From Balanoglossus misakiensis (lineage: Eukaryota; Animalia; Hemichordata), in contig CM082591.2 of NCBI GenBank assembly GCA_040954595.2, positions 11,177,309 to 11,241,308 on the forward strand: 64,000 nucleotides of DNA, read 5' to 3'. Every line of letters begins with the position of its first letter. Position 1 is the stretch's first letter. The position numbers were made by a program, and so were the translations under genes. The notes under the pieces are model-generated. The model searched no databases, was not told the origin of the DNA, and saw nothing but the letters and a program-made list of their open reading frames with translations. Positions 1 to 64,000 of this stretch are shown here, one piece after another.

Positions 1-71
1 AAATTGTTCTTCTGGTCTAACTTACATGAGTGAATAATAATTTAATGTTTTATATCTTGCATTTATTTCAG

Positions 72-2795
72 GAGTGTGAACATCGACAAAATCAAAAGAA
101 GACTGGTGAAGAGGAAGACAGAAGCAAGGTAATTGAAATGGTCTACAATCAATGCAAAGAAAATGCTGTCAGTTTGGGCCTTGAAATGATTAAAATGGTA
201 TTTCTGAATAAAATGTGTATTTTATTTTTATTTTATTTTCAGGACAAAGAGAAAATAAAAGAGTTGGAGGAAGAAATTGAGAGGCTGAAAAGGGAAATCG
301 GGGGGAGGTTTAGCACAAGGGATAAGAGGGTGGAAGCAATTAGGGAAATTGGTAAATTAGAAAATTTAGAAATTTACAGGCATGCAGATCTCCTCTGCCA
401 AAACCAAGACAGGTATTCCGTTCAAAATTTATCAGACATAGATTTACATAATCTATTGTCAGAACGGAATCCTGTCTTGGTTTCCTTTCTTGAGGAGATC
501 TGTATGCCAAATACTGGAATCCAAAATAACACTCAATATCTTGCCCATGCCGTTGAACTTGTTTATACTGCCAGGAATCCTAACTTTGTGAGTAGTTTTA
601 TTTCCGCAATTCAAGTTATTTTATTTAGTTTGACCAGAAGTCGCCTGGCAGTTGATCTCATGGGCCACGTAACAGCAGGCCCATGCTATGATGTTATTAA
701 CAATATTCTTTTTAAAGGTAATTTTGATTTTCCAGATGCACCTGAGGGGTTAGTTGAATTTTCTTTTGATAATGAACAACGTCTTTCCAAAAATTACATT
801 AACAGAAATGGTAATTCAGTTACTTTGGATATTTTTACTAACATTATTGCTTCTCAGCTGGACCCAGAATCATCACTGCAATATGATTCTGGGTTGAAGC
901 CAAGTCAGTGGCAGAAGGTTTCAGAGACAGATGTTTCCAATACAGAGGACAGCAAGTATGATGAGTTTGATTCAGTTGTCAAAGAGTCCATTGCTTCTTA
1001 TGTTGATAATTTAATTTTATCTTCTGTAGCCACTATCAATGTAGATAATGCACCACAGACTGACTATATTGACACATACTTACAACAAAAACAACATACT
1101 GACAGCATCGAGATTTGCCCTAAGTGTGGTTTCACCCACACTAAGGGCAAATCGAGAATTGCCAAGTGTCGAGGTTGTGGCATTTGGATGGGTAAGTATA
1201 GAAAGGAGCTGAAAAGAGAGAAGACATCAACTTTTATTTCACCGGGCAGAAGACAAATTAAAAAGAAGAAGAAGGGAACCATCTTGCATGAGTGTGTTGG
1301 TGAAGTAAAAGTTGATCACATGGGTAAGCAAACTACCAGAATTGTTAAAAAGCCCCCAAAACAAGCAAATAAAGCAAATATTTCTGTTATGTCCCCTATT
1401 TTTGTAAATCCTAATTGTGTCGAATCAGTGAAAGAAATTCTTAATCACATTGGTAAACTTGCAAAAATCAAACAATATTTTAATCATGTTGAGGGCAATG
1501 GAGATTATTGTACATATAGGGAATGGGTTATAATCAGGTGTGATGGCTTGCCATATGTAATTATCCGTAAAATTTTATCAGAAGATCATGAGGGAATATT
1601 TTCATGGGTTGCTTTAAGGACGGGTCTTTTACATGAAGAAATCAATGCAGTCAAATCATTTGTTTCTATGTATTGGGATGTAATTTACAGGGACTTTGCT
1701 TTATCTCAGGGATTCTCCTCAGGCAGATCTCTAGAATTTGTGAAGAAGTGTTCTGATCATCACATTTCATTTGACCTTCTTTGCAAATTCAGAGATTGTC
1801 TGTGGAGCGAATTGCTACATGAATTTCATGTGAGTAATCCCACTGCTGATGCATCCACCAGTTTGTTTCTTGGCTGGTTGAATGCAGCAGCAGTGACAGA
1901 CTCTCACATGAATTTCATGTACAATATTCTTCTACAACATTTACATGGAATTTTCCTCTTTCGACAGGGCACGCGCTTCAATTCACCCACTTACCTACGG
2001 GCTGGGCGGCGTCTCCTTCGCACCTTGTGGCACGGTCGGAATCACCCCACTTACCAACTGATTGACGTCTATGACGACACCGACCGTGCCCGGTATCCAC
2101 CAATACTTCTCCAAACTCTGGAGAAGTACGAGGCCATTTCAAGATCTGGCAGGCCTGATGCCCATCAAGGTGCGGACGCCGTCCTGGAGGAGTACAACAA
2201 AAACATCAAGGCCTGGGCTCCTCCAGTGCCCGATTCGGGTAAGTGGGTTGTCATCTGTAGCAGGCATGATGCCCTGGCCAGTCTGAGAAAGACAGTCTTC
2301 TCAGTCGTTAGCCTTGTAAACCCCGAGTCGTTGGAACGTAGCCGCCCAGGCTACTCTAACGACTTGACGGGTTTCAGGGGACGACTGAGACAGACATCTT
2401 ATGTCAAGTATCAGGCTGGTCGGTCTCCTATTACCATCTCAGGAGATGCTATGGATAGACACATTGGCAATTATAACATCAATGCCGAAGAAAGAAGACG
2501 TGCCCTGGTAAGTATCATCTGCCAAGGTAAGTATCCAGGCACTGGCAAAAAAAAAATACTATTCGTAACAGAAAACGAGAGAGAAGAAAGTGAAAGAGAA
2601 GAAAATAAAACAAATGCCACACTTCGACACGAATGCAACGACATAATTCACACACTACCGTTGACAGACAGAACATCACTGCATACACAACTACGACGGG
2701 CAACAAACAAAGCCAAGCTCCTGGAATTACTGCACAGTTTGCATGATTTACAAGGGGCTATTACAGAAGTGTTTGAATTTGAAATGCAACAGTAA
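72..2795 (+). CDS. Academ-superfamily (DUF6589-like) DDE transposase; spliced, 5' exons lie outside the window
   Basis: Motifs FSFDNEQ, IRCDGLPY, LRTGLLHEE and GADAVLEEYNK fit the DN / D / GxxH / DxxxE pattern of Academ transposases, with a CPKC-x-CRGC zinc ribbon. The ORF-track start at 30 is intronic: acceptor tttcag|72, exon 72-128, in-frame 114-nt GT-AG intron 129-242, long exon 243-2795. Confidence 0.7.
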   Translation, partial: ECEHRQNQKKTGEEEDRSKVIEMVYNQCKENAVSLGLEMIKMVFLNKMCILFLFYFQDKEKIKELEEEIERLKREIGGRFSTRDKRVEAIREIGKLENLEIYRHADLLCQNQDRYSVQNLSDIDLHNLLSERNPVLVSFLEEICMPNTGIQNNTQYLAHAVELVYTARNPNFVSSFISAIQVILFSLTRSRLAVDLMGHVTAGPCYDVINNILFKGNFDFPDAPEGLVEFSFDNEQRLSKNYINRNGNSVTLDIFTNIIASQLDPESSLQYDSGLKPSQWQKVSETDVSNTEDSKYDEFDSVVKESIASYVDNLILSSVATINVDNAPQTDYIDTYLQQKQHTDSIEICPKCGFTHTKGKSRIAKCRGCGIWMGKYRKELKREKTSTFISPGRRQIKKKKKGTILHECVGEVKVDHMGKQTTRIVKKPPKQANKANISVMSPIFVNPNCVESVKEILNHIGKLAKIKQYFNHVEGNGDYCTYREWVIIRCDGLPYVIIRKILSEDHEGIFSWVALRTGLLHEEINAVKSFVSMYWDVIYRDFALSQGFSSGRSLEFVKKCSDHHISFDLLCKFRDCLWSELLHEFHVSNPTADASTSLFLGWLNAAAVTDSHMNFMYNILLQHLHGIFLFRQGTRFNSPTYLRAGRRLLRTLWHGRNHPTYQLIDVYDDTDRARYPPILLQTLEKYEAISRSGRPDAHQGADAVLEEYNKNIKAWAPPVPDSGKWVVICSRHDALASLRKTVFSVVSLVNPESLERSRPGYSNDLTGFRGRLRQTSYVKYQAGRSPITISGDAMDRHIGNYNINAEERRRALVSIICQGKYPGTGKKKILFVTENEREESEREENKTNATLRHECNDIIHTLPLTDRTSLHTQLRRATNKAKLLELLHSLHDLQGAITEVFEFEMQQ

Positions 2796-3996
2796 AATTA
2801 TCAGTGTATTTCAAATTCAAACACCCATTCCCCTTGTCTATCATATTAACTGTGCACAAAACACAGGAGTCTTGACAAAAACAGACATACACAACACAGT
2901 ACACAATTTAATTACAGTGGCTACAGATTTTATTGATTTATATATTTATAATCTTTTTTTGGTCTTATTTCACAGTTTATCTATTAGTTTACCATGTATC
3001 TCTATTCTTTTTTTTTTTACTTTCCATGATTTAATCTCTTTTTTGTGTGTATCTTTTTTTTCAATTATGTTTAGTCCTCTTGAGGAGCAGATGTTACTGA
3101 AAATCACTGCCACTGTACTTGCTGACCAGCTGAGGAGCTTAATGTTAATATTATTTTTATTATTGATTTTCTATTTTCTAATCAACAGAATTTATATATT
3201 TTTTTAATTATATTTTTATTGTAAATTTATTTGAAGGTTTCTAAATAGGAATGAAACAAATTAATTACTTTTGATATTATAACCCAACATTAAAACATTA
3301 TTTCCAGTCAATCATGTGATAAAAATTCAAATTATGATCATTTCCGAATTTCATTTTTTTAAAAATCATGACACAATTTTTTTTTCCTATTTAGAAACCT
3401 ATTCAACTAACACTTCAGGTGCAATGGTTTACTTTTATTTTATGCTTTAATTACATTTTTATTATCTTTTAGGTTTATTTATTTATTCTTTTACGATTAA
3501 TTTTTATTTGTGGGCAAAATATTGAGTGTCATTTAAATTTTTTTTAATAAACTTGGTTTCATATATTATTTAAATACAGCAATCATTTCTTTCGCCAAAT
3601 TGGATTCCAGTATTATTTTCTTTTATCATTATTTATAAATTATGGGAATTGATTTGTTAATGGTTATGGGGTTGGATTGGGTGGGTTCGGGGTTGATAAA
3701 GTTAAGAGAGATTTTTGTGCATTGTTATAATAATCATGAATTGAATGTAAATTTATATGAATTTTTTAGTTCTTTGTAATAAAAATCTGATAATCTCAAA
3801 TAGTGGTCAGTTGTGAGGAGTCGTTTATTTCAATTTCATGCCATCTTATTTTAGCTTTTTGACATTTGGAAGTTTACAAAATTATGCATTTATACAATTA
3901 AAACAAATTTTCAAAAATACAGTCATTTCAATAAAACAAATTACGAAAGTGGCAACATCATGCAATGTAATTTTAATTTCTTGACAGTAGAAACAT

Positions 3997-4137
3997 CAGT
4001 GCTTCATCTAGGGGGGAGGGGGGATTCACCCCCTTGTTGACATGATAGCACCCCCTAGGAATTTGTCAAGGGGGGACCAATATTCTTGCAATGGGGGACA
4101 TATCCCCCCTGTTGATGCCATCCTAAATGAAACACTG
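3997..4137. mobile_element. Small MITE with CAG..CTG ends (hAT-like)
   Basis: Imperfect TIRs cagtgcttcatctagg / cctaaatgaaacactg. No clear TSD. Confidence 0.5.
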
Positions 4138-4668
4138 AAGTATGAGTTAAGACAATGAACTATACTCGGTGACTGAAGATATAACAGTATAACATCAAGA
4201 ACACCATGTGTACATGACAGATGTCCGGAATATCGTTTGTAAACCTACCACAATATAAAGCTCTTCGACCGTGTAGGGGAATTCAATTTGTAAACAGTAA
4301 ACATCACCGGCGGTTCAAGTTGCAGAATTTTCATTTGATTTCACCGTTTTACTGTCAGGTTATCTGGCCGATTCCCCCGATCCTTCTAGATCAATAAGTA
4401 ATTCATACACAAATACTAATTGTTCCCTACCTTGATAAAAAAGAACGTTTAAAAAATCCCGACTCCATCATGACGAAGTACATGTATCCAAGAGCATAAG
4501 CCAAAGGTCATTTGAGGTTAATTAATGCTGATGACCTCAAACCACAAACGCGAAACCCGTTCGTATGCGATAACAAACTAACAGTTGAAAGAACAACAAA
4601 ATAAATTTAAAAAATAATAAAATAATTACATCAAAACATCAAGTGATTTTTTTTTCAAACGGTATATG

Positions 4669-4707
4669 TCTTTCTGGAGGATGTGTGGCCCTGAAAAGGG
4701 CCGTTTG
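4669..4707 (-). terminator. Histone-type 3' stem-loop plus downstream element (HDE) of the HIRAN gene
   Basis: Minus strand reads CAAAC GGCCCT TTTC AGGGCC ACACA TCCT CCAGAAAGA. Stem-loop at 4687-4702, 53 nt after the stop codon. The HDE resembles sea-urchin CAAGAAAGA. Confidence 0.88.
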
Positions 4708-4755
4708 GTTTGGTTGCGGTGTGTACCGCCAGACGTAGACGGTGTCACCAGTAAT

Positions 4756-5148
4756 TCAGGCGATCACCGTCACATTGAAGCCCTTGCTCTCCACGAACGC
4801 CTTCACTCTTTGTAGGTCGCCTTCTTTCAGGTGAAATCCAACATTACACACCTGAACGACGCCGCATCGCCGAGAATGAAAGAAGGGACTTTCTTTTGGT
4901 TTGAGGAAATATACGGAATTTGGAGATAGAGCCGCATCGATCACTCTTGCGAGCACTTGAGCGGCATCCCTCTTCAAATGTCCGTATATTTCGCGGGCGC
5001 CTTCTTCATTGTCGACGATTGCGACGGCGTTCTGGTCGTATGGGTTGGATTTCTCCCGCAGAAGGCGATACCCAGCACCGACAGTAAGTGCACCTTTATA
5101 GCGGTGCATCCCCACTGCCAGTACTTGGTGTACGATAAGTGAAGGCAT
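4756..5148 (-). CDS. Intronless stand-alone HIRAN-domain protein (about 130 aa)
   Basis: VLAVGMHRY..YRLLREKSNPYDQNAVAI..IYGHLKRDAAQVLA matches the HIRAN signature (LxREPxNPYDxNAI..GYL). First in-frame ATG at 5148, stop at 4756-4758. Confidence 0.8.
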   Translation of the reverse strand: MPSLIVHQVLAVGMHRYKGALTVGAGYRLLREKSNPYDQNAVAIVDNEEGAREIYGHLKRDAAQVLARVIDAALSPNSVYFLKPKESPFFHSRRCGVVQVCNVGFHLKEGDLQRVKAFVESKGFNVTVIA

Positions 5149-5432
5149 TCTCTGTATTGTGACACGATGACTTGGTGATGCATGTGATGTGTTCGCTCGC
5201 CTGCTTTTTCGGTTGTGCGGGGCTTGTAGTGTCGCTGTCGTCAAAACTAGTGTAGGCGCCGAAATCAAAATTTATTATTTCACAAAAGCACTGGTGAAAA
5301 TTTTTCTTATTGACGCGGAAGCAAGTTTGACTCGTACTTTGTTGTTTTTAATTGACGGGATATCCCCAAACAGCGTATTTGACCCCAAAATTTACATTTG
5401 AAAAAAAAAGGTCGTGATTTTCATAACAAAGA

Positions 5433-5466
5433 GCGGGAAAAGACGTATTTCCGGGCACGTCATTGG
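5433..5466 (-). promoter_or_regulatory. Candidate E2F site (TTTCCCGC) and CCAAT box upstream of the HIRAN gene
   Basis: Plus-strand gcgggaaa at 5433-5440 and attgg at 5462-5466. Short motifs that could occur by chance. Confidence 0.3.
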
Positions 5467-6058
5467 TCAGATCGCGTTCTACATATTAATGATATGTTAA
5501 TTTTTATGCTAATAAGCAACTCCTAATATGGGTCATCGATGCGACTGTTTATTGCAACGTTAGTTTGTTTCTAGTGAATTGATTTTTTGTCTATTTTATA
5601 CTTTATCATGTTATGAAGACTCTCGAGAGCCACCAAGACATTAGCTTTGTACGTCAGTAGACAAAACTGTGAATGTGAAGCATTGAATGAAATGATCCGG
5701 AGACTGTCGCATATCCAGTTCGCTTTCAATTAACATAACAATTACTCTATCCAAATGAAATCTGCTTTGAACACAGGTATAGAAGTAAATGTAATTATGC
5801 AAATAAAGCATTGTGTATTTGTATTTTTGTTACGACAGGTGAGACTGAGTCCTGCCGTAGTTCTAGAACCCCCGGAGGTAGTTCTAGAACTACCCGGGAC
5901 TTGGTTTTCAACCTGTGGTTTTGTGTGAGACGGAGGTTCTCTCAGTGAATGACTTGTCTATTGAATAGTGTGACGTCACGATCGTGGTTTAAAAGAGATT
6001 ACAACATCCCTGTTGAGTGTCTTTGTACATTCATGTAATGAATAAGTAGCTGTACTAA

Positions 6059-9000
6059 TAGTGCGGTATGGTATGTCAAGAAAAACAGCTCCCGTAGGAT
6101 TTTTGTGCTAAAATTGATTTTTTTGCTGTTTTGGCTTCTATGGGGACCCAACTACCCGAAAATGATGGGGTGCAATTTTAAGGGCCCCTCCATCATATTT
6201 TTCTGGGGGGGGGGGTACTTCCGTTTCATGGTATGATGTGTATTCCCGTAGGATTTTTGTGCTAAAATTGATTTTCTTTGCTGTTTGGCTTCAATGGGGA
6301 CCCAACTACCTAAAAATCATGGGGTGCAATTTTTAGGGCCCCTCCATCAATTTTTTTTCGGGGGGTCTCTTCTGTGTTGGTCACTCAAGGATATTTCTTC
6401 ACCTATTTACTCTATCATCATGGGAATTTGGGCTACAATTAATTTGTTTTTGTTGTTTTTGCTTTGGAGGGGACCCACCTGGCCAAAAATAATCGGGTGC
6501 AAATTATAGGGCCCCTCCATCATTTTTTATTGGGGGGGGGACACTTTCATTTTGGCCACTCCGAAGTTGTTTGTCGGCCTATTTACTCCCTTCTCATAGA
6601 ATATTTTGCTAAAAATATTATTTTTCTTTGATGTTTTGGTTTCAATGGGGCTCCACCAGAACTAAAATGATGGGGTTCAAATTTTTGGAACCTTCCATCA
6701 TGTCTTTGGGGGGGGGGGTAATCATTTCTGTTTTGGCTACCCTGAAGGTACTTGTTCACCTATTTACTATAAGGTTAGTATTGTCGTGGTATTTCTTGCA
6801 ATTTGGTTTGCTCTTTTGGCTTGAATGCAGACTGACTGCCGAAAAGTGATGGTGTGCTAAATGTTGGACCCCTTTACCACATATTTTTGGGGAGGGGGGG
6901 GGGGTTCTATATTTGTTTTCGCCAACCCGTTGTAACAGTTGTTTTTTAATCTTAGATTTTTTCGTTTATTCTAAATTTAGTATACTAAGGTAATTTAAAA
7001 CCCCTTTTAATGTAATAAAGTACATAAGGAAGTACCACGGAAGGTGCAATAAACAACCCAAGAAGCATAACGATTCTTTTCTGATATCTTGGTATTCTCA
7101 ATCATCATTTTCACAAAAACCAGTTATGTTTGATCTACTCATCGTCAGTGTCGTTATTTTCAAGAACATTTTCCCTTAATTGGTTTTCAGTCTCCACCAT
7201 AGCATTTACAGAGGGGAGTACATGGTAAATCATTCTTTGAGCAACTGCAACGTCCCCTACAACCTGCTTTGCAGCCACATTTGATAAGCTCTAGTACTGC
7301 CTTTGGTGCAGGGAGAGCAAGACATTTTACTGGATAAAACACGCCATTCTCCGATTTCCACCCATTCTTTTCGATTGGTGGAAGTTCAGGACAATTTGTT
7401 GCGTATGATTTATCCCTCATTGTGATGAAGGGGTGGCACCCTTTTCACAGATCACGCAAATCTTGTTTTTATCTGACATATTAATTCTGTAGTTTATTGC
7501 AAAATGTCCAAATAGCTATCGATCTGGAACGTAAAACGCGGCTTACGGTGCTAAGAAAATAGCCAATATGTATTTAGTAATAAAACTGAGAAGTAGTTCA
7601 CAGATTTTCAGTAGTATTGAGCTACAAAATGAGCCAAATTTGATATTGTTAATGTTTACCAAAACAAGTTTTAGAAGTAAGACATAATTCAAGGGCTTTT
7701 TACAGCACTATTACGCTATCGGCATGAAAATTTTGAAAATACTACTTTTAAATAGACAATACTTCAACTGATATGTACTTCACAGGCTTTATTTACGACA
7801 GTATTTAACTTTGAAATGAGTTCAACTGAATATCGTTTTGATACCCCAAGAAAAAAGTGTTGAACTAAAACATACTTGAGAGTTTTTGCACAGACTGATA
7901 TCGGTGAGACTTTTAGTACAATGGTAAATATCTCAGACATTGATTGTGCTACGAAAGAATAAAACACTTTTAACGAAAAAGTTCACATCTACACAGACTT
8001 TCACTAATTGCCCTGGGAAAGAGAAAAAAGAGTAACCCTAATATATTATACTATTTGGTATAGCCTAGTATACTATACTTTTGTAAACCATAGAAAACAT
8101 AAGTGTGGTGATGAGTTGGGTGGCGGTCCAAGGTGAGGGGAGAAGTCCAAACCAGAGAGATATTTGTGGTTGATTTGTTAGTGTCATAATGCAACTAAGT
8201 ATATATTTATAAAACTAAGATAGCGCTGTAGTATATGTGACAACTGATATGTTTACCCCATAAACCGTCTAATATTTGTGATTCCCAAAATGTGGAGAGG
8301 CCCAAAAATTTGACCTCCCTCATTTTTGAGCAGTTAGGTCCCCATAGAAGTTAAAAAAAGGAAATTGGAAGAAATCCTTTACAAATACACATGTCACACT
8401 ATGAAGGTTAGATCAATGAACAAATATCTCCGCGGCTGCTAAAACTAAAGTGACCCCCCCCCACCCTGCAAGAAAATGTGATGGAGGGGTCCAACAAATT
8501 GATTTCCATCATTTTGGGGATGTTTATTCATCATTCAAACCAAAACAGCAAATAAAACAAATAACTATTAGCAAAAACTCCTACGAGAATACACGAAATA
8601 GGTGAACAAATACCGTTAAGATTGTTGAAATGGAAGTACCCCCCCCCCACAAATGTAATAGAGGGGCCCTAAAATTTGCATGTGATCTTTTGCGACCAGG
8701 TGGGTCCCCATTTAAGTCAAAACAGCAAAAAAAATTCTTTAGCAGAATATTCTACGAAAATGGAGTAGATAGGTGAATAAATATCTTCGGGGAGGCCAAA
8801 ACAGGAGTGACCCCCCCCCCCCCGAAAAAATATGTTGGAGGGGCCCTAAAAATTTCACCCCATCATTTTCGGATAGTTGGGTCCCCATTGAAGCCACAAC
8901 AGCAAAAAATTCAATTTTAGCACAAAAATCCTACGGGAATACACATCATACCACAAAACGGAAGTACCCCCCCCCCAGAAAAATATGATGTAGGGGCCCT

Positions 9001-9121
9001 TAAAATTGCACCCCTTCATTTTCGGGTAGTTGGGTCCCCATAGAAGCCAAAACAGCAAAAAAACAATTTTAGCACAAAAATCCTACGGGAGCTGTTTTTC
9101 TTGACATACCATACCGCACTA
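6059..9121 (-). mobile_element. Non-autonomous Academ-like element with long minisatellite-built TIRs
   Basis: Ends tagtgcggtatggtatgtcaagaaaaacagctcccgtagg and its exact reverse complement (TAG..CTA). Arms at about 6059-6900 and 8280-9121 are built of roughly 160-170 bp diverged subrepeats. Internal CXC relic. No clean TSD. Confidence 0.7.
7187..7428 (-). pseudogene. C-terminal CXC (tesmin/TSO1-like) cysteine cluster relic of an Academ-type protein
   Basis: NGW..PAPKAVLELIKCGCKAGCRGRCSCSKNDLPCTPLCKC. 5'-truncated. Confidence 0.7.
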
Positions 9122-9618
9122 GAACAAACAACTTCGGAGTGGCCAAAATGAAAGTGCCCCCCCCCCCCCAATAAAAAATGATGGAGGGGCCCTATAATTT
9201 GCACCCGATTATTTTTGGCCAGGTGGGTCCCCTCCAAAGCAAAAACAACAAAAACAAATTAATTGTAGCCCAAATTCCCATGATGATAGAGTAAAAAGGT
9301 GAAGAAATATCCTCGAGTGACCAACACAGAAGAGACCCCCCGAAAAAAAATTGATGGAGGGGCCCTAAAAATTGCACCCCATGATTTTTAGGTAGTTGGG
9401 TCCCCATTGAAGCCAAACAGCAAAAAAAATCAATTTTAGCACAAAAATCCTACGGGAATACACATCATACCACGAAACGGAAGTACCCCCCCCCCCCAGA
9501 AAAATATGATGGAGGGGCCCTTAAAATTGCATCCCATCATTTTCGGGTAGTTGGGTCCCCATAGAAGCCAAAACAGCAAAAAAATCAATTTTAGCACAAA
9601 AATCCTACGGGAATACAT
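9122..9618 (-). repeat. Extra copy of the same TIR subrepeat array beyond the terminus
   Basis: Near-identical reverse complement of about 6090-6575. Confidence 0.8.
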
Positions 9619-10122
9619 CTTTAAGCTTAGTCAAGGCTGAGAACAGAGGTTGAAATGCCTACATTTGCAATACATGTATTCTAAAAGCGTGTGAGATTTT
9701 GGTGCGTTTCGTCGTGTAGACAATAACAAACATGTTGCAATGGCTGATATTTTAGGCTCGTATCAGAGGCACATACTTTGCTGTACACAGGATCTGCGCG
9801 ATATGCAACTAGATCAATGCTGTATATGTGAATACGTTATCGTTCATTGAAATTTAGCCGTAGAGTTGAAGCATAATTACCTACTCTGCTGAATACAAAA
9901 CATGATAAGCTCGAATTTAAAGGCGGAACGCTCGGTAGGGCCCTACCGAGCAAAAATCAATAAAATGTGGGCGTGGCTAACGCTCTGACGCCACTATATA
10001 TTGTTACAACAATTGACCTCAAATGGGCATCCCGCGCCCGCCAAAAGCAAACACATTTCTATACCCACGCGATCCAGCTAGTTCTTACGTACCCGCGGAA
10101 CGCGTTGTCAGCTGAATCTATC

Positions 10123-10495
10123 ATGTCGACACGAATTATCCAGATAGCGGTCACTGAAGAGCAGGAGAAAGCACTGGCAATTTTCTCTGCCGAGCTTTTG
10201 GTCATCGACCGGCGGGGGCACATAAGTTCACCTGCTGCGACCGCGGGGGTTATTACCGTGCGTGGTATCGGCTACCGGCGAGTTTGATGCGGGGGACACT
10301 GCCGGTCTATCGGATGCAGCAGCCGTCGAAGTAAACACCGTGTCCATGAGCACATCGGCTTCCGGAGATTCAGTCAACTCCTGTGAATTTTGTTTTTGTT
10401 CGCAATGTGTTACCACACATAGGCAGTCTTGGCTAGTCCGTGGTCTCTACCCGAATTTACCCGGTGTTTCTTACGTTGGGCATAAATGGCACTGA
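10123..10495 (+). pseudogene. Frameshifted, probably internally deleted Cys-rich transposon accessory gene (possibly KolX / P2X7-C-terminal-like)
   Basis: MSTRIIQIAVTEEQEKALAIF from ATG 10123, then a shift to the frame encoding CEFCFCSQCVTTHRQSWL and VRGLYPNLPGVSYVGHKWH*. TATATA near 9995. Family call is from recall only. Confidence 0.45.
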
Positions 10496-10532
10496 TGAGG
10501 CTTTCCCCTCTTCACTTTGTACGGTTGGTACA

Positions 10533-10574
10533 CAAACGGTCCTTTTCAGGACCAACACAATTTCCAAGAAGAGA
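10533..10574 (+). terminator. Histone-type 3' stem-loop plus HDE
   Basis: CAAAC GGTCCT TTTC AGGACC AACAC AATTTC CAAGAAGAGA. Stem-loop at 10538-10553, 42 nt after the TGA at 10493-10495. Confidence 0.88.
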
Positions 10575-12088
10575 ACTACCGATTTTATGGATGTGTGCAT
10601 GTTCATGTGTGATAAATTTGGTATGATCATATCCCCATTTTCAGGTCACGCACACTTTGCAATCAACGCCAAAATGTATCAATGGTGCCCAATTTTGATT
10701 TGCATAATATGTCAATCACGCAGATTCAAACTGAACATCGTACCGATATACCCGTCATATCTCGGGGACAAAATGATTTCATCTTCGGTTTTCGAAAGTA
10801 TTTTCAAATTGTATTGCACCCGAAACCGCGGATGTCGTGCTAAATAAACTCATGCACTCCTTTCTGAATTTAGAGACAAAAAAAATCATCGGTAGACCTA
10901 AATTTACTCTCTTTTATGGACAACGTCCGTTCTGTTGTTAGTGAGTTTGAATCTCCCACCATTATGAGAAGCAGGGGTTTCACTAAAATTTGAAGTAGAG
11001 GGCCATATTGGCAAAGTAGGGGGCCAATTATGCGGGGCCGGGGACATGTTGACCTTTGACCCCCCCCCCAATCATGTTGACCTTTGACCCCCCCCCCCCA
11101 TTCTACACACAAACACATACACACAAACTCATATGATTTCACTTCAGACACCTTTTATTACAGCACTAGTCAATCAAATCCAAAGTCACTATCAGGGTCT
11201 GAATCCTCTGATGGTAAATCCAAAACACATGCACTTGTTATTCTAGTTTAACAAATCATTTAAAGGCTTTTGACTGTGATAGTACACATTTCAATGGCCT
11301 CCCCATGAAGACCTAGTAAAACAAATTTTCCCAAATCATTTAGCATATTTGGCTAAAATGTAAGTGATCTCCGCTCCCCCCCCCCCCCCTCGGCCGTAAA
11401 AACTGAACGGTCCCTAAAGCAATGATTTCTGTCCTGATAAAATCGACAAATTACTGATGGAAAAAACTGTTCTGCTGCTGAAAAAAACACAAAAAACGCC
11501 TGCCTTTTTTTATTCTTTTTGACATCACTAATTGCCCTGAACATCGATCTCACGGGTGTCTGCCGCGGCCGTCTGTAGACGCGCGGACACATGGCATGAC
11601 CTCTAACAAAAGTTGCTACATCTTTTGTCAAGTTTTAGATATTTTGTTGCGACCGGAACGCTGAGATGCGTTAGTTGTTGCAATTTGTGCGTTACTACGT
11701 CAATGATACTATTTATAGGACGCCTGTCTAAAGATAACTGGTGCGCCGAGTGAAATGGGCAACGCGTACTGTTTCACGATCCGGTGAAATGCGATCGTGA
11801 CTCGCGATTTTCCAGGAGTTTCAAGGAGAAATTTTGAATTTCTAGGAGATTTCAGGAGTTTCCAGGAGGGGTTTCAAATTCCAGGAGTTTCCAGGAGCGT
11901 ACGAACCCTTATTTATGAGCGTGAAAGAGTATACAAATAAAAATAACCCTAATGGGTTAAGGAAAAGTAGACGGCCAGTTCAGTGCAAGTACCCGGCCAA
12001 TTGGCCGGTGGCCGGCGCTTAGCGAAAACCCTGAGAAGTCTCGCAAAATCTCGCCCTTTTATACGGGAGTTGGGGGTTTAAGCTGTAA

Positions 12089-13428
12089 TTAAAGCTGCAA
12101 GCAGAATTGAAGGGGCCCAAGCATAGAGATAATAACCATTAGACTCCATTCAGGGTTGTACCATTCAAATGCGTAGGCTGTATTTGCTCTGGATGTGGAG
12201 ATATGGGAAAGTAGGCAACCACCCGAAATGGACTATTAAACATTCACAAAGGTACTGCACCAGCTCCCATAGGCCTGCACCACTGTGCAAAGTTTGAGAT
12301 TTGTAGGTTCAGCCGTTTTCAAGATCCTATTGGGCAAAAAAACTACACAAGAAAAAGAAGAGGATGATTAAAGCTGCAAGCAGCATTGTCGGGGTCCAAG
12401 CGCTGATCCGGTATTATATATGCATGTAGTATGGATGAGAAGAAACAGAATGCTCTATCGGGTGTTTTATCTCATGACATAACAAGGACGTATGTATTTT
12501 TGCTGCTGAAACAGAGTAAAGTAGGTCAAAGGTCACCTGAGGTCACCCAAAATTGGGCAAGAAATTTTAACCCCATTCTGGTCCATGTTCAACAAAAATC
12601 AAACCTCTAGCCCTATTGGTTAGTCTGGAATTAGGTATGCACATAATTAATGAGATAAGCAGGTGTCACAGGTGACCCCCAATTTTGTCTTTTCAATTTT
12701 AGCCACAACCCTCCAAACGCCAAGTCTGTACCTGCTGTGGATGCCGAGATATAGGAAAGTAGGTCAAAGGTCGCCTGAGGTCACCCAAAATTTGGGCAAA
12801 AATTTTTGATCCCATACTGGTCCATGTCCCACAAGAACAAAACCTCTAGCCTAATAGTTAGCCCGGAATTAGGTATGCACATAATTAATGAGTTAAGCAG
12901 GTGTTACAGGTGAGCCCAAAATTTTGTCTTTTATTTTGGTCCCATTCAGCTCACGGGCCACTAGACTGTCACTGTACAGGACAATTGCACAGACGTGGAC
13001 ATAGCGTCATAGCTTAACTATAGAAAGTATAGGCCTATGGCTGGCTCCACAAATATGACAAATAATATTTAATAATCTTCTTCTCAAAATAGACTTGGCC
13101 CACGGCCTTGACATTTGGCATGTAGGACACTGACCACATGGTCCGTAAAATAATTGCTAAAAGAATTTTGATATCTTCATTCATATGCAAATTAGGCCCA
13201 TTTGAAAACTTTGCCCATATATGGTCATCAGGTCACATGACTTATTAAACATTCACGAGGGTACTGCACCAGCTCTCATAGGCCTGCATCACTGTGCCAA
13301 GTTTGAGATTTGTAGGTTCAGCCGTTTTCAAGATCCTATTGGGCAAAAAAACTACACAAGAAAAAGAAGAGGATGAAAAAAGCCAGTAATACCAATAGGG
13401 CCCAAACCTGCTTGGCTTGTGCCCTAAA
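12089..13428. repeat. Interspersed repeat with internal duplications (two nested or tandem copies)
   Basis: ttaaagctgcaagcag at 12089 and 12368. About 135-bp direct repeat at 12234-12367 / 13243-13376. About 240-bp tandem unit at 12515 / 12755. Confidence 0.6.
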
Positions 13429-15107
13429 AACTCCAGCAATAACAGAATTATATGATACGGTACAAGTACCGGAGGCTTGATGGGGGGCCCTCTAAAGACA
13501 GAAGCTATTAAGATACGGTCAGATTGATAATCTACGCTGAATTCTACTAATGAATGATTGTCCCCTATCGTCATGTAAACAGTCTGATTTGTGCGGAACC
13601 ATCACCAGATACAATATGCAGCACGATAAACATGTATGGCGGCCCATGGCTGCCTCTGGTAAAATGCATAAATATATCTATAGTTTGTGTGTTTTTGTTT
13701 GTGTTTTTGTTTGTTTGTGTGTTTTTGTTTGAAAAAAAAATGAAAAGAAATTAAAATCTAAACAAAATATAAATATAAATAAAATAAAAACGATATTAAA
13801 AACAAAATTGAATAAAAAAAAATTGAAAAGAAAAGAAAACAATAAAATGAAAAGAAAATGAAAAGAAATTAAAAACAAAACAAAATAAAAATATAAATAA
13901 AAATAAAATAAAAGCGAAATTAAAAAAAAAATGAATAAAAAAAATTGAAAAGAAAAGAAAAGAAAATGAAATGAAAATAAATAAAAAAAAGTAAAAAAAT
14001 AAATAAAATAAAAACGAAATTAAAAACAAAATTGAATTTAAAAAAATGAAAAGAAAAGAAAACAAAATAAAATGAAAAGAAAATGAAAAGAAAAGAAAAC
14101 AAAATAAAATGAAAAGAAAATGAAAAGAAAAAAAAAATTTAAAAGTGAAATGAAATGAAATGAAAATTTTTTCACCCATGGACTACAGCTGCCATAGTCC
14201 ATGGACAAAGGCTGCCGTTAGCCTACAGCTGCCACAGTATACAACAATGCATTTCGGTTTTCTTGGAAACAACATGGCGGCCTTCCGAACAAATGCGTGG
14301 ATGGAGGACCTCACATGAACAAGGTTGGGCCGGCCGGGGGCTGTCATCATCGCCTGTCTCGTAAACTAGCCGAGCTTAGGAAATGCTGGATGATGTAACT
14401 GCAAAATTTGAGAACATATTGAGGTAGGTGCAGTGGCATAAAATGTTGAGTTTTCGAGTACATCACTCATCATATATTTTTAAAGAAGGTCCTTTCATTT
14501 GCACTTTACATCATAAAATAACGATGATTTTTGGAACATGGCGGATTGCAGCAGTGTTTTCCTGTCATCTGTATCATGTGTATATGCATCGTAAAATAGT
14601 GATATTAAATATTACTTCGCAGATCACGGATCATATACAAGGACTACGGCGTGGACAATGTTTAAGGAGGCAATGAAGGAGAAGAGAGCCGGGACAAGGA
14701 AGGCGAGAAAAGATCGCGGAGACGTACTTGGTTAGTTATATGCGTTGTGTGTGAATACTTTCATCCAATCACCGTGACGCGCCATGGCAGTCACACGGGA
14801 CATAACACGATCAGAACCTGGCAATCGTCCGACCCACACTACTCAAAACCAGTGGCGAGGTGGTTTCTTCTATTTTTACATGTAACTCTATGGGGAAATT
14901 AGCACAAATGTACCCAACCACGCCATTTCTAGTCTGCTCATTACATTCTTACACAGAATGTTTATTTAAAAAGGGCCATGTCCTATCCTGGAACCTAAGT
15001 TGATGTACCTGTATACAGTGCTCATCAAATGAGAAAACTGGAGTGAGGGTCATCTGGTGGACTAAAACTTGTCTGAATATTTGTTCTTGTATTTGAATTT
15101 TTCACAG

Positions 15108-15304
15108 GTTGGGAAGTCAGTGATGATGAATTGCAAGAGGTGGCCATTCAAGCTGGTATTCTTGACATTGGAATAGACTTCCTTGAACCAGACTTCCGTA
15201 GAGAATGTGAACGTTTAATACCATTTCCAAGAGTTGTCAAGCCGTGTGAATGTAGTGATGCTTTCCACTATCTGAAGGATAATTATAGCACACACCCACG
15301 CTGA
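15108..15304 (+). pseudogene. Terminal exon relic, probably of the element's integrase-type transposase
   Basis: Acceptor ttttcacag| followed by an open frame (G)WEVSDDELQEVAIQAGILD..FRRECERLIPFP..CSDAFHYLKDNY to TGA. Confidence 0.45.
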
Positions 15305-15415
15305 AAATGTCTGCAAAAATGTCAAACATGCTGTGACAGAACGCAAAAAGTGTTTTGAAAACATGGTTCGCAATCTCATTATGATCACTTCAGTCCAGTT
15401 TGACTAACTGCTCTG

Positions 15416-16083
15416 AATGCTTTACGAAGCCCACCAGAAGCAATGGTTTTTTGTCTTTACATGTTATTTTATATCAAATGAAAATAGACTGATCATTTTT
15501 GAAGATTTTTCATTGATGACTTTGCCTAGCAGTAAGTGATAGAAGTGGTTACATTACTTGCATTTCATTTGTCTTAAGTTGTAAATTTATTTTCTCAGTT
15601 TTTATTGAAATAAAATTCATGAAAAGAATTAAGAGGGTATACTCTGAATCAAAGATGTTTCTGAAATGTACCTGAAAATTGCTGTTGGAAACTTTCAGTG
15701 CCAGGTAGAAAAATTCAACTTTTACCATCAATCATCATCCTTTTTTTATAATGCTTTACGAAGCCCACCAGAAGCAATGGTTTTTTGTCTTTACATGTTA
15801 TTTTATATCAAATGAAAATAGACTGATCATTTTTGAAGATTTTTCATTGATGACTTTGCCTAGCAGTAAGTGATAGAAGTGGTTACATTACTTGCATTTC
15901 ATTTGTCTTAAGTTGTAAATTTATTTTCTCAGTTTTTATTGAAATAAAATTCATGAAAAGAATTAAGAGGGTATACTCTGAATCAAAGATGTTTCTGAAA
16001 TGTACCTGAAAATTGCTGTTGGAAACTTTCAGTGCCAGGTAGAAAAATTCAACTTTTACCATCAATCATCATCCTTTTTTTAT
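15416..16083. repeat. Apparently exact 334-bp tandem duplication
   Basis: Units 15416-15749 and 15750-16083. Identical ORF translations at 15549 and 15883. Confidence 0.92.
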
Positions 16084-16946
16084 CTTGTGTCAATATGATA
16101 TGCATAGTAAACCCACAAGACTGTGTACATACAATAGACTACTTTCATGACCCCTACATGACCTTCACATCCTGCCAATTTGAGTGTAACTCTGGAAGTG
16201 AATGATACTGTTGAATTTGTGGTCTACCCCACGCTAGAACAAAAATATAAATTTTGTCTGCTATAAATGGATGAATCTCGTATAATGTAGAATGGTGCAT
16301 GATGTCATACCAACAAATTACCAGGATGTAAGGTCACTCTGGGGTCATCGATGTGGCCTATTAGCTATGCTTATGTATTTTTAAAACAACAGCACTTAAT
16401 TTGATGAACTGTGGGTACAGATTTCACACAAAACTGAGTAATTTAGCAAAGTCATGCATAACTAATTGATCATTTGCATATTTTTTAAAATTTATCAAAA
16501 CACAGTCTATTCACTTCATGGATCTGGTGGTTGATTCTCCATGATGATTATATCAACATACATATGGCTATACTCACAGGTCACATGTCAATAAAACAAC
16601 AGCATATAGGAAGATTTTGGTGCTCTGGTTCAAACACACATTTTATTACAAACAAGGAACTTGCAAAAGTTACCAAAATACAGTTTAGTTTAGTAAACAA
16701 GCATCTGAATGGTTCCTGCACAACTCAAAACTTTTATAATATCAAATTACTAATGCAGCAATGATGTGCATCAGTAAGATATTTTTTCACCACCCAATCA
16801 GAAGTAGCAAATTTAGGAGTTTGACTGACTGACTGCTCTGAATGCTTCACGAAACCCACCAGAACCAAATGGTTCTTTGTCTATAGTAAACTCCACAAAT
16901 TACTAATGCAGCAATGATGTGCAAACACCAACGAAGGTAAAATGCT

Positions 16947-17276
16947 TTGTCAACAATAGAGGCCACTAACCAGACTACTGAAGAGCATACCAAAAAAGTT
17001 GTACAGATGCACTCCTTAGCCAAAAATTTTGCCGAACGACTTGAACATCATCTCAAAAAGAAAAATGTTTTGCATCAGTATGGTGAAACACTTAAGTACA
17101 ATGACATTTTCCTAGGGAAAATGCAAACAGCAGAATTTGTAACTGTTGAAGAGTATATCAGTGGTGACTTTGTCAAATACACCAACAATGATGGTTCAAT
17201 TGGTAAATCAAATTCTGATTTACGCAATAAAGCTGAGAGCCTTGCACACTTGAAACTCTCTTGGACCAATCCGTGA
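16947..17276 (+). pseudogene. Alpha-kinase (eEF2K/MHCK-like) catalytic domain fragment
   Basis: VQMHSLAKNFA..FVTVEEYISGDFVKYTNNDG..KAESLAH. Lacks the N-lobe and the C-terminal DxQG/LxDP motifs. Confidence 0.75.
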
Positions 17277-20200
17277 GTACTTCTGGGCTTTTCCTGTCAC
17301 TTCTGTTGACAGCCTCTGGACAACAATTTGTTCACCTAAAATGACAGAAATGAATGATATAGCATTGTCAACATTATTGCACAATTGTTAGAAAATTGTG
17401 AGAAGCTATATGGCTATATATAGCTTATCCCAGCAACTTACAAACATAACCACAAAACAGAATCTCTTTAGGAAGACTTATTTTTTTCTTCACAGTCAAA
17501 TATTGTGCAAAACACTAACAACATACATGTCAGCCCACTCTTGAAGTTAGCCTTTTAAATTTGAAAATGATCCACTACATTTTAAATTACACTACATTCC
17601 TGCTTTTACAGGCTCTGGCTACACTGTGATTGGTCACAAGTTTTCATGTAATGAGCAGACTAGAAATGGCATGGTTGGGTACATTTGTGCTAATTTCCCA
17701 TAGAGTTACATGTAAAAATAGAAGAAACCACCTCGCCACTGGTTTTGAGTAGTGTGGGTCGGACGATTGCCAGGTTCTGATCGTGTTATGTCCCGTGTGA
17801 CTGCCATGGCGCGTCACGGTGATTGGATGAAAGTATTCACACACAACGCATATAACTAACCAAGTACGTCTCCGCGATCTTTTCTCGTCTTCCTTTTCCC
17901 GGCTCTCTTCTCCTTCATTGCCTCCTTAAACGTTGTCCACGCCGTAGTCATTGTATATGATCCGTGAGCTGCGAAGTAATATTTAATATCACTATTTTAC
18001 GATGCATATACACATGATACAGATGACAGGAAAACACTGCTGCAATCCGCCATGTTCCAAAAATCATCGTTATTTTATGATGTAAAGTGCAAATGAAAGG
18101 ACCTTCTTTAAAAATATATGATGAGTGATGTACTCGAAAACTCAACATTTTATGCCACTGCACCTACCTCAATATGTTCTCAAATTTTGCAGTTACATCA
18201 TCCAGCATTTCCTAAGCTCGGCTAGTTTACGAGACAGGCGATGATGACAGCCCCTGGCCGGCCCAACCTTGTTCATGTGAGGTCCTCCATCCACGCATTT
18301 GTTCGGAAGGCCGCCATGTTGTTTCCAAGAAAACCGAAATGCATTGTTGTATACTGTGGCAGCTGTAGGCTAACGGCAGCCTTCGTCCATGGACTATGGC
18401 AGCTGTAGTCCATGGGTGAAAAAATTTTCATTTCATTTCATTTCACTTTAAAAAAATTTTTTTTTTTTTTTACTTTTTTTTTCTTTTCATTTTCTTTTCA
18501 TTTTATTTTGTTTTCTTTTCTTTTCATTTTTTTTTCATTTTATTTTGTTTTCTTTTCTTTTCATTTTTTTAAATTCAATTTTGTTTTTAATTTCGTTTTT
18601 ATTTTATTTATTTTTTACTTTTTTTATTTCTTTTCATTTTCTTTTCATTTTCTTTTCTTTTCTTTTCAATTTTTTTTAATTCAATTTTGTTTTTAATTTC
18701 GTTTTTATTTTATTTTTATTTATATTTTTATTTATATTTTTATTTTGTTTTGTTTTTAATTTCTTTTCATTTTCTTTTCATTTTATTGTTTTCTTTTCTT
18801 TTCAATTTTTTTTATTCAATTTTGTTTTTAATATCGTTTTTATTTTATTTATATTTATATTTTGTTTTGTTTTTAATTTCTTTTCAAACAAAAACACACA
18901 AACAAACAAAAACACAAACAAAAACACACAAACTATAGATATATTTATGCATTTTAGCATTGGCAGCCACGAGCCGCCATAAACATGTAGGGAGCGTTCA
19001 CTTACTGTATGGGTGAGTCGGGTTGTAATAGGCCCGTCTCGGAGGGTGAGGCACTTTTTTAAATTTACACAATAGTAAATTTGACACGTACATTTTGCTC
19101 AAAACATTTACAACCTTTAAGGTGAGTGTATTTTTCCCATTATTGAACAACGCAGATCAGTAAAGGATTGCATCTTACGTGACCACGCACATTAAATCCC
19201 TCAGACACACCCTTACTGTAATAAATGAAAACTCTCTAATTACGAGTACACTCAACAATGCCCTTCAACAGTTCTGTCACGCCATCCAGGCCATGTTTCT
19301 AAAATTGTATTTAAGTCCGAACTTGAATGCGTTTTTCAACAATAACAATGCCCGATACACAAACACATCACTTATTTACAGAAAACTTGGTAGGTTGGGA
19401 GGCTACAGGGCTGGAATCGAACACGAAAATGTAGTTGATACACAAAGCAAACATAACCAGATGGTCCTTTAAAACGTCCCGTTCCTGTCGAACTCATAAA
19501 TTCTCTCGATGAATCGGAAATCACATTGCGATATTGGTCAGAGTCTATTCTAGGAATGAGTGTCACCAAAGATGCTTGCAATAATGATTGGATTGTCTCT
19601 AGGATCGGAGCCGCAAGCTGCAGTGAGGCCGAAGGCTGAAACCTCGGTCATAAAAAAAAGAATCTTTCCCCTTTCTTACTACAACAACAACAACAACTAA
19701 AAGTACAGTTCCTGAATTCGGCGCGCCCTGTCAACACTGCTTTATACGAAAGACGTGACACGCATAACTGCAAGTGCCTGAGGATGTCACGTAATTAGTG
19801 AGACAGTAAATTAACTTGGCAACGGCGCAGCATCACTGGTTGTATATGGCAACAGTAACCATTTCAAGACACTAAATGGAATTCGTTTCGTTCAGACCAA
19901 AATAAAATGACGATCCGAACAGCCAGGAAAGTCGATATCGAGCCATCTTTCTCGTTCAACAATTTTGGCCGTGCAAATCATTGTATAAATAGTCACACTC
20001 GGGGAATAATACAACATGTTAGCCATTTAAACTTAAAAATAAGACCTTCCGGTTTTATTATTTTTAATCAAACATCTTGTACACGAGCATTGCATAGCAT
20101 ATGTAGTTGGGTACGTGCGTGAACGATGCACGTGACTGAGGGTATTAATTAAATGTATTGTTTGGGCAGGCATACAGTCATTAACAGCGCTGCGCAGCAT

Positions 20201-20344
20201 CACTGCATGGTCCAAAGACCAATGCGCATGAAAATGTAACGGTTTGCTGACATGCGCAAACCCATCGGGGTTGGGATACCGGCGATGGAAGGACATCTGT
20301 GTTCGTTCATTATCACACAGTAGTCTAGAGCAGTGTTTGCTGGC

Positions 20345-23300
20345 ATGGCCACTGAAGAGGAATCAAAGTCTCTTCTGACAAACATTTTTCGATCTGTAAA
20401 TTCGGAATATCCCGATCCTATTGAAACCAAGATCACAGGTAGGTACAGGACGATTACGTTTTCCGATCAGACAGGGTCAAGAATGTCTCTAAATATACAC
20501 GGTGTTTAGCGAGTATACAATACATATTCCAATGTATTATGAATATATAAAAATTGCCTTGTTTGTCAAGACCGTATCGTTAGATAAGAAATCAGACATT
20601 TAGCGAATTAAATGAGCTTTGATAAAAAAACGTTTTAATGCACTTGAACTGTGTAGTACGCATCACCAGACCATATGGCGATGTGTTTCTTACATAAGTC
20701 ATTATTTTTCGTACTGTAAAAGCCCCGCTGATGTAATAAAAAGGCATAATGATGTACATTGTACTGACAACGGTGACTTCAACCAAAAGCGCAGCGTGAT
20801 GCAATTGTGTAAAAGGAAACGGTGTGTTGTATGCCACACCCTAAGCATCTATACTGGCAGCAAAGGGATCTGCATAGAATAAAGGTGGAAATAATAAACA
20901 CTGTCGTGAAATAGCTCGCATGCAAGCAATGCTGGCCTTGAGACAGTTTATTTTATTGAAAATATCCGTATGAGTTCAGTGGGTCTGATAAATAGTCTGC
21001 GATACACATATTCATGGACATGCACTATCATAATGTATACGGTCCCCAACAATATCCACAGTTCCCATGACGAGCTGTCATCTAACGTCAGATAATTACA
21101 TGGTCATTCTAATACCAATAACCATATTATACACATGTATTTCAGGGAAATTACCGGACTGGCTGAACGGCAGCTTTCTTCGAAACGGGCCTGGATTATT
21201 CGAAGTGGGTGATCAGTCCTACAACCACGTCTTCGATGGCCTGGCTTTATTACATAGATTTAACATCAAGAATGGTCAAATCACATATCAAAGTCGATTT
21301 CTACGCAGTGATGTGTACAAAGACAACATGAAGGCAAATCGAATATTGCACCATGAATTCGGAACTCTGTCCTACCCCGATCCATGTCGCAGTATTTTCC
21401 ATCGCCTCTTCTCCTACTTCCAACCACCGAAACTTGAAGATAATTGTAACATAAACTGGTTGACTCTTGGTGATGACCTGTATGTCTGTACGGAGTCTCA
21501 ATACCTTAGAAAGGTTGACCCTGTTACCTTGGAAACCAGCGAAAAGGCAAGTGTTAAGATTCATGTTGTCGGAAATCCGTGTATTTCTATTGGCCAGTCA
21601 CGAACAAGAAGTCGTACAGCATAAATTGCAAAAAGACTTATTAGAGAGGTTATCAAGTGTGCATGTATTGTCCATTTCCCGATTAAAGGGACAAAGTCTC
21701 TCTCTTGCTGCCCTTTTTTCCATTAATCATGTTTGATATAAGACACCGTTTATATTGATGTACATGTGGATATACAGTGAATCAACTTTCAACCACACAC
21801 AACTTCCATCCCACTTGTAGACACGATAGTGAATTTGACACGTCAATTGACACGTACGGTCTCTGTAGAAGAGTGATGGCGCTGTTTCCCGTAAAACGCT
21901 GACATTATTTTGTGCTTGTGTTACAGCTCGACTACTCAAAGTACATCGCAGTAAACACAGCTTCAGCACATCCTCACACGCTACCAGATGGCACCGTTTA
22001 CAACATTGGATATTCCTTCGGTATTAATACAAGGTACAATATCATTAAAATAAACCCACCTAGTAAAGGTAAGTTGCCACGACAACAACAAGTCCTCGAA
22101 ATGAAACGCAGAGTTTCTCGGTCGACAAAACACCAATTACATGATCTAGAAATGTTAGGATTTGTTTAAAATTTTCATGCTCTGAATATCACTGCTAATC
22201 GCAAGATTTGGTAACAGAGAAGTTGGGCCACCATAGAAGAATAGAAGAAAGGGGAAAGGGAACAAGATTTGCTTCTACAAACATATACATAATCTTTGAA
22301 ACACAAATACTAACATTATTTTGAAACTATCAACTGTATCTTACTTGAGTTCTTACACAATTTCTTAATTTTATTTTATTTATTTATTATTTAAACCAGG
22401 ATTTAAAATGCATCCCATAGAACAGCTGAAATGTAGTCAGCATAACGGCACTGACAGAAAAACAGCAACAAAAGACAATCAAAAACAACACAAGGCAACA
22501 CGACAAACAGACAAAAGACAGTAATAGTTAATAGTTTTATCTTCACTCTGATCTATTTTGAAAGCTGCCTAAAAGGATTATTATTTCACCTCTTCTCAGG
22601 AAATGACGCCTTACTCAACGCCTCCATAATATGCTCAATTCCAACGCGACATCGCTTGTATCCGTCTTACTTTCACAGTTTTGCAATCACCGACAACTTT
22701 ATTGTGTTTCTTGAACAACCTTTATTCGTAAATGTCCTGAAAATCGCATCAGCGAAATTCAACGGAAAGGCCTTCGACAACGCACTTGAATTCGACCCAA
22801 AAAGCCATGCGGTCTTTTACGTTATTGATCGTAATACGGGCCAAATGGCGTCATCAACCAAATACGTCACAGAGGGATTTTTCTGCTTTCATCACGTGAA
22901 TGCATATGAAGATGGCGATTTTATCGTTGTGGACTTGTCTGCTCACACAGACATCAGAATTATACAATCGACTCTCTTTGAAAATCTCCGAACGAACAAG
23001 AAACCAATCCTCAACATAGCGGTCAGGCGTTATACAATACCAGTAAAAATTCCGAAGGTAATCAAAGGGACAAAGTCGACTTGTGACATTATTTATTGGA
23101 TTTGGCATTTTGTTTTGATAGATTGTTTATGTTGTTCTGCTCACCTAAAAGCCCACGATCATTTTATGCGCATGTGAATATTAAATTGCGCGTGTACAAA
23201 CATTACGTCGAATATAAATTTTCTGCAAATTTTGCTTTCAACGCATTCAAATAGTGGACTACCTTCGCTGTCTTCCATATATCATGCGCACTGTATAAGT

Positions 23301-25746
23301 AGACCTTAGTTTTGTCCCTTCTTCTCACCTAATTTGCTGTCTTTTCCCACTCTCCGGCACAGACAATGGTCACGTCGCCGCCATTTTGTATGTTGTTAAG
23401 ACAGCATACTGCCTTATAGTATTGACTGTATACAATATTTGTAAGCAGAGTCTCTGGTTTGGCATATGCGCATAAGACAATCGTCGCCACATACCATATA
23501 CAGCGTTGACTTGAAACAATCAGTGATTCACCATATTTCAGTGAACAGAACACATAAATAATCCCTCAAAAGAAAAGCAAATAACCAAAATAATGTCAAA
23601 GGTGGGTGACATTACTCACCTTAATATAAAGAAGTTTGCTTTTGTTGGGTCGAATCGTAATACATGTATTTCATTTTCTCAGTTGTATCGCAAGATATTA
23701 TCAGTGACGTCACTGTCAAATTATATTCGTTGCTAAGGCAAGTTTTTTCTATGAAGACACAATAATCGACAAAACAATACCACAATAACATACCCATAAT
23801 TTCCTCTCATGTTGACGATGGGAGGCAAAATAGAACAAAACATCATTGACAAATACATGTATACCGATATATGTCTCTCTGTCTGTCTCTCCGTCTGTCT
23901 GTTTGTCTGCCTGCATTTCTGTCTGTTTATGTATTTATCTACTGGCCTGCATATCTGTTTCTCTAGGTATGATTTTCTCATCTGCATTTCAGGGTACACT
24001 CACAGGAGAAAACCTGGTAACATTAGAGTACACCTCATCAACTGCAGTCCTACAACAAAACGGTAGTGTTTATCTTGTCTGGGAATCAATTACTAACGCA
24101 GGTAAGTTTATACATGTACAGTAAGTATTGATCTTTGCCAATGATATTCTACCAGGGTTTCATCACAGGGATTTATTCATGTAACGTAGCGAAATACTAA
24201 TGTGATAGAAACTGAATAAGTTTGTTGGCTGTCAGCCTTGTCCCCTTCTTCTGCCTAAAACACGGGGATGGCATGTTATTGCAGAAAATATTTGACACAC
24301 AGTCGCAATAACAATGCTTTTCTTGTGACCTCAAAATACAGGAATGGAACTCCCTGTTATAAACTACGAGAAACATAACGGAAAGAAGTATCAGTATGCC
24401 TTTGGTGTCAGTTGTACAGCAGATTCGGTAAGTTTCTTCAATTATCATGCTAATTTGGCATAACAATCGCGAAGAATTTGGCTCTCGAAGTTTGCAGGGT
24501 ACTTAAAGAATACAGTTATTTGGCCTATATCTGACATTGAACGTTCCAGAATCGGAGAAGAGTACTATAATAGCTGGTCACTATGATGTAATGAAAAAAA
24601 ACATATCTGAGATTTGTAAGGTTTTAATATATAAACAATTTACTTGTAAATTCTATGCAGCATTCTTTTTAACGCATATGGCATATAGCGGGTAAACAGG
24701 GTAACAATAGATGGCTTTGCTAATACTCTTGGTATCCTTCAACGCATATCTCTTCAACACGTATAAATATTCATGAACCTGTAATACTTGATTACTGATT
24801 ACGTCATGGCAGCTCAGAATAGCACTCGTTCGTCTGGTAGTAATGCAACGTCATGTTAATAACATCATTGAGTGTGACTGTTCAATTGCAAAAGGTTAAA
24901 GGCTGATAATTAACGTTCAATTCGCGTCAACCTCTCACCAATGATTTGTTTAAGGGCAGAGTATTCAAGTTTATCTCAAGATTGGGCGCAGTAACCTACG
25001 ATTTTATTCGACCGCTGAATTTAATTTAATTTGACTGAGCTATGTATAAAACTTCATGAAAATGACAAGAGAATTGGGTTTCAAGCAATTCACAATGTAA
25101 TAATATGGCAAGAAATAATTGATTCCACGTGACTGATCGTATTGCGTGTACATCCTTAAATTTAGCAACGTTATAATTGTTCAATGAATAAAACAGTAAT
25201 GCGATTTGAAAATACTTTGTAAATACAGACACTAGTACGCCTACTGCTTATCTTAGGACAGCGTATTCCACGGTCAAAGTGGATGATGTCAAAGTGCCAA
25301 CTTTGACACACTGAGGACGATCTGAAAGATATAATCGGAAACAGGACGCAGAGGTAGATGGATACGTACTCAGCTACTGTAGCTGACTGTTTGCTACATT
25401 GCCCGTATGCGATCTGTTCACTACTTTATTCGTAACTGAAAGTAGCCCCTATTTTCTCAGTATTTTTATGTTTTGCGGCATCAACTGTCTTTTCTTGGTT
25501 CAACTCTGTAAGACACCAAGAATTGCTCAGTATTTGATTTTTCAACACAAACCTTATTATTGCTCAACTATGAATTCAAGTCCGGACATGAATTCATTTG
25601 TCAACAATAACAATGACCGTTACTCATACATAAGGCTCTGTTCAGCAGCTAAACACTGAATATTTCATCCAGGGTAGAAGAAGCCGTAATTGGTACATGG
25701 GAGAAAAATACTGAAAAAGTAAGAGTTATTGTGGTAGACAGACAGG

Positions 25747-25777
<31 letters not shown>

Positions 25778-26875
25778 GGATTGATTGTCGTTAGCAGTTT
25801 TAATATAAATGTTCTATTTTTATTCATTTTTGTAGCTCATAAAAGTTGACTTCGAGACAAAAACATGCAAAGAATGGCGAGACACTGAATATCATTATCC
25901 GGGCGAGGTGGCCTTTGTGGCGGCTCCTGATGCAACCAGTGAAGATGACGGTAAGTTCAAATCAAAATAAACATTTATAAAGCGCCAGAATCAATAACAA
26001 TGTTATTTCCAAAGGCACTGAAAGTTTAACATCAGTGTTCGTAGGCTTTGACAAATAGAAATGTCTTGAGTTTTTGTTTGAAAATGTTGAGACTAGAAGT
26101 CTGTTGAATGTCAGACGGCAGAGAATTCAAAAGTTGTGGCGCAACAACGGAAAGGCACATCCACCATATGTTTTGAGTCTATAGTTTGGTAGGCACAACT
26201 GCTTCCTTGAGCTGGAGCAGAGAGCACGACTAGGCGTATATGGCTTGATCAGATCCTGAATGTAGACTGAGGCAAGGCGGTTGAGAGCCTTGTACGTTAG
26301 TAGTAGAATTGTGTAGTCAAATCTGTGTCGAACTGGCAACCAATGGAGACTACGAAGAACTGGTGAAATGTGGTTAGATTTTCTCGTGCGGGTAATAATT
26401 CTGGCTGCAGTATTTTGTGCTTTTGAAGTAGATTGATTCTGGATTCAGGAAGTCCGTATAGCAATGCATTGCAGTGTGTAACACACTTTGACGTCACAGA
26501 CAACAACGAAAATAATGATATATAGACATAGGAACCGTGTGAATAAATTGAGGCATGTCAATTTAACATTGAAGTTAGTACTTCAGCTATCTACTAGCAA
26601 ACAACATCATCCACAGTTTTGAAACGTTTTAAAGTGTATATTTTACTCTTTGCAAAATAACATGAACATATTCCTATCCATCCATTCCTTTCTTACGCTG
26701 TGAATTTTTCTGTTCTCTTACAGGCGTCGTTATATCCTGCATTCTGACGACTCGTAACGATATGCCGCCATATTTGCTTATTTTAGACGGTAAAACGTTT
26801 GAAGAAATCGCCCGAGCCGAAGTTTCTGTTGCCATGGGATTCGGCCTGCATGCTATGTTTCTGAAAAATATATAA
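20345..26875 (+). CDS. Carotenoid cleavage oxygenase (BCO1/BCO2/RPE65/NinaB family), 8 exons, 518 aa
   Basis: Exons 20345-20438, 21146-21546, 21927-22068, 22600-23057, 23993-24101, 24342-24427, 25836-25950 and 26724-26875 splice in frame (1557 nt). Motifs GSFLRNGPG, FDG, EFGT..PDPCR, SEDDG. Four Fe-binding His in AHPH, YFHSF, FHHVN and GLHAMF. Confidence 0.95.
21687..21833 (+). mobile_element. Truncated copy of the TTAA-AGGGACAAAGTCTC MITE
   Basis: Matches the left part of the copies at 29026 and 40087. Confidence 0.75.
25960..26480 (-). mobile_element. 3' fragment of a CR1/L2-group LINE
   Basis: Frameshifted CNALLYGLP..HISPVLRSLHWLPVRHRFDYTILLLTYKAL..KTYG, typical of the post-RT ORF2 C-terminus. 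Confidence 0.8.
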
Positions 26876-27259
26876 TAGTAATGTTTATGATTCATTCACA
26901 AGTCAAGTGGACTTCAATGTCACGTGTTCTTGTACATAACCAGGGGGGTAACGAAAGACATACAAGTATTCCCTGTGTCAGACTGAAGCGATCTGATATT
27001 TACACATATTTAATTAATAGAGGGGGTACACGAAGAGTGAAAAGGGGAGTTGCACTGAGATAAGGCCTAACGGAGTTACCTGAATTAACTTCGTCGACAG
27101 AAAAAGAGATACTGTTGTTTTTGATGACTGGATGTTCCGCTACCGGTTTCGTGAACGGAAATTAACTCTGTCGCATCCAATGTTCAGATGATACGGTTGA
27201 CAGCATTTTTGGATGATATTAGTTGGTATTCTTCATTCTTTCTGTTTAAATCATCCCGT

Positions 27260-27600
27260 AATTGGTCCTGGTGTTCTTGTATTTCATGTGCTTGCGTCGT
27301 TCGCTTACTTGATGTTATAAGCGTTTCAGATCCGGAGTAAGATTTTCATTGATGTAAATTCTGTTCGTGGCATGTGGATCCAAAATTGGATGACTCATTG
27401 TTTTGTCACTTAAATGACGCCTACATTGATAGATTTTATTACGGATTGTTATTCTTGTAAATTTTGCGACGATTGCTGATGGCTGATGTTGCACTGACAC
27501 TTGGGTTTGCCGTCAGCGGGACAGACGATGGCTAACACGCATATAGGCTACTTAAATATCAATTCTCTGATAATATTAGAAACGTTTTCTTCCAATCATT
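27260..27600 (-). mobile_element. LINE ORF1 C-terminal fragment
   Basis: PSAIVAKFTR..RIYINENLTP motif. Confidence 0.6.
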
Positions 27601-27720
27601 CACAAGATGTGACAACTCACAATCTAGAACAAATCAGGCCATGACAAAAATTTACCTGTACACGAGACAATGTTGGAGAATAAGCACTCACTTTCTTACA
27701 TCCAGATGCGTGGTTTCCAA

Positions 27721-27874
27721 TAGCCCTTCTCACAGCCCTTCTCGCCGTCCATGCAGGCTTACAGTCTGATTGCATGTCGCTACACAACACAATATGGGAC
27801 TTCTCCTTTGCCAAATGGTTGAGGGCGAGTCAATGAAGAGCCTTGTAGCAAACCGTGGGCTGTGAGAGAGTCTA
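27721..27874. mobile_element. AcademH-like MITE
   Basis: TAG..CTA termini and 9-bp TSD GGTTTCCAA. Same family as 51031-51171, in opposite orientation. Confidence 0.8.
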
Positions 27875-28031
27875 GGTTTCCAAGTGTACACGACAATAAA
27901 ATACAAGAGTGATGTAATGCAAGCACAGTTTAATACACAAACGACAAGAAGAGAATTACAGAATAGTCAGACAACAAAACTGTCTCATTATTTCAAACGA
28001 AAACGAAACCAGCGTGTGACGGTAGCAACAT

Positions 28032-31000
28032 TTATAGTGACGTCGTCATCCGTTTCAGATTATTATTCACCAAGGTTGCCTGTAAATCTTCAAGATGTTT
28101 TTGTTTCCTCAGGTGACGAATTAACTTCATAGAATACATAAGACCCAGCAACTGAAATAAATAAACTCAGCAGAGTTACGATGGCAACCTGTGACTGTGT
28201 TGAAGCAGGCTGAGGCAGGAATGATTCAATGACTAAATAAAATTTAACGTCATCAAAACATTACAGGCCTCTAATTATTAAATTTGGATAACATTATGGT
28301 GTTTGGCAGCATTACCAAATAAGATACACGCGGAGAAAAAACATACTAATTTTTTTGCTACACAGGTAAACCAAAAGCCTAAATTATTTGAATTAAATTT
28401 TCTTACAGACACTGTGCGACTTGACTGAGTCCAAAGTGATTAACGGGGGTTTACTCAATACGGCGGTGTAGCATCGGCGCTGGGCCTGGGCCGATGTAGA
28501 AAAACAAACATGGACACGCTAAGTTTGGTCCCGGTAGGAAGGGGGATCAAGACCGACGTAAAATCTTGGCCGACTTAAAGGTATACGGTCACCTATGCAA
28601 ATTTAGCTTCAGTTACCATGGTAAATTGAGATCTAACCAATCACAGATTTTCAGTGGGTGGCACACGTGAAAAAAGAGCGCCGTCGCGTCGTACGTTCTT
28701 TAGAACACTCAAATATGCCATTTCATCAACATATACCTTTGCGCATGTGGACACGTTCCACACAGAGCACCACTCCAACTTACCTGTATCACCCCCATGA
28801 TGAGTATCATGGTGTATATAACAACGACAAACAGCCTGGCTTTGTTTGATAATGCATCTATGCAGCCCTGTAGAACACAACGAATATGAAATTCATATAT
28901 ATTTTCGCTATATGCAAATTGCACTCATTTATCTACAAAGCATATTCAATGACGGATGCCGATCAGGATAGCGGGAATCGTTTAACGTGCTTCAAAATCA
29001 AAGAGAAAGCTACTTAGTCATTTAAAGGGACAAAGTCTCTCTCTCACTGCACCTTTTACCATTAATTATGTTTGATACAAGACACCGTTTATGTTATTCT
29101 ACATGTGGATATACAGTGAATCAACGTTCGGCCACACACAACTTCCATCCCTTTTGTAGGATATGAGAGTAAACATCTCGCCAAAATGAATAAAAGGTAA
29201 ACACCGATTATTCATTTTTGTGAGTTTTTCACTCTCGTGTCTACAAGTGAGATGGAAGGTGTGTGTGGTTGAACGTTAATTTACTATATTCCCACACGTA
29301 CATTAACATAAACGGTGTCTTGTATCAAACATAATTAATGGAAAAGTGGCAGCAAGAGGGAGACTTTGTCCCTTTAAATAAGACAGACTGTGGTGACAAG
29401 TAAAATAACAGGTGTTTTGTAAACAGTTAAGGATGGAAAAGAGAGTACAGTCGATGAAGGTGGCAAAATAGTGTGCAATAAAACATAACTCTCACCTGTG
29501 AATAGACGTCTATTGTCAGTCTATTGTCACAATAGTAACAGTAACAACTCTGAGGTGGTGTATTTTCCCAATCGTCCGGACCATCGGCTCCACAACATTC
29601 AAACTGGATGTAAAATTAAGAGTTGCTTTAAAATATGCCAATCAAACTTTCATACAATTTTAATGTCATGTGCCCTCGAAAGGAAAACTCTAAAACACGT
29701 CTAATTGTTACCATAGCTACCTATAGTTGCTAGACAAATTACTATGCCAAAACACAGTAAATAATTACAATAGACTTGATGTTCCCATGACCTAATCAGC
29801 GATCAACTCACATATGTGTGAGGGGGCTAAGTGAATTGAAATGAATCCAGTTATATATAAATAAATAAAGGAGTGTAGAAGCCGATCAGCATGATTGCTA
29901 AAAGTTCAACTTAAAGCCAATCAGGAGACCCTGCAGGCTGAAGAAGACAACAACAACAACAAACCCGGTTCTGTAGCCAATCAATAAGCGGAGCATTTGC
30001 TGAATCTTCGTTGCTGTCCACATCTCTGATCATACCAGACAGGGTTGACTTTATTGTCTGGGTCAACTGAAATATTGAAGAACAAATACATTTGAATTTG
30101 ATCCAGGAATCTCTTGCATTATTTCAAATGACGAAACTCTTATTAATATCTAGCCACTGTACTGTGATTTATTGTTTACATATACAACTGTTTAATGTCA
30201 CCCCGAAAACAAAAATCTGTTCATTTCAATTGAAAGTACTCGTCAAATTACACTCCATTAACTGCATTTGTCATTTGTGGTAAAAATGTCATTTGTCCAA
30301 ATTGTTTTTATATAAAATCACGTGATACAATGTTACTTTCTTTTTGCTACGGGTACTTCTGAAACTGTAGAGCAGTCCAAACGCATGTGTTGCGGCCAAA
30401 CAGAACAGGACAGAATACCAGTACATGTATAATGAAAATGAAATGAAATAAAATAAAATATAAAAGGAATACATACCTTTTCTCTGTTAGCTACCATGAT
30501 AACTCCTACTGCTAGTTCTGACAACATCAGAATGGCAAGCACAGCAAAATACTGAAAAAAACACGTTGGGACAAAGTTAAAGATCACATAGGGGTCTTGG
30601 AAGTAACCATTTATATCATTGAATCAAGAACTATGAAAAAATTGACATTTAACTGTAAAAACGGTGGGCTAAAGGATTATCTGGATTTGTTTTGGCTCGG
30701 CGGCAGTGGTGTAAAAATTAGGGGGGGGGGGGGTTCAACGTAACAATAATCTGACGTCGACGCTGCATTTGTTAACATCATCGCAACACAGATCTTGGAC
30801 TTACCCATAACAATATACATGGCTTCTCTGATTTGGTGGCGACGCAGCCAACGATTCCCATGACAGACACCCACAGGCTGATTGTAATACTGCCATAGAT
30901 GACCAATTGAAACCCAGAACCACCAAACTCATCAAGATGGATGCCATATTTGATGTAAATACATAGTGCCAAAACACTCACACCTGACACCTGTAATTGA

Positions 31001-32194
31001 TAAACATGACATATGAAAGACTGTCAGAAAAGTAATGGTAGTTTTTTGGATAATAATTTCAGCCTCGAAAATCACTCTTTGCTGGGTCATGTGACTTCCA
31101 CAGCCAAAAGCGATATCGATACAAGCGATCAAAACTCCTAGTACAATGAAACGTCAATTTATCATCATGAAGTTTAAGGGCGGCGATCGTTTTATGCGCA
31201 TGTTCTAAACTATAGTCTCTGGTTACAAAAATGGCGTGTAGTCAATGTCATAAGACAGTGTGCTGTCCTAACAACAGACAAGATGGCAGCGACCATAGTC
31301 TGTGTTGGAGACTGGGTAAAGACAGCAAACTGGGAGAAAAGACGGGACAAAACTAAAGTCTACTTATACGGTGTGCATGAAATATGGAAGGAAGCGAGGA
31401 CAGTCCACTATATGAATGCATCGAACACAAAATTTGCAAAAAATTTTGATTGGACGTAATGTTGGTTACACGAAATTACGCACATGCGCATAAGACGATC
31501 GTCGGCCTTTAATGGCAGCAGAGAGTTGGATATGATTCGTTTGGGTTAAAACAATCGTCGATTTACCCGTCGCTGTTTCAATCTAGAGCAACACAGGGTC
31601 ATGAAATTTACCAAACTCGTGATGACAGAGTTGCAACTAAAACAAATTCCATGTTCCCTGCACGTAGTTGAAATAAAACATACACATATAGCAATCCGGC
31701 TGTTGTTAGGTCAGTGGGCGGTAGATGTGTACAGTAGTATGTGGTCATCATGATTCAAAATTTCGAAAATACGCTTGACATGCTAATGGCACATTTGCTG
31801 GTGCGACCATGGTGCGACTGATGTAACAAAGACATACGCGTATTTTGCAGCTCGTGGATAACAACAGCGAGAATAAGATACTTAAGACTGCCAATCGTTC
31901 ACAGAGCGAAACACAGAAATCGATAAGGGCGAAAGGATTCAATTTTTAAAAACGCGCGACAAATCAGCGGAAATCATTTACGAAATGATAATCCCATAAG
32001 ATCTTAGCTTCAATGTGGTCCACTCGACCGTCCAATGCAGAGATGTAGTGTTGAGTTGACTGCGATACTATGTGTACACCCTTGACAATTGTAAACTGTG
32101 GTGATAGCGTACTTACCAGTTGAGTTGTATTGAAGATATACAGAAAGACTTTGATACAGTTAGTCTGAAAATGAAGTACACTGTTGGCCGGCAT
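28032..32194 (-). CDS. Divergent tetraspanin, 7 coding exons, 250 aa
   Basis: Exons 32194-32117, 30990-30805, 30551-30477, 30066-29965, 29603-29496, 28867-28784 and 28151-28032, all phase 0 with GT-AG introns. Four TM segments; DWLQ, FECCG, PQSC and GC motifs. Confidence 0.88.
29026..29373. mobile_element. Kolobok-like MITE with TTAA TSD
   Basis: TIR agggacaaagtct / agactttgtccct with TTAA on both sides. Strongly self-complementary. Confidence 0.85.
31178..31508. mobile_element. Second TTAA-flanked MITE family
   Basis: TTAA|gggcggcgatcgttttatgcgcatg..catgcgcataagacgatcgtcggcct|TTAA. Relatives at about 55606-55935, 62270-62504 and, inverted, 23250-23490. Confidence 0.75.
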
Positions 32195-33438
32195 GATGGA
32201 ACAATCGCTGCTGACCTGTCACCTATTTGGTGAAGGTAACTGGGATCTTCCACAGCGTGATTCAGTGATTTGCATTTGATATTCTCTGACGTCATACAGC
32301 GCCACGTCTTGGCCGATGTGCAACGCTTTGGAAGGTCTGTTGATTGGCTGCAATTTGTCCACCTGTTTGAAAGGTGGGTGCACTCAAGTATTGACCAATC
32401 ATGTGAGGCCTTACACATTACCCATCTGCACACCAGTTTCACGCTCCTCAAAACGTGTTCCCGTCTCGTCACATCTCAATCGATACCCCGACCAGACGAA
32501 TGCATCCTACCAATTATAAAGGGAGACGTGACACCAGCCCCCCACGTCTAAGGAAGGCCATGCACGAAAAATGTGCTTTGGTGTCCTTGTTGTGACATTT
32601 CTCTCTTTCACCGAAGAGGGTGTGTTTTGAGAACCATTCGCTGACTTCCACATGACAAAACGCGTTATTAAAATAATAAGGAGATTTATTGTGCGCCTAA
32701 TCTCTTTGAGCTAGGCGCAAGGCTCAAATAGAGCACTCTTTAGGATGTGACTTGAAAAGGCGTGTTTTAAGAGTAGATCAAAAAGAGACTAAAGATTGTG
32801 TGTGACGGAGATTATATCAGGTAGAATTATCCAAGTTATGGGACTTGTATAGGAAAATGATCTTTCACTGAAGGCTTTTTGTGACAGCACGAGGCACTTT
32901 GTAACTCGTGTAAAAACAGCTTTACAGGATAAATGCTTTATTGTATAATAATGAATAAATATATCAATATACAAATCAATTATTGCATGTAAATCACATT
33001 TGCCCGGGTAGACGGTAAGTGACTATTCATTGACCAATCTGATTAGAATCTGCTACATGTAGCTAAACTTGTTGATTTCCGTGAGTCAAAACAGGACGCG
33101 GGGGGGGGGGGGCATCGCTGCATCATCTATATGCATAAACTTGGTGTGAAAATAATTTTAGTTTGGCACGATTCCCGAAGTGGACATTAAACTTTGCATG
33201 TGTGGTAAAATGCATCAACGTTGTGGGACAAGTTTTTTCTATCATGAAAGGTAATTCTAAACAATGAGTCCTCTCTGTTGCACTATACTCAAATTGTTTT
33301 AACACCCCTTAAAAGACATAATATATGCAGTAATCGCTATGTTGTTGTATTCCCCTTGTAAACTACCTACATGACCAGTGTCATTTCTCGCGAAACTACC
33401 GGTATATATTTGCATATTATCGTATCGTTTCGTATCCC

Positions 33439-33492
33439 ATCACATCACATCACATCACATCACATCATATCACATAACAATAACATATCACA
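33439..33492 (+). repeat. (ATCAC)n microsatellite
   Basis: catcacatcacatcacatcacatcac. Confidence 0.8.
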
Positions 33493-34816
33493 GTTCATAG
33501 AACTTATATCTCATATCTTAAAGAAGGGATATACATGTATAAGTATCTAGTATAATTAGTTCAACACAAGTAAACCAACGGCACCAAATCGCCTAGCTAA
33601 GGGAATTTAAAAATGACTGGGCACATCTCCATTCCTTCAACCCCGAGAATGCGAAGAAACCCAAATGGGACAAATTTCTGTGTCAACGAAAGCACATTCT
33701 TTGAAGCTAATATTCATAACTTTTAATCATTCTTTTGTTTGAAGCAACACGAGATTCACTCCTATCTTAAGCTAGATTCCTGAATGTACTGAACCTAAGT
33801 TCATAGCTGCTGTGTGAACATGGAGTAGATTTTCTTCCAAGCAGCCGTAAGTCGTGTGCATATATATCGCATGACGTCACAGCCATGACACTCGGGGAAC
33901 ATTTTCTGTCCCTTCTTGAATACTAGTACAGTAGTAGGGGCAGCTTTGAAAAGGTTACTTGCATATAATACGGTGTGATGATACAGAAAAATTGGATATG
34001 CATTTTGAAAACTATCGTCGTGCTATATAGCTATTTTGGCAAAGTTTATGATAGTAAATCTCAATTTTGTGAGTTTGGCTAAAAATATTGTAAGCTTAAT
34101 ACTTCTCGATTATTCTACGCTTCAACATCATAGTGAAGAACGTAAGTTAGCATTCAGTGGTATAAAGTAAGAGTGCGTTAACTTAGATTTTAGAATAAAA
34201 CTTTCCAATAAATTAGCAAATATGTCACGATTTGCATGGATTACATACAAATGGCCATTTTGGGAGGCTATTGATGATTAACTGAAGTGGTCAATCCCTC
34301 AAAAGTTATCATATATATTTCTTTTGTCTTCAATGGGGGAATCAGTATCCATGTTTGACAAACCATGGGCAACTAGTTTCCTTTGAACTGTTTTGTATGG
34401 CTGGGGACAAATCTGTTGGATTTTTTAAATAGAAAAAATGCATACTCCTCTCAATCTATCACAATTGTCTAAAACATGTAACATGAGAAAAGTTTTTAAA
34501 ATCGATAAAATTAATCTGCTAATTGTCTGAATATAGGAGATATGACCGACTTCAACCAGGAAACGCCAATGATACAAATCTGAATAATTATTGTGTTGTA
34601 ACCACAATCGAATTAAGTGACCACGCATATCAATCAATTTCGAGCCGACTTCTGAAATCATGTCCACACTGTATTTGTCATTCTCAATAGTATCAAAATT
34701 GAATATATGTGGGTTGGTACGTTATAATACACAGAAGTTGGATGGGATCTCGCCAGATGACCAAAAAAGTCTAATGTGTAAATTGTATGAGCTCTTCCAA
34801 AAGAGAGTGTGTTTCA

Positions 34817-37800
34817 TTATACGTAGGCCGATCTTCCACTCTTCCTGATATTGCAACATAACAGCACTGAAAATATCATGCCAAGTATCTGTAAAGAGAA
34901 AATGACAAGATTCGGGTTGCAAAAAGACCAGAAAGTAAATATTAGTACTATTTTATACAATTTGGCAGTTTGGTTTTCAAAAACGGTTTGCGTTTTTCGA
35001 CAATAGGCTGTTGACGTAATTTCAAATAATGTCTTTCTGGACAATCTGCCTATACTAGATAAAACCAAGCGGTTACCACGCATGCGTGTGCACATCCAAA
35101 TGTATGCAGAAGGACCTACGAATTTGCGAAAAATTATTAATATGACAACTATCGTGTGAACTAAATGATGTAATGCATGGAGTGATCAATTGCAATATTG
35201 TTTTGTAATACCTTCAAATAATTATTACTGGTATAATTTGTATTTCCAATAAGGATATACCTACCGGTTAATTTATATTTAAAGCATGGTTGTGGAAACT
35301 ATCAAATATGGGCTATTGAAGTAATTTCAAACAATGTCTTTGGGGAAAACGCTCTTATTCGATCAAACTCGACGGTTACCACGGCAACGTGTTGGACCTC
35401 CAACTGTATGTTGGCGAATATATATCAATCAGTATCCAGGATATCTTTATGAAGATTGAAGCATTTTTTTCTCTCAGAAGCATCTTATGTGCATCATACA
35501 AAATCTGACAGACAGTTATGTTTAAGATATTCACAATATGACACGGTATTTGGTATATTTGGTAATGGTTACAACTGTGATATCCTGATTGATAATTAAC
35601 AGAAATGAAAAATTCTTGGCATCTTAAAATCTCTACTGGTACCTAAAATACAAATTGACAGTAGAACCGGGTTAACATACAGAACAGTGACAGAACAATC
35701 GTTGTCACCGTTGCTTCCTGATAACAAAAGTGGAATAAAATTGTTATAACATCTTCTTACCTGGATTAGTCCTACAGCAATGCTAACACCGCCAATGATG
35801 TACAAATTTCGTTCCAGAAACGTAAACACTGCCAGTGTACAACCCTGAAGACAACAACAAATCGAGGAATTACCATTTTCTCAAATCCTTACAACTTGGA
35901 TTCGTTTTTGGTAAAAAGAAGAGCTCTACGCAGTGTGCAACCGTCAGTCATATGAGGGCGCTCCGGCAATGCCAATGTAAAGGGTCAAAGGCACATCGGA
36001 GCGCCCGCACACGACTCAATCTTTCAGTCTATGGTTTACTATGAACAACGCATTTAATCAATGTTTAACTAAACCAGGTGAAAAATAGATAAAGAACGCC
36101 TTATTACAATGTACATCATAGCACCAAATAATGTTACTTTCATCACAAACTTGTGAACTATACCGTGAAGTAAATACATGAAATTATGCAATAACCGCTC
36201 CCCCGCCTGCGGCTCGTGCATATAGGTCTTGAATGGTGCTATATATCGTGGTATACCTGCCCTCGGCAGGGGTTACAATGCACTGAGAAATTCAATTGCG
36301 AATTTAGGCCCAACCCCTTGGGTGTAATTTGGGGCGCCCTCTATGTAGTGGGGCTTCCCGCCTTCCGCAGAGAAGTTGCTACATTTGTAGGGCTTCCGCC
36401 ATCTTGCAGAGTTACTGGAGCAGTCGCTCGCTCAACACAACTTCTCCCGAAACCCGTCTTTTTCGACGCTACATCATCACAATATGTCCTATCACTCAGA
36501 TAACAAAACTCTCCCACGGTCCGACAGGCGGACTCCGAACTGCTCTGGCTGCAAGCAAGCAGTAAAAGGGCATCGCGCTCTTGGATTGCAGCCAGGCCCA
36601 AACTGCACAAGCGTGCCCCAACCACAAGGCACAGATGGAAGCTCTGCCATTCCCACCCCATCCGTCGTTGTCGAACAGACTGTCGACTCATCCCAGTTCG
36701 AAGACCTACAAGCCAGACAGGCCGAACTGTTACAGGAAAAGCAATTCCTACTGCAGAAACGAGAGCAGCGTGTATTACAGACCTGCATCTCAGAACTAGA
36801 ACACGAAGTCGCCACCCTCCGAGGGCAGGATGTCACCACAAGTCCCACGCAACTCCCTCCATCGACCCCATTTTCGTCGGGCAACGGCGGTCCACCAACA
36901 CTGGACACCCCTCGTCGAAACCCAGCGGCCAATCAAGCAGTCGACGCACAACTCTCTCATATCGTGAATTCCGCATGGCCGACGTCCATCGGACAGTTTA
37001 CTCGTGCTGAATGGCCGATCGCCCATATGTCACAAGGTAAGCCAGGAAAGCATCCTCGTGACACTCAAGCCCCCAGCTCCGCAGACGAATCCAAAGTGAA
37101 ACGGCCACATTTGCGCCTACCTCGCAAAACATTCGACAACTTAACCATCCCACAACTGGTCAAAGGCGAATTAGAAATAATCAACTCCGTCTACCTGCCC
37201 ATCTCGTCTGAGGAACGCGCTCCCAGATTACTGCATCTCCAGAACTTAATGAGACTCGCTCATAAGCACGATTGGATAGACGTACTGAATTTCCACGGTA
37301 CCATCTTAGAAAAGATACAAAGCGCAGAACTACGTTGGCAAGACTGCTTCGACCGTTATGAAAAAGAACTTCTCTCACCCGACACCCTGAAATCCGTCAA
37401 ACAAGGCACTGATCGCGGCAAGAAACAGGCCGTCAAGAAGAGCGATATTTGTTACAAGTACAACTTCCAGACATGCGAATGGGGCGACAAGTGTTTTAGA
37501 CGTTACATCTGATATCGCTGTTTCAAAATTAACAACACAGCCACACCTCACAGCGGCAAAGACTGCCACCTCGCCACCAGCAAGAAGAATGACACCCCCA
37601 AATAGTAATACACCTATTTCGGATTGAACTTCAGTCGTTGGGTTGCATCCCACGTTCACAGAGACTACATTGTGTTCTCTCTCTTCCTCACAGAACATTC
37701 CGTACACTTCTGCATCGGAAGAATTTTCTAGCGCTCGGTTACCGTCCAACGCTAACATTCGGGCTTCCTGGTCCCATACACCACGCCCTTCATGTATCTC

Positions 37801-40800
37801 CGGCCATACAGCCGCATCCTCTGACATTGTGTCTCACACAGCGAACGATGACCCACCGTTCTCGTCCACTTCAAACATTGTAACAATTCCTCCGATTCTG
37901 CTTCGCCTCTGACATCGCGGTATTTTATCATTCCGTCGAGCACTTCCCCCTCTTCGGAATTTTCTTCAAACTGTGCCCAAGAAGGTCTCTACACGCCGTC
38001 GCGTCGTCATGGACCTCAACTTTCCAGAACTCATCATTCCGTCGAGCACTTCCCCCTCTTCGGAATTTTCTTCAAACGTGCCCAAGAAGGTCTCTACACG
38101 CCGTCGCGTCGTCATGGACCTCAGCTTTCCAGTACTCTTCTGTCAATCTCCGGCCATACAGCCGTATCATCAAAACATCCTGTCCACTTCTACTACACGG
38201 ATTTTCATAGCCTCCGTCACCGTCTAACGTTAACATTGGTCACTTACATCAAAGAATACTCCGCCCATACAGCCGCATCACAGACATTTCGTCCTATGTA
38301 ACGGTACCTCAGCATATCTTCAGATGATGCGTATCGATTCATCGCACTGCAGTTCCGGCCGAACTCCAGCTGGACCCCTTACAACTAGACCATTCCCCAT
38401 TGGGATTGTGGTCCCCTCCTCAACTCTACCAAAGGACTCTATCCGCCGACGTGTCGTCATGATCTCAGCTTTTCAGGTCGCTTCCTCGCGAAGGCAGCTC
38501 ACCCGATGTTCCCGAAAGTTTTCACGTAAAATTGTCGTACGCATCTCATTTCTCATTAATTGTTCAGGACGAGGACACGGTTGATTGTTATACACAGAGT
38601 TTTACCCCGACCGCCTCAAAACTTTTCCTTGACCCCACAGATTACAGTCTTCTGGGTTTTTCACAGCATCATTTGTTCGTTTGTTTTTTCAACAGTCAAT
38701 GTCACTTATTCAGGTCGCTCACGAGACCTCCACATGCTTTAATATTTGTGAGAGCCAGGGATAGTACCTGCACTCATTAGTTTGGACCTCAAGTCGCACA
38801 TTTTCAGGGTCAGGATCACCATATCCGCTTACCTGAACATTTTAACAGATGGCATATCTCACACCGTCACAGTTTTTCCTTTCTTGAGCTCACTTATAGT
38901 TTTCATGTGACAGAAGTGACAGTGTCAGTCACCTCTCTCACCAATTTTCATTCTGAGCTGTTCAGGTTCACCACGCACCTAACCTTTACTGCGTAGGAAT
39001 GTAATCGTAGTTAAGACTCCCTTTCTAATTTCAGGTTCGTTCACCATGGCTTACTCTTCATCAACAAACAGCAGTTTTGTACGTTTCGCATTGGCCACAG
39101 GGACAGTTCCTCTTTGTTCGGTCATTTTCTCGGCTTCAAGCCAACAACGGCCGCAACACATGTTTTTTCAATGTTTTTTTATCTTTTCTCTCGTTCACTC
39201 ACTACAGTTTACTCGCCGAAATTTTTCTGCAGTGTTAGGCATCTTTATTGCAAGTTACTCGACCGCTGTATTTTTTACGGGCTGATGGGAACTCCCTGAA
39301 TGCTTCCCCCCCCCCCTCTGGCTTGGCGGCTTGGTGCTGGTTTTGTCAAACTCTTTCATTTGCATATTAAAGACAAGACACGCAGCCCAGAAGACAGTGT
39401 CAATGGGCAAGGCGAAGTTAAGTTGTCTGTGAATACCTAACAGCAAAGCCGGGGTAATAGGAAGTTTACTAACAACCGTGGTACCTTTCTGCTTAGCAAT
39501 GCCTTTTAACAAAATAGACAGAAACCAATTGTCCTGGAGCGGATTAGGGAACCCATGTTCCCGGTGAAGAATACGAATGACATTCAAATACTGTTTAATG
39601 GAGCTAAACTTTAAACGCCGTGCAAGAAAAGCAGTGTACCTACAAATCATCACAGACGTAGCAGGTAAAGGGGGGTAGCCCATCTTTACACAAAAGCTAA
39701 TGTACGATTTCCAGTGTGTTGAATATGTACGCTTAGTGTTGTGTGCATATGCTGATCCTCGGAATGCTGCCACTTCACAGTCGAGCTGTTCTTCCAACTT
39801 TGTGATTTCTGGATCTGTGGAAGAAGAAATTTGAAAGCATTGTGGCCCATGTGAATGGGCATACTAGCCAAAGTATCATGGGGGCTAACGGCACCATCTG
39901 GATGAAGTAATGTGTGCAAACGAAGAAACTGGCCGGGTTGATGCAGGCGGGATATGGCATCTGGAATGCAGTTAGCTTTACCTGGAACATAAATTGCTTG
40001 AATATGAAAGTTGTATGTGGCAGACAACCAAAAGATGGAGCGAAGCACTGACATAACAAAAGGGTGGCGACAAGTACCCTTGTTAAAGGGACAAAGTCTC
40101 TCTCTCGCTGGCCATTTTCCATTAATTATGTTTGATACAACACACTGTTTATATTAATGTACATGTCGATATATAGTGAATCGACATTCGACCACACACA
40201 ACTTCCATCTCGTTTGTAGGATATGAGAGTAAAAACTCGCCCAAAATGAATAAATGGTAAAGAACGATTATTCATTTTGGCGAGTTTTTTCACTCTCCTG
40301 TCTATAAGAGGGGTGGAAGTTGTGTGTGGTTGAACGTTCATTCACTATATATCCACATGTAGAATAACAAACGTTGTCTCTTATCAAATATAATTAATGG
40401 AAAAAAAGGGCAGCGAGAGAGAGACTTTGTCCCTTTAAGAATGCCCCGAGCGGCCATACTATCAGTATGAAGGACAACTCTGTGATTAGACCAGAATGGG
40501 ACCCACCTCATAGCTGCAAGGGCAACAGCCAGCACTTCCTGGTAATTAATATGTAAATGTGAAGTCTGAGGCCAATCAGCCCAGCGAGCGTAAACCCAGT
40601 CACCCCGAAAATAAGCCCCCGCTGCAGTTTTACTGGCATCCGTATGTACGTCAGTGATAGGGCAAGTATTGAGAATAGGACAACACCCATTAAATTGGGG
40701 CAAGAAAGCAAGCCACCATTCTAAATCTGCGTTAAACTCTTGCCCTAGGATGAGTTTATGAGACGGCTGGCGCAGGCAATTGATGCAATCAAGAATTCGT

Positions 40801-43800
40801 CGAAGGAAACTTCTACCTCCATGAATAACCTGACAAGCCCAATTTAATTTCCCAGCAAGGGATTGCAATTGGCGGCGATACGCACGCTTCTTAGAGCGAA
40901 ATGACAGCAGCAATGTGTAAAGCTCTTCTAGCTTTGTCGGCGGCAGCGCTAAAGTGAAATTACAAGTGTCGATGAGTATGCCCAAAAACACCAGTTTTTG
41001 AGTTAGACCTTCCACCTTACTCCAGGCAATGGAAAACCCCAATTTCCGTAACAATGCAATAAGGGTATTCAACGCAGTCTGACATTCAAGATAAGAGTCG
41101 GCAATGATAAGGAAGTCATCAAGATAAACTACAAGGCAGTCAACGCCCTTGCGCCGCATTATCCTGCGAACGGACTGAGTGAGGCGATGAAAAATAATTG
41201 GCGCTTTCTTAGCCCCAAAGGGCAGACGCGTATCATACATGTAAGTGGGGCTGTTAGTATGGGAAAACTGCCATTTCAAACCTGTGGCCTCATAGTTTGA
41301 AGGATGTATCCGCACGGAGCGGTAGGCGGACTTTAAGTCCACTTTCGCAAGGAAAGAACCTGGCTTAATCAACTTTGTGGCATCACGAAGCGTCTGGAAA
41401 GAAAAGGCGGGATTAGAGGCATAATCGTTAACTGCCCTGTTAGGGGGCTGGCTGCAATCATGAATTAATCTCACATCTGAGGAATGAGGCTTGGGAACCG
41501 CACCCAGGGCACTTACAATGGTAGGCTTATTATTAGTGACCCAGTAACGGCCTTCTTCTCACTCAGTAAAAATTTGTGCCTCTACCCGTTCCCGACAGTC
41601 ACTGTTGGTGGCAGACTTGTAATTATTGGTTTCTGCACATTTGATATCAGAGCCTGGATCGATTATATGGAAACCATGCTGTACGCCATCTAGAATAAAC
41701 TCCTTATCAGGGTCCCTGGGGTCAATTTCCTCCTCCCACGCAGTGTAATTGAGGGCGGCAGGGAAGGGAGGAGGGTCTGGCAAGAAAGGCTTTACTGTGG
41801 GGGTTGAATGATGCCCTGGGGCACCCCCCCTGTCAAGTTTGGGTGATTAATTTTGGCATGAGTTTGTTTGCACTCCATACAAATGTGGCTGTACGTACAC
41901 TTTGCACCAAATTTGCATTCACCTCGGTTGAACCCAATGCAAATGGGTCGGCCAGTTTTAGCATCTGTGGGGGATACCGCATGTGATTTACTCTATTTGG
42001 CTTGAGACTCATGGGGCTTATTATTCTTATGCTGACTGACTATTTTGTCTCTGAGGTAGACGGTAGACAAATGCTGAGAATCAGTGCCCCAAGGTAGGTT
42101 ATAAGCAGCTTGAAGCTGTCGGTATTCCCTGTCAAAATGTAAAACTGACACCCATTCATAGCGATCAGCAAGCTGGCAAACTTTAATTGTGTATGCCAAG
42201 TATTGCTGGACCTGTACCATATTATAGTTATGTTTGGAAATAAGTTCAAACAGAATACGGGAGCTAGCTGCAGCCCACTGCTGAGCAGTGACGGAACTTA
42301 GCTTAGGTTTGGCAGGGCCCGACTCTAAAATAAGTTTGCTATCGCCTTCTGAAAATGCTAGCACTTGTTGGCCCATCTTAGCATGTAAAGAGCTAGGTAC
42401 ATAATCCACAACGTCAAAGTAGGCCAAACCTTGCATTGTTTTAGGTTTTAAGTAAACGAAAGGGTCCAAATCCATTCGGTGCGGTAGCTCTGCGTACAGG
42501 TCTGTGTGTTCCCGGCGTTACACGGCCTCCACCCACAGCCCTGCAAGGCGCCATAAAAAAACTGGTGCTTCTGCGGTCCGGATCCGGACCGCAGTTTTTT
42601 CGGCCGAAATTCGATTTTATCGAAGCAAAATCCTTTCCCTGTCTACTTCTGCCTCCTAACCGACTCCAAATATGATGCGATTAACTTGTCCTAACGTCCG
42701 AACCGCTCGCTTTCTAAAACTTTTATGTCGGGGTCGACAATTTGGAAGCCATGTTCAATCCCGTCAAGAATAAAATCTTTGTCTGGGTCATTGGGGCAAA
42801 TTTCATCAACCCAGGCTTCATAACGCAAGGCTGATGGGAGGGGAGGGGGGGTGGGCAGGTCAGTTACCCTTGAAGGGGCTTGTTCTCGCTCTTTGGGTCC
42901 CCCCCTGACAAGTTTGGGTGGTTGATTTTGGGATGGGGTTTCTTGCAGTCTAAACAGATGTGGCTGTAAGTACATTTGACCCCGTACTTGCAGTCCCCTT
43001 TATTGAAACCGATACAAATGGGACGTCCTGTTTTTGCATCAACAGGGGCCGCTGAAGGAGACTTTCCATGTTTGGCCTGAGATGACCCACGGGCTTTGTT
43101 TTGCACTACCCCTTTATCCCTCAAATAAACGGTGGAAAGATGTTGGGAGTCTGTTCCCCATGGCAAATTATAGGCCGATTGCAGTTTGCGGAATTCCCTA
43201 TCATAGTGCAAAACAGACACCCATTCGTATCGGTCTGCCAATTGACATACTTTAATGGTATACGCTAAATATTCCTGCACTTGATTGAGATTATAACTAT
43301 GCTTGGAAATGAATTCATACAAAATGCGTGAGTTGGCCGCAGCCCATTGCTGAGGGGTCACTGACCCCAATTTGGGTTTTGCTGGCCCCGATTCGAAAAC
43401 TAGTTTGTTATCTCCCTCTCCAACGGCCAACACTTGTTGCTCGACCTTCGCCTGGAGAGAACTTGGCACATAGTCAACAATGTCATAAAATTTCAAACCT
43501 GCCATAGGCTAGTTATATTTTGCGAAACAACGAAACAGCGAAACGAAACAGCGAAACGACGAAACCATTATTAAAATAGGGGCCAGTCATCAAGACGGTG
43601 GCGTATTATTATTTTAAAAGTTTCCAAATAAGTTCCTGGTCTGCGGCCTGGTACTAGTGGTTGCGCGCCAAAAAAGAATCCCGCCCCAAAAGGTCAATGT
43701 ACGAGTATATTCACAGGGCTAAGGATTAGTTGAAACAAAGCAGTAGTGTCCGTAAGCTTTCGAGGGTCAAACACTGATGGGGGGTAAGAGTAGTAGTTAT

Positions 43801-46800
43801 ATATAGAAACACATGTAACTCACACAACACAGTATCATTGTCGAAATTTCTTTATTATCTTAATTGCAATTCATGCCTCCCCGCCTTGTGGTATTTAAGG
43901 AAATAGTGTCAGTTGCTGCCGCATTTTGAGGTTTCGATCTTTTGTGGTTTCGTTGTGCGCGCGCGTATATTCACTGTGTATATGTAGCAGTTTGGCATGA
44001 ATCGTTTGCGCGCACACGACGTCGACTCTACTACTACATAGTACCAGGCCGCAGACCAGGAACTGGCGACCCGCCGTTTGTTTCCAACGCCAAATTCTAA
44101 TGTTGAATTTCTGAGAAAACAATTTATCTGACCTGTAGTTTTCTTGGCTCGCTTACGTTTTAATTTGGAAACTTTAAAAAAAATCATACGCCACCGTCTT
44201 GATGACTGGCCCCTATTTTAATAATGGTTTCGTCGTTTCGCTGTTTCGTTTCGCTGTTTCGTTGTTTCGCAAAGTATAACTAGCCCTGCCATAGACGCTG
44301 GTTTTAAGTACACCATGGGCTCCAAGTCCATGCGTTGAGGAATCTTCCGAGGTAGACTCGGTTCATTGTTCAGGGATCCCGCGTTGATATTCAATGCTTG
44401 AAGCAGCGAGTCCAGTCCAAGTTCCCCCTGTTGTAACTGTTCGAGGTCAGCCGTGGCGCTCGGTGCACTTGCTTCCTTGGCGTTGGGCGTACTGGGGGCC
44501 GCCATGTTGACTGAGTGTTGTTGTCCGACTGCAGCCTGCGAGGGCGCGCGTTTCCGGCCTGCGGTTTGGGTGGCCTCACCGGTATCTCCCGCCACATCTG
44601 CCCGTCGGGCGGCCTGGCGTGTCTGCGATGCAAGATCCATAAGTGCCGCGTCCAACTGCCGGAGCTGGGCAAGAGGGGAAATCTTCATCAAGTACAAATC
44701 GTCGTGTTGAATCAACCTCACCGCCCGCATTGTAGTGAAACCGTTGATCGCTAAGATGTTCAGAGTTGGTAATAAAATCCCGTTTTCGTTGGCCCAGTTC
44801 CGTACTTCAACATGTACGTCCGGCACGGACACCGATTCACCAGGCATGACATGCGCGGGCACTGCAGCTGAGCCAGCGATTTTCGGGGCCGCCACTGTCC
44901 TGTCCGTAGGAAGCGATTGGGGCTCCCTGGTCATTGCCATGTTTCTCTCCAGTCCGGCAAAAAGTATATAACAGTCACAAAATCGGGGGAGCGTAGCACA
45001 ATCCTAAAGTCTCGCTATCTGTGGAAAACGTTTAGGGCTAGTCACGGGGTACCTGATGAACTGCTTCAGGTATTGTAAAAGCAAAACGTACCGCTAAAAA
45101 CGTCCAGGTCGGTGTTAAATGTCGCTTGACATAACAGAGCTTCAAAGCGTCCCGTGTCCAGCCTGTTGCTCCGCCGAATGCAAAAGTGGCAATGACCAAG
45201 CCCGGGAAACTTTCCCTCCGGCGGGCTTGAGGCAGCATATGATTGGCTGGCACACGGACCCCTACTGTCCCCACCGCGCCTTAAACAGCGCTCACTTAGA
45301 GCTACTCCATATTTAATATGGCGATCTCAACATGTAAACACACAAAATAAATCAAACGCGAGTGGTTCGGACGTTAGGACAAGTTAATCGCATCATATTT
45401 GGAGTCGGTTAGGAGGTAGAAGTAGACAGGGAAAGGATTTTGTTTCGATAAAATCGAATTTCGGCCGAAAAAGCTGCGGTCCGGATCCGGACCGCAGAAG
45501 CACCAGTTTTTTCTATGGCGCCTTGCAGGGCTGTGGCTGGAGGCCGTGTAATGCCGGGAACACACAGACCTGTACGCAGAGCTATCGGTGCGGCTGCTGC
45601 AGTGGAGATGAAGGCATAGTACTAGAGTTATTGTTCAATGTCCCTTCATTTAAATTTAGCGCCTGGAGAAGAGAGTCCAAACCAATGCTGGAGTGGTTGT
45701 CCGATCGGCCAGGAGGTTGGGTGTCTTCCGTCTTCATCGATGATCCCGTCGCCCCGCTGGTGGTACATTGTACTCGGAGAACAGGAGGCCGCCATGTTGA
45801 GTTGTTTATCGAACGGCGCCCTCTGTTGGTCAGCATGTCCGCGATTACTTGCCTCGCTGGCTGTGGGGGTACGCTGGCCAGCCAAAAGTTTCAGGGCAGC
45901 TTCCAGATGACGAAGTTGAGCGAGAGGCGAAATCCGCAGTAACAATAAGTCCTCGTAGTGTAAAAGCTTCATCGAAGACATGTTAGTAAACCCGTTGATG
46001 GCTAAGGTGTGAAGTGTCAATGATGTGATGCCATTCTGCTCGGCCCATAGTTGCACTTCAACATCAGGTGTCTGCACTTCAGCGTCCGGTGTCGGCACCG
46101 AGCTGATGATCGCTGGGTCAACTTGCTCCATCTTACCACAGATGGAGAACCAACGGGAAAGGGGGAAATCAGAAATTCTGGCGTCCGGTGAAAGCGGGAA
46201 GATAACTTCCAGCAAAGAGCTGAGTGGGGCGCAACACTCACACTGGCTGTTCCCGCTCGAATGAGCGACGGGACTTTTCCCTCCTCCTGAGGATGAGTAA
46301 CTAAGGCGGTGATTGGTTAAATAAAGAGGGAAAGGCGATTGGCGGAAATGCCACCTCGTCCTCAGCCGATTTAAACCTCGCTCAATGAGAGCTATACCTT
46401 TGCCAAGTTTCCGCCAATCCTCGAGTGTGTTGCATTATGTTCCTTCCCATCAGCCCACTCGCTTTCATACATTTCCACAGTTTGAGTATCTCATGTGTAT
46501 TTGGCATGCGACAGCAATTTACTCACTACACATGGGTTTTCCTGTACTATTCCTATATCAGTGGAGTTCCAGAGAGGGCAGCCACTAATTTAGGCCCAAC
46601 CCCTTGGGTGTAATTTGGGGCGCCCTCTATGTAGTGGGGCTTCCCGCCTTCCGCAGAGAAGTTGCTACATTTGTAGGGCTTCCGCCATCTTGCAGAGTTA
46701 CTGGAGCAGTCGCTCGCTCAACACCCCACCCACCACTACCCATGGCATTTCCTTGTATGTTTGTTTACTTTCTTTATTTACCCTTTGTTCACATGGGTTA

Positions 46801-49800
46801 TTAGTGATTGGTGCTGGTTTTGTCAAACTCTTTCATTTGCATATTAAAGATTTTGCCAAGTTTCCGCCAATCCTCGAGTGTGTTGCATTCTGTTCCTTCC
46901 CATCAGCCCACTCGCTTTCATACATTTCCACAGTTTGAGTATCTCATGTGTATTTGGCATGCGACAGCAATTTACTCACTACACATGGGTTTTCCTGTAC
47001 TATTCCTATATCAGTGGAGTTCCAGAGAGGGCAGCCACTAATTAATTGTGAAAGAGTACAAATGCGTGTCTGTTGTAACATCTATAGCTTATGGATTGGT
47101 TACCACTGGATAAAAAATGTATGAATCAATTTTCAGCTCATTAAAAACTACACAGCAAATCTTCGAACTCATCTTCCAATATTCACGCATATGATATTGA
47201 ATTCCGGACTTACTTTTTTATAAATTCCCCCATCCAATACTAAATCATCGCACTTGCCGTGACAGTAGCAAGACTCCGGTATGGCCTGTGCTGAATCCGG
47301 CCAATCACGATAATCGTCTGCACCACAACATTTCAACTGAAAATAACAAGAGACAGGAAGGCATATGTTTATACAATGTTATTACGCCCGCCCGCCGTCC
47401 TTCGGACGCTCACCTCCTTCGGACGCTTCTGCGGGAAATCAGCCACGTCCGAAGGGTGACGGCGTAAATTCTCTCCATCTCCTTCTCCACCCAACATATT
47501 CATAAAGTCCGTGAGAGGTACCCGGCAGATCGTAAACCTTTCGTAGACAGAGACTTGCAACAAGTTTTCCGAGTAACACAAAGTTCTGGTTTATTACTGG
47601 TCACACGTAAGAATTACACGACTCGTTCCATGCTCGTTGACTCCCATCACGGATCTCCGGTTATAATAGTGTGATTTCAAATTTCACCACACCTTATGAA
47701 TACGTTAGTCAAGTATTAAGTCATAAAAGGAACACGTCATCTTAATATTTCTTAAACATGAACTTAGCGCGTGATATCTCTATCTCGTTCTGACATGTAT
47801 CAATTACACAATCTTGTTTACTCTGGGTCAAGTACCTATGTCAATACTGGACTAAAACCATACAAGTGAATGACTTCTTACTTAATCATAAACAAGATCT
47901 ATGATCGTTAAAACTCAATCGTGACAACAAGAACTGATAGACAAAAAAATGATACATGGATCAGCTGCAGTGCAGTACCGAGACGCTTACAGTGGAGAAT
48001 ACCTATGTGATATGATATATAACGTAGTTTAACCTTACATGCTTCTACAGTGTCTTTTTAATTTATTTGTGAATGAAAATCCCAAACACTCGTTTTGCTC
48101 TATGACGCTCTATCATTAAATACCACTGTATGCTCTGGCGAACATAGTGTTTTTAGCGTCGCCTGCTTTTCAATTGAGATTCCCTGATGTCCAGTGGCAA
48201 TGCGTTCACAGTTTTTGGGGCAGCCAATGAAAATACACAGCAACCTTAGGTTTTGTTTTTTATGTTGTACGTGTTAAGAATTTCTCGGTGGATGAACGGG
48301 GTGCACGAGTGGGAATATAAGGCTGGAGTAGATCACTTTTGCACTGATGTAACTTACCTGCTGTTGAACATAGTCCATGGCCAGTTGCGTGGCTTTGTCA
48401 ATTGGGTATTTCTCTTTCACCGTTTTTGCTGTCTCGTCTTCTATGAGTATTTCTAAATCGCTTATGTTGACGTAACCCCAGATACCAGCCGTGACTTGCA
48501 TTGAGAATATCAACAGCAAACTGATGAAAAACTGAGAGACAGTGGACAGTCAGAATCTCCCACAGAAAAGGTTTAGTCGTCTTGTCGCTCTTCGAAGCCA
48601 TACAGTTTGTGAACGCGTCCAGACGACAATTTTTCATGTGCAGAACCTAAAAACTTCCCAGCGGGCCATATCCCCTCACTGCGCGCCGCATCCCCTACCT
48701 ACGGGCCATAGACTCTGTCAACCATGTAATATCACGCTTTTTCCTATGTCACGTGGTCTCAGCCAATGAAGAGGACGAAAATCTCCAGTTACTGAAAACT
48801 CTTTGCAATTCTTGTACACGACACTTCTAATTTCTATTTTGATTTTTTATTTCTCATTTCTTCACTGTCCCTGGGTTTAAAGGTTCAATGCCTCAAATTC
48901 AAATTTAGCAACCTGAGATCCAGCCAATCACAGAGGATGGACACGCGAAAAAAGTGCGCAGCCAAGCTTTCATTCGAAGACATTTTCGACAAGCATCAAC
49001 GACCCGGCAAAAGTTGTCGACTGACGCCGTGACCGCGATTATCATCTACTAATAAAGCAGACATTTTCGCATTGTTCATTTATAGCTTGAATTGCTTTTG
49101 TTGGCTCTATGTGTATTTCTGTCGATCAGTAAACTCGATGACCGGCGGGCTAAAGTTTGATCTACGTATATTTCGGGCAGCAGAACCCTTCTCAAGTTGG
49201 GTAGAGAAATTGTACCCGTCACTAGTTATCCAGGTCGGCCGCGTGTTACGGCTGTGAGCCTGTGTTGCTATCGGCGAGTCCAATCACACGCGGTTGAAGG
49301 CACAGTTAATATAAATAACACACGGTCCCGAATCGAGCGTCGAAGCCGTCAGAGCGATCGAGCCCTCTAGTAACAACAGTGCTCATATGTAGCTAGCTGG
49401 CTGGACGATCGTTTTCGTTTTACTGGCTATAGGCTTGCTACCGGTAGCACAAATTGACGATCTGTTTATAGGATTAGCTAACGTGATAAACTGTTGCGAT
49501 TCGCGTGTGTATCTAACGTACTGTAAGTTAAACCACAGTGGTTAAACATCGCAACTAGCCTAATGTATGACTAGGAGGAGCACCTACTAATGCGAGAACC
49601 AGGGATTGAAAATTCCGCCTTTAAGGCAGTTTAACCGGATATGGGCAAATGTAAAATCGAGGTGATTGTATACGAGTAATACCGTACGAGTCAGAATGCA
49701 CCTCAAGGATTTATTTAGAACAACAAGATTTTCATTATAGCATTGAGAGTGAAAGGCACAATCTTGTTCTCATATTTTTGCTTTCGAAACAATTGGATGA

Positions 49801-52800
49801 CTATCTATCTCTTCGAGCTACGGCTGCATTAATTTTCGTGAAATATTTCATTGAAAAAATGTAGTTACTGGAAGATAAATTTAACAACAGTGACATTCTT
49901 TATCCTCTAGCACAACTCACGTTAATTTGCATAACCTTCGTCAGCAACTAACAACCATTTTCGTAAATGAACTATGGTGGATGACACATCGGAAAGTAAT
50001 GAGAAGGAAATGTACTGTAGATAGGGTTGATAGGTGGTAAATATACTCACCAAAACTAACAAACATTTTTGTTCTTGTATGGCACCACAGCATCCACAGA
50101 AGCCTACAACAGTTACCAGCACCCCCGCTGATATAAGAATGTAAGTTCCATTGTAATATTGCTGTGCTGTGTCTGATTCTATGGTGTTTAATTGGTCAAT
50201 ATATTTAGTTGCATCTACATCAAAGCGAAGCCACAGCCCCAGTGCCAAGATGAAGAGACCTGCAAACTGAACAGCAAGTACTATTATTAATATCCATCCA
50301 TCCATCCAACCGTCCGTCCGTCCGTCCGTCCATCCATCCATCCATCCGTCCGTCCGTCAATCCATCCGTCCGCGTAAGTAAAGACGTCGCCATACCCTAC
50401 ATCTGATTTTAATCAGATTGAGTATAAATACATTATGATTTCCTCAAGCTTCAAACGTCCTTTTGAACCTTCGCAACAGTTTCAGAGTTGCCTGAAGACA
50501 CGGAGATAATGACTGTGGCTCACGAAAATGAATATTTTGAGATCTGAATTGATGCTCAATAGGATTTACCGAGGATCTGTAGCGGTTTTGAAGAGGGTGT
50601 CATGGGATCCAATCAAAATTCCCAATTGTGCGAGAGAACGTGGTGTAACGCACTACCTCTTGACATCAGGGAATCTACAAACCTGGAGACTTTCAAAAGA
50701 AAACTGAAAAAGACCATACAGTGTGGTTTAACCATGAGCGTCATTGGGCAAAATTTCTTGTTTTTGATTTTGGCGCTATAGAAACCTTTGTTGATTGATT
50801 GTGTGATTGATTGATTGAACTTTGTTGTACACATCGGAGTAAATTTTTGCATGCATTTTATCAAAATGGGGGAGCTATTTTGACCTCTCCCAAAAATCCA
50901 TGGACTTGCCTGCACGAAAATTTACCTGTGAACAAACAGTCCCTGTTCTGACAGCAGTTAATGGGATTCGGCTCGATAAACGTTATAAAATAGGAATATG
51001 TAGCCCAACGCACGATGACAGGTCTTGCGCTAGACTCTCTCACAGCCCACGGTTCGCTATGCACCCTCAACCGTTTGGCAAGGGAGAAGCACCGTCTGGT
51101 GTTGTGTAGCTAACCTTAGCAATCAGTCCATAAGCCTGCATGGACGACGAGAGGGGCTGTGAGAGAGTCTAGTCTTGCGCCATACACCAACTATATACCC
51201 GGCCATTCACCCAACCTAATTCTAATTTGCTTCGTCATGTCAGGAATGCGCATTCCTTCCACAGTTGATTAAAACCAGTATCATCTGTGAAATCATTTGT
51301 GTGTGTAAAATTACTTTGCATGATAGCGAATAAATGGAATGCCGCTATCAGTACGTCTGATATTATAGGGTTCAAAGATGAAATGTATCACCGAGCATAA
51401 ATAAAGTATCAATACTTTTGCAGGGTTTGAAAAGTTCACGTTTGTGGTTACGAATGATTGAGTGTGGCGTTACTTTAAGCTTAGGGACTGTCCAGAATTT
51501 ACTTCCAGGGGGGGGGGGGGCGGAGGATTTTCAGGGGGGGGGGGGCACCCATTTTCCCCAAGAAAAATTAGGGGGGGGGGGCAGACATAAAAATCACAAT
51601 CCTTTAGGGGGGCATGTAAAAAAACCCTCACATACTCAATATTTGCCCAGAAGTACTGATTTATAAGAAACAAACCACCATGGCTACCTGGATGACAGAT
51701 GAACTCCACAAGTGTATTAAATCTTCATAAGCTGGAATTTCCGGTAATTTTGACGGTGGTTTATTTTGTATATCTACAACAGTTTCTTGTTCTACTACTC
51801 TGTGAAGCATAAGCACAGACCATATATGTACAATGAACAGTCAGTGTTGTTACTGTTGATAACTGAGCTCAATTCAAGTCCAGACAAGTTTTAAAGAATT
51901 AGACTTTTATGACAATCTATTAACTTTTCTATGACAAAAGATACCAGCAGCTAGTGATAATTAATTCTACATTTTTTTAGAATAAAGCATAGTACGCCTA
52001 AAGTATTTTGTGGAGTGACTGTGAATAAAGTAAGACATAATAAATCTCATTCATTTTACATGTACTTGCTAAAATATGGTACTCAGGTAGGAATCCAGAT
52101 TTAAAGCCCTACTAGCCGTAACTCTTCTTTTCTATTTTGTTCAAAGTTGCACAATATATGGGCAAGAATTCTGATTCCTACAAACTAAAATAATACACAA
52201 TATATATTTTTAAAATGTCTTTTTCTTCTGCAGTCCGAATCGTGCTTGTCTACAGTTTTTGTGAGGCTCAACACAGTCGAATTTGCAATTTCTGTCATTG
52301 AAAGATATTAATGGGCACCCTGTTTTCTGGTAATATTAAACTTAAAGAGACGTTAGCTTTAACTTTTGTCAATTTGTATCTGTATGTTTTTAGTCTTCTG
52401 TGTCAAGTGCACTTTCTTGGTCCACTCCTCAGAGTATTCTCATGTGTAACAGCAAATATTCTGTCTGTGATGTATCTATTGTTTTGATTATAGTACAAAC
52501 ACATAAAATTATATTGTTTTGTGCCAGCCAAAATCTTAGTTGCCCATTGCTAGGCTTCCCAAAAGTGTGCCACTTGGTTTTTATGACCACTTAACTGTCC
52601 CCTGTAAAATTGGTTATATCAGTAATAAGTAAATGATCTCTTGATTGTTCTTGCAAAGGGTGATGAACTTGTCAGACTGTATGTGCCGTAGTCTGCAAGC
52701 ATGCATGTATATATCGGGGGCATGGAAAAAAACAGGAAATTTAAGGGGGGTCGGGTAATCGGAACAGTACATATATCTTTTTATTTGGCCTTATCCATTT

Positions 52801-54297
52801 CCCATAAATTTTGAAATCTCACGTACAAATTAATATTTGATAGACTAAATGGGTACAGTTATCCCTTGAGATACTGATTATTCTATAACAGATGATCTTC
52901 TTCATTACATGTATCAAACGATATTTGTTTTATCAGCTCGAAATAATTCCTCACTTATGTCGTCTCGATGAAAGTGCGTTGCGTCAAGACGATAGCGACT
53001 ATGACGTAGAAATAACTCGGCCTCTTGCCGAGAAACATTCTCATAACTCTTTGTGTATTTACTCAACATGCCACACACGTCACCAAACCTGGTAAACCAG
53101 TCTCTAACAAACTCAAAAGAAAGGTATATAATAGCAATAGTCCGAGAATGTCCATGTCAGTCTCAGAACACACTCTTCAATGAATCGTACATTTAATAAA
53201 TGTACCATTTCGTCAGTTATTTCCGCTGATTTAACTGATTTCCTTTGATTTCGGTGTCCATACAAGTTTATGTCGACATGTCCGTACTGCGTGTGCGTGG
53301 TCTATAAACTCCACTGAAGGAACACGCCATAACCACGTTTACGGTAATTGGCGCACACGACGTTGACTTCAGAGATTGTTTTAGAAAGACTATATCTCTG
53401 GACATAAAAGTAAAACACGGTCAAAGTTTGCAGCGTAAGATATTGAGTACTTGCAATGGACGCCCGTAGTGGCTATTGGAATCTGACCGGAATGTGTGTT
53501 GTGGGTCAACGATAGCTACAGCTGTACTAGAATAATTACTATTCTCTTGCGTCAGATTTGACCGACAATTCTGAAGAACACCTCTAAGTTTAAATTAAAC
53601 TGCAGTTCATATTCATAGAGACTGCACTTTATCAGTGTTTTCATGTAGGTCACATAAGCTAGCGAACTCTTAAACATCCTTGAAGTAAAATATGTTTACA
53701 TTCAACGTCATCATCCAGGGACGACCTATCAACGTTCATTCAAAACGAATTTCATTTGACGATTCTTGTTGATCGTCTGAACAGCTCGACATTTTAAGAT
53801 AAAAGCGAACGCTGACGAATTGAAGTGCGGGATCGTTAAAATGTCAGCGACATGTTGCAAACAGAGTTTAAGATCAAAGAGGGTTGGGCAGAGCCAAGCT
53901 TAGTAGGTCGTTGTGGAATGCCTGACATATACCGCTACTGTGCAGCCACGGTTGGCCTTTAAATGTCAACCAACAAGTAATGCAAAATAGCATGTGTGAT
54001 CCGAATGAAATGTTCAACGAAAAAGAACTATCTGTGGGTGTTCAGAATCGCAGTTAAAACCTTAATTACGGTGTATTGGAGGATCTTGTTGGCAAAAATG
54101 GGGATATAGTCATCAAGGCGTTTAAAATTAATTCCGTTGACATACCATATATAATTATGTTCATGCCCCAGAATCATATCAGATTCAAAAACGTGGGACG
54201 AAATTATAAGAAATAAATCTGTACTCACCCAAAACACCAAATTGAAAACAAATAAACTGTATTTGACGAATTTCATGCATCTGCCTTCCACCGCCAT
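34817..54297 (-). CDS. Tetraspanin (CD9/CD81/TSPAN8-like), 6 coding exons, 245 aa
   Basis: Exons 54297-54229, 50266-50051, 48531-48358, 47336-47214, 35844-35761 and 34888-34817, all phase 0. Motifs [36 protein letters not shown] and GC. Confidence 0.92.
36484..37512 (+). CDS. Gag-like ORF of the outer Ngaro element
   Basis: 342 aa with N-terminal CxxC..H..C, a coiled coil, [10 protein letters not shown] and a C-terminal ICYKYN..C..C finger. The TGA probably replaces a Cys codon, since the frame continues *YRC..H. Confidence 0.75.
   Translation: MSYHSDNKTLPRSDRRTPNCSGCKQAVKGHRALGLQPGPNCTSVPQPQGTDGSSAIPTPSVVVEQTVDSSQFEDLQARQAELLQEKQFLLQKREQRVLQTCISELEHEVATLRGQDVTTSPTQLPPSTPFSSGNGGPPTLDTPRRNPAANQAVDAQLSHIVNSAWPTSIGQFTRAEWPIAHMSQGKPGKHPRDTQAPSSADESKVKRPHLRLPRKTFDNLTIPQLVKGELEIINSVYLPISSEERAPRLLHLQNLMRLAHKHDWIDVLNFHGTILEKIQSAELRWQDCFDRYEKELLSPDTLKSVKQGTDRGKKQAVKKSDICYKYNFQTCEWGDKCFRRYI
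37560..39330 (+). pseudogene. Heavily decayed pol/YR region of the outer element
   Basis: Remnants [13 protein letters not shown] (three times; about 105-bp tandem at 37928-38137), [10 protein letters not shown] and MAYSSST. Confidence 0.6.
39374..39797 (-). pseudogene. Tyrosine recombinase N-terminal (core-binding) part, truncated
   Basis: [48 protein letters not shown], after which the sequence runs into B1. Confidence 0.85.
39686..41783 (-). pseudogene. DIRS/Ngaro-type RT-RNase H, disrupted
   Basis: [32 protein letters not shown] and NCIPDAISR motifs. In-frame TGA at 41559-41561 and MITE insertion at 40087-40434. Confidence 0.92.
40087..40434. mobile_element. Kolobok-like MITE inserted in RNase H
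   Basis: TTAA TSD at 40083-40086 and 40435-40438. Same family as 29026-29373. Confidence 0.9.
42864..44940 (-). pseudogene. Gag of paralogous element Y, split by one insertion (429 aa when rejoined), followed by the start of pol to about 42720
   Basis: 44940-44286 plus 43498-42864 gives 1290 nt in frame (..[11 protein letters not shown]..). SAM-like N-terminus and C-terminal [22 protein letters not shown] finger. Clearly homologous to X gag. Confidence 0.85.
43507..44285. mobile_element. 0.78-kb TIR element (Merlin- or MULE-like)
   Basis: About 125-bp TIRs ggctagttata..tataactagcc. 8-bp TSD CTGCCATA, or 10-bp CCTGCCATAG if the ends are drawn one base inward. Confidence 0.82.
50291..50371 (+). 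repeat. (TCCA/TCCG)n microsatellite
   Basis: Directly visible, about 25 nt from the tetraspanin exon 2 acceptor. Confidence 0.85.
50630..50818 (+). mobile_element. LINE 3' end fragment with (GATT)n tail
   Basis: [21 protein letters not shown]-like remnant followed by gattgattga repeats. Confidence 0.55.
51031..51171. mobile_element. AcademH-like MITE
   Basis: TIR tagactctctcacagccc / gggctgtgagagagtcta and 9-bp TSD GTCTTGCGC. Confidence 0.88.
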
Positions 54298-55244
54298 CTT
54301 GTATATGTATTGCACGAACAGATAGTTTGAGTACCACACCATCTGATGGAAGACAGTAATCTTGGAGGTGAGTCGTGATAAACTATCGCTGTGGATAATA
54401 TCAGCATTGGGGGCGCTATTGATAATAAACGTCGGGCTATTTGCAATGTTTTATTCTGCTCCTACAAGGGGTAAACTGAACCTAGCTGCAATGATTTAGT
54501 GGGTAGAATCATTGCAGCTAAACCAAACAAGTTACCCGATCAAATGAGCCACTATTATTCACAACAACTCAAAACTGGTCATTAAACAAGCTCCGAATCA
54601 AGACACTCTACACACTTGACCCAATGACCTTTCAGTGTGTTGCAGTGGTCAGGATCACATAACATTTCTAACATTTCTACCAGATATGAAGTCAATGTCC
54701 TCGAGCGATTAGTTTTTCTTGGGTCGATACTTCAAGGCAGAAGAAATGTGTCGACAGCGCAAATTGCCGTTTTTCTCGCTTTTGTCGATTTTGACAACTT
54801 CAAAAGAATTAGACTCAACTCATGTGGACTCAAATCACATCCACCAACCAAAACAAAACAAACCAAAATTTTGTAGTCGGTAAAGTGTTCCTAGCGGGAA
54901 TGAACGTCGATTTGATCCTATTTTCTAAAAATCTAACTTGCAAGTGCTGTTATTCCTCAATGAAAGCAGATAGCGCAAATGTACTCTAAGGGACCGTTCA
55001 GTTTTTACGGCTGGGGGGCAAGTTTGCGTCATCGATTTTCAAAATCCCATAATATTCTGATAATACATGTACTTCAATTAACCATAGAGGGCAGTGTACA
55101 TCAGAACACGACATCCGCCAATCACTTTCATATGATACCTTTGCATACACATCATTATGTCAAAGGCATGAATAGTGACTTGAGCTTGCAAAGAAAGATA
55201 AATGAGGGTTGGTTGGTCTTCAAGGATCCAGTTCAGGGGACTTA

Positions 55245-55479
55245 GGCCAAATAAAAAATATGTTCTGTTCCGATAACCCGACCTATCCTAATTTTAGCCC
55301 ACCGATCCTAATCTGTTTAGAGCATCGTAAACCTGAAGTAAAAATAATGATGTCAAATATACACAATTTATGAAATTCTGTGAATCACGCAAGAACTAAA
55401 AAAAAAAAATTCCCTACCTATCTACCCTATTTTTTTTTTAAAACCATGTAATTGGAACAGCACATATTATTTTTTGGCC
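55245..55479. mobile_element. PIF/Harbinger-like MITE
   Basis: TTA|ggccaaataaaaaata..tattattttttggcc|TAA. Confidence 0.6.
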
Positions 55480-56826
55480 TAATGTTGCAGTTTCAAAATC
55501 TAACTAAAAATTCCAGAATTTTTCAGGAATTCTTCATCATTTTTGAAGAACATGCAACTCATGGTAAAATTTACTGTGACAGCATGAACAACCCTACTTG
55601 CTTAAAGGGCGACGATCGTCTTCTGGGCATGTGCCAAACCAGAGACTCTAGTTACGAAAATTGTATACATTCTATGCCAGAAAGATGTGTGCTGTTCTAA
55701 CAACAGACAAAATGGTGGTGACCATAGTCTGTGTCGGAGATCAGGAAAAGTCGGCAAATTGGGCGAAAAGATGGGACAAAACTGAAGTCTACTTTATATG
55801 GTGGGCATGAAATATGGAGGGAAGCAAAGGCAGTCCACTATTTGAATGCGTTGAACACAAAATTTGCAGAACATTTGGATTGGACGTAATGTTTGGAACA
55901 CAAGAAATGACAGCATGCGCATAAGACGATTGTGAACGTTTGATTTCAGCTTTCCAGTTTTACTTCACATTGTAGAAATGTGGAAGAATTGTTTGAAATG
56001 TAAAAGGCTTTTAAGGATTTTCCAACAAGCAGCAAACCTTCAGTGTAATCAACAGTGGACAAACTGCAGCAAGGATTTAGACAAAGAAAACATTTAATTC
56101 TGTTAGACAGATATTCTTTTTATTATAAACCAATACGTTGATCATATAAGACAGAAAGAGTACTGTTGCTGAGTGGAGTTACGATTCACCTAGTAAGCAA
56201 TCCAACAAACAAAATAAGTGCACACTTGTACAGCTATAACCACTATTGTTGTTGGAATTCCCCCTACCTTAAATAGGTTTTAAGCTGCCTTTAAAGTGAG
56301 TGATGAAAATCTCATATGGTCGACACAATTTCAAGATGGCCGATTTTTGCCATGTTTAAGAAATGGGAGTTCATAAGCTCAAGTGATGATGGGTCATTCT
56401 GAAACTTTTTAACAGAAAAAATAACAAAATGTGAAATAAGTTTAATGAGTTAAATATGCTAACTACAAAGGAAGTCATGAAATACAGTAAACATATCATT
56501 TCTTCTATCTCTTACTACAGTGGGTTGTCAACTTTTCGCCCAGAATGCAATGCAATGTGATTTGACCCCCTAGCGCAAAGTGATAACCTATTTAAGGCAG
56601 CCAGAATTCACAAACTTTTTGTGATAGTACTTTGACATGACTGCTGAATGGTTTCACTTTTCTAACCTTGATATACAAGTGTCTACAAATCCAAAATCTA
56701 TGAAAACAGTAGTTAGGACCAAATGGAATGGGAAGGATGGAGAGTTGAAATTTTTATTCCTAGCAGTCTAGGTATTGTTATTTCTGGCAGTGCAGCGGAA
56801 TGATTGTAGATCACGGTCAATGACAT

Positions 56827-59800
56827 CTAGGATACTGTAAACTCTACTGATTGGTTCAGGTAGGCATTGTAGCCAGCTTCCTGGTAACGTTTAGCCTCTT
56901 TAGCTGGGTCATCAGCCTGAAGAGAGAAAGAAATCAATTAGATGATGGTAGATATAATTGGGGAATGCAAGACTTTCATTGTATTTTACTTTTCCCATGG
57001 TGGCGGCCATATTTATTTTGTAACAAAACTTAATTATTTGTCTGGATAACATTTGCATATGCACTCATACTTGCATAAAACTTCATTGCATACATCTGTA
57101 TAGGCTTACGGTAGTACAGTTTGACAATAAATTTCATGATAATTTCCCAAGTTACAGCTTATCGGGTGCAGAACTCAGTTATATTAGATAAAAAGCTTAT
57201 AGTTTCAGACAGACAGGAAAATACATATTGTTGTACCACAATGAGTTGAAGTAGCACAGTATTGGTGACAGAGATTTCATAAAAAAACAAACCTTGTAAA
57301 TGCCTCTCCCAACAATGATGATGTCACTTCCTCTATTTTGTATGACTTCCCCTGGAGTTAAATACTGCTGACCTAGGGAGTCACCCCCACTGGATAACTG
57401 AACACCTGGATTTATGAATCAGAACAAAAATATGAAATCACATGTGATGATAAGTTTGGAGGATGTTTACGTTTTAAAAACCATGGAAGAACATCATATT
57501 GAAGTACAGAATCTTTTTTGCCATTATCCAAGAACATGTATCCCAAATCCCTCCACAAATTCAGTGAAACCATTTTAAAATACAGTGAAACCTGTCTATA
57601 AAGGACACCTCTGGCACCAGAAAATCTGTCCTTAATAGACAGGTAATATTCTTTTCAAACTGTGACTTTTGTCTTGAAAAAGTGTCCTGATGTCTGTAAT
57701 GACAGGTTTCACTGTACATGTTAAACATGTGATCAAGAGTACTACATGTAGACTCTAATATGCAGGAAGTCTTTGTGAATTATGTGGCATGCTGTAAGGG
57801 ACCGTTCAGTTTTTACGGCAGGAGGGGGGGGCAAAATCCGGGGGGGGGGGGGGGGGGGGGTCACTTAAATTTTGAAGTCCACAAGGGGGGGGGGGTCATC
57901 TGGTTTTTTTAAACGTTTAGGGGGGGTCACATACTTTTGCCACCGAACTATTTTTGATGAAGTGGCATTATTGCTTAGACACTGTTTGAGTAGCAGGCTA
58001 TATTGGCAATCAGAAAATAAACTGGACAATTTTGGTCGTGCTGTATTGACTTGCAATCAGTGAATCCATAGCTTTCCATATTGGCTATGGAACTGAGACT
58101 GACATACAACTGTGGTATAACCATAGACAGATTGACAACTGACAGAGAATATCTTCGATTTCAAAGGTGAATTTTATACCCAAATATTTAACTTTCAGAG
58201 CTAGTACAATATAGATGCCACAAAAATTGAAATATTCCAATGGATTCAATCACTTTCAGCCAGCAGTCTACTCTGAGTTGAAAATACAACCAGCAGTGAA
58301 ACAGATGACTTGCTATGTGGATCCATTGGTGATCGGCCTGAAGGGGGAAATTGGCATAATCTCTTTCTGCACAAGAGTCACTTTCTTCACCTCTCAGTTA
58401 TATCTCCATCACAGATTGGGATCTCTAACTTGAAACTGTAACCTGCTCCCTATGAGTACGTGTTGCCATATTTTCTAGTACATGTACTGAGTATGTCATA
58501 GATCACATGGCTCATGATTGCATGACCTCATTTTGAACTTGCTCCTGCATCTAATGACGCCACAAGTCAACTATGACACTTCCAATTTCCAGACCTTTTT
58601 GGCGGTCAATATCTCTATGTGCCCGTGAAATTTAAAGTTGGAGACACTGGCGTTTTCAGACAACTGTTAAACAACATTTTGCAATATTTATTGTGAAATA
58701 GAGGGTAACATTCCCCTTGAAAGAGAGACTTGGTATACAACCTTGACAAAATGGAGTTGTTTGCTTACCAGGAGTCATGTGAATAAATCTGGGATCTGAT
58801 GTCAGTCGGGATTTACAAATAAAGCCCATCACAAAGTCAGCATTATCTTCCGCCATCTTGACAGAAGCTGAAAAAAATATCAGTTTTATTATGACGGCAG
58901 GATCATATAATTTACACAATTTAGCAAATCAGAATTCACCTGTCTATACAGACTAATGTCGAGTCTTACTTTAAAGCGCCATTAGCTATAACTTTTCGCT
59001 ATGTTTTCAGTATGTTTGTTTGTAAATCTACTGGATTTTCTTGTTCAGATTCCTGAAACATGATGAAATGCCCAGTATCCAGCTTATCAACACAACCTAT
59101 AAGTATATAGTCAGTATTGTTATTGTGCAAAATTTGAATTCAAGTCTGGACTAGAATTCATTTGTCAGCAATAACAATGGCCATTACACAAATACAGGCT
59201 ATGGTGACAAGTGGAGTAGTGGGCATTTTAGCATTCTGCTTGGAGTATAACAAGAAATTACATTTGGTATACAAAACAAAAATATTGAAAATAAAGCCCA
59301 AAGTTACCACTGATGTCCCTTTAGTCATGTATAATTATGTTTGTTTACACTTTCTTATGGCTAACAAGCACCCAAGAGTTTAAAGGTCTCATGCCATGCT
59401 TCGGAAAGTTTTCATTTTTCCACGTCAAAAGCTCACCTAGGGTACCTGTCTATGCATTGCCTATTGTGTCGGTTCCGAAAAATGTGCACGAATGCCGGAA
59501 TTTGCCCCCTTTTTTCATGCCTGTGATCGGGGAGCCACTTCGCACTCGAGCCAGGCGAAGGTATTTGCATATGGACAAACAAGTACACTACGTCGTAGTG
59601 TACCATTCTGTTTACAGTAAAGTGTAATTATCGGTCCATGAGTAATTAAGTCCACAGACAAAGACAAGCTATATAAACAGTGTTCAAAGCAAAGGAAGCC
59701 CTTGCCTCACATTGCAGGCAGAGGATTTACAAAGGTGTGAAAGACTATTTGTCCACATCAAGATAAGTCTTCGGCTTAACTTCGAAAAGCCGAAAAAAAT

Positions 59801-62800
59801 CGACTGAGTTGGGTTAGGGGTACACGCCCACCCACCACTTTTACTTGCTTGTTATCTAAGCACAAGGGGCAAAACGCATTGCAAGATAGTAACATACGTT
59901 AACTTCAAGACCCAAATAGTGATTTTACGCGTGGTTGTATAGGGCATGGCATGAGACCTTTAACAGTACAGATACATGTATGAAACAGCTGGTTGTATTG
60001 TACCAGGTTCACACCGGGTACAATTTGAGATACTATTTGCCTATGGTAACCACAGAGCATTAATCATTTGAGTCCCCTTGTGTCCACACACACAAAGTTT
60101 ATGTATAGGCGCTGAGGTTTGGTCCCATAGACAATGGGTTGCAGAGAGGTGTTAATCCTTACGCCAGCTCAGGTCTGGGCGGCAAAGCTGTCTCAAATCT
60201 GAGACGTTTCAGGACCACTATACACCGTCCACACATTTTTTTTAAAGACGGTTTCTGATCTGAGACGTTTCAGAAAGATTACTAGCAGTTCAGACTTTGG
60301 TGTTTACCAACTATGCTGACACACTACCTTTTGTGTAATCTCCAGTGGCTAGGTTTCCCTGTGAGCTCATCTCCGCTATCAAGAGACATCCCCTCTGTTT
60401 TGGAAGACCAACTTCTTTGAGACCTTGAATAATGCCATTACCAGGTAGTGTGTGTGCATTAGTGATGTGGGCCCAGTCACTGATCTGGTATACTCCATGA
60501 CTGTATTGGTGTTTCACTGTGTTACCAATGTCAGCAAACTTCCTGCAAATACATAGGTGATGGTTAGACCAAGTGACCTCTGACCTCTGTCAGGAATGTC
60601 CTTACAGCCTGTAGCAAGCGAAAAGGAATTTGCATGTTACAAAGTACAGGTTTATCAATTTCATTCAAATATTTCCGAGCAGACTGATTATAGCCCTGTT
60701 CTCACTGTAACGTTTTCAACTGTGTAGAAACTTTCCTGATCTGACTGACAGAAAAATATACATGTGAACTCAGCATTCCAGCGGTGCCCCACACTTAAAC
60801 TGAACGATGTATGTCGGCGAAAATGAAAAGATTTTACAAACAACGAAGGCCAGTGATTTTCTTCTGTTTACAGCCTGAAAATTATCTCTTACATCCGGTT
60901 ATTTTTTCTGGCTTCCAGGTATTTTCTACATCCCTGGTGATCTTTACTAAATCCCGGGCTATCCGCACTATGTTTGACGTCCAACTTACAGTTGTTCAGT
61001 GACCGTCCAGGGGCGGATTCATTGCATCAATTTCAATGCACATTGTTGGTTATTTACATTGCTGCATTTTTATTGGAAATACGGTAATCCAGCAATGCTG
61101 CCCTCTAGATGCAACACTGCCTGTATGTATAACAGCCAGGCTGTTATATATATACAGGCTATGTTGACAAGCACAGTACTGGTTATATTAGCATGATATT
61201 TGGAGTAGAGAAAGAAATTGCATTTGATACACAGAACAAAAATACTAGTGAACAAGCCAAAGATAGAGGTAATCTCCGTTTAATAGCGCAGTTTTGAGAT
61301 ATGTCAGAGATGTGAACAGACCCTATATGAAAAACAAAGACATGAATTCAACTTCACAGAGAACTAATGTAGAAGAATTTACCCATTGTGCAATGCTACA
61401 CTGACCAAACAGATGAGGGGCCATCAATGTCCCCTTGCCGATTCTATGCACAAACAATGCAGCATCTCTGGGACAAAATTGGCAGCTATAGATGCCTATT
61501 TCAGTTCTGTTGCTGATAACGACCCGTGCCTCATAAAATCAATCGCACAGTGAATAGTTTTGTCTTATTAAAATAGATAATTTAGAGAATTTGGTTTAAA
61601 TGGGTGAAAATCTGCCTGTGATTTTTTATCGGACAGCGCAGGTCACCAGATTGCATAGAAATCCAAACACTGCATAAGATACTCCCCGCACCATCGTCGC
61701 AAACCACGGCCCTTTTACGGCAGCGCTCTGCTCCCCGCAAAAAGGCCGTGGTATAATACGCCCATGTATTCAGTATTTGGTCTAGGCGCTTTCATAGTAC
61801 ATCCAACAACCAATCAGATTGCTTGTTACATCCCATTCACGCATCTCATTACATCTCATTCTAAACAACATGGCGGCTTCCAGTGGCAGTGCTTTGAGTC
61901 TGAGTGAGAGCGAAGAACGTGCAGTTTGATTGGCCAGATTATAATGATGTCATCTCATGAATATGCATTACCAATATGTTCAAATACCAGCGCGGTACTC
62001 CATTTTAACCAGAGTACGTGATTTCGATAGTGAAATGAAAGAAATCCGTAGTCTGGTGGGGCGAGAATGCCCCGCACTGACACTTCAGTCAATGAAGTTT
62101 CATTCAGCTTGTCTCGGCATGTTGCAAAACACCTGGAGACTTTGTTGGGTGATCAGAGATATCAGTGAGCGAATGAATGATGCGTTCGCTTTAAAGCACC
62201 TAGCTCGTCTCACACACATGTTTCAGCTGTAGCCGCTGGTTACACACGTTTAGTGAACAGTTTATTCCATAAGGCAGTGCTCTGTCCTAACAACAGACAA
62301 GATAGCGGCGACCATAATCTGTGTTGGAGATCGGGAAAAGACACCAGCTTGGGTGAGGAGGGACAAAACCAGAATCTACTTATACGGTGTGCATGAAATA
62401 TGGAAGGAAGCGATGGCAGTCCATTATTTGAATGCATCGAACGGAAAATTCGCTGAACATTTGCTGGCTATACGCATGCGCGTGAGACGATCTATTGCCT
62501 TTAACTGACAATGAGACATTGCACCGAGTGATTTGGATTTTCAAAGAAGCCAAATGCTTAGGCTGTCTAAGTAAGCTATGTTCAATGCAAACACATACAT
62601 TTTTAATTTTGTACTGTTAGTGAATCTTGACAAATCACCACATACCTGTCTTCGAAAATAAGAAAGTTGTGTTTCTCTGCCAACTTCTGCAGGGATTTGA
62701 TGAAGTCCTGATTGAAATCTTCCAAAATATCGACGTGTGTTTTCAGCAGACAAATAAATGGTCCAACGCTGTCTGCCAGCTTTATAGAAATATTTTCAGA

Positions 62801-63884
62801 TTTTTTTTATAAAGGATGACAAAACTAAAGGAGTGTTTTTGGGGGAAAAATCATTGTAAATAGCCTAGTCCTAGCTGGATTGACTTTTTTTTAACATTGA
62901 AGCATATCTTGGTGGAATGAAAAAAGTCAATGCACTGGCTTGTTGGATGCTCAAATCTGCTTTGTAATGTTTAGATGAAACAAATAAAATGCAGTGTTTT
63001 TGCAAAGGCTGGGGAACATTGGTAATGGATTTGGGAATGCCGGTAACATTTCTACAACCCCCTAATATAACTACATTCATATATCCAGGGGAACCCCGGT
63101 AAAAAACTAAACTGAAACATATCAGCTTACTTCTTTCTTTTACCAAGTCTAATGATTGCCTTTTAACCATCCCGTTTTTTGTATTCTATCAATTGCAAAG
63201 TCTGGAAGCCAAACTCATGATTTTCAGTTATTTCAAATCAGAAATATATGCATTACATCACCAAGTGTTACCATGGTTACACATTGTATACACACCTCCA
63301 ATACTTGCTGGCACTTGGTGACATCAACGGAGAAACACAGATTTGTCTGTTTGGTGTCCATGATTGTCAACAGTTGCTTAGCAACATGATGAGAACAAAT
63401 CCCAGCACGTTCGTGATAGAGCAGTGTCTGAGGAGAAAGTGCAATATTGTTATGAAGTACCAGTATGTTAAGAATGTGCGAGCAGAACATAAACTGGAAA
63501 ACATTGAGAATAGCTAAAAAACTCACTTCTATTATTGTCATTTTCATGAAAGCTACATGTAACACATAGCTCAGTCAAATAAAAACTGTGCTCTATTTTG
63601 AGATAAACTTTGATAAATGTTTTTCCAATAGACAAACCACTGATGAAAAATGCTGACTCAGCAGTTTTCTTGTTAGAAAATTGGAATCTGTATCTATATC
63701 AGCAGAATTTAGTAATTTCACCTTTTTACTTTTCTTTTTCCTTTGTTCCTGCTGTTGATCAACTTCCTTTGTTTCCACTTTAAAGGTATTTTCCACCAAG
63801 AACTGCTTCACTCGTTTAACAGTATCCACATCAAGCTTGTTGTGTTTCTGTAAAACTTCCAGTATGTCGGACATACCACTCACA
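56827..63884 (-). CDS. UMPS: UMP synthase: end of the OPRT domain plus complete OMP decarboxylase domain; 5' exons lie beyond the window
   Basis: Exons 63884-63722, 63427-63296, 62779-62646, 60542-60328, 58867-58769, 57405-57293 and 56916-56827 splice in frame. Motifs [34 protein letters not shown] and IIVGRGI. Confidence 0.96.
57583..57714. mobile_element. Tc1/mariner-pogo-like MITE
   Basis: TA|cagtgaaacctgtc..gacaggtttcactg|TA. Confidence 0.8.
59384..59959. mobile_element. TTAA-flanked (Kolobok-like) non-autonomous element
   Basis: TTAA|aggtctcatgccatgc..gcatggcatgagacct|TTAA. Confidence 0.85.
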
Positions 63885-64000
63885 CTGCATGACATTGTAT
63901 TAAAAACACACAGTACAAACAGCAGTTAGTATAGAATCCACACTTGATCCTGACCTCTTAGAAGTCAATTATACATGTAACCTGGTTTTCTACTGATGGG

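Follow-up and report, generated by a model that had tools for sequence, protein, structure and literature searches.

The window analyzed here, a stretch of 64,000 nucleotides from the hemichordate Balanoglossus misakiensis, carries two small genes on opposite strands, each followed by a hairpin of the type found at histone mRNA ends. Gene 1, at 4756..5148 on the minus strand, is an intact, intronless open reading frame of 130 amino acids that encodes a stand-alone HIRAN domain (Pfam PF08797, 45.9 bits against a cut-off of 24.7, E 5.1e-12). Gene 2, at 10123..10495 on the plus strand, is a broken KolX-like (probably ballast-fold) accessory gene of the Kolobok type. The original prediction described two intronless reading frames. 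This holds for gene 1, but gene 2 is frameshifted in its 5' third, has an apparent N-terminus in another frame with a weak match only, and is missing about 65 family positions near 10435, where the profile jumps from 101 to 167. It is a pseudogene, a decayed fragment and not an intact ORF. The C-terminus of the family and its stop codon are kept, and because these last residues and the stop are retained, hairpin 2 follows the gene's real 3' end; since gene 2 is dead, that hairpin is a relic of a formerly intact element. Between the two genes, at 6059..9620, lies an element with long inverted repeats and subterminal repeats of about 155-190 nt, whose arms pair at 98% (6198-6540 with 9161-9503) and at 99% (6090-6215 with 9487-9612).

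Stem-loop 1 (4687..4702, minus strand) is found 53 nt 3' of the HIRAN stop codon, with a predicted RNA end at about 4682, and stem-loop 2 (10538..10553, plus strand) 42 nt 3' of the gene 2 stop codon, with a predicted RNA end at about 10558. CAAAC flanks are present at both, and a purine-rich box starts 10 and 11 nt 3' of stems 1 and 2, respectively. Downstream element 1 (CAGAAAGA at 4669-4676) occupies, with an extension common to element 2, positions 4657..4677 of the minus strand, and downstream element 2 (CAAGAAGAGA) lies at 10565..10574 on the plus strand. The hairpins, flanks, boxes, and distances originally described for this locus are thereby confirmed, and the two hairpins are the only strict histone-type matches in all 64,000 bases, both strands, where an order-3 Markov model expects 0.007. 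Both fold as predicted, stem-loop 1 with a z of -4.2 over a 71-nt stretch. A scan with Rfam model RF00032 (Histone3), suggested as a check, gave 33.7 bits for stem-loop 1 (E 6.6e-7) and 31.7 bits for stem-loop 2 (E 3.7e-6); both scores fall slightly below the gathering score of 34, so that a scan at gathering level reports neither. Two strict matches against 0.007 expected, plus the Rfam scores, exclude a chance origin of the two hairpins.

In a description of the histone 3' end (bioRxiv 10.64898/2026.10.14.759114), SLBP binds the hairpin, U7 pairs with the box, and CPSF73 cuts five bases past the stem; the third loop position, U3, is named as conserved, and the distance from stop codon to signal is given as 25-60 nt. 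The window distances, measured to the 26-nt element, are 48 and 37 nt, within that range. The two loci share with the metazoan histone 3' end the 6-bp stem, the 4-nt U-rich loop, the AC-rich flanks, and the purine box 10-12 nt further on, as well as the placement of the signal shortly after the stop codon of a short intronless gene. They differ from replication-dependent histone genes in what is encoded: HIRAN and KolX-like proteins, not histones. As had been stated from the letters alone, no histone gene is recognized nearby; none of the 98 frames of at least 25 amino acids in 4140-6080 and 9620-11400 matches a histone family, a result that also speaks against the hairpins being remnants of histone pseudogenes, an outcome raised beforehand as damaging to the proposal. 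Searches of viral contigs with the hairpin patterns returned 0 and 2 matches. Taken together, the features support the view that both hairpins are genuine histone-type stem-loops with downstream elements, attached to non-histone genes.

Stems 1 and 2 do differ by one C-G/U-A swap, as claimed, but 62 of 500 shuffles match that, and the swap is not significant by itself; a covariation check across seven sequences found one two-sided change, no more than shuffles give. The wider DNA around the two hairpins had been described as looking unrelated. The neighborhoods of the two genes have a single significant match, a 52-nt block at the 3' ends with 77% identity that reaches from the 5' flank to some 30 nt past the stem.

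The HIRAN gene lies in repeated DNA

Gene 1 has two full-length relatives of similar length, P0001 (70%) and P0002 (56%), and the Atlas clusters closest to it consist of stand-alone HIRAN proteins from bacteria, viruses, and cnidarians; a search of viral contigs for HIRAN relatives found none. HIRAN domains of HLTF and Rad5 bind 3' DNA ends at replication forks. Gene 1 resembles these domains and the known stand-alone HIRAN proteins in scoring above the Pfam PF08797 cut-off, and differs from them in that it stands alone in an animal, sits in repeated DNA, and carries a histone-type end. No AATAAA or ATTAAA occurs within 616 nt 3' of the gene. Upstream, at 5433..5466 on the minus strand, are candidate promoter motifs, a CCAAT box and TTTCCCGC, the latter seen once against 0.05 expected from shuffles; a comparable site, TTTGGCGG, lies upstream of gene 2 at 10038..10045 on the minus strand (one site against 0.07 expected). 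Both are weak, E2F-like motifs. Such promoter sites occur in none of six hairpin-bearing relatives of gene 2 and in one of 16 other relatives; the sites at both window genes are a weak lead, not conserved among the relatives of gene 2.

For one sample, contigs from three DNA runs were compared with 4632-6080. They place the HIRAN gene inside repeated DNA at 4491..5990, limits that are approximate, the left one lying outside the stretch compared; contig depth does not equal copy number. A contig over 4685-5034 shows a single difference from the window at a depth of 245, with flanking bins at 9-72. A deeper contig (721) spans 5023-5227 and then runs into letters resembling 4491-4520 (27 of 30, by eye); it is an internally deleted derivative that has lost the hairpin and the greater part of the HIRAN ORF. 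Loose contig ends at 5023 and 5243 mark modules held in common by copies with different neighbors, and to the right of 5243 the repeated DNA probably consists of several nested repeats. This pattern is consistent with a family of repeats, some members of which are deleted. A further deep contig from the same sample (run X3, record 17) matches 4660-4703 with five differences and is unlike the window upstream of that stretch; possibly it represents a histone gene.

Searches found no Kolobok transposase in the window, no terminal repeat pair around either gene, and no convincing termini for gene 1. The notion of a single element carrying genes 1 and 2 is not supported, terminal-repeat searches having returned only low-complexity or weak pairs. 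Gene 1 is repeated, and it is likely to be cargo of a mobile element. The prediction that the two genes are transposon-borne is borne out through the family of gene 2, described below as a Kolobok accessory family, and for the HIRAN gene it extends as far as the repetition of its DNA.

The family of gene 2 and its hairpins

With the fragment of gene 2 as query, a word-based search of proteins returned nothing and an Atlas search gave no match above 0.82; viral contigs contained no member of the family. A full-library protein search identified 51 relatives, mostly of about 200 amino acids, that match in two stretches; 48 of them were aligned, and show CxxCxCxPC, N..R..Y..FW, and a tail of the form REIMPxC..VR..YPNP..Y.GH.W. 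PDB searches by Foldseek and by sequence were blank for the family. The predicted model of one member (P0003, pLDDT 76.7) placed rat P2X7 (6u9v, residues 471-594) at the top of 48,161 chains; its Z of 4.2 (rmsd 4.4 over 80 aligned residues) is low, and the next chain scored 3.0. The Pfam domain P2RX7_C (PF20478) was reached weakly, below its cut-off, by one of ten family proteins (E 0.005). KolX is described, in PMC9587614, as the ballast-fold accessory protein of Kolobok transposons of the Kol0 lineage. We name the present family, whose modeled member has the P2X7 ballast as its best, low-scoring fold match, KolX-like. It differs from seven-Cys KolX in having fewer cysteines and in its YPNP..GH.W tail, which has no match in the text supplements of that paper.

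A census with a degenerate protein-tail pattern, blind to the hairpin, collected 58 metagenome loci and one genome locus, all 59 of which match the family profile. A related transposase is encoded in 27 of the 59, head-to-head in 22, including six of the seven hairpin loci described below; the transposase queries were taken from hairpin loci and their ORFs pass PF20700, which 13 of 44 proteins scanned match above cut-off. This transposase is a DDE enzyme with C/DxxH, and its motifs look, by eye, like those given for Kolobok_1_OwFu and Kolobok_16_CGi in the PMC9587614 supplement. TTAA-flanked AG..CT ends were found at two of the 59 loci (L019 and L028), most contigs being too short; neither of these loci with complete termini has a hairpin. 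Two hairpin copies, L002 and L044, are alike over about 790 nt and diverge exactly after TTAA, which is preceded by GT and not YY, and the point at which they part looks as expected of separate insertions. In common with KolX-bearing Kolobok elements, the relatives of gene 2 have a DDE transposase with DxxH and a small second gene, along with TTAA sites and RR..YY ends; the window copy differs in being broken and in having no transposase. We regard the family, on these comparisons, as an accessory gene of DNA transposons of the Kolobok group.

A strict hairpin follows the stop codon by 14-24 nt, a gap below the histone range, in seven of the 59 family loci, with AAAGAG exactly 12 nt further on; the 191,535 bases of the 59 loci contain no other strict hairpin, whichever strand is read. 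The seven represent five distinct elements and, belonging to one accession series, are counted as one lineage; L009, L028, and L045 of the same series have no hairpin. Rfam scores them at 30.5-41.4 bits, six of seven above cut-off, and scored none of 11 other family loci. With a relaxed consensus, seven loci have zero or one mismatch, nine have three, and 43 have at least four; two of the loci have less than 90 nt 3' of the stop. Across the window and the relatives, the hairpin stands directly behind the stop codon in nine of nine cases.

With the stem as anchor, the five elements show an identity of 0.96 for the stem-loop, 80% for the five bases that follow it, and 1.00 for AAAGAG at +13..+18; the ACC flank is conserved as well. 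The values fall to 0.37 ahead of the stem, 0.39 from stem to box, and 0.28 past the box. In all ten element pairs, 48-82% of the four-fold codon sites differ (17-37 sites per pair). Conservation of stem-loop and box against nearly saturated silent sites points to selection; recent copying of a block is disfavored because the spacers would have been kept too. Loop changes affect position 2, with U1 and U3 kept. The hairpin is dispensable for the family, since 52 of the 59 loci are without it. Absence from other copies had been named in advance as evidence against the proposal; most of the family does behave that way, but five elements keep the stem at 96% and the box at 100%.

Origins of the signal and competing explanations

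In a tree of family loci the five hairpin elements form one branch, and the window copy falls elsewhere, near loci without a hairpin. An AU test rejects a single clade of the window copy plus the hairpin elements (p=0.019), with the reservations that the trees were quick ones under a simple model (50 rows, ten loci being excluded as short or identical; 29 rows for the AU test), that the window row fills 38% of the tree columns, and that the same AU setting wrongly rejected five of 71 true clades in the tool's trials. Because the AU test separates the window copy, and because the HIRAN gene is unrelated, the histone-type signal was likely gained more than once; alternatively, there may have been a single early gain and many losses. 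Repeated adoption by DNA transposons, as first proposed, keeps this likely plurality of gains, set against the 52 of 59 family loci that have no hairpin.

The explanation we find the most probable, with fair though not high confidence from sequence comparison, is that both are small non-histone genes with histone-type ends whose messages would probably be bound by SLBP and cut through U7, gene 2 being a broken Kolobok accessory gene and gene 1 likely mobile cargo. The strongest competitor, which we judge unlikely, holds that the hairpin is selected and bound by SLBP, and that the messages are mostly polyadenylated downstream, or that the signal is no more than a compact terminator, unconnected with timing by the cell cycle or the germ line. 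It gains from the AATAAA found within 350 nt 3' of the hairpin in six of six loci checked, from the short stop-to-stem gaps, from most family members being without a hairpin, and from SLBP-dependent polyadenylated maternal histone mRNAs reported in PMC11997800. The constant 12-nt spacing and invariant AAAGAG, however, fit pairing with U7, not SLBP binding alone, and the HIRAN gene has no polyadenylation signal in the 616 nt noted above.

There is still less probability, in our estimate, that gene 1 belongs to a multigene family of the host, or is a domesticated gene, with a histone-type end and is no transposon cargo, and that the two genes adjoin by chance in repeat-rich DNA. Neither termini nor a transposase are linked to this gene, and its near-identical repeated copies could be tandem or dispersed duplicates; the deeper, internally deleted derivative and the modules with different neighbors at 5023 and 5243 are nonetheless typical of non-autonomous elements. 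Least probable is that the signals are functionless, being neutral pieces of histone 3' ends that mobile DNA picked up, or else histone pseudogene remnants: the likeness of the two window ends and the contig matching 4660-4703, possibly a histone gene, make copying from host histone genes a plausible origin, and gene 2 is dead, but the nearby frames encode no histone domain, the five elements keep stem and box between near-random spacers on both sides, and the hairpin comes right after the stop every time.

A proposed route for accessory messages and its significance

Under the explanation we prefer, in which these non-histone messages use the histone pathway, SLBP would bind the hairpin of messages of the gene 1 and gene 2 type, the U7 snRNP would pair with the purine box, and CPSF73 would cut about 5 nt 3' of the stem, leaving a message without poly(A) that would be degraded at the end of S phase. 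Such messages would be timed as histone messages are, to S phase or to storage in the oocyte, and the benefit may be that accessory proteins are made while forks exist, or reach the germ line and eggs. The transposase gene of these elements seems to contain an intron and lacks a hairpin, so that only the accessory gene would take this route. The wider proposition, that in many invertebrates the SLBP/U7 pathway is not confined to histones, and that DNA transposons of unrelated kinds have adopted the histone 3' cassette more than once to produce non-polyadenylated accessory mRNAs (KolX-like, HIRAN) that peak in S phase or are stored in eggs, is tentative, and we would not yet place it ahead of its denial.

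According to PMC4604434, no cellular mRNAs but those for histones are known to be non-polyadenylated, and HeLa cells yielded no true SLBP target other than histone messages; an oocyte-specific SLBP is reported for zebrafish in PMC6239174. The word "histone" has no occurrence in the main text of PMC9587614. In a literature search, with most subscription journals and Repbase reports outside its range, no description of a non-histone or transposon gene with a histone-type end turned up, and no report linking HIRAN with transposons was found. Transposon accessory genes with a conserved, fully spaced signal are named, testable counter-examples to the histone-only rule. If the proposal is true, poly(A)-selected RNA-seq misses a class of transposon transcripts, and the histone-type end offers a handle on the job of KolX; DNA transposons could time their proteins to replication or oogenesis, and transposition would be coupled to replication.

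Repeat elements, a putative transposase and a host gene in the window

The HIRAN gene lies tail to tail with a 916-aa frame (window positions 45-2795, plus strand), the end of which is 1.9 kb away. The frame's D, D, GxxH and E motifs are retained in its relatives, and a Ptychodera flava protein is 70% alike to part of it. A Pfam scan of the frame found nothing above cut-off; the frame looks like a putative Academ-type DDE transposase.

Positions 3997-4138 hold a palindromic element of 142 nt; its ends read CA..TG, and no target-site duplication is apparent around it. Besides the long-inverted-repeat element at 6059-9620, another of this type spans 13680-18950; its inverted repeats are very long (973 nt, 89%), and its interior contains an exact 300-nt direct repeat. 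Exons of a host gene, an RPE65-family carotenoid oxygenase, occupy 21034-23174 (plus strand). Nested retroelement remains, presumably DIRS-like, lie at 36391-46434; a reverse transcriptase and a CCCH finger were identified there, and an integrase SAM-like domain matched weakly.

Loci from bacterial and viral records

An animal-type Kolobok element was found at 1176-4571 of contig L059. This contig is catalogued as part of a bacterial metagenome-assembled genome, where the element's presence probably reflects host contamination.

L061 is a small viral contig with two converging ORFs, Rep-like and capsid-like by their motifs. In the short gap between them, about 88 nt past the capsid-like stop, lies a histone-type hairpin (1238-1253, minus strand) scoring 28.5 bits against the Rfam Histone3 model, RF00032. 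The hairpin pattern had two matches in the viral contig collection from which L061 came, which might be about chance level.

Additional hairpins in 3' untranslated regions

Shortly before the main stem, folding placed a small 5-bp hairpin in the 3' UTR of the HIRAN gene (4712-4726, minus strand) and another in that of gene 2, the broken Kolobok accessory gene (10519-10533, plus strand). Both 3' UTRs also share GGTACACA; neither this sequence nor the extra hairpin was seen in five related hairpin-bearing elements.

Eight accessory-gene loci (L006, L017, L020, L027, L033, L035, L036 and L052) form one near-identical subfamily with an imperfect hairpin, differing from the histone consensus by three mismatches. 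It lies 19-20 nt after the stop codon, the site of true hairpins elsewhere in the family. An Rfam search of three members returned no match, and the imperfect hairpin could be a decayed signal or a product of chance.
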